This document shows, in pieces, positions 1 to 64,000 of a DNA stretch of 64,000 nucleotides; position 1 is the first letter of the stretch; each line of letters begins with the position of its first letter. A model generated the notes under the pieces. The model searched no databases. It was not told the origin of the DNA and saw nothing but the letters and a program-made list of their open reading frames with translations. The translations under genes and the position numbers were made by a program. Source of the DNA: Phoronis australis (taxonomy: Eukaryota; Animalia; Phoronida); contig NMRA01000065.1 in the NCBI GenBank assembly GCA_002633005.1, positions 545,985 through 609,984 of the forward strand, read 5' to 3'.

Positions 1-523
1 CTCAATGTTTTAGTACCATTCTCAAAGGCTCCTCCTCACTACACCCACCGAGAACCTGCCAGATGGCCATTTCCTAGCATTGGGATATCCATGGAGTACT
101 GTGGTATCAACGAAAATTGGTTACCTTTTAATACTCAAAAAACCTCTGGGATTCCGGTATATTTTCTCGGAGTGACAGTGTCGGCCTGAAAAAATACACT
201 AGAAACAGAATTTCATAGTCTGATATTGAGAAATCATAGCCAACAAGAGAAAATACTTTTATTTACGCTCTTAATTTTAGTCTCGAAACGCAACACTTGG
301 AGAATGCATTTTGAAAGACATGTCATCAGCCATTTTCCTTTTCTAGAAAATGATTATTCTTAATACAGTCTACGGATTTTGTTAAGGATTCCTCAGCCAT
401 ATTAGTCGGATAGTCTACAGCCACAGTGTTTACGATCCCACATAAACTGTTTACGTCCTTTTAAATCAATTTTAGTTTTTTGGAGTATTTTTCGAACATG
501 AACTGCATTCCAAACGGAAGAAC

Positions 524-1138
524 TTAAAAATGTGAAATACCATGTCCTTTGAATTCAAACCCCATCTGCTTGTACAGTCGCTGTGAACCGTCGTAGTGGG
601 CAAAAGTCGATAGACGGATGCCCGAAAATCCCTTCCACTGGGCATAGCTGAGAGCTGCCGTCATTAAGTTTCGCGCAATTCCTCGCCTCCGAAACTGTTT
701 TGAAACGCCGAGACATGAAAGTGTTACCCATTTCGGCATATTCTTCCTTTCTTTCAAAACCACGTGGCCCACCACACTTTCCCTGCTCAGCGCTATCCAG
801 CATGTCGTGCTGTCGGGTTTTAACGCCTCCAGTAGATCGTTCTGCTTTCGGTATGTGTGACGTAAACTGAGAAGTAGAGCACGTGTAAAAACACAACATC
901 CAAACCCAAGCGTAACGAAAGTTCCACGTGTCCATCCAAGCTGAAGAACGGCGATTAGGAGGACTGAGATCACGTATAACCAAGTTACGGAGTGTTTCCA
1001 CGTGGCTCTGAGAAAGAGGTTCAAGTAAACTTCTTTCAGCTGATCTCTGTATAGCCTACATACAGCTTCCACGTCCTTTTGACTTTTCGAAGGACGAATC
1101 ACAATTTTGCAAAGGGAGCTCTTTTCACTTTTAGTCAT
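524..1138 (-). CDS. NAT8/camello-like GNAT N-acetyltransferase, single coding exon (204 aa to first stop; 225 aa if the stop at 524-526 is bypassed)
   Basis: N-terminal 'IVIRP...DVEAVCRLY', central hydrophobic segment (WLYVISVLLIAVL...), acetyl-CoA motif A 'LGVSKQFRRRGIARNLM' and 'IRLST...SQRLYKQMGF'. ATG at 1138 is preceded by an acceptor-like TTTTTAG|CC, so the ORF-track TTG start at 1183 is probably intronic. Confidence 0.8.
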   Translation of the reverse strand: MTKSEKSSLCKIVIRPSKSQKDVEAVCRLYRDQLKEVYLNLFLRATWKHSVTWLYVISVLLIAVLQLGWTRGTFVTLGFGCCVFTRALLLSLRHTYRKQNDLLEALKPDSTTCWIALSRESVVGHVVLKERKNMPKWVTLSCLGVSKQFRRRGIARNLMTAALSYAQWKGFSGIRLSTFAHYDGSQRLYKQMGFEFKGHGISHF

Positions 1139-2364
1139 GGCTAAAAACGAAATCAAATGTGTCAGTTCGACGGCAAAACGCAAGTGAGGCTTTACGTGTG
1201 CTAGGGGCTGTCATAAATGTGTTCAGAAATGATCAATGAACGTAGTACCCCATTCACAAACAAACATGCTTCCGGCCAACAATGTATTAAAAACACCACA
1301 CGATTTTTTATCCTACTGGTCGGAAAGCAGTCAGCTACGAGTCAGAACGAGCTTGCGGCTGGTCGTTATTAGCACCGAACAGTAGACCTAGACACTGAGT
1401 AGACCACATTACTGACTGCAGTACCAACATCAGTGCTTACTTCTGATGTCTTGGTCACATACCGAGAGATGCTCGCCCGATATCGCACAGTGAATTCTAC
1501 CCCAAAGAATTACATAATTCAGGACCATAGGAAGCGGGGGGAGGCGGGGTTGGGCACGGGCCCCCAAAACATTTTCAGACGTCTGGGTTAAACCGTAGCA
1601 ACCGACATAGGCATGGTGTGGGGGCAGTCCAGAAAAGAAAGACTGCGTAAAACGGATAAGAGAGAAAATTCAAGAGGACGTTTAACAAATCTGCATCAGT
1701 GCATGGTTTACCTTTTGAGGACAGTGGCCAGGACACTGTCGTTAGGGCCTTCAATTTGCATCACAGGTCGTCTAAACGCAAACATATATTTCGAAAAATC
1801 GAGAAGATTTGTAAAGCGAAGCTTTTGCGGAGCGTACTAATTTACTGGATGTTTAAATTAAATAAGTCAATTTTGCGAATGCAAATATATATTTTTCCAG
1901 AGGCCCCTCTCTCGCAAGGGATAACGGAGACAACTTTCGTTTTATTTTTTTCTCGAAACTGTATATCACTTGAGAAAAATTGATGACAGATAACATCAAT
2001 TGCTGCGCAATTCCTGATATTTGAAAATACATATACTTACACATATTTAGGAGGTCATTGATGACATTCAAGTGGCCACCTTTTTGTGTTTTTATTGACA
2101 AATTCTTACGGGGCCGCTCACGGAGAGGGCCCAATGTTGGAATCGATTACCTCTATTTCCTGTTGTTTGTGAAATCGTGCTTTCATGTTGAAGGAGGTCA
2201 CTCCCTGCCTCGTTTTGGGACCACACGACGGTGGAATGAATTGTCACTTTTTCCAAGCTCAATGACGTTTAGCCTTTCATCTTAAGGTGTCCCATTTCAG
2301 ACGGTGCCCTCTCTCAGTGGAGCAGTTCGGGGTAAATGTCCCTTTGTCCCTCTATATATACATG

Positions 2365-2431
2365 TATATCTGCGCGTGCACGACAGGTGTACACAGGCAC
2401 TATGTCTGCGCGTGCACGACAGGTGTACACA
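2365..2431. repeat. 36-bp period direct duplication (TCTGCGCGTGCACGACAGGTGTACACA x2)
   Basis: Near-identical copies start at 2365 and 2401. Confidence 0.85.
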
Positions 2432-3535
2432 AACAATTATGGTTGATAAAATTTATTACAAATGATTCTTTACAATAGATTAATTTCGACTATTTCTAAG
2501 AATGTTATGACATGCTATAAGATGTTGATAAGAATTAATATTAACGAATGGTGTAACATAAGATCTAAGTTTTTGTACCCTAGTAATATATACGAATCTT
2601 GTCACTGACCAAAACGATCCTAAGAATAATTCTGTAAACGATGATCAAACTGATATATGTGAACGATGATCAGTCTCATCAGAATTCATATCAACCAAAA
2701 TGGAGGTGCAAGAGTTTTACACAAGCATTAATTATTCTAAGTTTAGAAAATGATTGAGACAGTGAAGAAGACGAACAGTACACAATGTCTATTTTGTTAA
2801 GTACAACTTCAGTAAGATTGACAGCAAATATAAGGGGCAAAACTAAGCCTTTGAACTAACAAGGAACAATGTATAATGCATACAGAAGTATGCAACAGTC
2901 AGGGCACGGACTTCTGGGAGGGAGAGGCGACACAACAATTTATGATCATCGGCACTAAACATTTTAGCATCAGAAATATTACATAGATTTATTCAAGTAA
3001 GTCAGGCAAACGCATTTTAACTAATAATCCGCTGGTGCCACCTGTCGCCCTGAAGTGTCATAACCAGAGGGTTCCAGTTTAATCAAGTCCTGCAGCCATT
3101 CTATTACTGCTGATGAATTTCTGTAATTACTTCACGTTTCGTCTCTTATAGTTGCTAAACCTAAATTGAAACATTAGAACGTTCTAGAAACCATGTGTAG
3201 TTAGTTGTTGCAACAAGAGGTGGGTTACATATATCAAACGTGACGAATATCCGTGGCGTTGGCGCATTGAATTTTGGAATTAAATGCTGAATGACGTCAA
3301 TATGAACAATATTGCCACAAGTCAAACTTAAATACATGTAACCCTGCTAAAACTAATGATAGCCTAAAGGTATTTCAATAAACACAATATACATTCATTG
3401 ACTGGCCTTGGGGCATTACAAGCTTCAAAGTGTAACACATATCAAATCCAAATAGAAAAAAGTTCGTCTCACCCACTTGTTAGACGAAGTACAGGCTCTA
3501 GTTCCTATTTTTGGTTATACTAATTGTCGTAGCTC

Positions 3536-3699
3536 GCTACATAAATATAGACAATCTACTTCCGTGGTCATGACCATAATATAGAAAAGCGGTACATAGG
3601 TAGGCACTCTATATCCATGGCCATGACCATAAATATAGAATAGCGTGCTACATACAGAGACATTCTAAATCCATGGCTATAACCATAATATAGAATAGC
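3536..3699. repeat. Degenerate ~53-bp tandem repeat, about 3 copies
   Basis: Recurring CC(G/A)TGG.(C/T)AT(G/A)ACCATAA(A)TATAGAA.AGC units. Confidence 0.65.
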
Positions 3700-5226
3700 C
3701 CACTAACCCCTGTATGTAAATCTGACACTGCCAAGTATTCATGAGGGAAGCTGAGATTCCAAATTCATCAAAAAAAAAAACACAAAACATTCTTGCACAG
3801 CACAACCATTCGACCCAAACAACTAAAATTTGAATAAATACAGTAGGAATGCCGCCACCGAAAGGGTGGAATTTTGAAAAACGTGAAGACCACTAATTGT
3901 GAATTACACAAAAGGACTATTTCCGATGGTTAGTTATAAAATAATATTACTGTTTCCGTTAGTATCTCAAGAATAGAATCTCTTTTGACAATGGTTACTA
4001 TGAGTTGTTTGTAAGGAATTCCCACTTGTCGAAAACAGTGTTGTCTAAGCTACTATTTGTAATGATCGTGTACATGTCGAAAGGGTTACTCAAAGAACTC
4101 TCGCAATCATAAACAAAGATTTCAACGTTTTTTTTGTCAGTTGAGTTCAAGTTTACATCGTGAACCGTTATAGGTACCTCTGAAAACACACCTTAATACG
4201 AATACCCCATCTCCCATATTCCCCCGGTTACCCGTCAAAAGTCTGCGAGCATGCATGCGGAAATTGCACATAACATTCCTGTCCGATAAACACATTCTTT
4301 GGTTTCTGATTTACTTGTTTAAGTATCTACGAATATCGATAGATTCATAGATGATATTTGACAATTAGAAGCTAATCTTGTAAGAATTGGTGATAATTCA
4401 GTGAATTTAATTGCTGCCTGAAGTTAGAAAAACTCTATAATCCGATCCACAAATAGTAAAGTACACTTAGACGACTTTTACCTATCTAAAATAACTCTCA
4501 AAGACATTGATGAAATTCGTACACACAAACCGTAGATAGAAAAAAACGTTTTAAAAATCCGTAAATAAATAAAATTAAACTCATTTCTTGGGAAGGTTGT
4601 CTTCGCAGTTCCTTTGTGTTTTTAGTTTCCAGTAGCATTGAGTAATGATTTTTTTTCTTCAAAAATGAATTGATTGCTTTTCCTGACTGACGTATCCACG
4701 TTAAAAATAAGATGTAACCATGCAGTAGGCCGCTCAGACTCTCAGTGATAACCTCAAGAACTGAATTTGAACTACAAGCGTTCAGGAAGTGTGTACATTT
4801 TGGGACACACTATCCTTTCCCCAGTCACCAGAAACTGAACTACCGGTCGTGTTTCAATTAGGGATTTTGAAACAGCCCCAAAGGCAATAAACCAGGGACT
4901 TCGGGGCCTCATCTTTTCAAAAAAACTTTCAAAGAATGACCATAATAAAATAAAGTTTTCCCGAAACTAGATCACAACAAAACGAATCTTGACCTTAGAA
5001 CGAGTGCAGACGGCCGTTACGAGCTAAGCTGCCTGTCTCAAGTGAATCATAGTTGAGCTGACCAGCAACTAGCTTTAGTTCATCGGGAATTTCTTGTTTT
5101 CACACTGTTAGATCTCACTTCTGTAGCTGCTTGAGGCATCTCTCAGCTCCTAGGCCCATTCTTACTCTCCGTGTTGGTTCACGGTTACCCAACTCTTAAT
5201 GTCTGGATCTCCGGGATTGTTCGAGA

Positions 5227-6387
5227 AGCGGATCCATGATTTTGAGTTGGGGGGGGGATAGGGCAGAGTAGCCAGGGTTTTTACCAGTCAACAATTGGCA
5301 CCTCCGAACTGTCAATTGGAGTCTGGGAGAATTTTAGGGGGGTCATGGCCTCTTGGCTCCCTAAATCCGCCACTGTACCACCCCATGTGGGAGATTTGGT
5401 ACAAATATGGTGGCACCGGGAGGACGGGGGCGAAGGGGGGGGGGGGGGGNNNNNNNNNNNNNNNNNNNNNNNNNNNNNNNNNNNNNNNNNNNNNNNNNNN
5501 NNNNNNNNNNNNNNNNNNNNNNNNNNNNNNNNNNNNNNNNNNNNNNNNNNNNNNNNNNNNNNNNNNNNNNNNNNNNNNNNNNNNNNNNNNNNNNNNNNNN
5601 NNNNNNNNNNNNNNNNNNNNNNNNNNNNNNNNNNNNNNNNNNNNNNNNNNNNNNNNNNNNNNNNNNNNNNNNNNNNNNNNNNNNNNNNNNNNNNNNNNNN
5701 NNNNNNNNNNNNNNNNNNNNNNNNNNNNNNNNNNNNNNNNNNNNNNNNNNNNNNNNNNNNNNNNNNNNNNNNNNNNNNNNNNNNNNNNNNNNNNNNNNNN
5801 NNNNNNNNNNNNNNNNNNNNNNNNNNNNNNNNNNNNNNNNNNNNNNNNNNNNNNNNNNNNNNNNNNNNNNNNNNNNNNNNNNNNNNNNNNNNNNNNNNNN
5901 NNNNNNNNNNNNNNNNNNNNNNNNNNNNNNNNNNNNNNNNNNNNNNNNNNNNNNNNNNNNNNNNNNNNNNNNNNNNNNNNNNNNNNNNNNNNNNNNNNNN
6001 NNNNNNNNNNNNNNNNNNNNNNNNNNNNNNNNNNNNNNNNNNNNNNNNNNNNNNNNNNNNNNNNNNNNNNNNNNNNNNNNNNNNNNNNNNNNNNNNNNNN
6101 NNNNNNNNNNNNNNNNNNNNNNNNNNNNNNNNNNNNNNNNNNNNNNNNNNNNNNNNNNNNNNNNNNNNNNNNNNNNNNNNNNNNNNNNNNNNNNNNNNNN
6201 NNNNNNNNNNNNNNNNNNNNNNNNNNNNNNNNNNNNNNNNNNNNNNNNNNNNNNNNNNNNNNNNNNNNNNNNNNNNNNNNNNNNNNNNNNNNNNNNGCAT
6301 CTACAATCGTGGTTCAGTTTGCGCAAATGTTTACAGCCGGACAAAATGTTGGGCCCCCCCCCTTGTGATATCCTAGATCCGCCACTG
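5227..6387. mobile_element. GC-rich MITE-type fragments (GCGGATCC.../...GATCCGCCACTG family) flanking an assembly gap (N 5450-6296)
   Basis: GCGGATCCATGATTTTGAGTTGGGG resembles the TIR at 41331; 5321-5360 is similar to the reverse complement of 42251-42292; ends in GATCCGCCACTG. Confidence 0.55.
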
Positions 6388-6389
6388 GA

Positions 6390-6630
6390 GTCTCACCGTT
6401 ATGTCCGTATACACTTCAAACTTACGCCGCGATTCAAAAAGAATGCAAAAGTTTTGCTGCTCTTGCGAGGGATGTGCCCCACTACGCGGGTCTGGACTTT
6501 GAAAACAGACGCAGCGTACTTGTCAGCGGGCCGATTGCATTGTTTCTTTCCGGTACAGATCTTTGTCAGGATCTCTGATTTTTCGACGCTTTTCGTGATC
6601 GAAAAAACCCAACGGGAATGCAAATATGCG
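6390..6630 (-). pseudogene. HIRAN-domain-like coding remnant, probably transposon-derived
   Basis: Translates to 'NRPADKYAASVFKVQTRVVGHIPRKSSKTFAFFLNRGVSLKCIRT', matching the HIRAN pattern N..D.YA..V....VGH.PR..S....FL..G..I.C. No intact start. Confidence 0.55.
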
Positions 6631-8119
6631 TTTGTTTATGCGATCGGGAACACATTGTGGCGTGTTGAACAGTAATGAACTTTTTACTTATAAAACGTGA
6701 AAAAAGTTTACAAAATAAGTGTGGTGCAATGAATTAATCACATTTTGTGTCGTTACTGTGCTACTTTCGTATCAAAACTGAACAACAACATAGCATATTT
6801 CCATTAAATTGCCATGAGCACTACATGTGCATCAAGCATAACTTTAATTTCACAAACAAATTTATTTTCATTTCAGGAAACAAGTTAACTGTTAATGTGA
6901 GGCGAGCTTCAACGAACCTGTTACCCATGACGTGAAGGACACCCGATCAGGGTTTCGAAAAGTACAGGCCAGGCATCTACTTTTAGACCAAATCACTGAG
7001 AACAAGGGTTTCACCCAGGAGTTGTTCCATGTAGCCTGTCAGCCAGGGATAAACAATTTGTTGCACCACCGAGATGAAAGCGAGTGTAGAATCTTCTTGT
7101 AAAATTGTGACAGCAAAAGGAGAAAAAAAAATCAAAAAGCCAGTGAAGTCAAAGAATGATGATGAGCTTGCCCATGGGGAGAGAGGGGAGTGCGGCAACA
7201 CTTCACGAGATGATTTAAAGATTCCCACTCATAAACGTCTGGGATAAAAAAATGGCCAAAAGTTGTGTAAACTGGTGTGCTGATAAAATGGGTGGGATTT
7301 TACTTGATATTTTACTGATAACATCCATACAGAGATGAACAGATTAGCTTGTGGCACCGTGTGGCTTGACTGTACGTTGTGTTTGACTCTTCTGTTTTGT
7401 AGTATTGGTCCAAATTTCACCTGCATCATCAGTTCATGATCTCGAGTTTAATGTGACATTGAAAAAGATTGAGAGTTATTATACACATACTATATTGTGA
7501 TTTTCTCAAAACGCAGTCAACGTCACTTCAACTACACACTGTAGTGATTTACACAGGAAATCAACAATATTATAGCATTTCTATTATAATATTAATCTTT
7601 TATCACACATACCTCAAAACTGGTCTTACAAAAATATATAAATTTATTTATAGGGAAATCAACAAAACAAGTCCATTGAACATTTCCAAGGAATTACTTT
7701 TGGAATGTATTAGACTAAATCATCACTGAATCATAGACAATGTATTTGGGACTGATTGATAGTATAACAGTTTCTCACAGGAAATCAACTACAATATGAA
7801 AGCAATTTCTACAATAATCATAGACATATATTTTCATTCAAAATACTCATTGGTCAGAACAATTGTATGTAAGTATTGCCCAATGACACTTAGATTGGCC
7901 ATTTAAATCTACCTAAACACTACAAAAATGTACTGGTTCTGTTAAAGATCCTTTTGAAATAACTCAAACATAGAAAGAAACTTGAGGAAAAAAGGTTCAA
8001 AACAAAACGTCAAAATACTATCACATCAGACAACTGCCAACCACAGACTTTGTAAATCTGAATAAACTACAGTGACTTAATAACCTTCAGCACTGGACTT
8101 AATGATTTCATTCATGACG

Positions 8120-8470
8120 TTTCTGCTTGCTATGCCTGTAGAAGGAGCCAACTGTTTGCATGACATGCCAAATTCATCACAAAAATCAGTGTCCTCGTGC
8201 TGTGACGCAGTCTCGCATCAGGCCTACTCTTTCCGTGAAACGTTGATCACAGATAGGACACCGAATCGACTTGGTTCCTGAGCACGATGCTTCATGCTTT
8301 GTTTTACTATATTGGTAAAAAACTCTTGACGCATGCAACACGTCAACCACAGGGCTGGTAAAGGTCTTGCTTTGTTGTAGTGTCACTGTATTTTATTGCC
8401 ATGTGGTCATACTAAGTCGATTTCTTAGTTCCTGAACGAGGCTCCACAACACACGCACACACACACACTC
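8120..8470 (-). pseudogene. Degenerate C2H2 zinc-finger array remnant
   Basis: Frameshifted fingers: 'CGASFR..KST*YDHM', 'CPICDQRFTERVGLMRDC', 'CDEFGMSCKQL..YRHSKQK'. Confidence 0.5.
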
Positions 8471-9779
8471 TGTCATGCAGCAGTTGTACAACTCTTTTTT
8501 GAAGGCGTGGACGTTAACACCCTAAAGGACTCATCGTGTGACTACAGTTCAACTGAAAAAATCAAACGCATTCAGTAATGTTTGTTAGACTAAATCTCAC
8601 TTAGAAATAAAAAAAAACGATGAAATGTAATTAATAGTTAACCCATCAATTAATTCAGGCACCGTCTCACTCAAGGACCTGCTTGTGTTGGTAAATATCT
8701 CAAATTGTTTCACAAATCATAACTAACAAAAGTGTCACCAGGGACGATTAAACTATAAACGTCACACGTTTCTTATTAAGGACCCTGGAATTGCTAATAA
8801 CAAGTAGAAATTGTCGATTTTACGAGGCGCAAGGCATTTTACGGAAAGCTATTCTTTCTGAGCTCTTTATTTTAAAAAAATAAGCAAAAGCCAAATATTA
8901 TTTCAGATCCACAACAAAGGTTACACTCTGAAGCTTTCAGTGTGTAAAATTTGGACCAAAGTGGCCTCTATTTAAGCAGAATAAGACACTTAATCTCACC
9001 GGGTACGTGACTGTCGTCTGTCATTTTTGATGCAAGGTCTCGTTCTCGATCGCCTTCCGGGCGTTCTCAATCTCAGGTTGGCCGGGGTCGTGTTAGCACG
9101 CGGCCAAGAAGCGCGCTGCATAATGTACCGGCTGTCATCGAAGACATTTAGTCGGGAACTATCTATTTATGAAACGGGTAACATAACATCGGCAAGAAAT
9201 AAATATTGGCACTAATTTCCGAAAGTTTCTAATACCGTAAAAAACTTTTGCATTATTTTTAAGAGAAATTATTTAACTAATCATAATTGGTGTTTTTAAA
9301 GTCAAAATGACCCACTGATAGTGAACACATTCGCACTCTTACACCCCGAATCTTCCGGAAAATAGCTGTTACACTACGGTCACGCATCCACTCACCCGGC
9401 GACTCAATGAGTGACATGTCGGTCTTACCGAAACAATTCTCGAACGTTTTTTAGCAGATGAGACCAGCAAATGCTAAGCTAAATATTAAAAGACGCTCTG
9501 CTTGACTGCTTGAGTTAATTTCTTTGGATGATCGAGAGCGCCGAGTAGGCTTTGGCGTCAAAAGTCCCTTTTAGCTACTAATTATCGAATAAAAATCACC
9601 CTATTACGCCAAGTCACCCGAATAGCACTCAGACGACGCAACAGGACAAGTGGTGTCCGATTTGCGACTAAGTCATTACTGAAGCTTGATTGCTGCCGAG
9701 GGTTAGCAATATTTGCACACCGCACGGTTTTACGTACGCCGGCTGTTATTGGTAGTCACATGCCTACAATTCCCATTTC

Positions 9780-10090
9780 CCGTCCACACGACTCCACTTT
9801 CGTATCATTTTCAAAAAGTTCACATTCAGGTAGAAACACGAAAAAATTGATACGATCGGAAAATGTAACTTTTTCTTTGCGTCTTAAATAGTTTCCACCG
9901 ATAATACGTCAGTGCTTTCCGAAAGTAACGTTTACGCCTGTCCAAAAACATACAGTGAATATTGCTTTTTAAAAATAAGTTGCGTTTTTCTTATCCACAT
10001 GAATATTGTGAATATAACGTTTTCAATTCCCGAGATTATACTCAAAAGTTTGTGAGTTTGGTTATCGAATTCAGTGGATACGTGTGGACA
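9780..10090. mobile_element. Possible MITE with imperfect TIRs
   Basis: GTCCACACGACTCCAC at about 9782 and GTGGATACGTGTGGAC at about 10073 form an imperfect inverted pair. Confidence 0.4.
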
Positions 10091-11052
10091 GAAGTGAAGC
10101 CGCATCCGTTAAGAAAAGTTTGAATTTTCAAAAGTTTGCGGAGTCATGCGCACAAAGCCTAAAGTAATGAAATTGCGAAGAACGACATAGCGCGTCTTAC
10201 GCATTTTTAATTCGTAAATCTTACGGCATACCACAAAAATTGTAAATACGCACTTGCAACATTTCAAAAGTGACGCCCAGGTCGAAAATAAATGAGCACT
10301 TGAGTCATACAGATTTATTTATACAATCATGATTTTTACTTGGTTACCAATTTCTTAAAATAGACGAAGTCACGTTTAAAATAATGAGGCCGTTAAAAAT
10401 TATCAATGACTTCAATCTGCTTGTTTTTTTACTACTACTTTGCACTTTTAGTTCATTTTACTTCCCACGGAGAATGGCTGTATATGCCCAAATCATAAAT
10501 TCCCCCATAATTCGAACAATTAAAGTTTACGAAACGTAAACGAGCAGTATTCTGACGCTGCGTTGCTAAAAACATTAGCCCATGACCTAACAGAAATCAC
10601 GTGACCAACTGTTGCGTTATCCATAATCCATCGTGAGGTAGTGTTGTGGTCAAGGCTAGAGTAACGCTAGTGCCTCGTAATAAAAAAGATCTCGCGAAAT
10701 TCCGCGAGATGCTGCCATTTTTCAATGACAGCAAAAGGTTTGGGCTAGATTTTCTGGCCCTGAGAATAAGTTATTGAACTCGACCTAGACTCGCATTACG
10801 CGATCTAGTATCGTATCCCGGTCAGAATCAAATGGCATGTTATGTTTGCTGGCGAAAACATATTGAACTAAAACATCGAAATTCCAATTGCTGTGTGCGG
10901 GCTAATTCGTAGCAGTTTTATAGATTGTTTTGTGAAAGAATCTTGAAATGGAGTCAACCTTGGAATTCTGTGAAGAAATGGAGTGAATTTAACTACTTTA
11001 CCCAAGAACAATTCTTACAAGAAGTGCAATCCATCGATAACCTTTAACTTAA

Positions 11053-12723
11053 AGGAGAATGCCACCCCATTTAATTAGTCTTTTTTGCCGTCTTAATCGG
11101 TCTATATCCACATCGCCTCGCATACGGTCGACCTTACCTTGCCAAGAGGTGTCGCGTTAACCTGTGACGAAGGTGAGAAACGACGCTAGCGACGTCAGTG
11201 GTTCATATGCAGAGTGAATGCCGCTATATTGCGGTGCATCGTTCCCGCTTGTCCGAACTAAGCAGCTGCTAGAAAAACGGGTATATCGTTTTTTTACTTT
11301 CTCGAGAGTCCAAATGCTTAGGAAATGGCTCATGGTAGTGAAGAATGAAATTTACGCTGTAAGTAACAAGTATGAGTCCGTGAAACATCTCCGTGTCTGT
11401 CATGCGCCTGCACTGAGACGTCCGACGAATGCCGGCTTACCAAATAACTCCATACGTTCCGTTGTCTGAGCTTGTTCACGGCGCCTCTCTAGTATTTCTT
11501 CATCACTGAATCCCTGTTCGAATTGATAGCCTGTAAATTTTAACGATCCACCTGCGAAGTCGGGACCTTTGAGCTCTAGCTCGTCCTAAGGTGGGATTGC
11601 AAGTTGCCATGTTGGCGTTTATTACTGAGCGTTCTGTTTCAAAATGAATTATTCTCACCCTAACCAATACTTATATAAAACTGAAACAAAGTCTGTCTCA
11701 TTAGATGCAATTTGTAATGCCTTTGGAGTGTTCGTGAGTGCAAGTGATTTGAGAAGCCAGCAATGAATAAATCACTGCGTTACCGGCTTTCGGTGCAATA
11801 AAACTAATTGACGGGACACCGAGACCGTTGCTGGCAGAAACTATTGTGAAACAACTCGATTTCCATCCCACGGCCAGGTGTTAGGGGAATCTTTATTTAC
11901 ATTTACATTACTCAAATAATGATTGTCAATGTACAACTTCTGCCCTGACGGTGCTGTGGCCAAAGTGGAACATGAATCCGCGGCCCCTGACGAGTATAGA
12001 TTTGCAGTTTCGTGGTAATTCACCAACATAATCACGTGCACGTTACTTTGGCTCACTAGTATAGTATTTTCTTGACTGGAAGTTTAGTTTCCACTGAACT
12101 TTGGCTGGTTTATGTTCGTGATGTCTGATCAGTTTCCGGGCCACTGGCCTGCCCGGGATAACGAGTCAATCCGGCCGGCCGCGACGGGCCTGATCGGCTC
12201 CGAGCCACTGGCCAGGATAACAAGCGTTTTGTGTTTAGAACTACAAAAAATCACAAGTCTAAACAACACAGATCTAGGTTCTCATGTCTGTACTCACGGA
12301 AAATACTTCGAAATTATCTCCGAACAGAGCCCAAACTGCTGCTACGGACCTTACTGGCCTGCCGAACTTTGTAGGCTACGGTGTGTCCAAATACCAATAA
12401 ATCCTTAAGAGTGAAATAAAACAACACGTTTTTATAAGAACTCGCTTTATTTTTAAGGGTTTTACATCGCAGTTTGATGATTTATTGGTGTTAAACGATG
12501 ACTTCAAGCGACAAGGTGACACCAGTATTCTGAAGATTTCGTAATAAACATTCAAAAAAAATGATGAACAGACTGCGTGTGAAACCGATGACGTCATTGG
12601 ATAATTTCAACACCTCCGTCTGCCGTCAGGTGTCAGGTAACGCAACCGTACGTGTCGTTATGGAGTAGAACTAGTCGATCGAAATTGATACAAATTAGGT
12701 CGTTTTTTGGGTGGCATGCTCCT
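11053..12723 (+). mobile_element. Non-autonomous Kolobok-type DNA transposon with degenerate THAP domain
   Basis: TTAA|AGGAGAATGCCACCC ... GGGTGGCATGCTCCT|TTAA (15-bp TIR, 1 mismatch; TTAA TSD; AG..CT termini). ORF 11218-11469 'MPLYCGAS...FFTFSR...RKWL...LRVCH' is THAP-like. Confidence 0.8.
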
Positions 12724-12996
12724 TTAAAAGTGGTTAAAACCACCAATTCCATATCAAAACGCTGAACAACAACCCTAGCAGTTGATCAGCTGTCAATCAG
12801 AAGATCTGCTGACATTAGCTGACAATATGTTAATTAGCTGATGTCGAAGTACGAATATTATTGGTCGATACAGTACTACGTAGAACGGGGCAACCAATCA
12901 CACCATCAGTCATCCTCTATTGTGTTTAGTGTGAAAAGCAATCAGATATTGCTACTCGTTTCCTCGTGGTTTGTTATGTAATAAAGAATTATTTGG

Positions 12997-13175
12997 AGTT
13001 GCGTTTGTGGTGGTTGTGACAATTCAGTATTTGAGCACTAAAGCTGTGACTCTTTTCACTTTTCCGCGGGACCTCCAAGAAGCGCGGATATGGTACAAGT
13101 TATTACAAGAAACTCCCGTGTTCATAGTCATGTCGCACTGGCGCTGGGCGAGTCCATGTGCCGCACTCATGTCCG
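12997..13175 (+). pseudogene. Frameshifted THAP-domain remnant, transposase-derived
   Basis: 'SCVCGGCDNS' then a frameshift into 'LFTFPRDLQEARIWYKLL...CAA'. Confidence 0.6.
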
Positions 13176-13748
13176 AGGAGCTAAGAAACATTCAGTTCGT
13201 TCCCTTCCTTCTATTTTCTGCTTTTTGGGATACTGAATTTACGGTTGTGATATATACAGTGCTAGAAGTGAAAGTTTAATGATGCTGGCAACTAGTCAAT
13301 CATGAAAATAACTGAGGTAGATGGTATTTATTCAATAAGGGGGTAAAATCATAAAACTTTGGCAGGCACGCTGTTGGTTTTAGAGGTTCATAATAATTCT
13401 GTAACTGAGTGAAGAGTCGACATTCAGGACTGGAGAACATATGAACCATAAAGCGAAAGAAAAATGGATAATCGAAAAGAGATGGACTCGAATAGTAATG
13501 CTTAGTTTTGCTGAGCACTTAGACAAAATGAAATTTCAGTTGTTGGCCATACTGTGCTGAAGTGAAGAGCATTTTGTTTATCCATTTCAGTTAAATAGGA
13601 TTACTGTAACAAGGTGTTTAGATAAATCGGTATTCAGGTTATCAAAACTTTTTTTATTTCGGGTAGGATGCTGGCTTGCAGAGATATTTTTTGAACTTTG
13701 TGTTTGTCATTAAAGTTGGGCTCAAAATGTGTGTTTCCTTGTCAACTC

Positions 13749-14150
13749 ATGGAAGACACTGAACCGTTTGTATGCAAGCTGTTGACGGCGACTCATCAAA
13801 AGTTAACATAGCACCTTACCACATATTCAGGTTGAAATCTGTGATGGAATCATCACTGCCTCCTAATCATGATTGTTTGCTGTTACATGCCAAAAGAGCA
13901 AACTACCATTCACAAACGAGCCTTGCAACAGAATGTTAGTGCACCATCTCCAGTTGGTAATGAGTGGCTTTTGAAGCGGGGTAGTCTGAAGCTCCACTAG
14001 ATGGCTCTGCCTTTAGCCCCAGAAAATGCCATGAAAAAAGTTAATGGCAAGTGTAAAAAAGTGGATGTTGTATAAAATGTCCTCTTGTTTGAAGTGGGGT
14101 ATGCCATGTTCTAAGTTGTGTGACTGTCCAGACCTGTGTGAACACGGTGT
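13749..14150 (+). mobile_element. Academ-type transposase C-terminal remnant (XPG-like end plus Cys-rich CXC domain)
   Basis: 'EPFVCKL', 'SLPPNHDCLLLHAKRANY', 'APSPVGNEW', 'LAPENAM...KCKK', 'SCLKWGMPCSKLCDCPDLCEH', with stops and frameshifts. Confidence 0.6.
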
Positions 14151-15899
14151 CTCAGTCAAAAACAACTTTTGATGACAATAATGATAATGGAGTGGATGAA
14201 GAAACATAATAAGTGTATGATATGTTGTTAAAGAACTTTTCATTTTTAACCTAATGGAAAATATTGACAACATTTTATCATGCTGGTGACTGTTGGGACA
14301 GTAGGGTGCATCATTTCCTGTGACCAATGAACTGCAATGTGGATAATGATAATTAATTGTGACAATTAATAAAAGCGATAAGAGTGAATTCCTTGCAGAA
14401 GCGTTGGAATTGTATGTTGTTCATATGTGGGCTGTGATATCAAATCTTGATCAAGTTCCAAATGGTTAACCGTATTGTTCTTTTGGTAGGAGTTCAGAAT
14501 ATAATAGTATGTTTTCTGGCCAACAGGAGGCGCTACTAGTTTTTTCTTTTTCTCTTTTTGAACAATTTTTCAAATAATGTCACGATATTTATCACTTTTC
14601 TTGTCTGGTAACTTCAAATTAATAAAACCCAATCAAATTATGCGTCTCCTTCATTAGCCGGCTGACAAGCGTTCGAATTTACCGCCATCAGACAACGGAA
14701 ACTGCATTAGTTATCAACCCAAAGTGGTTGTTTCAAAAATAAGCTTTATTTTCATCACAAACACATTTTCAAGTCAAAAATAAATCGTCATTTCTTCAAT
14801 ATGAGGATGCAAATGAGGTCGTCCCTAAATTAGTCCACCCCCTCTTTATTTTCCCACCCAACTGCACCTCGAACGATGCTCAGGCCCCAAGGCTGATGAT
14901 TACCCCCCTTGCCCCCCGGCTGGGTGTCCCTCGAAACCGATGTTCCCGAAGCCTGATAACTCAATTTCTGCGCCACTTGCTGTATATCAAGTGCTTTAGC
15001 CCACGCTCAACTAAAAACGACATTTTTCAGGGGATTTAAAATGAATGGCAATCTGGGGAAACCTTTCAATCAACGGGGGAGGAGGAGAGAGGTTGGGGCA
15101 AACACAAAATTGAAATGAGCTTTGGCCCGCGGGGAAGAGATGCTCCCTTGGCTTCTCTAAGTTTATTAGTCTTAAATGACAATAACAGGGTCCCGGATAG
15201 AAATCTCTTTTGCCCTGGAGGTAGGAAGACGAGTTGTTACAGGCCTAATCGGGATTTGTCCTAGGAATGATGTCAGAAAATATCGCATCCACGGATACTT
15301 TCAAGTTTACCTAACTTTATGCTGTCGGAGTTGCAGCCCACAGTGCGTAAGTAAAACTTCGCTAGCGCTGGAAGGTTAAAAATAAAGATAATACTTTCGA
15401 GAAAAATTTGCTCAGTTGCTTTTTAATTGGGGAACTTAGAATTCCAAATTATACGCATGCATACAAGATTAAGCCGTGTGGACCAAATGGAGTTCGCTGA
15501 TTACGCAACCGGAGCATTCACCATTGCATTCAGTTGTAAATTTTGCCATGATTCTACTTAACCTAATTAGCGCAGGTTATCGTTATAATAAAAATCAACA
15601 AAAGCAACTCAAAATGCGTTTCAGAGTAAGTGAAATATGTCAAAATAAAAAAAACGAAAAATAATATTCCCCTTGAAACAGAAGTCAACTCGTATGCTTG
15701 TTAATACTGAAAAGGAAATTTCATGATAGCAATTCTTGCACCCGCGTTTTAAGGAGAACTCGAAACAAATCGCAGTATCAAAGTGAAGCTACGAATTGCC
15801 ATTTTACAAAAACTCTGATATTTCAACAAGACAAAGTTGCGTTTTAACGGAATTTTCAAACCTCGGAGTAATTTCTGATTCTAGTCAACTTGTAGAACC

Positions 15900-15991
15900 C
15901 ACAGGCGTCCTCAGCTTCTGATCGTCCCCAATACACTACATAATACTACATGTAGTGTATTGGGGACGATCAGAAGCTGAGGACGCCTGTG
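15900..15991. mobile_element. 92-bp perfect-hairpin MITE, hAT-like, with 8-bp TSD
   Basis: 42-bp perfect inverted arms (CACAGGCGTCCTCAGCTTCTGATCGTCCCCAATACACTACAT), 8-nt loop, CA..TG termini, TSD GTAGAACC at 15892-15899 and 15992-15999. Confidence 0.85.
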
Positions 15992-16259
15992 GTAGAACCA
16001 CTTGTGTGACACAGAAATATCATGTTCTGAGCGATGTCTTACTCCTGTCCTTTCTCTGCTAAAATGTCGGTTATGGTTTGGTTTATTTTTCCAGTAGAAC
16101 AAAGTTATCTACACCGTAGTTCTTTGTCTCAAAAAAACCGAAGAAGTAACCGAGCAAGAAACTGGAAGGAGCTCCGGCTGCCCGCCGTGACAGGGTCACA
16201 GAATAAAAACTTCGTTCCTCGCCGCCAGGTGTTGCTATTTGGTATGACTTTGGGTTCTC

Positions 16260-16571
16260 CGTCAGACGTCAGTAGTGACGCTTTGTTTGGGTCGTAAATT
16301 GTGTCCCGAGCTTCCCTCGTGATTATCTTAGTGTTATCTCGAGATATTATCCAATGCATATGGGATTATTGTGCCTAGGGGACGATATGATATCATCACA
16401 TGACCTGGTGACAAAGCTGGGTCACTTCTCAGTGCAAATGATTGAAGCGATCGGATAGCCGTAATCCGCCCCTAATTAGAATTCAGTCGGCCGGGCGCTA
16501 TTGCGATTATTGCGTTTGGTTCGACACTTCCTGGGATCATTTGACAGGCTGTCTTACGACGCCGTCTTGAA
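16260..16571 (+). promoter_or_regulatory. Putative proximal promoter/5' UTR of SLC49A4
   Basis: CpG-richer stretch with M-box TCACATGA (16396-16403), GC-box CCGCCC (about 16466), ETS-like CACTTCCTG (16525-16533) and CRE-like GACGTCA (about 16265). Motif matches only. Confidence 0.4.
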
Positions 16572-16770
16572 ATGAGCGACCGCGAGTCAGAGTCACTCGT
16601 CAACGTTTGTGAATCGGATAGGGTGCAGTCAGATAGACTCTTGGGGGACGATTATGGATCAACCCGCAACAGTCACGGTGAAGGAGACATCGCCCAGGGC
16701 TGTACCAAAGTCTACACCCGACGTTGGTATATACTGTTGGTGTTTTCTCTGATGGCGTTAGCACAGGGAG
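16572..16770 (+). CDS. SLC49A4: SLC49A4 exon 1 (MSDRESESLV...LMALAQG), N-terminal tail with dileucine-like motifs
   Basis: ATG at 16572; donor G|GTATGG; 199 nt; ESESLV and QSDRLL resemble lysosomal dileucine sorting signals. Confidence 0.9.
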
Positions 16771-19700
16771 GTATGGAAACAAAGTCAGTTGGTGTCATGC
16801 AGAGTAGACCCGGTGTGCAACCTATACGGGCCTGAACATTAACCTGGCCATCTAGATTGAAAATTGAGCTCTGCAGGCTAAACACGTGCTAGTATCCTCT
16901 GGCTGGCTATACACTGCCTGCGACATACACAGGCCATGTATAATTGCATAAGAAGCCAAGGCTAGCCTGATGCCTACCAGTAGGGCCCACTATAGAAATT
17001 TTTTTTGTATGTTTTTGTCTTGAGTTCCATGGTCGTAATTGGGTTGAAAACGATCGATATAAATGAGTCAAATTTCGATCTGTCCGGAGATTGAAATTAT
17101 TTTCTATCATGGCAATTAATTATAGGTTTGGAATATAGTTCGTGTTACTATGTTTTAGGAAAAAAGAAAATATTTCAATCTAAAAACCCAAGACATCGAA
17201 GCATTGCTCAGATAATTTCCTGCAAGTATCAAACTGACAATTCAATTGACATATTTCGTGTTGTTTGAGTGACTACATTGGTCAAACCAAACAGACCTGT
17301 GACAGCTGTAGATTTTGAACCCATGCCTCTCCAAAAAATGGCTCCTTATGACCTTATACCAATGCTTTAGGCAAGTACCTTAGGCAGCTCAGCCTTGTTA
17401 CCTTACTCACATTGATACTTGAAAATTTATTACAGCAATATGGAACACATGGGGTCCACTCACACGGTCCGCTGAAGTGGTTTTTGGCTGGCATGACTCG
17501 GACATTGCACTGTTGTCGAACTGGGGACCTATAACTTATGTAGTGTCTATGGCAGGCTTTTCATGGCTCATGGATGTTAAAGGCAAGGCTTCATATTTCA
17601 ACTAATCTTTAATTAACCAAAGTAATTTGGCTTCAACCTCTTTTGAAGTGTGTACTACCGATGAGCACTGGCCGAAGCTTAGAACAGACATTACGTCAGA
17701 CATTTTATTTGAGAAGACTTATGAACTTAAGGTCATAATTAAATAAAGTGATTAACTTGTACCAGTCTTCAATCTATCATCGCACCGAAAGCTATTTAGC
17801 GCTGGTCGGCAACAACCTGCACATATCCAATCACAACAACCTGCACACATCCAATCACAACAACCTGCACACATCCAATCACAACAGCCTGCACACATCC
17901 AATCACAACAACCTGCACACACCCAATCACAACAGCCTGCACACACCCAATCACAACAGCCTGCACACACCCAATCGCAACAGCCTGCACACACCCAATC
18001 GCAACAGCCTGCACACACCCAATCACAGGAAAAACGTGACACTGTGCATTTAAACAAATATCTACACAAAACTACATTTTAATTCAGTAAAAACACATTT
18101 ATTTATTAGTATATATTTTCTTATAGCATAATACATGTAGAATTTTGGTTTAAAACCAATTTGCCATCAATTGGGTCACGTTGCCATGTCTTTTTGCTAA
18201 AATTTAGAAAAAATATGTACATTCATAGCAAAACAACAGCATCAATTACATCTATTCACCAAATTTCAAATGTTCACGAGGCAATCTAAAAATGCTTTAG
18301 TTATGCATATGACTATATCTATCCATTTATTATTGGATATTAGTATTGTGAAAATCTAGTGCCATGTACAAGTGTACATAGTTTGAAAATATAATAACAG
18401 ATTGTTGACTATCATATTTGCCTGCATGAATTGAACAGGCTTCGAACATGAATTTTACTTTATCATTATTAGTATCACTATAATTAAAATCCTGATAATG
18501 ATAATATGATAGTAATAAATAATAATGGATCATGATAATGCTAATATTTTGGAACTATGAAATAATGGTAGTAGTAATAGTAATGTATACTGATAGTAAT
18601 ACAACTTATATGGCCAACAGTTTGCATGCAGACCAGACTTAAAATGTTTGTAGTAATGTAATTTATTGTGGTTGGCATGTTAGGATGCAATGTTGCAATG
18701 AGATTTTGCCAGAAAATGGCTTATACTAGTTGTGACCACTGAACATGATACTACATGCGTTAAATCTCTTTCCAGGTCTGAGAATATCGAGTATCATCTG
18801 TTGCGGCCTCGTATTTGTAGGAGCTGGGCTGAGGTGTATAACATTCGAGCAACCCGCTGCCAGTTGGTAAAAAGGATTTTCTTAACATGTTATAGTTCCT
18901 GTATTTAGTCCAATTTTTACCCTAATGGTAAAACAGCCAGTGACCAAGTCTCGTTTTTTTTTTTCAAAAATGCTTTCAGCGAGTACACGACACAGCTAAC
19001 ATATTCTCATCACACTATGATACTGAAGCTCCATGTTCTAATATTGGATGCTGAGAGTTATTTGCAGTAAACAGGTCTAGTTGTATCACCAGACGCACTG
19101 ATTGCACCTGTAGTCTTTGAAAGGGTACTTAACTCAACTGAACAGATCTTGGCCACCGTTGATCTTGTAATAGTTAGTGTACATGAATAGCTGCACAAGG
19201 ATGATAAAAACTGTGATCATCCTCAAAACTTTCTCACAAATGCCCTCAAGAAATCTGTCAAATTGCCAGTCTTCAAGGGTTTCTTAGGTTCAAAAATTAC
19301 ACATTTCTTTCAATTGTTAAGAAATTTTGTCACCTTGGGACGAAAATAAACTAAGTTTGGCAGTGTGTTTATAACGCCTGGTCCACATTGCATTGGAGTC
19401 GTTCATAGTCGCAGGTTAAACCAGTCATTGTGTAGTGAAATGCAAGTATAGTATATTACAGTGTGCCTGAGTTCATTTGCATTTGACGTGTGTACTTGGC
19501 CCGATGTGTGTGTACTTGGCCCGATGTTTCTTCTTCCTTTTGATTTCCTCGTCTGTTCATCATGTTCTCATGTACTCACTTGCTTGATTTACGCTTTAAT
19601 GGATTTATGGTTCTGTATCATGTAGTTAGTCAGATCTGGCTAAGCTACGTAATATCATGACAAAATTCAACGCACCGTGTTTTAGCCAATCAGAGGACAG

Positions 19701-22700
19701 TCGTATATTTGAACATTTTGGCATGATGTGGACAAGGCTTTGTTTGTGTTAACGTTCCGTTACTTCTTGTATAGGCTCATACATTCCGGGCAAATGCTTA
19801 ATGGATTCGCAGGCCCTGTAGTCATGGCGGCAGTACCACTCCTGTCTTCAAGCTGGTTTCCATCGTCCCAGCGCACTACGGCTACAGCACTTTCTGCCAT
19901 GGCAAGCAATGCGGGGGTAGCTGCTTCATTTGTAATTGGTACTTAATGTTTTCTCTTTGCATGTTATGCAGGTTGTGGGTATTGATTTTCTCATGGACGT
20001 GATATCTTCTGAGAAATTACCCTCCGCACTCAAAAAACCTTAATCAGGATTAAAAAAACATGTTCGAAAGGCAATAGATCCAATAGTTTACTTTCTCCAT
20101 TTTTGAAATTAAATATTAGGTTTTATGGGTTTCTTGGTGTTGTGGAGAAAATTAATTCGTGCATCAATTTCTCGGCATCTACTGACTGTCTTAGCTGGTT
20201 GTCTTGTGGTACGTCTTCATTACTGCTCCGCTGTTTCCGTGATAAAATATATACACGTACCCATAGACGTCTATGCACGTACCATTTACTTCGTAAAGCC
20301 AGCAATAGTGTTCGTTATTTTATTGAGGTGCTGTCAGATTTTTTCCGCATGCGATACTTTCAGACAGAAAAATCATGGCATTTTCCTTTAACATCGTGCA
20401 TCAGAAGCAATGCTAAGCAACTATTTAAATGCTTCTCATAACTGAGTTGCATTTTTTCTGCTTTCCTCTTCATAAATTGTCTCTTTGGTGAGACGTTTTT
20501 GAGAAGACTCACGAAATGTCCATTTCGATGACACGTGATTTGGCAGTTCTTAGTGAGCCGACTCGTTGAAGAGGTCGTCTCCCCACCTGGTAACTGATAC
20601 ATATACTGCATGGACAGGCTTTCAAATTTTTCATTATTGGTCATTTCAGGGACACAATTTATGCATTGCACTCCTGAGTAAAGTTTTATCAAGAATTGTG
20701 ACCTTAACAAATATACAGCGTTCAGATTTCTATTTTTATGACAAGGCAGATGTGATGTCTAGTCAGAAGGCAGATTAGCAGCTTAAGGGGTTTCACACAG
20801 TTTTGATATACTGTTGAATTGTTGATTAATTTTGATCCATTGTATTTTGGTCTTTGCCTACTGCAAATCTGCACTGAATTAGTTTTTCCATTATTGCTGC
20901 ATGAGAATTAGGCACCGCAGACAAAAGTGTGAAAATCACATGGGTTGCAAAAAATCCTCCTCTTAATTAAATTGATGATTGAAATCTTTTTGAAAACAAG
21001 ACTTTTATTGCGCAATACCAATTTTATGTTCTGTCGGTTTTAATTATCTGCCATGGTAAATTCAGGAAAAGTTACAGTGTGAAGATTGAAATGGATAGCA
21101 ATTTCTTGTTTTGTTTGGATTACTATCAAGATCACCTTCAATTTGTTCCTTCTCAATAATTGATGTATGTTTGACTACATCTTGAGAGGAATTCTTACTT
21201 TTTCAATGAGCTAATTCATACTGGTCACATATTAAATTGCTTCGGAGGACCTTTATGGTTTGCTGTCTTAACAATTTTGTCGTCTTGGTGTTTTCGTCAT
21301 CTGAATGTATGGCTACAAGGGCACTCATTACCATTGCTAATGACTTGGGCCAGTTATCGTCTTCAGCTATTGACTTCCATGTTGGAGCGCTCACTCAATT
21401 ATTTTAAGCTGTTCTTATGTGTGACTGAAGGATCCTAGGTAATCTGGGCAAGCCTCGAGCTGTTTGCACGAACCACTGAATCATCTGCTCAAACGGCACC
21501 ATAGACTTCATATAAAATTTATATTCATTATTGTATAAGTAAACAAATTTAACTGCATTCGATCAGCTAGCCCCATCTTTGCAGTATTGCTTTCTGTTGA
21601 CAGTGATTATGCATGTGCAAACATAGATGTACACTCTTGCTCAAATATTTTGTAAAATGTGCACCATGTCGAACCACTAATGTCGCACTGACATGTAGGA
21701 CATTTTGACGTATGCATCTGAAATGTTATGCTCACGCACTTAAGTTCCCTGCACGTGTTAAGGTTGCTACTATATGTCATGGCAATTTTGAGACACATTT
21801 GAAGAAACGCTCCTATTTGCTTATTACAGCAGTCATACGAACAAGTAAAGCTGTTGTAAACCACCTTGTCAAATACTAACTTTGATTAAGTGGGTTTGAC
21901 ACATTTTTAATTTGCCGTTGGATTTTCACATTTTGTATTTTGATCTTTGCTTACAACAAATCTAAAAATAATGTGGACATCTGCTGCAGATGCCTAAATA
22001 GAGACACCTCAACCAAAAAGTGTCAAAAGTTTGTCTTAAATGTATTATCTTGATTACCATGTGTTTTCTACAAATTAAAAAATGAGGCAGTAACTGTCCT
22101 AGTCTGTGCAGCATTTTAGTTTACACATTGTCACAAAAGATGATGATTGCCCCGCTGCATTTCACTAGATGGCAACTGTGTGATGTTGGTGGGATTGTGA
22201 AGCAAATTTTGTTGACGTAAATAAACTAAAATAGAAAGTTTCTTAGACTCAGGTTTCTCATCTTACCTCAAATTATGTCACATAATGTGTACACCTGTGT
22301 TTAGAATGACATCATTGTGAAACTTGATGTTACACGCCAATATTGAGTAACAAAAGCTTAACAATTTCTGTTTTAAATAGAAAACAATATTCAGATATTG
22401 TACAAATCAGTCAGTCGTAAAACGACTAATTTGTGGCACTGTACCAATTCCACAAAGGCTGGTGATACTTGTAATACTTTTCCCCAACTTTTCCTCGCTT
22501 ATACATGTATTAAAAGGGATTTCTGTGCTTGGGAACGACTGACAGTTTTCGAAGTGTGATACTTCATTCAATGATTTGACTTGACTTGTCTGACCATTTA
22601 TGCGCCAAGCACTGTCTGGCAACTGTGAGACCATGTGCAGTACGTTGGCATGATCCGGCCATTTTATGCACAATCATTGCCTTAAACAATGAAGAGATTT

Positions 22701-25700
22701 TGCGTCTTCCCAAACCTACATATAACTTCGAATATTAGTTGACGGCAAGTTTAGACTAATTTTAAAAGAGGCTAAAATCAAAAAGTAATTTTTTAACGGA
22801 AAGTGGGTTCGTAGTAGCTTTAATGTGAATAGTTTCTCATTTAATTGATTCTGAACAGTTTAGTAATGGGACACAAACCTGGTTTCCTCCGAATGTGTAT
22901 ACCGGCCCTTGTCTCGACATGAAAGCACCACCTTTAGCTTAGTGCTAGAAGTACACTTCTGCTCTACCTCTACTATTTGACGCACCTGCTGCCACCATTC
23001 GAAACTTTGTGGATATTTTCATAGCCTCAACTTTTCCCTCGCAGGTGTTTGTTCTGTGCACATGTGCAAACTTCAGTCATACGGCCAAGCACTATCCATG
23101 TTGAAAGTCACATGACTTGGCTATATGCCTCAAAGCCACACATACACTATGCGTTCACCACTGGAGCATCTGGGTGTTTTCTTAGCCTCAAATTATCCCT
23201 CACATACGTTTTATGTCTGCACATTTCCAAACTTCAGTCATAAAAGAAATGAGATAATCATCAGGTCAATCATGTTACTCTCAAAATGGAGAATGTCGTC
23301 TAATGTGTCTGTGCCTGATTTATTTATTTATTGTGATACTTAAAATGCGGGTGGTCTTTTTAGTGACAGCACTGCTTTCCAAGAGGGCCCTCAACAACAA
23401 AATATAAAACAATAATATAATACAATAAAGAAGTAAAACAATGTAATAAAGATACAATTAAAACAGGTTGAGAATTAAGATAATAAATAAATGACGAAGG
23501 ATGGTGAAAATTGGATTAAGAGAGGTAAAATAAATAAAGAGATGATACTAAATAGTTTGAGTATTTATAACAATGAAAAATGACATAATTAAGACAGGTA
23601 GGGTGTAAAAATGGTTAGGTAAATTACAGCCACTTTTTAATATTAAGTTTGAAAGTATTAATTCAATTGGGCCGTTTAATTTCTGGGCTATGAGCAGTAT
23701 AGATAAAAAAGTTCTTGCCGGTCTTGGTTTTAACTTTTTTAAAAGAAACATTACCAGCAATGGAAGAACTTGTAGAGTATATAGCTTGACTGCTACTGAA
23801 TTTTCAAACCAAACTTAAAGGAAGTACGTCAGGAGGCAAACTGTATAAGGATTAACAAAGATGTCTACTGCGACTTTTGAAACCAGCTAGGCTGAAGATA
23901 TTGGTTTTTATCCATCTCAAAACCTGATCTTTGGAAGTTGGCATTTGTGCAGATATCAAATACCTTGGGAAAATTTGGATCTACGAAAATTCTCGGATGC
24001 TCCCAGGGAAAATTTTAGGCTATCAAATTATCGAATGATATTACCACCTGTACCTTACAGAGTTATCTCCTTTCCAGGCTTATTCATGTCGGCCATATCT
24101 TGAACGGCCTTGCAGGACCCGTCTCTATGGCCGGTTGCCCACTGCTGTCAACCCTATGGTTCCCCCCCAATCAACGCACTACTGCTACTTCTGTGTCCGC
24201 CGTCTTTAACTATGTTGGCATGGCCTTATCCTTTATACTAGGTAACTAAAGCTTGCATTGCTTGTTGTTGGATCATCTGACAGCATTCTGCCACCATTTG
24301 TTTCTTCTCGGGCAATTCTCTTGAAATGAGCACAATCGTTTGTGTTCAGTGCATTGCCTTTTAATTTTGGAACCCAAATCTGCTCTTTGAGAATATTCTG
24401 TCATTTTGAGTCTCAATCTGTGCAAACGTATTTTACAATATGTTTACATGTTATGTGCAATATGAAATATAAACAATTATCAGTGCTGTAAAGTTTTGTC
24501 CATATATTCTTCTGAATGTTTCCTTATTGTCACGCAAACAAACCAGCAAAGGCAAGACCCGAATGTCTTTATGATCTGTTTATGTAACTGCGTAATTCCC
24601 CATCAGTCGTTTGTGTGGCAAACATTCTTGCCATTTTTAATAAGTGAAGTTTAACTCTATTTGAATTTTAGAGTGTTGGTTGATCTTCTTAGCCTACTAT
24701 CAAACAATTGAATACCTAAATGACAGCATTAATTAATGTTAGTTTTGTGGCTATCTTTTAGATTAGATAACTATAAGCAACGCTTTTGTTAACAGTGTTT
24801 CAATGAAAGTGTTAATGGTGTTTGAAGATTTTGCATTAGAAGCCGTTCCATTTTAGGCCCACTTATGGTGCGTGAACCACCAGACTCCTCCAATTCCACC
24901 AACGCATCGATTGTTCTTGTTGGTAAGTTTCTCAAAGCAACATCCTTTCCTCTGCTTAACTTCATGTCAGGCGAATGCAACGTGAATAGTCAATTGTTAT
25001 CTTGCGCTTTGTGTACGTGTGTAAAAGCGCAAGACTCGTGTGGGACATTTGGATACCTCGGGTTCTTGCCACAAACACGCTATTTATTTTTCATGCAGAA
25101 AATATTCTTTCCTGGATTTACTTTAGAATTCAGTGTCACTTTTTATCGGTCGCTGCTGACTTTATCAAGCTTCTGTCACACTTGTTGGCATGTGTCGATG
25201 TTGAGTCAAGTAACACCAAACTGTACAATACCCCGTTCCACTTGTGTGATAGGTTGACTGGACTGTCGGTCCATGGATGTTTGATAATTTCAAAAACACT
25301 GTCTCTTTTAGTGTACGCCATGTTGAAACCATCTTCCCCTTTGCTAGAATCGGGTCAAAAGTATGACCTAATTCCTCACAGTGGATTAACACAGTGGTGT
25401 CATCAACATGAACAAATTTTGTTTAATATAATATCCAAAATGAAATCTCAAAATCCCCGCTTCTATAGTTTTCTAAATTATCTCTTCATTCTCATTTCTT
25501 GCAACTTTCTGATTTTTTTGTGAAAATCAGTAAGTCTAAGTTAGTCCAGCGTACGTGAACATATTTGAAAAAAAAATTCCAAACATCATTTTAGAGAGCA
25601 GTGCATCAAACATTCTGGGATATTCATTGGATTCTGAACGTGTTCACTTATCTCTGAGATATGGTGTTCCCAAGTTGATATTCATTGGATTCTGAATGTG

Positions 25701-28700
25701 TTCACTTATCTCTGAGATATGATGTTCCCAAGTTGATATTCATTGGATTCTGAATGTGTTCACTTATCTCTGAGATATGATGTTCCCAAGTTGATATTCA
25801 TTGGATTGTGAATGTGTTCACTTATCTCTGAGATATGATGTTCCCAAGTTGATATTCATTGGATTCTGAATGTGTTCACTTATCTCTGAGATATGATGTT
25901 CCCAAGTTGATATTCATTGGATTCTGAATGTGTTCACTTATCTCTGAGATATGATGTTCCCAAGTTGAGTCCTACTTAACCTCAAAAGACATGTGATGTG
26001 AAAGTTTCCTGAACACTGTTCGTAGCAAGATCCTTCGTATCCAGTATAAATAAATACAGTATACAGATTGGAAAGACGTGGATAAAAACTGGCACAATAT
26101 CATCTGACCCAAAATTAAGGTCATTGAAAACTACTGCAACATTGTTCGTTCTTATGTAAAGCAAACGGGTTATGGGTGCTAAAAATCACTGTTCTACTGA
26201 ATCATCTGGTAAATTTGTGGAGCAGGATGAAAATGCGTTGGCTTTCAGTGCCATGGTAAAGAGTGTCACCTATGGGCCAAATTCTTTTTTCGTCAATTCT
26301 GCAATCAACAGTTCTTCTTCCACAAGGTTGCATACTACAACTTTCTATATTCATTTAGGGCTCTAATCTCTCTAATTAGTTTTTGATGTTTTCTGCTCTG
26401 TTCATGTACAAATTCAAGGCTAAGTCCCAATGAATGTATGTCTGATTATATTATAGTTTGCGCACATACTAGTTCGAGGTTGCTCCGATGACCCCTAGAT
26501 ATGAACTATGCATGTACAAATGCGACTACTTCTAGTTTGGATGGGAACTTCTAGCTTTAATGCTGGGGTTCTCAAAATGCAAGCCAGGATTAGTCAGTCA
26601 TCCGCGTAATTCGTAATGCAGGTGTACTCGACTACTGATCAATTGACACGTCATGAGTTCGTACTAAACTAATCGTAGAACTCAAACTCTGAATTATTTT
26701 CAATTCTAGAGTTCTAAGGTTAGTGTCCACATGTACAGAGCCATGTGAAAAACATTAATTTCAAATTGCGGGTATTGATAATTGATGCTTCACGTATGTG
26801 ACATCATGAATAACCGGAGTAACCTCTGTAGCGTTTTTTGTCGTTTTTTCATACAGTTGTACTTAGGTGCCACCATAGTACGTCACTTTACACAATAATT
26901 GTTTTTGCAAACTTCATCAGTCATCTGTTGCTGTCAAAAAAGTGTATAGCAGATACGGACACACAAGAAAGGCATGGGGGAGGGGGGGGGATATCAAGTG
27001 TCATTGCATTCCATGTGCTTTGGAGACATCCTCGCCTCTTTTAATGTATTTTTGTACATTTATACATCTTAACATTTTATTAACTGCTGCTTCTTGTTGA
27101 TTGCGTTTTACAGATTTGAACAAAAACGCATCATTAGAAGATATGAAGAACGATATTCGTATACTTATGTATGTTGGTAAGTAGGTGTCTATGGGCCACA
27201 TTGTGCCATACCTGAATATTTGCTATAAGTGTGGCTGCATTGTCAGAAGGGTCTAAAACGCCAGCTCTATCAACAGCATTATCAGGGTATACCAAAAACT
27301 TACCTGTCGATGTATTATTGAAAGTGAATTTTAACTTTATATGCGAGAATATACCAAACAAGTTTGTTTCATAAACAACCCAATGGTAGATGGATGCGTG
27401 TGAATATGTGTTCAATTTCATGTCTTTGGATGGCTATTATGCAATGCATTCTGGGTTCAATGCAGAATGACCTGAATAGCCTCTTGTCATAGCACACCGT
27501 TGATCAGTTGCTGACGAGGTCGCTTTTTACTACTGATAATTCATTGGGCAGGCAACGTCCATGTGATAGATAAAGATCAGTAGTGATACCTGTGTGTTGT
27601 CGCTTCATGTGTGTTATAAAACATACTCTGAGTACATGTTATTGCAATGGTAAACAGTGCAAAGTCAGAGAAAATTGATAAATGTAACATTTCATTGTAA
27701 TTGGTAATTGTTTTTGATGAGGCTGTACGCAGGAAAAGAAGGGATTGTTTTGTCTATATGCCCTCAACTGGTGGAGGTCACCACAAAATCGTCAGGTGCA
27801 GTAATTGGCAAGGGCGGGGAGGGCATTTTTTCAGTGAAGGGGACAAGCACAAACCTGAAATAAGTGTCCACTGGGGGACTTTTTGCAATGGACAAAGGCG
27901 CCTTTTTATCCCCCCATAGTCACACCAGTGCGCAGATGTAATTATCCTAGACTTCACAATTCTGTGTTATAGCCCGATATCCAACATGTAATGTTCAGGA
28001 TGCCAGTACAATTGGCTTTGTCTTTGTTGCTCGTTTCAGAGGCTGGTTATGCAGCGGTGTTGTTTTTAATCATGTTGATATATTTTCCCGCCAAACCACC
28101 AATGCCCCCTAGTGTATCAGCTCACAAGGAGAGGGTAAATTTCAAAGAAGGATTATTAGGCCTATTTAAGTAAGTCACTACACTTATTTTTTTCCTTCTC
28201 CAGTAGTGTTGACAGTGATTCCTGTGACTTTAATGGTTATTAAGATACGCCTTTGCTTTCTGTCATCAAACTTGACAAATATGGCATGCTCATCCTTTTT
28301 CATAATAGGTGCTATTTGAAACTAGCAGGTCTATTTTAAGTTATTGAAACCAGTGGTTTTAAAGATTTACAATGCATGAACACAGCAGAAAATCCTTATT
28401 TTTACAGGAAGCTGAACTTTTGGATAGTCGCTATTCCGTATGGTATTTCATCAGGGGTGTACGGTGGGTGGGGCAGTGTCCTAGGGGTCAATTTAACCCC
28501 CTTGAAGGAAATTGATCAGGTATTATGTCAATGCAGTTGTATAAAATCTTTGACGAGTTGTTGCCATAGGTGAAAGGAGAGATTTGGCTCAAATCAATTA
28601 TACAGCAATACTTTTTATCATGACTTGTTTTCAATAACAACATCACTTGCTAGGAAAATGCAGCCATCAAGTGAACAAGGCAAGGCTTAAAGTAACTGTG

Positions 28701-31700
28701 AACCTTATTTAACAGGTTGTACTTATGTGCAAATATCATGAACTCTGTTAGCTTTAACCAGTACAAAGTAAATATTTTCTGAAAGGTGAATAAATTTCCA
28801 AACATAATATATTACTCTTTAGTTATTTACTTGTCTTTATTTTTTCACAAGGTATCGAAATGATGGCTTAAGGGTTAAAACATGAACCGAAACTATGCTT
28901 TGTGTGCTGAGTGTAAAATGGCTTGGGTGCAGCTGGTTAAAAAACGTGCAGCTTTGTAGTCGTGTGAAGTGCTTGTCATTGCAGTTTGCAAACACTCTGC
29001 GCACCTGACGTGTATGATGAAACTGATGTGCGTGTACTTCCCTTGTAGACAGAGGCTGGCTGGATAGGGTTCTACTCAACTATTGCTGGATGTGCGGCTG
29101 GCTTCATTGTAGCAAGGTAGCGCAGTTGATTTATTCTTGTGACTTAATGCCCTAGATATTTTAACTGAAACATTATGAAATCTTAATGTGCGTTAAGGTG
29201 AGCATCGGCATTTAATAACGAAATATTTTAAAATTCGGGTTTTTACGGTAGCGACGGATTCCAGTTAAAGTCCACGACACTGCTGTTATGACATTTATTG
29301 CACATACAGAAGGCAGAAGTGACTTAGAATCAGTGAAGCCCAGGTAATACATTTTGTCAGCAAAGAAAATTTTGTTAGCCACAGGTCAGCAAAATGTCAG
29401 CTAGTTGGTGGGCGGTCACAATGGCTAGAGCATTTTCAAGGAAGTTCCAAGTTGTTAGACATGAACTTGAAGTGGAAACAATTCTGTGTTTGTTCCTATA
29501 AATTTCAGCTTCGATCCCCTAAACTTGGAACAGCAGACACCAAACACACAGTACAAATCCCGTGATCGCGCCCCTAATCTCCACACATTCATGGAGATAC
29601 CTGGAGACCAAGCTTCACACTCACGCAGGGACCAAGTTCTTGTTCCAGATCATGTGGCGAAACTGGAATGTAGAGGCGCGGTCATGAAATAGTTTTCACA
29701 TTGAAAGTTTTTAGAAATTTCGGAGTCGGGTGTTTTTCAAAACGTTATCTGGGCCAAAAACGGAACATGATAATAACAACTAGTGTATAAGGAACCGTTG
29801 ACAACTTCACCAGGCCTCTAGATGAGCTTGCTGTTGGTTATTGACCAATAGCATCACAAGCAGTAATGACACTTATATATGACTATTGCTAGTCTAGGAA
29901 CTGTGATACATGTAAGCTATGTGAAGACTTCACATTCACAAGCAATCATGTGACTTCCTTTTAACCAAATGCACACGTGCCTCTTCAGACATGCTTGGAT
30001 TATGCTTAAAGTGCTCAAAACCACCATTTATCTTGTTTAAGCAATCCAGTACATTGTCAGCATCATTAAACCTTCCTTTATAGCATTGCATGTCACAATC
30101 ATGAATTCAATATCCAAAAACTGAGAAAATAGATGAAAAGCGACTTCAATGTGCCCAGCGCCGCTGTGTCGTGTCCACCAACACACGAGTTTCTTGTACA
30201 AACCTACCATATCTGCAATTCGCCGATGCCCACGGGGAAAGTGAAAAGAGCCACAGCATGGTCAAGTACTAAGTTGTTATAACCTCCTCAAACACAACGC
30301 TTTGCCATTCCTTATATCATAAACCACATGAAAACGAGCAGCAATATTTGACGACTTTTCACACTAAACACAGTGGAGGATGACTAGGGCTGTGATTGGT
30401 AGTCCCCATTTTAGGTATCACAGTATTAATCAACCAGTAAATGCTCGTAACTTGACATCAGCTAATTGTCAGGTGGTGTTTTGGGTGTTCCAATTTGACA
30501 GTTAGTCAACTGGTGGGGTTGTTTTTGTGTTTTGATTATGGAATTGGTGATTTTAAACACTTTATTCGATAGACATTGGATTGAGATTTTTGCTTTTAAG
30601 GATGGCCCGGTAAACTGTATTTCAGTACTCTGCCATCGGCACATTTGAAAAAGTTCAGTTGCCTTTTGCAGTCATTATGAGGTCCTCGCCTTTTGGTTAA
30701 TACATACATTTTTTATATTTATCTCTGTGGAGGTTGTCTCGTCTGTTTGGCTATAATGCTTATGCAACTATCATTGGTTAATAGGTCATGATACATTTGT
30801 CCGAAATCTCTATGTCCAGGTTAAGTCAGATTTTTTTCATTTTGTTCTGGTTTTTGTTCTTAATAGTCTAACTTACAGCATAAATGCAGAAAATAGTCAA
30901 TGATTCCGTAGCCAATTTTATTAACATAGAGATAATAATCGAGTGAACTTGATACATGCATGTTATTGTATTGAACTATGCCAGCTCCAAATTACATCAA
31001 TACTTGGTGTTATCCAAATAAAACCAGATGTCTGCAACAATGTTGTCATTTGTGCCTTTAAATTGCATCATAACGACAAGCCGTGGTCGTCAGTTTATCA
31101 GGATTTGAGTTTTTAAGAATACTCTGTACTTGTCTACTTTCTTTCCAGGATTGCTGACTGTTTTGCTGGGCACATTAAGTTATTTCTCCTTGGTTTGACC
31201 TTGATGGGCATTGGATCCACAGTCTGGCTGACAATTGTGATAGGGTCGTACATACCATTTTCTACTGGTATGTTTGCCAATGAATGACAAGACAATGTAA
31301 GGGCAGTGTTGGATCTGTGGGGTCCACAGAATTCCCCCTCTCCGTAAATGACCACTGTGGCATATTTTTTCTGTGCAATAAAGAACACTGAAAGATTTAT
31401 ATCTTTTTGCTTGATTGGTCTCGACTGCAAACTGTGAATTATTGAAAGAGGTCGAAAAGGGCTTATGTCATCAGTGTTATTTGCTCTACTATTGCTCGCA
31501 GGGGAGATTATGAGGAATTAAAAAGTGTGGATGAAATCGTGGACGCGCCTCTGAAGTATTTTTAAAAGACATAAGTTATGGAATCGTTGATCATGGTTGT
31601 TTTTGTCCGTTATCGCTATGAGTTTTCAAAGTCACGTGATTGCTCAAGCAACAAATGAGCATCCCTTTTAAGAATATCTGACATCACACTAAGGTGCATT

Positions 31701-33474
31701 AGTGGAGCTAATTACAGAACGATAGCACAGTTTTAAATAGTTTAACAATTTGTCAATGTTTATGATATTGTTTTAATTTTCATTTTTCAGCTCAACTATA
31801 TGCCTCGTGCATAATAACGGGTTTTGTCCTGAACGCTACAATTCCATTGTTTTACGAGATGAGCTGCGAGACCAGTTTCCCCATTGCCGAAGGTGTCACT
31901 AGTGGTCTACTCACTTTCCTCAACAACGTGGTTGCTCTGATTTTCTTGTTAATCTTCATGATTCCATCACTACGTAAGGGTAAAATAGGATACCTTTTAA
32001 AGTGGCACTCGCTGAAACTTGGACTGTTTAACTGAAATTTATTCTACAAAAAGTTACTTGCATTGTCCAAAATGCAAAAAACATTATCAGGAAATTTGAA
32101 ATAGATGCAGTCGTACAACTTCATTAAACACATCGCCATTTGGTGGTGTGACATCACAAAAGGTAAATAAATGCATCGCAAGAGGGCGTGATTGTCAGGT
32201 AGTGTCTCTGTGCCTGAGATAATATATTTGAGACATGACAATGATTTATCACGAAAAACTAAGTGAGTAAGGATTGTGAAGATAAACGCTGCACTCGACT
32301 TTTTTCTACTTGAATCTTACAGCTTTCATCCAACATGACATTATACTATATGTTTATTTTGACAATATGAGAATTCAGTGTATTGAGAATAACACCCAAA
32401 CCACACAAAAAGATCTGAGTTTATTTTTAAACAAAGAGTAAAATAGCTGCAAATAATGATATTTTAGAATGTAATTCAACATATGAGCAAATCTCACGCT
32501 AGAAAATTGACTTTCTTGACACGACATTTCCTCATTTTGCGTGAAATTGTCGGACAAGTTTACTTTTAAAGCTGCACTAAGCACGTTTTCTGTAAACAGG
32601 TAAATTTTGATCTAGGTTGGTCACCATTATAAAACTGGGATCTGTAAGACTTAACTTGAAGAAAGAAATATGTTTTACGCTTCCACTTCAGGATTGTTGA
32701 AGAAAGTTTAGCCAAATAATTGTGAGCAGATCACATTCTAGAAATAATTCGTAGAAATCATATCAGCTTTGAACTAGAAGTTAGTGTACATTCTCACAAA
32801 CTTTGCGCCTTTGCTCTTTGTGAGATTTAATTATTTTTCAGAAATAGTTGTGCGGAGCATAAGACTAACTTTCTGTGTTAATTCTTACGTCACTTTTCAC
32901 GAAACAGACCCTGTACTTTGTTTTTTGAATTGATTTGGTGGTACAACATATTTAATTGCCCACATTTTCAAAAGAATGTACCCTAGATGAGCAAAAGGTA
33001 ACAAGTGACTGGTTGCACTCGTGGCTATCATTGTTCCTGCATGTGATTCGGTGCTGGTGTGTATGATTTTATGTTCGTATGTATGGTTTTTGTGGCTCCT
33101 GTGCATAATTTTTGTTCACATGCGTGACTTTTGGGTTCGTATGCAGGATTCATAAGTTCAGGTGGTTCGTGCGTAAGATGTGATGCTCGTGCGTATGATT
33201 CTATGGTACCTGTATACTGAAACTTTCACATGAATCCGATGGGCCATTTCTGAGAAATGATGTTCTGAAGTTAGTCTATTTGTTTTTTTTTCTAGGAAAC
33301 TACGTAAATTTTTAAACGGAATTCACTCTTCTTCTTTCAGCCACTATGTGGATGAACTGGTTCCTGGTGGGCTGTGTTATATTCTGTTTCATGGTGCTAC
33401 TTTTCCTCAAAGAAAACTATGGTAGACTACAAATTGACGTGGAAAAATTCACAGTCATGGTTCATGATCATTGA
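16572..33474 (+). CDS. SLC49A4: SLC49A4/DIRC2-like lysosomal MFS transporter (FLVCR/SLC49 family); 12 exons per transcript with alternative exon 4a/4b; 1476-nt CDS, 491 aa
   Basis: Manual splicing gives one open frame with consistent phases and family motifs: 'VYTRRWYILLVFS', 'WNTWGP', 'GW..SDIALL.NWGPI', 'GLR', 'WFP..QRTTAT', 'YFPAKPPMPPS.SA', 'AGWIGF', 'IPLFYE..CE..FPIAEG', 'WMNW...E.Y.RL.ID'. Confidence 0.93.
17436..17582 (+). CDS. SLC49A4: SLC49A4 exon 2 (AIWNTWGPL...SWLMDVKG), followed by a GC donor
   Basis: Acceptor TTACAG|; donor AAAG|GCAAGG; 147 nt, phase 1-1. Confidence 0.88.
17810..18025. repeat. 24-bp minisatellite, about 9 copies, in intron 2
   Basis: Unit CACAACA(A/G)CCTGCACACA(T/C)CCAAT with variants changing progressively along the array. 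Confidence 0.95.
18776..18866 (+). CDS. SLC49A4: SLC49A4 exon 3 (GLRISSIICCGLVFVGAGLRCITFEQPAASW)
   Basis: TTTCCAG| acceptor; TG|GTAAAA donor; 91 nt, phase 1-2. Confidence 0.9.
19775..19938 (+). CDS. SLC49A4: SLC49A4 alternative exon 4a (LIHSGQMLNGFAGPVVMAAVPLLSSSWFPSSQRTTATALSAMASNAGVAASFVI)
   Basis: TTGTATAG| acceptor; G|GTACTT donor; 164 nt, phase 2-1; open frame. Confidence 0.9.
21210..21372 (+). pseudogene. Decayed third copy of SLC49A4 exon 4 (pseudo-exon)
   Basis: LIHTGHILNCFGGPLWFAVLTILSS(W, 1-nt deletion)FSSSECMATRALITIANDLGQLSSSAI; 163 nt versus 164; colinear over all 54 codons; in-phase acceptor and GT donor lost. Confidence 0.8.
22497..22668 (+). pseudogene. Probable heavily decayed exon-4 copy
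   Basis: Polypyrimidine tract then G CTT ATA CAT GTA (LIHV---LKGIS); downstream TAC GTT GGC ATG (YVGM), as in exon 4b. Confidence 0.5.
22841..22948 (+). pseudogene. Probable internally deleted exon-4 copy
   Basis: In one frame LIDSEQFSNG..TWFPPN (cf. LIHSGQMLNG and LWFPPN); ends AGC TTA GTG CTA G (cf. SFIL-G). Confidence 0.5.
23318..23790 (-). mobile_element. Probable 5'-truncated LINE 3' end
   Basis: On the minus strand it ends GAGGGCCCTCTTGGAAAGCAG...CAATAAATAAATAAA, resembling a CR1/L2-type tail with (TAAA)n. Confidence 0.4.
24078..24241 (+). CDS. SLC49A4: SLC49A4 alternative exon 4b (LIHVGHILNGLAGPVSMAGCPLLSTLWFPPNQRTTATSVSAVFNYVGMALSFIL)
   Basis: CCTTTCCAG| acceptor; G|GTAACT donor; 164 nt, phase 2-1; 32/54 aa identical to 4a. 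Not present in the ORF track. Confidence 0.92.
24857..24922 (+). CDS. SLC49A4: SLC49A4 exon 5 (GPLMVREPPDSSNSTNASIVLV), loop with N-glycosylation sequons
   Basis: TTTTAG| acceptor; G|GTAAGT donor; 66 nt. Confidence 0.88.
25619..25968. repeat. 58-bp tandem repeat, 6 near-identical copies, in intron 5
   Basis: Unit GATATTCATTGGATTCTGAATGTGTTCACTTATCTCTGAGATATGATGTTCCCAAGTT at 25619, 25677, 25735, 25793, 25851 and 25909. Confidence 0.95.
27114..27176 (+). CDS. SLC49A4: SLC49A4 exon 6 (DLNKNASLEDMKNDIRILMYV)
   Basis: TTTTACAG| acceptor; G|GTAAGT donor; 63 nt; 'I..LMY.E' motif completed by exon 7. Confidence 0.85.
28040..28169 (+). CDS. SLC49A4: SLC49A4 exon 7 (EAGYAAVLFLIMLIYFPAKPPMPPSVSA...GLFK)
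   Basis: TTTCAG| acceptor; AA|GTAAGT donor; 130 nt. Confidence 0.92.
28408..28519 (+). CDS. SLC49A4: SLC49A4 exon 8 (KLNFWIVAIPYGISSGVYGGWGSVL...EIDQ)
   Basis: TTTTACAG| acceptor; CAG|GTATTA donor; 112 nt. Confidence 0.9.
29049..29116 (+). CDS. SLC49A4: SLC49A4 exon 9 (TEAGWIGFYSTIAGCAAGFIVAR)
   Basis: CCTTGTAG| acceptor; AG|GTAGCG donor; 68 nt. Confidence 0.9.
31149..31267 (+). CDS. SLC49A4: SLC49A4 exon 10 (IADCFAGHIKLFLL...YIPFST)
   Basis: CTTTCCAG| acceptor; G|GTATGT donor; 119 nt. Confidence 0.9.
31791..31973 (+). CDS. SLC49A4: SLC49A4 exon 11 (QLYASCII...IPLFYEMSCETSFPIAEGVTSG...IPSL)
   Basis: TTTTTCAG| acceptor; C|GTAAGG donor; 183 nt. Confidence 0.92.
33341..33474 (+). CDS. SLC49A4: SLC49A4 exon 12, coding part (TMWMNWFLVG...ENYGRLQIDVEKFTVMVHDH*)
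   Basis: CTTTCAG| acceptor; TGA at 33472-33474. Confidence 0.92.
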
Positions 33475-35026
33475 GCACCTGAACTTCTATTGACCTTTTT
33501 ATGGATGAGCGCGACACCTCGTAATTATACACAAAGGATTGTGGGATAGCGATCATCCAAACTAGCACTTCTACTAGCAAATCAAGGACGTTAGGGTCTC
33601 GGAGTACACATTGATAAAGGATGTGTAGTAATCACATGATTTTATTGCTACTGGTGATATCGTTTACATGAAGTCACTGGTATCAATATTGAACTTCTGT
33701 TGATGAAGTTTTAAAGAGCCACCCTTTCACCTATTTAATAACACAGAATGAACTTTGCCAATTGCAGTGAGACTATAGGCCTACTTGGAACATTTCATAG
33801 ATTGTGCAGTTGCATTTTATTATCAATTTTGTTAATTTATTGTGCTCCATGTCAATCAGTTTTGGTGATTTCTTGCTGGTGCACCACCAGAAATTCTAAT
33901 GCAGAACTTAAGGCTTTGTTAACAAGTTTAGTGTTTTTTTCTGATAAATTTCCATGCCATGTTTACAAAGCATTATCTGTGATTTACTACTAGTTGGCCT
34001 TCATCCTCATTGCTCATTTCCGTCAGTAAGATGAAACAGAAACTCTGTCTTTAAATACAAATTGAAATGCTGACACTGTACCAGGAACCTGTTGTTTTTT
34101 AGTTGGACTTTTTAACTGAGATGATTTTTGATTACGGCCTTCTCCTGTTCAATGACTTTACCAGACGGAGAGGGTTGTTAGCGTGTGATGACATCTAGCT
34201 CCTTTGTTAACTGCCAAGCACAATTTTTTGTCTGAAATGACAACAGACTGGCCAATTATCTACCTGTCTTATTACAGACCACGTGTGAACACCGTCAAAC
34301 CCAGAGCGATCGGTACATTCGGAAAGAATAGATCGTCTAACTGATTGTAGTTGGGCGATTTTGGCTGTTCGAAAACTAGTAAGACATGATCAGAATTTGA
34401 TGAGGAATTCAGAAATGCTATTGGCTTATGTTCAAATATGTGATAACTTAACTTTTATTTTTAACAGCACAGCCCAGTCAGGCTAGATACAATCTTATTG
34501 GAGATTAAAGCAATTATCGAATAAAGAGAGCTGGCCCTCCAACCATAAATGCCAGAATGGAGTTAATCACTCATGTACATGTAGATATTGGCTACAGGGG
34601 TCATCTTCCCAACTTGTTGTTGGGCGATAGAATCGAACAAGTTGGGATCAACGGAAGGGTCATGAGTAGTTCTGAGGCCCTTTTAAATGTGACTGTCCAT
34701 GTCTAAAATAAAAGAACTTCATTAAAATGTAAATTCTCCCTGGCTGTATACTAACTATATGTACACACACAAACACGCACGCACACGCACGAATGCATGC
34801 ATACGTACAAACATACATAGGTGGTAGTGTTGCACTTTAGTGTATCTGACGACCTGGTTTGTTGTCTACCCAGTTTGGTTCAGTTGATTAGATGCGGGCA
34901 TTTATTCAGTTTGCTTTAGTTCTGACTATATCCGATAGATGTCTGAATAACTGTAGTTCCTGTCATAGTATTATATCCTGCCATTTGATCATTATCGAGG
35001 CAGTTAATGTCATTCTATGTGCGAAA

Positions 35027-35157
35027 AGGTAATGGTCTGATATAACGTGCCCGAATTTCTAGAACCAGATTTCCCCACTAAATAACGGGCATCAAACTGG
35101 TTCTCAAAATGCGGGCACGTTATATTATAGACTATTGCCTGCGAAGGTAATGGTCTG
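35027..35157. repeat. Imperfect inverted repeat with terminal GCGA-loop hairpin (MITE or Helitron-like end)
   Basis: 35027-35072 pairs imperfectly with 35095-35140; AGACTATTGCCT-GCGA-AGGTAATGGTCT forms a second small stem-loop. Confidence 0.55.
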
Positions 35158-35410
35158 CGCGTACAACTGTACGTTAATTATGACCTGACCCATGTCTCGC
35201 GTAAAGAATACTTAAATGACACTAAAAACGTGATCCTTAGTAACCAAGGTTATCCGTTACTTTTTTCAAAGATCTCACCATTGCATTTTTTACATTGTAA
35301 AAAGTAATTTTATAATTTTTCGTGAAACTTTTATCTTTAAACGATATTGCTAATATTAACAAAGCACATATGACTGAGGTTCATTGTCGCCAAGGAACCC
35401 GGCCTATTAA

Positions 35411-38400
35411 GAGTGACTCCATATAAAAACCAACAGGTAGAGTCTATACCCAAAATCACCGATTTTTTTGAAACTTAGCACATGAGTTTGGTTTGTTGAG
35501 ATGTAGAAAAACCTCACTTTTTAAGAATTTTCATTCATTATTTTTCTTTTTATGACCTGTACCTCCATTTTGCAACAAAATTGGGCGTCGAAGTAGGCAT
35601 GTTTGAATGCATTTTACTAGCATGTGGTAAGGACAAAACAAATGAATAATACGAATTGAAAGAGCAATGGCTGAATAATTTAATGGCATAACTTTCAAAA
35701 CCCATTTTTGAATTTGTACGTTTTGAATTTGTGAGGCAAAAACGGCTATTTTTTAGGTTTTCACTGAAGCCATCATTTTCGGCCAAATTTGGCACTCTGT
35801 AGCAGCCATAACGCACCTTTCCTGAAATTGACTTTATAATAATTTGTTTAGTCATTCCTAACCTGTTCATAATCTAAAATAAAAAATCTTGCCTCTAATG
35901 CAGTTTTTGCGTACGAAGCATTACACGAACTGCTCTTCGTCCTTTTGCATGTTCTCAGTTGCCTCTGCTGCCAACAGGGGGCTCTTGGAACATATAATTA
36001 GCTTGCGAAACACGACATAAAAACCTTGTATTTTGGAGAAAAGTCAGACAGCATTATTAATTACCATTCTCAATGAAAACGGCATTGACGATTATTGCTT
36101 ATTACATAAAATATGTAACGTAAATCAACTGGCATGCGTGGTTCTAAATGATAGATGGCGCTGTTTTTGTTTACGTAGAGACTGAAGACGCATCCAGAAT
36201 AAGAGCATGCAGTAACACGAGGACCTTGCTATAATTCAAGACTTCGCGAGATATTGCCCTGTATTTTAAATGAGAACACGTGGTTTTGGATAAATTTTAG
36301 AGAGGTTCTAGTGTTACTGAACTCACCCCTGCCTTGTTTTCTATCTGCCTTGTTCGTGCCACAGGCAAAGGAAGGCACCCAAGGTGGATATGGCCCCCTA
36401 GTGTTCAGTGCAAAAATCCTTCAACTTGTCAATAGTCATTGTAACTTTGGGTTCATATTGTAATGTCCCTGCTGGTTGCTACAAATTTTAGTCGCCACCA
36501 GTCGCCAGAAATCTGGTGTTCCCTCCACACACCGGGCACCCTAACGCTGAATATTTCTGTCAGTGTGATCATCAGTGGTATAAAAAGGTACACATTCACA
36601 GTCAATAGAAAATAATTCACGAGAGACAATTTTATTAATGACTCATTCATGACAGACATGAAGTAAACAGAAGTAACGGTCTCGACTTCATATATCACAC
36701 ATCTTTGACTGGTATGCTACAAGTGACAAGGCTAAACGTTGAGCTCATTTACCACTTCATTCAGTAAATCTGACGATATAACAGCATCTTCAGCAGAAAT
36801 TGCATCGTCATAAACATTGCTGAAAAAATCCACCAATCTGCGATTCACTTAATATAACAGGTAAACACTTTACCAGTGGGTTCTCGTAATGTTTTCTCCA
36901 TTTTGGCACTTCCGAGGGTGAACGTTTTTACCTGACTTCAGTATCGCCTTCATCGAATATGTTCGTCAGAAAGTTCTTAACCTTTGCTGAAAATCTTGTT
37001 GACCTTTTACCTTTTTTCAATGCCTAACCTATTGCTTCAGCATTCGTGTCATCCAAATAGTACTCTGAGGCTGCCTCAAATGACGCTCCGGTTCTTGCAT
37101 CTGAAAGCATTTCTGACCGACCACTGTCGTGCGATGTGGTCATACGTGGTTTCCCTCTGTAAATGTTCAGTGTGGTTACCCACATCCAAATGCTGACCTA
37201 GTTCTGCGTCTGTAGAGAAAAATTTCGAGTAACCTTGCTGGGTACAAGGGAACTTTTGTTGAGGCTCTTCACTAGATACAATGCCAACCTTAACTCTTGG
37301 TGTTGAAAATCCGCCATGTCTAGAGATGTTAGAGTATTTTAGAGAAATAGGTTTCCCATTTTCTCAGTATTTGTAAGAACTTATCGTCACCTACATGGAA
37401 TGATTTCCACACGCGAATTCCTTGGGTGGAATAGTGGGAATTTGGGAATGTGCTTATACCATGAACTGAGTATTTTGGAAAAGTCTTTGTAGCATTGACT
37501 GAACATGCATACACATAACATCCCTTCACACGGCCACTGGAAAGTAATGCTTCTTTCAAATCCAGAAAGTTTATGTAATTGTTACCTTCGGCTACAAAAT
37601 ACTTTGCGTGTTGTTTGAGTGGAGCAATCTTGCGATCACAGAGATCCTTTCCATTCTGACTTTCACTAAAGTCATATCTCGAAACAGAAATGCCGGTAGA
37701 ATTTGACAAGGTTGCTACGTTCAGGAGCGAGGAGCAGAGTGGTAACATCCAGCATTACCTGACTCTTGCATGACTGGTCATTCACCGACTCTGGGTAGTA
37801 CGAGTGCGTACTCTGGCACAGGCCTTGCTTTGTGAGGTAGTTTCCTGTATCTCAAATGTTCAGTGGTGTCTTTGACATAACTCACTAAAGCACAAAGCTT
37901 TTGTGATCGGATTTTTTTGCAAAATAAACTCTAAAGGAACATGAAGGCCCATCGACATCGTCCGCCATTTTGTCTTTTCAAAATGCACTTGCTTCTTTCA
38001 AAACCAGTCATTACAAATATCAATCCTCACTCATTTAATCTTAAAGGCATTTATTTCCATTTAAAATTTCTACATAGTGTTTAAATTAACCTGATAATGT
38101 AAAAGAAATGAAAGACTACAAGAAGGTTACACGTACATTTTTTTATATATCCTCAAGCTTAACCTCAACTGACTCCCTCAGTGGGCAAAGGTCAACGGGT
38201 TCAGGTTTGATACTAACCGCGTAAACAAACCCGGAAAACATCTTGTTTTCATTTGAAAGAGTTTAGAGTTGGTTTCTATAACTATTTAAAGCATACTTCT
38301 TGCCTAAAGCTTTATTCAAATGGTCTGTAAACTCTGCTCGTCATTTCCAAACTATGAAAATAGACAGTTTTGCAAGACAATTTTCACTAAGGTGCAAAGT

Positions 38401-38880
38401 TGAGGCAAGATTTTTTATTGCTCAGTCATTAAGACTAACTCTTTACTGTATGTTCAAAACGTCACATTAGGCCACAAGGTGTTTTATGGCAGTAAGAAGG
38501 TCACAAAAATGGCCACTAAAATTAGCCCCAAAAAGTGGTCTGTGGATTATCTCCCCTGTCTAGCACAAAACTGTCAGATTTTAATAAATGGCACAGAATT
38601 ATGTACAGTATACGTTGGTTATTTCAGTCACCAAAATATAGCTTTTGATCTATTTTGTATGTTACTCATTTTTGTTGCTGAAAACATGCGATTTTTGAGA
38701 CGGCTAATATGCCCAATTGTGCCAATTTGTGTTATCATGCTCCAGCGGCGAAATTAGGATTGAGCTTAATTGTCATTTCAGAAATAAACAACGAGCATTT
38801 ATAATGGAAATGTAACTACGTCACACGGTGATTTGGCAAATTGTCTACAGAAATAACAAGTTTAATCCTTCTACAGTGCT
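35411..38880 (-). mobile_element. Decayed Sola3-like DNA transposon (right end approximate)
   Basis: TTAA|GAG left terminus; long diverged TIRs (AATAAAAAATCTTGCCTC about 35878 versus GAGGCAAGATTTTTTATT about 38402); internal transposase remnant. Confidence 0.5.
36780..37790 (-). pseudogene. DDE transposase remnant of the SDNAGCYH type with C2H2 finger
   Basis: 'SGNAGCYHSAP', 'RYDFSESQNGKDLCDRKIAPLK', 'DLKEALLSSG', 'FPCTQQGYSKFF..AELGQHLDVGNH', 'SQIGGFF', with frameshifts. Confidence 0.75.
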
Positions 38881-39329
38881 ATAATCTGTAATATTAGGTA
38901 TTTGTAGAGATACATTAAGAAATCATCTTATTCTTGGTGACTCGTATAACGAGCAATCGATAACGCAGCTCACGCTTCAAATCATAGGCGGATCCAGTGG
39001 GTTCAAGGGGTCCGGACCCCTTTTTTCCCTTGATTTTCGTGATATCAAATCTAGAATTTTCAAATTGTTGACTTCGACCCCCCTTTGAAAGATCCTTGAT
39101 CCGAACCCTCTTTAAAAAATTCTGGAATCGCTCCTGTTAGTTTGAGTTACAACATATATACATAATCGTTCATCTACAGGAATATTTTCACCGCAACCAG
39201 TTTCTACAATAGGCAAGAGTTCCAGCCTTAGTTGGACCAATGGGGGGGGGCTAGGAACCTGACAAATTAATCTTAAAGTAATGTCCAGTTGAATATTCGT
39301 GTTCAAATAAAATATGAGCTCTCAGGTTC

Positions 39330-39865
39330 GGTTTGACTAGTAGTCCCTACATTTTTGTGCGTTCAAACATTTTGTTTTTGCTGGCGGAGCACCAGTATCA
39401 TTCAACAGGATTTCGACATTATATGTCCATCACTTTCGAACAACATGGCAAACCTATAAGATATCCATTTTTGTAATTCCATCGTTACTTAAGGTAACAA
39501 GCTTGTTCTAAAGTCGCATCATATTTAATTATCATGTATTGCCCGTAGAATTCCACCCCCGCGTATTTCCACTAACGCCATGAATATAACTGTGTAAAGC
39601 TATTTACTACTAAATAAAAAACACATAGTTCTATTTCAAATGTTTTCAGAGTCATTGTAATCTTCATATCCCCAAACAGAAGAAGTATAATCCAAAACTG
39701 GTGGTACATAAGAATCAAATAAAATTTTAAGATTTAGGAAACTTTTTGTTCTTTCGAAAACCTGAGCATATCTTGCGTAACGCTCGTCCCGAAACTTCGG
39801 CCAATGTAGAAGCGTTTTCTCTGAAATCGAGATATTCACCAAGAATAACCCTAAGTATTTATTTG
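39330..39865 (-). mobile_element. LINE reverse-transcriptase 3' fragment
   Basis: 'KYLGLF', 'LFDSYVPPVLDYTSSVWGY...ENI*NR', with stops and frameshifts. Confidence 0.7.
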
Positions 39866-40070
39866 GTGATTCCTATTGAGCACATGAATTTCAGTGCTTT
39901 AGTGGGGCGTAAGCGCACGTAGGCGCAGCCAACCACCTTTTGGCATTTGAACGTAGCCCCTGCGCACCATAAGTTACGTTCAGTGCACAATGTGATACGA
40001 TGGGCTTTGGACGCCTACTTACCCCTAATTTTACCACAGCAGCACTGATGAATTTTATTTTTTATTTTAA

Positions 40071-40590
40071 AGAGGCCTGGAACGCGATAAATAGATTAAA
40101 TTGCGGCAAATTTAAAGTGGTTCTCTGCCACCGAAACAGAATTCAACCTGCTCACCAGGTTTTTTAGGATTTGTTCGTAAAGATTTTCAATTTTTGTTGA
40201 TATCAAAGCATTTTCTTTTAGTTTCAAAATTTCAAAAAAGAACGTCGACATTTCTCTCACAAGGCAAAGCACATCTCCTTATTTAGTATTGGCAAGATAC
40301 ACACGTAGCACATTTCCCTCCTATGGAAAATGTAAACCTTTGACATCAAGCAATCCAAGCAACTGACTGTGAGCGCATGCGCGCATTTATCATAAGTGGG
40401 AGGGAGATTAGAAACACTTTGGTAACCACAGAGTTTTTCCTTCTCACGTATTTCAAAAATCGTGAATTTTGTGATTTTTTTTCTGGAAATTTCCTTACAG
40501 GGGAAAGCGAATTACTTTGTACTAGACGTTGCGATATGGTCAGGAGTTGTTTAAAAGATATTTTGACGAGCTTTCACGTTCCTTGCCTCT
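40071..40590. mobile_element. Possible Kolobok-type MITE
   Basis: TTAA|AGAGGCCTGGAACGCG ... CACGTTCCTTGCCTCT|TTAA (13/16 TIR match, TTAA on both sides). Confidence 0.5.
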
Positions 40591-41330
40591 TTAAATTTGA
40601 AACGTTTTCAGTCAGTAGGTTTGGTCCTGAAATGAGCAACACTTCTTGTGAGCGTGTTAACATTTTATGCACCAGGTATTTCAATAATTAAAACAAAAAT
40701 AACAAATTACCTCACGTATGCTCGGATTTGCTTATAAAGTAACAGCAATACGAGTGAATGAAATGTTCGTTTGAAGCTGATGTGCATACTTGTGTATTTA
40801 GGCCCGTCCTTTTACATGTGAAGCTGTAACTACATCCGGAATTATTCGCAGCAAATTTCTTTGAATATTATCCTGGTCAATTTTGACATATCCGTCTGAA
40901 AATTATAGGTTGAGCCAGTCCACCCAGAATTTGACCGCTTCACTTCAAACGCAATTTATTCTCTCCAGCTCCAACTGAATCAGAATTCTCTTGTCTAGGA
41001 TACCTTTAACACCATTGGTATCGTTTTATCAGAAGGCGTCACTTAGATTGTAAGTAAATAATTTCGAAGATTAATGGTACAAACCCTATGTTAAATCCTT
41101 TTTATTTGCTTTGGAATTCGTTTTGACTTAACTCGCTTGCGTTGAAATTCCTTACAAAATGCCAGTCATCCGTTTATCCTCCGCAGATATGTTATGGAAA
41201 CGACGGATTGTAGTAGCTGCGTATAAACACTTTTAGCAAGGTGGCATAAACTGTTCTGCATCACGTGATTTGGCTAGCGGGCTTTAGAGACCTTGAAATT
41301 TCTTGTACAGTACAAATTCGACACAGCAAT

Positions 41331-42533
41331 CAGGGGCGGATCCAGGATTTTGAGTTAGGGGAGGGGGGGACAGAGTATTAGCCAGGATTTTGCCCGTCAG
41401 ACATTTGCACCACAGAAATGCCAAATGGGAGGATTTTAGGGGAGGGCACCTCCCCCTTTGGCCCCCTCTGAATTCGCCACTGGCAATTTCAATTGAGATA
41501 CTTCTGCGGCTCCCTCGCCGAAATTCGTTCCCTCTCGATCTCCGCTGCCTTCCATGGGTAATTGAAAAGGAACCAAACGGGAGATCTTTTTCAGATAGTA
41601 CACATAAGATGTGGGTAAAGTATTGGATACTCTCTCGAGTAATCCCACGTGAAAATTGACGTGACGTACATGTATAATGAATAATCAGCGACTCCACACT
41701 AGTTTGCCAAAATACTTTATTTAACGTAAATACCACTGTTGAACAACAAAAAGGCGATAACTCACAAACTGACAAATGTAAACGAGAAAGCACGATAGCT
41801 GTCTATGACTAAGTGAGATCGAGAAGAGGAGGGGAAAGCTTTCAACCCCCGATATATAGTGGAAGGCATATTATAGTACATCTGTGTTTCCGTGTCAAAT
41901 CTTGTCAAACTACGGTTCACTCTAATGACAATATCAGAATTAAAGTCCAAAGACATGTAATGGTTGTTAATGGCTTCCTTCCATGTATTGTGGTGAACTG
42001 ACACGGCTAAACCTGTCTTTGACGTAATTCTACATATTGCTGAACATTCAGTGTAACATATTGGCGCTACGTCATCTTCAACTTATTCATAATATAAAGC
42101 CCAGGGCTGACATTTTGACATTGGATGCGAGTGAGGGAATGCCTTCTGTCACCTGTAACATACCGTGCTATAACATAATGTAACATACCGTGCTATAATA
42201 TAATGTAACATACCGTGCTATAACATAATGTAACATGTGGGGGGGGGGTGGCGAGCAAGGGTGTCATGGCGACCCTAAAATTCTCCCAGATACCATTTGG
42301 GAGGTCGTGTTGCATATTGCTGAGTAGCATATGCGCGCACCCAGGGGGTTCGGGGGCCGAATGTACAATGCATAGGCCTTGAACAAACCCCGTTTTCATA
42401 GTAATAAGGTCCACAAACCCAAAAATTCGCGATCGCTGCATCCCTACATTTTAGGCTGGACTCGCGCATGTGACGAAATTCTGGTTATTCCTGTGCCCTT
42501 CCCCCCTAATTCAAAATTCTGGATCCGCCCCTG
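41331..42533. mobile_element. Segment bounded by ~30-bp TIRs (CAGGGGCGGATCCAG family MITE or composite)
   Basis: CAGGGGCGGATCCAGGATTTTGAGTTAGGGG versus CCCCTAATTCAAAATTCTGGATCCGCCCCTG (2 mismatches). No TSD seen, so these could be two independent ends. Confidence 0.6.
42155..42236. repeat. 25-bp tandem repeat, about 3.3 copies
   Basis: GTAACATACCGTGCTATAACATAAT units. Confidence 0.9.
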
Positions 42534-42973
42534 GTTCATCGAAAATATCTAAGCAATACTCTTTTTTGTTTACACCACAAATTACAACACAATTTGAGAG
42601 ACTCCATGAGAAAGACGCTGACGTATACTGTCTCCATTTTTGTAAGGTTATCTGTTAATTTGAGAAGTACGCAATATAATCAAAGTCTAATGCTTTTGGT
42701 ACAGTACATGTATAGAAAGGACTTCCATGGACGTCGATCAACGTTTAGCAAACATTTACTATGACCTTTCTTAATAGTTGCGTGTTCACTGTTGGAAAGT
42801 TATAATCACTAAACATTTCACGTAGGACATGGGTGAAGCGGGCTAAAACCTGTGACGACTGACGACGGCTGTGGCCGCAGCGGATGTATTGAATAACCGA
42901 GGCTGTCCAATTTTCTAGATAGTGCACACTATGGAGGTATCAAGCGTACACTCACCTTTTAATAATACAGCAC

Positions 42974-45223
42974 TTAAGAGGAAACGTTAGATACAAATCG
43001 ATTGTCTCTGAACTTCATCAAAACAGCAACTCCAACAGCTGCCAAAAAAGAGAGACCCAAACAAGTTAAGCATACGTACAGTCCTATGCGAATCTCGAAG
43101 CAGTCATTTAAAACTGATTTGACACTGGCAAATGGAGTTTCTTGCGTTTCTTGCACCGTCCCTTTGACATTGCCAGCTTCACATTGAATTTGTCCGCCAT
43201 TTTGTTTGCTAGCGCCGTTGGACAGAGAAAGGCGCAAAGATGCGACGGTCAACAACTGAGATTTGTCACGTGGTGGGTTAGCGATGGAGTTTCCCTGAGG
43301 TGATGATAACTTGACAGTTGGTGCGGGGTCCCCATGAGACGAACATGTAATTGTCAAGTCGTCACCTTCAACAAAAAAGGTAACATTTGGTTCTGAGGGA
43401 TTAGTGCAGGTAAGAGAAACGTTGAAGAAATCTCGATTTTTGTATTGCCGGGGTGTGCTACAAGCCGGTTTACTAATGTATCTAAAGCCTATGTTCCCAT
43501 GATTTGCAGACAACCATGATTGGAACTTAAATAAATCACAGTTGCAGTGGAAAGGATTATTGACGAGATCTAACGTCGAAATACTTGAGCCTGATTTCAT
43601 TGCATCTTCAAGAAGTGATTTTGGCAATTTCTGCAATTGGTTATGGTTGATTAAAAGAGTGTTAAGGATATTTTGTCGGGGCAAAAAATTCTCCCCTATC
43701 TCACGCAGCTGGTTGTGGTTCAGTTCAAGATGGACCAATTCCGTGAGATCTCTGAAACTGTCTTCTTCAATCTCCTCGATTTTGTTAAAAGCGATATACA
43801 GAAAACCGGGGGACGACAGTCCTTTGAACATCATCGCATCTATTCGACCAAGATTGTTGTGATCTATCAATAATTCTCTCAGTGAGCGTAGAAGTTCAAA
43901 TGTGCCTTCTTCAATGATTTCTAATCTGTTGTAATTCACCGTCAATGATCGGAGATTTGACAGTCCAACAAACATTTTTCTTGACAGTCGAGTAATATTA
44001 TTACGCTTAAAAGTAAGAAGTTCCATATCAGTATATGCCAGAAAATTGAAACAACCCTCTTCTATTTGCATAAAGTTATTGTTTGACAAATCGAGCCCAA
44101 CGGTAAATATGTTTTTCGTTATTTTAGCGGAAATAGTGTGGGTTGACTTTTTTAAATCTTTCAGCCTCACAACAAGTCTTGCAGCTACTTGGTTAACAAT
44201 TCCCTTGTCGCCGATTGAGTGGAAACTAATTGTCAAGGACTCCGCTGATATTCTTGGAGTTTGAGTTAATGACCAAATTTCCAGCGCTACCTCTTTTAGA
44301 CGTGTACAAGGGTCGAAGGCATCCTCTTCTATAACTGTTAATTCCGTTGCCATAACTGTTAAAATCTCAAGATCCCCAAACTTAAGAAATTGACGGCCGT
44401 TGAATGTGGTTATGTTGTTGCCTCTTAGATCAAGACGTAGGAGGTTATGAAGCGAAGAGAAGGCATCGAACTCAATAATACTAATCTTGTTGTTGCCCAA
44501 ATTGAGGACTCGCAGGGAACCTAACCCTTTAAGTGTCCAGGAGGTCAGGATTGTGAGCAGATTATAAGACAGTTCTAAAGTTGTTAATGACTTGGTGGAT
44601 GACCACTGACCATTAATGCGAGAAATCAAGTTGTTACCAAAATACAAGACGGTCAAGGAACCGAGTCCAGACAATAGTTGCTCTTCTATCGCGGTCAGGC
44701 GATTATACCTCAAGTTAAGTTCCGATAACAACGGCAAGTGGAGGAACGAAAACCCGTCTATGTGAGTAATGAGATTTTTACCAAGATCTAGGTGACGAAG
44801 ATTGTGAAGATCTTTAAAATTCTGAGACTCAATTCTTTGTATTTTGTTGTCTTGCAGGGAAAGATATTCTAGAGAACTTAAATTCCTGAAGGGTGATCCA
44901 ATCAACTGGGCGATTAGATTCCGGTCGAAATTCATTGATTCTACCTTTGTAAGTCCGTCCAGGATACCTTCATCCAGAGTCGTTATTTTGTTCGTTTGAA
45001 GCCTTAGAAATCGAATCAAGCTCGATCCATTAAAACGGAAAGCGTCTTCACCGATACTGCCAATTCCACAGTAACCAAAGTTAACGTCGTCCCCTGGAAG
45101 ACTTCGAACAACATCCTTGGTAAGAATGGAAATTTTCGCATCTAGTCCAAGTATACAGGTTCTGAATGGCACCCCCTGGTGAATTGTTACCAGAAACACC
45201 AGCAGCACGTTCAGTATAAGCAT
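42974..45223 (-). CDS. Intronless type I membrane protein: signal peptide, LRR array, LRRCT, Ig-like domain, TM helix, short tail (LIG-type LRR receptor), 749 aa
   Basis: Many 24-aa LxxLxLxxNxI repeats; LRRCT 'NPFHCNCDLFKFQSWL...PACSTP...LTC'; Ig 'EGDDLTITCSSHGDPAP...QCEAGN'; TM 'IGLYVCLTCLGLSFLAAVGVAVLM'; tail KFRDNRFVSNVSS. Confidence 0.92.
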   Translation of the reverse strand: MLILNVLLVFLVTIHQGVPFRTCILGLDAKISILTKDVVRSLPGDDVNFGYCGIGSIGEDAFRFNGSSLIRFLRLQTNKITTLDEGILDGLTKVESMNFDRNLIAQLIGSPFRNLSSLEYLSLQDNKIQRIESQNFKDLHNLRHLDLGKNLITHIDGFSFLHLPLLSELNLRYNRLTAIEEQLLSGLGSLTVLYFGNNLISRINGQWSSTKSLTTLELSYNLLTILTSWTLKGLGSLRVLNLGNNKISIIEFDAFSSLHNLLRLDLRGNNITTFNGRQFLKFGDLEILTVMATELTVIEEDAFDPCTRLKEVALEIWSLTQTPRISAESLTISFHSIGDKGIVNQVAARLVVRLKDLKKSTHTISAKITKNIFTVGLDLSNNNFMQIEEGCFNFLAYTDMELLTFKRNNITRLSRKMFVGLSNLRSLTVNYNRLEIIEEGTFELLRSLRELLIDHNNLGRIDAMMFKGLSSPGFLYIAFNKIEEIEEDSFRDLTELVHLELNHNQLREIGENFLPRQNILNTLLINHNQLQKLPKSLLEDAMKSGSSISTLDLVNNPFHCNCDLFKFQSWLSANHGNIGFRYISKPACSTPRQYKNRDFFNVSLTCTNPSEPNVTFFVEGDDLTITCSSHGDPAPTVKLSSPQGNSIANPPRDKSQLLTVASLRLSLSNGASKQNGGQIQCEAGNVKGTVQETQETPFASVKSVLNDCFEIRIGLYVCLTCLGLSFLAAVGVAVLMKFRDNRFVSNVSS

Positions 45224-48200
45224 TGTAAACTTTAAAGCGAGTCTTCTTTATGTACTCTCTTACGACTGTTTGAAACTTGTTTGTACGATGTTGAAATCCC
45301 TCTTAAATACACGCGGCGCAAGTGAACGACGAGACTCTAAAGCAAATTGTATTTCTAGATGTACTCGCGATTGATAAGTGTGCGTTGTGATTCGTCAATA
45401 CAGCGCGCTGCTGCTAAGGCGAGATGGTTTTGTTTTTTTTCTGGAAAGCAATCGTGACTGGCTGTACGAAGAAACACGAACTGAAACGGAAATGAAAAAT
45501 AACGAAGGGTTCTGATACTTGCGTTAAATCTGAAACCCGAGGTAATTTCCCTTGATTAGTTACGAACGGTGTAGGTCATAGTCCATTCAACACTAGGAAG
45601 CCTAGGAAATCACTTCCGTGGCTACTTTTAGGGGGCAATATAATTTTGGCGGTTTTTGTGTCATTAAGTGATATACTTTAAGAACCTAAAATGTTCCCAA
45701 GGTTTGACTTGCACGTTTCCGAAAATTTTTACCTAAAATTTGACATTTTCAAAATTTGAAATAGAAACCCATTCTTTAAAAACCTAGAACACTGAGCAAA
45801 AACTAAATGATAATTCGATTTGGCTTTGTTCATTGGAAGTTGATAGAAAAAAATGTGATAACTATTATAAAATAAGTTGAAAAAGTGTTAAACAGGAAAT
45901 AATAAAACATTTTTTTCCAGCGCCCTGTTGGTCGAAAAACTCACTATTGTATCCTGAGCTCATATCAAAAGAACAACATTTCTAACCATTTGGAACTTGA
46001 AAAATTGGTTGAATACATGACTCTTGTCGTTTTTAACAATCTTTATTCCGTTCCGTTTGTATCCTCAGAACAAAGTTGAACACTCAGCAGAACATTGGTA
46101 AAGCAACTGACCGAGTGACATGATTAAAAGACACGATATTCCGAAATATACTTGTTTCATTCTCAATTGGAAATAAAACGACGCGGTAATACCACCACAG
46201 AGCAAATACATGTACCTTTGCACCTAATTGCTTTACCATTAACCCATTGTTTATACAAACAGTTTACAAGGACCTCCTTGTTTTTGCCACAAGACAAAAG
46301 CTTCTTAAACTACATTACAATTTTCTGACATCAGGATGGGTAAATTTATTTTGTCAAATTTCTCAGAAAACTAAACCTTAAGAAAAATGAGCATCACTAC
46401 CACCACTGTGCAACTGTCATTGAACAACACATGTTAAACTTTTGAGCATCTATAGTTCAGACTTTGGAAAATAGAAGAACGTCATTTTAGCAATAGCTAT
46501 GTGAAATTAAAAAAACGTTTACAGAACCACAAAAGTTTCCGACGCGTCCTGTTTTGGAGGGTGCGTAACTTGAATAATATACGTTTTCCAGTCCACGCTA
46601 AAAAATCAAAGTTCGGTATATTCTCCAAAATTTGAGACACCAAAATCTGAGCTAAAATTGAATTTTCTTGATTGTGGACTTTGGAGAACGGGCGATTTTT
46701 GCCTTTTTTCTATTTCATGAATTCCAAAATACTTCGTTTATCATAACATGGTCAGAAAATAGACTTGGAAGTTCATAAACTGCAGTACTGATCACTTACC
46801 CGTTAACAAAAAACTGCCGCCAGTGCCCAAGTTGAGTTTGGGACGGCCAACTGTGTGCAAATTTTCCAAGTAAGGAACCTCTAGAAAAAATTAAATTTTC
46901 TGTTTTCAAAACAAAAGGTCCTTAACAGTAATTCATAGTCTATTCAACTGAGGTACTTATCAGTGAATGTTTCAAAGTTGGAAAACTTTTCATATTTCCT
47001 GTTCTTTATGTGGTTTTCTGTAAGTTGTAACCCACATCGTTTTCTGACAAATGATACATTCTGGAGGCAGCACGTGTCTCTGGAGGCAGCACATGTCTCT
47101 TTCTTTAAGCACTGTTAAACAGAAGTGACAACTTCCTTGGTTTTTTACTACACGTACTAGGCTTGATATTAACCCAATGTTTCCTTGATCAGCTTGTTCC
47201 TTTTTCTTTGTTTAAGAGGTATTTCACTTATCGTGACACCGGTAAATTTCTATAACACTCACTGTTTGTAATACATTAGTTCTGTTTTGTCACGCAAACT
47301 TAAAAACGTTTTCAACAATGAGGACTTCCTTGGAAAAATCATTGATTCAGGAACCAGATCGTGTCTGAAAATACCAGAAGCTCAGAATTATGAGCAGAGT
47401 CCTAGAATTGAAGGTAACAACGGGCAAAAATCTTGACACTCTGTTGCTGTGCCAATAATTCATGCCTTCATACAATAATTCATTTTCTCAGCAGTGTCAC
47501 AGCTGGCACGAAACTCCTGTTCGGTTTGAAAAGCACAATATGACCCAGGAAGCAAACATGTTAAAAATGGCACTGACACAATATTTTCCTGTCGTTTCAT
47601 TGGCTAACAAAATATTTGAGGCTTGTTTTTTCCAATTTTTAAACTAAGATTCTTACTAAAAGCGCAAATGTATTCTTGGGAACTTTGCTGAAAATGACCT
47701 TTGAACATCTGGAGAAGGATTTGATCTAAAGTTCCCGTTGCTTCCCTGAAGTAGCCATGGACATGAAAGATAAGAGGATTGTGAATATGGCCCAGTGGAG
47801 GAAATGGTATTAACATAAAAATCGAAGATTTTGAATGTCTTAAAAGAGTTTCCACCATGCATTTCCTTAATTTTTGAGGTTTCAGTAAGCTAATACGAAG
47901 TGAATATCATAAAATCTAACTAAAGAAGCATTTTTTATGCCAAATGTAAGCGATTTTTTTTAATTTTGAAGGAAAATTGTTATTTCCAAGTTTCCCTCCA
48001 AATGGTTGAATGGGTGGGAGACGTTTGGTCACTTGACTATCACTTGCAATGGCGGAACATAGGAGATCCGAAGACGAGGAATATTTTGAGGGAAAGCTGG
48101 AAAATTGCTATAAAGACAGAGAGGAGAGAGGATACGGGCATTAGATTCAAGTAATACAAGAATCAGAAAGCGAATTCGATTAGCAAACTTTCGTTGGCTT

Positions 48201-48409
48201 TGAAGCCACATGAACTCGACCCATATGCACGAGAAATGCCGCAGACATACGTGAGCCACTGAACCAAGGGGTGGTCAATATTCACAAAATAATCACTGAC
48301 AAATGCAACAGCAAACCTGGGTCACTCTTATTCACTATTGCCATGATGAAATGAGCACGGTCTAAACACAATACATAAGCCTACGTGTGGCCTCACTCGA
48401 TCTGGGCCG

Positions 48410-48717
48410 TGGTCGAGGGCCTGGCATCACTCGTCCTAGAATGGTAGCAGTTTGTTCGCTATTTACAAAACTTGGAGATACACTTACAAGGTGTCAAGTC
48501 CATCGTAACGCCGCTTTTGTGTTTGGTCGAACGATTCCTTGACTGAAATATGGCTCCCGACTGATCGTATGTCCCTCAATGTCATTCCACAATCTCGTAC
48601 GGCGCACAAACCGATGCCATTTCTGTGCACCTTTCACGTCTTTGGGAAATTCGAACACAGGGACATTCCAGGGACGTTCCCGGTCAAGTTGCAGCCTCCA
48701 CAAACGCACCTTTTCAT
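48410..48717 (-). pseudogene. THAP-domain remnant of the outer Kolobok
   Basis: 'MKRCVCGGCNLT..' then a frameshift into 'VFEFPKDVKGAQKWHRFVRRTR', and later 'SDARPS'. Confidence 0.75.
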
Positions 48718-50532
48718 GTCTGAAAAAGGCGGCTCTCCCCGAACTTTCCCGGGTCCCAACTCCTCACTTAAACGGCTAAGAAGGTCTTCCACCCATTATG
48801 TTCAACCCCAATAACAGAAAAATAGTTTTTTTACAAATTTTGGCTTTTTCTTAGCAACATGTAAACTAAAGGCTATTAAAGGCGAAGGCAACCTTTTCCA
48901 TGTCATTTTTAGCAAAAATAAGGTTCGTTGGTTATCCTAGACATATTTTTCACTTAATTACAGCTTTTCGTAATTTGATTAACTACTGGTGCTCTACTGC
49001 GGAAGTGACGTTTTGGGAGGCAAGAATTTCGCGCCAATTTCTGTTCATATAGTCTGACTGTGAGAGCTGTCCAGTCAGTCATTGCTCTACCTCGGTTGTG
49101 ATAAGTTCGGTCGTCGTTTGCTTTTGTTTACAAAGTTAGACAACATGCCACACTGTTGCTGCATAACGGGATGTACTCATTATCGTCTCACGCGCTTTGG
49201 GAATACCAGCTAGGCTTTGCATCGCTTTCCAAAGGATAACACACTTCGCCGAACTTGGCTCGCTCGTGTGAAGAACGCAGCGTTACCCGTCAACGCAACG
49301 TTCAAAGCAGTGGAGGGTTACCGAGTGTCTGTTCTGGCGCAGCCCGAGTCTTTTTCACCCCGAGTCTACTCCTACCGGCCACCCATTAATAAACAAATTC
49401 TCGTCTTTAACCCACTCATCCGGTTACAGGTGCAGTGCTCATAATGAAAGGGTTACATAACTAAGACGCGCCGTCATAGTGACTAATACCTTCAATCACA
49501 CTATTATTTTCTGACTCCTAATTTACCCCCAAATCCAAGTTTAGAGAAATTGCTTCATTGTGGTTACCAAAAGGCCAGTGCATACTCTCTTGATACACGT
49601 TAACATAAATTTAGAACCTACTAGAAGTGACAACGTGCCGATGTATGCTCACAAGTCGTTCTGTAAAAAATCTGTGACCCAATAACATAATTATGTGCTC
49701 AAACAAAGCCAAACTGAGCTCTTGCCTATAAATTTTGATTTTGATATTGGCATGACAACTTTTGGCTCGGTGCAGCAAAAAGTACATTTCGCTTGAATTT
49801 TGATTTTGCAAGTGATAATGTACTTTAAATGCTCTTCTGGGTCAATTAGCTACAGCCTACACGCATGGCTTCCTAATAACAATGAAACAACAAGGAGTAA
49901 AATCAGAACATCTTTTATCTTAGTAATGATTAATTTTTTTAAGTATTTCACGTCTCACATGTGTCATGATTATGAAACTACACTGAACTTGACAACTGTA
50001 GTTGTGTCATTCAGATACATGTACATGGATGTTACCTCAATGATTCATTTTCATCTACAGATCAAGACTTCCATCAAGTGTGAATCAGTTCAGGAGTTAA
50101 CTTTGCTTTTTAAGTTGTTTCAATTTTTATCACCATTAACGTTCAAGCTAAAAACGGCCAAACGAGTATCGTATAGTCTCAGAGCTCTATTTGACTCGGG
50201 CAGCGCCATGCGTAATAAGACAACTTAATTGGCAATATATTTTCATCCCAAAGTACAGTATTAATGTTCTACATATGTACAAATTGTTTACCCCGTTGAC
50301 TCTCATCTATTTGAACTAATATCACATCCGTAGTACGTCAATCCATTTCACTTGTTAATGTTACTAATCCATCAGTTTTCTATTGCAAGATTTAGCCTAA
50401 CTCAATGTAATTAAAGTAGTGGTGGTGGGAATTTTCATGCCTACCCTAGTGTTCATAGCTTTTGTCCTTACTTCATTACTTTTAGTCTATTCACACACTT
50501 GTATATACTTCTTTTTCTCTTGTTAGATAAGC

Positions 50533-53500
50533 ATGTTAACTATGAACTGTATGAATTTATCAGTATTTAACTACAGACATAATAATTATAAGTGTTCGGG
50601 TGTCTGGAAAACAAAAATACCCCACTGCTTTTCGTCTATTACGCTCGACCTCACTCTTCTACTACGAAAACGACCCCGAACTGAGCACTTACGTAATGTT
50701 TACTGCACAATGAAGAACTCATGTTGTGATATCCGAGTTATCATTGAGCAAAGTCTTTTGACTGCTGGTGACATAGAGGTCAATCCAGGACCAGGCACTC
50801 AGGGTTTAGCCAGCTTCAAGGTCTTATTCACTAATATCAACAGTATCAAGGCGAACAATCTTTCAAGATTTGATCTTCTCAAGCAAGTTATTACAGACAA
50901 CAATTACATGGTCATTGCTATATGTGAATCTGGAACACTGTCCGAAGACAACCTCAGTGCACTTATTATTCCAGAATACCACATTGCCTACCACACTAAC
51001 GTCGGGAGGGGGTTGATCTTGTTTGTCCACAACTCCGTAAATTACAAAACAATTGATGATAAAATTATACAATCAATGAGTAACTGTTGGATTGAACTTT
51101 ACGTCAACCACAAAAAGGTATATTACGGTTTTTTCTATCGCTCACCCTCACAGACGTCCCATGAACGGAAAGCATATTTCAAAACCTTTTCAGAGCAATT
51201 GCAAGAACTCTCTCAAACTAATAAAACGATTATTATCAACGGGGATTTCAACGCAAGCAATAGTACTTGGTACTCTGAAGACAATGACAACCAAGCCGGT
51301 CTCGAATTATTCGATATTCTCCTCACAAATGACTGTATACAACTAATAACCGAGCCGACACGTTTAACAGAGTATTCACATTCTTGCCTTGATTTATGTA
51401 TAACAAACAATCTCGGATTAATTGAATCCACTTCTGTAAGGCCTCCCATTGGTAACTCAGACCACCACGTTATAGAAACAACATTCAAACTCAACTGCCC
51501 ACCTAAAGAACCAGACATTATGAAGAAGATCTGGAATTACAACCTCATTAACATGGACAAACTGCGCTCTGACATAACCACATTCAACTGGAGTGATATA
51601 CTTAACGAAAGTGACATAAATGACGCAGTCTCAATATTCACACAGTCACTCTACAACATATTAGATAATAATATCCCATCAACCATGAAACAATAAAAAA
51701 CAAGAACAAACCGTGGTTTAACAATAACATTAAGTCTGAAATAAATAAAAGAAATAAACTGTACAGATCGTTCAGAAGATCAAATAACCCATGCACGTTC
51801 AAGCGCTACAAAGAACAGTGCAAGAGTGTGGAAGAACTAATTAAAAAGACAAAACAAGACTATAAGATGAAAGTTATCTCCAATATCAAAAATGTCTCCA
51901 AAAATTCTAAGGAATATTGGGATATAGTAAACAAAATTCGAGGACAGGTAAAGCAATCATCATACCCCACCATCCACTCAAAAGAATCCAACTCTCAGGC
52001 GTCATCCAAAGCCGATAAAAGTATCTTATTTCTAGACTACTTCACTGCCAAGAGTCACATTGCACCAACAATAAACTATCCAGAATTCCCAAACAGAACA
52101 TTAGAACACCTCTCTTACATAGAAGCCCAACCATCTGAAGTCAGAAAACTACTAGAAAACATTGACGAAAACAAAAACGACGGTACCAATCTCATAACCA
52201 ATAAAATGATCAAGATAATAGCAAGAGAGCTTACACTTCCTCTGACAACATTATACAACAAAATATTACAATCTGGAAAATTTCCTTTGAACTGGAAGCT
52301 TGGCGTTATGATACCAATACACAAAAAGAACTCCAAAACAGACATTGCCAACTATCGCCCCATAACTCTACTTAACACCTTATCCAAAATTTTAGAAAAA
52401 ATCATTTCTCAGCACATGTTTGACCACCTCTCTTCACAAAACCTCATATATCGTCGCCAATTTGGATTCATGCCTGGTAACAGCACTGTGTCGCAACTTA
52501 CAGAAATTGTACACGACATCCACCTCCAGTTTGAGCAAGGGTACAACGTGAGATCCGTATTTTTAGACATTGCGTCAGCTTTTGATGTCGTTCCCCATGA
52601 CCTGCTTCTACATAAATTACAATCTTACGGTTTCTCAGGCACTCTCCTCTTACTTTTAAAATCATATCTGGAAAATCGAACTTACAAAGTCCGAATTGAG
52701 GGTGTCTTATCACCTTCATCAACGCCAGGTTTCGTAAATGCTGGAGTACCACAGGGTAGCGTACTAGGCCCCTTACTCTTTTTACTGTACATCAATGATC
52801 TTCCAGACACGATAAGCTCTAAAACATTCTTATATGCTGATGACACTGCAATATTCCACCCATTCTCAAAAGAGCATCCCCATGACTCCTTACAATTGCA
52901 AACTGACCTTAACAAACTCTATGACTGGTCTCACAAATGGAAGATGAAATTTAAACCTGAAAAAAGTGTTGATCTTATATTTTCTAAGTCTAATAATACT
53001 CATTTCCAAACAAATCCAACACTGGAATTATCACTCAATGGGGAAGTTATCCCCAATAAGTTCACGCACAAACATCTTGGCTTGCTACTCGACCATAAGC
53101 TTACATTTACTCCTCATTGTCGCGAACTCGTTCAAAAAGTACAAAAATTAATTAATCCAATTAGAATTATCTCTCGTCATCTCAACTCCATGCATCTTGA
53201 AACTCTGTTCAAGTCTTTTGTACTTCCACATCTAGATTACTGTGACATAATCTACCAATCGGCAAACGCTGGCATACTTCTCCAATTAGAAAGACTACAA
53301 TACCAAGCAGCTTTAGCCATAACTGGGGCATACAAAGGGTCCAACACAATCAAGGTTCTAAATAGTCTTCACTGGAGCAAACTAGCAACCCGTCGTAAAC
53401 TCCACCTGTCCATGTATACATTCAAAGTCTTAACCAACATAAACAATTACTCTAACAAAATCCTCTTTGACTCCTACAAAAGACCAAGCACGAGACCAGG

Positions 53501-54059
53501 ACTCCGGCAAAGCAATATGTATACTATTCCAGCCTCCATCAGCCAAGCCTTTAGAAGATCAACGATATTAACTTGTATTGACAACTGGAATTCCTTACCA
53601 TTCAAAATAAAAGAAAGCACTTCAATCGTCACTCTCAAAAATAACTTTAAAATGCATACCACTACTCCAGACTTGCCAGTCCCATTGACATCATTCCAAC
53701 TTCCCCGCAACCATGAAATAACCCTATACAGATCAAGATGTGGTCTATTCCTAAACAACGAGAAATTTAGACATAATTTTAATAATATTTCGGCTCTGTG
53801 TTCCTGTGGAGATACCCAGACATATCCTCATGTTTTCTTTGCTTGTGATGTATGCAAGGAGGAGAGGGTACAGCTCTTCCAGGCACTCGAACAATACCCC
53901 AATGTTTATAAAAAATACTCTGAAATTCCGCAATTGTACAACAAAATTAATTTCTTTCTATATGGATGTCAAGAACTTAACTCAAACGAAAATATGGTTT
54001 TATTTGAAATAGTATCAGAATTTCTTTATAACATTAAATCTCTTTGTGTGAGTGGATAG
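50533..54059 (+). CDS. LINE ORF2 (2A-like leader, APE endonuclease, RT, C-terminal Cys/His motif), broken by one frameshift near 51690
   Basis: APE motifs 'NINSI', 'IAICES', 'YRSP', 'GDFNA', 'CLDL', 'SDHH'; RT motifs 'NYRPITLL', 'QFGF', 'FLDIASAFD', 'GVPQGSVLGPLLF', 'YADD', 'HKHLG'; C-terminal 'CSCG...HVFFAC'. After ATG AAA CAA TAA the -1 frame continues 'IKNKNKPWF'. Confidence 0.93.
50770..50793 (+). other. 2A-like (StopGo) motif DIEVNPGP
   Basis: 'SLLTAGDIEVNPGP' matches D[V/I]ExNPGP, immediately upstream of the APE domain. Confidence 0.88.
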
Positions 54060-54794
54060 AATTTTATACATCTGTATGAAAATAAATTATTTTCATTCGT
54101 TGTCATATATCACTGTATTCTTAACATCAGTTTTTTATTGATGTATTTGTATATAATCATTGTATATAGACTTCTTTGTATTTTTTTACCCAGATCTAAT
54201 GCCTCTTGGCGCTTTCTGGGTTATGTATATTCATTGTATTCTGAAGATTTCGTAATAAACATTAAAAAAAAGTGTGTAATAAGCATTTTCTGCCGTCAGA
54301 TTACGAAAGGGATGTGTACGCTGAAGTGATAAAAGTCCCTGCGAAACAACGCCTGAAGAAGGGTGCGATACCGTAGCTTTTGGTTCCCGGCAGTGTTCCG
54401 TCGCCACCCCCGAGAAATGCGTTTTTGAAGCGAGAAGCTTCGCGATCTATGGCCATTACAGTGACTGGAGGCACTTCATCTACTGTCACCCGGAGTAGCA
54501 GTGATTTGCCCTGTGCTGTTGTTTCTAACACAGAGCCTGTGAGCAGCCCTGCAGCAATGTTGAATTGTGGGAGTGAATACAGGCCCAGTTCGACACCCAG
54601 TGAAGAGGACGGTTCGTCGTCCAACGACCAGATCGGTGAACCAAACTTTGATAAGTTTGTTGTGGACTTGTCTAAAGTATTGGAGCTATTTAGAAAGTGC
54701 CAGGTGTCACACTGCGGGATGTAAGCATTGTGGGTGCTCAGGTCACCATCCAGTGGGAGTGTGTTGCGGGACACTGGGGCAAGTGGGACAGTTG

Positions 54795-54959
54795 TGCCTG
54801 TGCATACTCTGCCTCATTATACTCGGGCTCAAACATACAAGTTATACCCACCCACTGAGTGTCAGTGAAAAAATTCCTCGTCACCACTGCTATATGAACA
54901 AAGTCTCCATTACTCACGTCACTACTGTCACTGTGATATGGGTCGCCGACTCCAGTCAT
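54795..54959 (-). pseudogene. Possible N-terminal remnant of the Kolobok accessory gene (KolX-like)
   Basis: Convergent with the transposase, near the right TIR; acidic start plus 'GITCMFEPEYNEAE'. Confidence 0.4.
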
Positions 54960-55183
54960 TTTCAGATTAATACAAACTCTAAAGAATCCCTAGATCCAAC
55001 GTAATTGGGTTCTCTAACAACCTAGTTTGTCGTAAAAAACTCGTCGATGGGAAGTGGTGACGACAATTTTAGAAAAACAGCCCGAAAACAAAAGTAGTAC
55101 AGATCCTCACACTAAACTAAAATTGATGCGAAATTCTTGCCTCCCAAAACGTCACTTCCGGAGTAGAGGACGAGTAATTAGTT

Positions 55184-56852
55184 TTATCGTAATCTATTTT
55201 GCCCGGGGTACGCCACGAGCTATGTTGCAGAGTAAAACAAGAGGAGGATTGGGAATATTTGTCATTTATTATGACGTAATAGCTAAAACTAACTAAGACT
55301 CTGCAAGATGGGCATGCACAAAACGCCCACCGGCGTGTACAATGAATAGCCCTGCAAGAGGGAACAAAACAAAAGAACTGCCTGAAGGGCTTAAAGGAAA
55401 AGTACAGAACATGAACACAAAACTTGAAAAAACCTAGCAGGAAATGTATACGAGCAAAGAGAAAGTGGAACCGCCACCCGGGGTGGGGGGTGGGGAAAAA
55501 ATGAAGAGAACGAACGTAGGTCTTGTAGACGACGAGGTAGGTGGCTGAATGAGAGACCACGTTGAACAGAACAAAGGAAATATGGACGACCAATCAGGAG
55601 TCGCGTAGAGAAACGTATGAATACAAAAGTAGGCCCTAGAGGCTATAAATAGAGATCTGTAATGCAAAATAAACCCTAAGGACTGGTCTCAAAATAAAGA
55701 GACAAGTGTCAAAATAATGACGATAAATGCATTTAACAAGTTAAATTTAATTTATCGTAATCTATTTTGCCCGGGGTACGCCACGAGCTATGTTGCAGAG
55801 TAAAACAAGAGGAGGATTGGGAATATTNNNNNNNNNNNNNNNNNNNNNNNNNNNNNNNNNNNNNNNNNNNNNNNNNNNNNNNNNNNNNNNNNNNNNNNNN
55901 NNNNNNNNNNNNNNNNNNNNNNNNNNNNNNNNNNNNNNNNNNNNNNNNNNNNNNNNNNNNNNNNNNNNNNNNNNNNNNNNNNNNNNNNNNNNNNNNNNNN
56001 NNNNNNNNNNNNNNNNNNNNNNNNNNNNNNNNNNNNNNNNNNNNNNNNNNNNNNNNNNNNNNNNNNNNNNNNNNNNNNNNNNNNNNNNNNNNNNNNNNNN
56101 NNNNNNNNNNNNNNNNNNNNNNNNNNNNNNNNNNNNNNNNNNNNNNNNNNNNNNNNNNNNNNNNNNNNNNNNNNNNNNNNNNNNNNNNNNNNNNNNNNNN
56201 NNNNNNNNNNNNNNNNNNNNNNNNNNNNNNNNNNNNNNNNNNNNNNNNNNNNNNNNNNNNNNNNNNNNNNNNNNNNNNNNNNNNNNNNNNNNNNNNNNNN
56301 NNNNNNNNNNNNNNNNNNNNNNNNNNAAAAAGGAGGAAGTGGGGTCAGGGAGGTTGTCAAGCTTGTGGACAAAGCTAATGGCAGAGACATAGGACTGGAT
56401 AGACGAGCTACTAAGCCCAGATTCGAAGAGATGAGAGATGTAGATGGCCAAGAAAGAGGTATTAATGGGCAAGGTGAGCGGAGAATTGTTAGAGGAGAGG
56501 TGAAACTGTGCGAGGTTACGCAGGATGCGGGTGTAGGACTGAAGAGTGGAGGGGGCCAGGGAAGCCCGGAGCAGTCTGGTCACTCTGTCAGGAGGTGCTG
56601 TGGGATCGGTGTCGGATGAGGGCTGAGCCAATAACCCTGGGAAAAGGCGACCTGAAAGTTGAAACGAGAAAGTGCATCAGCGATGATGTTAGTGTAGCCG
56701 GGGATATGCTTTGCCTGAAAATGAACATTAAAGGTAAGAGCGGAGATGACCAGACGACGGACAAGAGACATAATGGGGGCGTGGCGGGAGGATGTCTTGT
56801 TGATAATGTCAACGACAGCACGGTTGTCGCACAGGAAGAGGATCTTGTGGTT
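55184..56852 (-). mobile_element. 5'-truncated tyrosine-recombinase retrotransposon (Ngaro/DIRS-like); contains assembly gap 55828-56326
   Basis: RNase H C-terminus 'LFLCDNRAVVDIINKTSS...AKHIPGYTNIIADALSR' running into YR N-terminal domain 'LRASLAPSTLQSY...LAIYISHLFESGLSSSSIQSYVSAISFVHKL...DPT'; identical 77-bp direct repeat (55183-55259 and 55751-55827); flanked by GTAATTAGTT x2. Confidence 0.85.
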
Positions 56853-58412
56853 GTAATTAGTTAAATTACGAAAATTAAAATTAAGTGTAAAATATATCTG
56901 GGATAACCAACGAACCTTATTTTTGCTAAAAATGACATGAAAAAATGTTGCCTTCGCCTTTAAATCTCTTCAGATTTATAAATAAAATTCTTTTTAAGAC
57001 TCAGGATCATGGTGGAAACTCTTTAAGAAGTCTGTTAAAACTCACATGTTTCCGATTTCATAAAATTAAAAGCAGTTTAGCGTATTTGAATGCATGCTTT
57101 TGAAATGCACTGCTTACGTTACAGTGGTCAGAAGCTTTCAGTTTCACATGGCCAATTAAAAACAAAAGTGATTGTTGCTATGACCCATTTATATGCGTGA
57201 GCGGCGCTTAAGAGTATCTCGCGCAGACTGTGCTATCTATCACATGAAGAGTCTCCTTATACGTCAAATGACACCTCATTGACTGCCGAAGTCCTCGGGA
57301 TGAGGACCCAACGTAGCCAACTCAAATCCGTAAGCCTAGTATTTGACTTATTTTTCTCTACATTATCTACTCAATTGGATGACTGACAGCATTCATCATA
57401 TTGTGATTCTCGTCACTTGCGTGAGAGATTTTAGCATTAAAGATTATTCACAGAATTATTAGTGGCAAATATTTAATCTAACGCCGCTAAAGTTACGAAA
57501 CGAAATGTAACACAAAACGCTACTTTTGAAAACAGAAAGAAAACATTGGGTTCCCGAGAACCCTTTAGTGTCATCAGGGTGAACTGCTCTCCTTGAGTCT
57601 GCACAAAAATAATATCCAATCATGTCCACAGCTATGTACCAGGGCTGGGTTGCGTAAAACTGGTCTGCTGGATGAGTCAGGTTGTTATATGACGTCTGTT
57701 CAACAATGGCAACGCGATGCGTCATAATATGACGTCATTGGCACAAATCAAGGTATAACTTTTATGCAGTCGGACCCTGCAATGTTCTTTTCTACGTATC
57801 ATTTGTCTGCATTGTGAAGGTTAACATAGCACAAATCAAGAAAACCTATTGCACATTGCGTGTCACATGGGTCACGATACATTTTTGGACTTAAAACTTT
57901 TACAGTGCAAAACGAAACGACCTACCAAGACTGTGAAAACGTATACGTAAAGTGGCAATACTCATAGCTGATAAATTTTTCAAATGAATGGCAATAGTTA
58001 ATAGACTGTTCCTTCAGCCAAATATCTACAACAACATGGCATGTAATTATATAAAAAATACGAAGAAAGCCTTCAAAGTTTGTTTTTTAACCTTAGACCA
58101 ATATTTCATTGTTGGATCACGTGACCAATTATTATTTTTATCAAAGTTTGCGAAAAGGAAGGTGCATTCGTTGCAAAACAACAGCATCAACGTACGTAGC
58201 CAAATTCTATTTGATAGCAATCTTCAACGCAATCATCTCAAAAACTCTGTTAAAGTAAATAATCAATTCATATTCGTCTCATACGACTTTTGGTTTTATA
58301 AAAAATCACAAAAGTCTTATTTTTGGTAACTCTTCTTGCAAAAGTGGATCATTTTAAAAACATTTCCTAATAGCTTTAGAAACACTGAATAAAGTGTAGC
58401 TCCTGAAAGTTT

Positions 58413-58508
58413 CATTTGAGTACGACCAGACATTTGAGTACGACCAGACATTTGACTACGACCAGACGTTTTTTCTTCGACCAGACATTTGACTACGACC
58501 AGACATTT
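58413..58508. repeat. 18-bp tandem repeat (CATTTGA[G/C]TACGACCAGA), interrupted
   Basis: 4-5 copies visible. Confidence 0.85.
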
Positions 58509-61402
58509 CGGAGATATGATGTTCCGAGGTCAGACAAAGTTGGACATTTTCTAGAATCTTACACAACCAGAAGAGTTGCAAAGGTTCATTTTCAAGATCA
58601 CTGGTCATATCCCGCAATCCGGATACACAGCTAAGTGTAAGAGGCTTAGCAACTTCTAAGCTGATAAAACAGAGTTAATCACTACAATTACGTGGTATGG
58701 CTAGGCTAGCCACTAATCATGGACACTGTCTCTCACCCGTCAACTCCAGCAGCCACCCGGTTTTCATTATAATAATTATTCTAGTGACCTTGCAGGTTAG
58801 TCTGTGAACGGTCACACGAACTTACGCAAGAACTTAAGATTCTTAGTGGAACGGCCAATTGGTCCAAGAAACTTATATTTATTTATTTCAAGTGTTCAAG
58901 GCAATATTCATTTCTCACACGAATTCACCATTATGTTTGAAAACGAGACGTTGTGTTGAAACTAAAGTAGTTCTGGTATTTGGAACAGGCGCGCTTTCAC
59001 ATTTGCGTTGTTAAAATTGATGCCAAAACGAGACATTGTGTCCTAAACAATAATGCACAACAATCATTTCTCCAGAGCCACCAAAAGAGTGCTAGTAGAT
59101 AGCCAACCATAGTTACAGTCAAATGCAACTGTAATACTGTTGCCGTTAGGTTCAAACCACATCGATGTACAGTAGAGTCCTTTCACGTGGTGTCGCGCAC
59201 ATGGCCAAATCACGCAGTAAGCGCGTGAGTCTGCGAGAGATGCAAGCAAACTGCATTGCAAACATGACTTGCGATAACAGCCACTTTTGTTAACAGGAAG
59301 TTGCTATGTCTCATTAAAGCCGTGAATATTTGAATTTTGAACAAGCGCCACTCAGCCAGCTCGATAACTGTATGTATTAGAATAATCATTAAAGGAAACA
59401 TTTTGTAAATGAATTGTGATATTAAAGAAAACACCTCAACTGGTACACTTAAAACCAGTGTGATCATATAAATACCCTAGTAATTCCAAATATTACGAAA
59501 TCGTTTTTTGATTGTGAAATTAACAGATAATAAAACTATACCTTGTTTCATTTGGACAACGACAATGCTGTGTGGGATTCCCGTGTCGTCCTTAGAAATG
59601 TGGAAAAGAAGTGTGTGCAAATCGTATAATGCCAGTTCACTGTCTGCTGCTGCAGTCGGAATTTGAGTTGGCGCCATGCACTTAAGACGTGAGGCTCCAA
59701 ATAAACTTATTTGCCTTCTTTACTACAATGTATCTTGGTTGGCATCGAGTCTTCGTTCGCCATTATTAAACATTACCCTCATCATTTACATATTAAAATA
59801 GTTCCACAAAGCGAGATTGTAATGGCAACTGGTTCTCGGATGGTTTCCGGCACACTGAGGACCCGGGATTGTTTGTAAATCAGTACTTCATTTGCATATT
59901 CTAAATTTGATGAGATTGTGCATCTGTAAGGATAGTGCTGGATTAATCGTAGTAATCCAAGCCTGCTTGAAATAGATCAATATTAGATTTAGCAACCTGA
60001 TGACCGTTCTACTAAAAATCTTACTTGTTTTGCGCACTTTTACGTAACTATTAACAGCAGGAAGAGATAACCACTCTCTTCCTGTTAACGGTGATCTACC
60101 GCCGCTACTAGATGCAGCTGTCACAGTTGTAGTCTAAGGACTTTCGCCAACCATTAAACTCATACCCTCTCTTTTAACAGAGTTGGCGTTAGTTCTCGAA
60201 AAAAAAAATGTCGCCGTAGTTAAAGTATTTTTACAGAAGCCTATAAATTAATCTGACATGACCCTCTGAGAAGTTTATCTGATTTACATCGTCAAAATTG
60301 TAAAGCTTATTGGAGTTATTTGATACATAAGCAATTGTCCACCTTCGTCGGTGTAAATCTACAAATATTGTATGACGAGAAAACCTTAATAAATGCTCTT
60401 GGCAATTCTAATATTAAAAACAAAACTTGCATGAGCCAAATGGCCAAATGTGCCATTTCTTTGCGACGAGTTCAACTACTTTGCAAATCTTGACTCGCCA
60501 TTTGGATTTTCGATGTTTTTGGCAATGTTTTTCTTTAGCGCCCGGGTGGATTGGTTAAAATACGCGTATTTAACAGGTTATGACCGAGGGGAAAGCATGG
60601 CTTAGAATTTTTATTTACCGTCACACAACGCTATCAACAGATTGGACTTGTATGAAAAAAGTAAAAGGTTGCATTGAGACGACAAGGAAATGATAATTTA
60701 GAGAACAGTTAAAGGTTTTTCTATACATGTATTTCATCTTGAGCATTTATATTAGACTAAGTTATACCGCTAAATTTTATTAAAAAGAAAAGTTCACGTA
60801 ACCCAATTAAAGACAGGCTGATGAAAAGTCAAGAACGCGTTGTACAAGCTTTCTGTTTTCAGGAATAACTTAAAATCAGAAGTTTTGTGGATATTTGGCT
60901 AAATAAAGACTTGTTGATAAAGTCTCACAAAATCTTAAAAAGAGACTTTGATTGGTACATGTACTACCCGGTATTTCCTTAGCATGAGGGTAAATCGAAC
61001 TGTTTTTGCAATGGTAGAGCATAGAGCGAGAGAGTCCAAGTTAGTTTGTGTGACGTTCGCACACATCCTTCAACACATGGCTACAGGTTAATGTGAAGCG
61101 GACTAATTCCTATTATTTGAACTGATTTACTCCTTAAAAGTTGGCAAATAATTCTGAGTGCCTTTATGTTTTATTACTGTGACTGTTGGTGCAAGTAGTG
61201 GACACTCAAGGGCTTATAGTTTCATGCTGGGAACTCTCTCAGTACGACACTGCTCACCGATGGACCGATTTCGAAGGCAGTTCCACGTTACATGGACGGA
61301 GAGGTATATTTTCGTTTACAAACAGACCTTTCCAAATATGATAGAAACACAAGATACGTGAAAAATAAAAAAACGACTATGTATGCCCCCTCCAGTATTA
61401 CA

Positions 61403-61493
61403 ACAGGCACCTTTAATCAGCCGCTCGTATGATACTGTAGTAAATATATTTCTTGTAGTATATTACGGCGAGCGGCTGATGAGAGTGCCTGTG
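61403..61493. mobile_element. Diverged hairpin MITE with ACAGGC..GCCTGTG termini (same terminus as the 15900 element)
   Basis: ACAGGCACCTTTAATCAGCCGCTCG pairs imperfectly with CGAGCGGCTGATGAGAGTGCCTGT. Confidence 0.6.
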
Positions 61494-61559
61494 GTATTGT
61501 CAGGTCCGTAGCTAGGATTACACAAGGGGTGGTTCGAATTTCTAAAACAGTGAAAATTT

Positions 61560-63560
61560 TGATTATCTTTCGTAAAAATTGTCATGGATTCTGTACCTTT
61601 TTCGGCAGCTACCCTAAGGAGCTAAACAGTGGGCGACGTAATTAATTTTCAATACAATACTGTCAAAAAATTCAAACGCCACAAGTATAGTTAACTCAGT
61701 GCAGATGTTGCAAGTTCCTTTTTCAGTGCAACATTGCGCCTTGAGAGGACGAGATACACATCAGGTTAACTACGTTTCCAAATTTTATCTTGCTGGGATT
61801 TATCTTCTCAAAACGTTGTCAGTAATTAACTCCTTGTTGTTGTGAACATGTATCAGCCCCAATATGACAATTTATCTGAGACTCGTCTCATATCTGCTCG
61901 CATGCACGTGAAAACATCGCGCCTTGGCGCACAACAACTACGGGACACATCAGTGGATTTTTTCTACAGATTCGAGATATTTGTTTATATATACTTCATT
62001 TAGGATCTGTTCTCTCTTTGGGATGCTCATCGAAGTGTAAGCAACATATTTTGTTGGCAAGGTGCTTCAACCTCATTTCTAGTATCCAGAACAGGCTATC
62101 AGTCGACGTTGTCAATGTCCGCAACAATGTGTGTGTGAGGCAAAAAGATAGCATTCGTGCTGGATTACTTGCACGCCAACGGTGCCTCCACTCACAATTC
62201 CCACGCTATCGTATCCTTTCCCTTCTCAGTTGGCAATGTCGATACCGAGCCTATTCAAGGTGCCGGCCCACAACGCAATCAGCTACATGTTTTCCCGTTA
62301 TCCGCGCAAAACTACAAAAACTCATTTTAAGCAACTCCTCAGGAATTTTGCAGTTGGCAACTTGCTAGTCGTATCGGCAAGAGCATGAATTCGTCGTTGT
62401 TGGCTGTAATCTCGTCAGAATTACGGAATAAGATTTCAGTGCATATATTATTTCCCTTACACTGTCGGCTTGTTTAAGAGGATACCAAACGCGGTTTTGT
62501 CTTATTTTAAAACAGTTCTCTGAAACAAAATAATGCTCTGTAACCATCGACAACCCTCAAATATTGGAGAAAAAATTGAAAACTCCTTTCAAAGTCTATT
62601 AAACGAGCAAGCGTAAACTACGCATTTAACGAATTACACGGCAACTGTGGGAAGAGAACACCCATTAGGACCATAACATTCAACCTGTGACATAGGGAAT
62701 ATTAGTTATCCTGCGTTTAGTTTCAAGACTGACGCCTATGTAAGTAAATAAGTAAGTAATTTTTTACTATAGTGACATGTGTTCAAATGAATTTAAACAA
62801 TGAATACGTTACAAAGACTAGGAACACCCAGCTCTCCACAGGGCTTATAACTCACTTTAGATACATGATACAAAGACTAGGAACACCCAGCCCTCCACAG
62901 GGCTTATAACTCACTTTAGATACATGATACAAAGACTAGGAACACCCAGCCCTCCACAGGGCTTATAACTCACTTTAGATACATGATACAAAAAAGAAAA
63001 GATGATCCATTAACAGGTGAGAAAACGAGCATTGGTGGAAATCATCAAAACAGGGTTTAAAATCATTTTAACGTGCCCCATCTAATGAATTCGATGATTT
63101 CATTTTTAATGTTGTAAATGTTTCATCATAGGCATACTCAACAGTTTCAAAACGATAAGAAAATTTCCTGGATTGATGGTATCTTATGCCAAACTTTTGG
63201 ATCTCCTATCAATGCAGTGCACTGCAATAAAAAATCGCTTCAGTTATCGCTTTGGGGTTGTGTCCGTTTTCCTATACCTGCGCTTTCACTTCACCGTCGG
63301 TCTAAGAACAGTGCCATTGTCTTATTGCAGATTTCTGGCGTTGGATTTCTGTAGCTCGTATGGAGTGTGCGAGGTCGTGCACCAATGACACTGATTTACT
63401 TTTAACGTAAGAAAGAGTTTTTCATCGACCAAAGATTTGTTGATAGACCTAGGCCTACTTTTTTCAGAATACTGCGAACAGGCAGCCTTATCCTCATCGG
63501 GGTTTTCTGCACGAAGACATGCCTAGACGTCTGGTTTTGAGAAACGGGGGTTATAGTGAA
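61560..63560 (-). mobile_element. Decayed hAT-superfamily transposase (ZMYM1/DUF4371-like)
   Basis: 'KAITEAIFYC...INPGNFLIVLKLL', 'YSVI.DEITANNDEFM..RY', 'LGIDIAN*EGKGYDSVGIVSGGTVGVQ...HTHCCGH', with many stops and frameshifts. Confidence 0.75.
62810..62992. repeat. 59-bp tandem repeat, 3 copies
   Basis: TACAAAGACTAGGAACACCCAGC(T/C)CTCCACAGGGCTTATAACTCACTTTAGATACATGA at 62810, 62869 and 62928. Confidence 0.95.
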
Positions 63561-63637
63561 GTTACCTATGCTGAATTTAAAAGAATAGAAACGCATACTT
63601 GTAGGTGCATTTTTTATGTTTTTCAACTACATCATTT

Positions 63638-63728
63638 CCGTAGCGCCGGGGGTACGGGCTAGGAGGGGTAGGGGTGGGGGTAGGGTTCGAGTAACCCCCG
63701 CCCCCGAATCCCCCTAGCTACGGGCCTG
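63638..63728. mobile_element. Small GC-rich MITE (CCGTAGC...GCTACGGGCCTG) with G-runs
   Basis: Inverted ends; related terminus CAGGTCCGTAGCTAGG at 61501. Confidence 0.5.
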
Positions 63729-64000
63729 ATTACTACAGAACATACAAAGAAATAATAACAAACCCAGAAACCGCGAAGCATTATATCTGGGTTGTAAACA
63801 ATTCATAAATGAAACTTATATACATAGAGATATATACAATTAAGTAGTATCTAAAATAAGTATTCCAATACTTAGACATGCTATTACAGATATATAAAAA
63901 CAAAAATATTTACAGATTCATGTAGGGAAATCAGATGCAACAATATTGATAAACGGTATATAAAAATTTGCTAACGTTGCTTAGGAGGAATTCGTTAAGA

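Follow-up and report, generated by a model that had tools for sequence, protein, structure and literature searches.

Tandem-duplicated TM4-TM5 exons in an SLC49A4-like transporter gene of Phoronis australis, predicted to be used alternatively

The window analysed here, a 64-kb stretch of the Phoronis australis genome, harbors an SLC49A4/DIRC2-like gene, for which a model of 12 exons encoding a protein of 491 aa was obtained (Table 1). The exon for TM4 and TM5 is present in two intact copies, A and B, and we consider it probable that these are spliced alternatively, giving rise to two 491-residue transporters with a predicted difference in the TM5 wall of the pocket, which may tune affinity, rate, or cargo range. 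In terms of mechanism, the predicted exon swap in the window is a new case of a known type.

Gene model and the duplicated exon

Table 1. Exons of the SLC49A4/DIRC2-like gene and copies of its TM4-TM5 exon (positions within the window)
Feature	Position	Strand	Characteristics
Exon 1	16572..16770	+	Start codon and TM1; relaxed dileucine-like motif (ExxxLV) in the N-terminal tail
Exon 2	17436..17582	+	Rest of TM1, TM2; GC donor after the exon
Exon 3	18776..18866	+	TM3; constitutive upstream exon; phase 2 at its end
Alternative exon 4A (predicted)	19775..19938	+	TM4-TM5; Ser at FLVCR position 245, Val at 249; splice sites weaker than those of the constant exons
Decayed third copy 4C	21210..21372	+	Lacks acceptor, donor, and conserved residues; 1-nt deletion
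Alternative exon 4B (predicted)	24078..24241	+	TM4-TM5; Met at FLVCR position 249, Asn245-Tyr246 as in the family consensus; splice sites within the constitutive range
Exon 5	24857..24922	+	Constitutive downstream exon; loop after TM5
Exon 6	27114..27176	+	Small exon (63 nt), start of TM6
Exon 7	28040..28169	+	
Exon 8	28408..28519	+	TM7
Exon 9	29049..29116	+	
Exon 10	31149..31267	+	
Exon 11	31791..31973	+	TM10-TM11
Exon 12	33341..33474	+	TM12 and stop

As proposed in the first-pass annotation, exons A and B are intact, each comprising 164 nt with AG before and GT after and sharing the same open frame, and their products are identical at 32 of 54 residues and different at the other 22. Either copy alone leads to the 491-aa protein; splicing out both results in a stop at codon 152 and including both in a stop at codon 209, so that the claimed loss of frame in both cases was confirmed. 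Mutually exclusive use of A and B is thus forced by the reading frame, and since only one copy fits per message, the gene likely yields two transporters. With the same flanking exons, length, and phase and with intact splice sites, A and B display structural features of tandem-duplicated mutually exclusive exons. Each message would then carry either A or B, and messages with none or both would presumably be cleared by nonsense-mediated decay. A coarse scan of this gene for docking/selector RNA pairing of the Dscam/MRP type revealed none above the controls (best shared duplexes of -19.9 and -14.7 kcal/mol vs. -15.9 to -21.1 kcal/mol in controls).

With respect to family identity, each exon revealed a weak match to Pfam MFS_1, and the closest sequences in the compared sets, which do not include human SLC49A4, were invertebrate proteins named SLC49A4/DIRC2 in their source (c. 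50% identity). Exon A alone as a query retrieved two relatives, neither of them being this animal's own protein. In the PDB copy searched, no solved structure of SLC49A4 was found, and a relative (P0001) matched FLVCR1/2 chains only. Human SLC49A4/DIRC2 and FLVCR1/2 belong to the same family and share the fold of the window gene. Human DIRC2 is described as lysosomal and as an H+-driven exporter of pyridoxine, a small cationic amine, which is the single substrate reported for SLC49A4 in this literature (PMC9719028, PMC11168923, and two bioRxiv preprints, cited jointly). By analogy, the phoronid protein may be lysosomal as well and export small cationic amines such as pyridoxine; regarding the lysosomal signal, an N-terminal acidic dileucine, the first 60 residues contain just the relaxed ExxxLV match. 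Human DIRC2 has been directed to the cell surface by deleting its N-terminal sorting motif.

Retention and turnover of the exon copies

Comparison of A with B at the codon level resulted in a pS of 0.80 (saturated) and a pN of 0.27, and 21 of the 32 residues common to both use different codons, in agreement with the long retention under selection suggested earlier. Both copies are under long purifying selection, which leaves room for a very recent silencing. Their family scores, which lie inside the range of the family whereas that of C has collapsed, and a neutral simulation (see below) likewise speak for selection. Because the synonymous sites are saturated, we do not regard the duplication as an assembly artefact. 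Though the window contains two N gaps elsewhere and whole-gene duplication is frequent in the family, with many paralogues in invertebrates, an assembly or haplotype artefact or a leftover of a partial whole-gene duplication is highly improbable: apart from the saturation, the flanking introns of A and B are not homologous, the other exons are single-copy, and the gene itself is free of Ns.

The statement that all other exons are single-copy held insofar as every other core exon gave a single family-profile match in the 64-kb window, but a third, decayed copy of the duplicated exon itself had been missed. This copy C, located between A and B, has lost both splice sites and carries a 1-nt deletion; the possibility that it is in frame was discarded, as this is not so in the 12-exon model. 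No fourth copy was found in the window by DNA or protein profile. The dead copy shows that the exon cassette is turning over, and repeated gain and loss of exon copies in this cluster is probable, providing another route besides duplication of the whole gene.

In molluscs, annotated isoforms swap the same segment. Among 30 protein clusters looked up, picked for isoform names or several members, 27 were aligned, and five of these contained same-gene isoforms in RefSeq that differ only in the TM4-TM5 segment, from eight mollusc species (Patella vulgata, Gigantopelta aegis, Haliotis rubra, H. asinina, H. rufescens, H. cracherodii, Crassostrea angulata, and Magallana gigas). These isoforms (X1–X3, automatic annotations) resemble the window gene in that a 54-residue segment is replaced while the rest is identical, with two to three variants per gene, and in all 12 isoform pairs compared, the differences are confined to residues 147–200 in the numbering of the window protein. 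Abalone variants were common to more than one species. In the exon tree, which was calculated from 42 rows and 54 columns and whose bootstrap had not settled, the mollusc variants did not group with the window copies, and the window differs further by its dead copy; one clade of A and B was neither shown nor rejected (p-AU 0.26), nor was one clade of the three oyster variants (p-AU 0.34). A metagenome scan revealed four loci, one with a single exon copy between the flanking exons (L003), two too short to judge (L001, L002), and one spurious match (L004).

Copy C also shows that copies die here, and A might be on the same path, recently silenced and awaiting decay, so that B alone is used now. 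Exon A has the gene's weakest splice sites apart from C (acceptor 6.6 vs. 8.5–14.7, donor 5.2 vs. 6.3–10.8), though with a matrix built from just 9–10 sites that also scored themselves, and its family score among 132 other segments is lower (20th percentile) than that of B (86th), with C at the 1st. In a neutral simulation, about 70% of copies were still intact at 0.05 changes per site; at 0.25 changes per site, about 19% were intact, with a family score near zero. However, the score of A falls within the span of percentiles covered by the mollusc variants in the annotation (2nd to 86th), A keeps the near-invariant family residues, and its branch in the exon tree is short (0.22). Altogether, we regard a silenced A as quite unlikely. 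Under the preferred reading, both exons would be spliced in Phoronis australis, with B, based on its strong splice sites and the consensus Asn245-Tyr246, as the putative main form and A, with weaker sites and Ser245, as a minor or regulated one.

The swapped segment and the FLVCR pocket

That the duplicated exon encodes TM4 and TM5 was corroborated by the structure predicted with AF2 for a limpet isoform (relative P0055), in which the segment forms a kinked TM4 plus TM5; FLVCR2/1 were the top-ranked fold matches of this model. Four FLVCR pocket positions (214, 218, 245, and 249) lie in the exon. A and B are identical at the TM4 positions 214 and 218 and differ at 245 (Ser/Asn) and 249 (Val/Met), so the Ser/Asn difference had been placed correctly at Asn245 of FLVCR, a pocket residue. 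The Gln/His difference had been misassigned to the substrate Gln, as it sits at FLVCR position 207, and at the position of Gln214, which binds the substrate in FLVCR, A and B alike have Gly. As for the choline/ethanolamine pocket of FLVCR1/2 (W125, Y153, Q214, N245, Y349, and Q471), W125 is kept and N245 is kept in B only; Tyr153, Gln214, and Tyr349, present there, align to Gly, and Gln471 aligns to Asn (positions in constant exons transferred by eye via P0001). Because much of the choline site is absent from the constant exons, the choline logic of FLVCR transfers poorly to this gene.

Of 11 within-gene variant pairs, 9 carry different residues at position 245, which varies freely across the family (Asn in 51/132); in the FLVCR literature, N245A is described as affecting FLVCR1 uptake only to a lesser degree (PMC9719028, PMC11168923, and two bioRxiv preprints, cited jointly). 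Pocket positions accounted for 8.1% of the differences in the 11 variant pairs vs. 8.3% in 6715 family-wide pairs, i.e., no enrichment, the sole lower comparison being a hand-picked set of bivalve orthologs (3%). The mid-TM5 share of the variants (0.36) was enriched over the family background (0.30) and not over the bivalve orthologs (0.36). As pocket differences are not enriched over the family background, the change of substrate suggested earlier is an inference. The change in proton coupling that was likewise suggested is poorly backed, because the differing residues are uncharged apart from the Gln/His pair.

The same figures are also consistent with both exons being used for proteins with much the same cargo, the copies being redundant or differently regulated in level, stability, or tissue. 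The missing enrichment, the identical positions 214 and 218, the many residues tolerated at 245, and the loss of copy C fit such redundancy, which nevertheless seems unlikely to us. Two non-identical copies have been retained to synonymous saturation, and pure redundancy is hard to square with two to three divergent copies kept repeatedly in several lineages, including abalone variants found across species. We favor the reading in which the affinity, the rate, or the range of cargo would be adjusted through the predicted difference in the TM5 wall.

Comparison with known exon swaps

Such splicing had been considered undescribed for SLC49A4. No paper reporting it was found in a search covering few subscription papers, and the main text of the human DIRC2 paper does not mention splicing or isoforms. 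The surprise is limited by the established type of mechanism and by the mollusc isoforms already implicit in RefSeq. Tentatively, and with some doubt, the TM4-TM5 exon of SLC49A4 could be a hot spot of duplication, with independent events in several lineages of marine invertebrates and a changing cassette of two to five copies, from which one gene would produce a small set of lysosomal exporters that differ in cargo; other paralogues might do likewise with TM1-2, TM7, or TM10-12 exons. If true, nature would have supplied a panel of chimeras with which the choice of substrate could be mapped in an MFS carrier that is poorly understood. Isoform pairs alike except for the two N-domain helices that likely line the pocket represent ready-made experiments on the cargo determinants of SLC49A4.

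Several systems are comparable. In NALCN of invertebrates, among them molluscs and annelids, the residues that define the pore are exchanged via a duplicated exon (15a/15b) (PMC3557258); this ion channel displays a conserved two-state switch with monophyletic 15b, whereas the copies of the TM4-TM5 exon vary in number and are poorly resolved. Exons 6a/6e of coq-2 are mutually exclusive in invertebrates including annelids and molluscs, with a proven substrate switch, and mrp-1 is cited there as a transporter with same-length exons of independent origin per lineage (PMC7434440). Both share with the window gene the mutually exclusive internal exons; their folds, a prenyltransferase and an ABC transporter, are unlike the MFS fold, and the functional switch, proven for coq-2, is putative in the window gene. 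Tandem-duplicated exon substitutions are also described for human SLC12A1, SLC25A3, SLC39A14, and SLC7A2, in a study whose supplement lists no SLC49, DIRC2, FLVCR, or MFSD entry (PMC8373072). These four are solute carriers that swap internal homologous exons, as predicted for the window gene. To our knowledge, none of them has the MFS fold. With the gene described here, an MFS carrier would join the few invertebrate proteins (enzymes, channels, and transporters) with a splice-swapped active core.

Gene model and exon copies

The gene rebuilt in the window comprises 12 exons (16572 to 33474), and its product was about 50% identical to invertebrate proteins labelled SLC49A4/DIRC2 by their sources, with the annelid Owenia providing the top BLAST match among the fetched proteins. 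In a FastTree tree built without the variable exon, a weakly supported grouping (0.90) joined the window protein to two unnamed proteins and one from Lingula, outside the mollusc clade. The source animal is likely a marine invertebrate other than a mollusc. Paired exon copies, termed A and B, are a real feature of this SLC49A4-like gene. As reported in the first-pass annotation, both are intact and equal in frame, the remaining exons are present in one copy each, and inclusion of both or neither shifts the frame: models with either A or B resulted in a product of 491 aa, skipping both led to a stop at codon 152, and holding both together to a stop at codon 209. The copies differ at 22 of 54 residues, and no homology was found between their flanks in the 300 nt flanking each copy.

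Location of features in the window
Feature	Position	Strand	Details
GNAT acetyltransferase frame	524-1210	-	228 aa, N-terminal part hydrophobic
GC donor of intron 2, after exon 2	17582-17583	+	rebuilt gene model
Intronic tandem repeat	17790-18050		~24-nt units
Exon A	19775-19938	+	164 nt, AG before, GT after, open frame
Copy C	21210-21372	+	third copy of exon, found by searches
Inverted repeat	23163-23235 with 23934-24003; also 23012-23044 with 24000-24032		73 nt, 71%
Exon B	24078-24241	+	164 nt, AG before, GT after, frame as in A
Intronic tandem repeat	25640-25970		~58-nt units
Small exon of gene	27114-27176	+	63 nt, part of 12-exon model
Leucine-rich-repeat and Ig membrane protein	42974-45247	-	single frame, 757 aa
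LINE retrotransposon	50527-54059	+	endonuclease and reverse transcriptase, two overlapping frames
Frames resembling, by eye, a DIRS-type element	55762-56969	-	no Pfam match; adjoin N gap

Retention and proposed choice of the two exons

Between A and B, pS reached 0.80 (saturated) and pN 0.27, in line with the earlier proposal that their synonymous divergence suggests long retention under selection, and different codons were used at 21 of the 32 residues common to both. In simulations with 0.25 neutral changes per site, about 19% of the copies remained intact and their family scores fell close to zero. Taken together, these results indicate that both exons were selected over most of their history. 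One of them may have been silenced very recently, since 0.05 neutral changes per site still left about 70% of simulated copies intact. Based on a matrix from the gene's own 9-10 sites, the splice sites of A were weaker than those of the constant exons, and those of B were normal. Copy C is an internal control showing the appearance of an unused copy, having lost its acceptor AG and donor GT and acquired a 1-nt deletion. Against 132 distinct other segments, chosen with a motif that fixes three columns, C ranked in the 1st percentile of the family profile, A in the 20th, and B in the 86th. A search for a fourth exon copy revealed none.

Both exons have GT-AG sites throughout and lie 4.1 kb apart, which makes steric exclusion between them unlikely on general knowledge of splicing. 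A scan for a docking site common to both variants gave nothing above controls. The frame-shift, followed by nonsense-mediated decay, would be enough to keep the output exclusive. The local inverted repeat, for which no second occurrence was found in the window, ends 75 nt upstream of the exon B acceptor and has a predicted duplex energy of -66.9 kcal/mol (random mean -22, minimum -40.5). It may be what is left of a small transposon, or it may influence the use of B.

Pocket residues and cargo

In an AF2 model of the limpet isoform P0055 (mean pLDDT 85), with FLVCR2 and FLVCR1 as top structural matches, the exon segment is predicted to form helices 160-190 (kinked TM4) and 193-221 (TM5), as proposed beforehand for the window gene. 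FLVCR positions were transferred via alignment of the relative P0001 with FLVCR1, and the exon covers positions 202-255. According to the structural papers, TM4 and TM5 line the FLVCR cavity (PMC11168923), the FLVCR1 site includes Gln214 and Asn245, with a lesser effect from N245A (10.1101/2023.09.28.560019), and the FLVCR2 pocket, with numbering matching FLVCR1, includes 214, 218, 245, and 249 (10.1101/2023.10.05.561059). Positions 214 (Gly) and 218 (Met) are alike in A and B, while 245 is Ser in A and Asn in B, and 249 is Val and Met, respectively; Asn245-Tyr246 of B is the family consensus. Of the substrate-contact differences suggested initially, Ser/Asn at 245 held, while the Gln/His exchange falls at 207.

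As the constant exons lack FLVCR Tyr153, Tyr349, and Gln471, choline would not be the expected cargo; human DIRC2 is described as exporting pyridoxine with H+ (PMC9719028). Among 11 within-gene pairs, which are not independent of one another, 8.1% of the differences fell at pocket positions; the share was 8.3% among 6715 pairs drawn from the whole family, and as low as 3% among bivalve orthologs picked by hand. Pocket divergence between variants is about equal to that between paralogues, which speaks against a strong substrate claim; we infer a functional difference between the A and B forms.

Relatives and known systems

We examined 30 protein clusters picked for isoform names or several members, and 27 were aligned (the others being one single-member cluster and two without a same-species pair). 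In five of these 27, same-gene RefSeq isoforms, which are automatic annotations, differed only in the TM4-TM5 segment, namely in Patella vulgata (two variants), Crassostrea angulata (three; clustered with Magallana gigas, two seen), Gigantopelta aegis (three), Haliotis rubra (three; clustered with H. asinina, two), and Haliotis rufescens (three; clustered with H. cracherodii, two). Every difference in 12 of 12 isoform pairs lay inside window residues 147-200, the exon limits. No such swap was seen in the other 22 aligned clusters, among them cnidarian, echinoderm, hemichordate, amphioxus, brachiopod, and further mollusc proteins, and a metagenome locus (L003) with intron positions as in the window gene had a single exon copy. 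In the exon tree, two oyster variants grouped together, abalone variants paired between species, and neither A nor B joined any mollusc variant; most forks stayed open, and an A+B clade was neither shown nor rejected. The more likely history would be one of recurrent duplication and loss. Adjacent Patella caerulea gene models (P0058/P0008) each carried a different limpet exon variant and differed elsewhere too, suggesting tandem whole-gene copies.

Same-length RefSeq isoforms of Ptychodera flava (P0209/P0122) revealed 17 differences, all matching window residues 288-321 (exon 8, TM7), which is likely a second mutually exclusive exon in the family, in the other pocket-lining half. Alternative homologous TM1-TM2 (N-terminal) or TM10-TM12 (C-terminal) segments were seen in further SLC49A4 paralogues of Pecten (P0212/P0145), Mizuhopecten (P0221/P0167), and Ptychodera (P0210/P0124); these segments might reflect alternative exons or tandem genes that were merged.

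Searches of an open-access library yielded no account of a TM4-TM5 exon swap in SLC49A4, and no SLC49, DIRC2, FLVCR, or MFSD gene appears in the PMC8373072 supplement; the swap is already implicit in the mollusc annotations. Tandem mutually exclusive exons likewise occur in human SLC12A1, SLC25A3, SLC39A14, and SLC7A2 (PMC8373072), and swap the active segment of coq-2 and mrp-1 (PMC7434440) and the pore segment of NALCN (PMC3557258). Exons of this kind are an established means of exchanging an active-site or pore segment, to which the SLC49A4 case adds.
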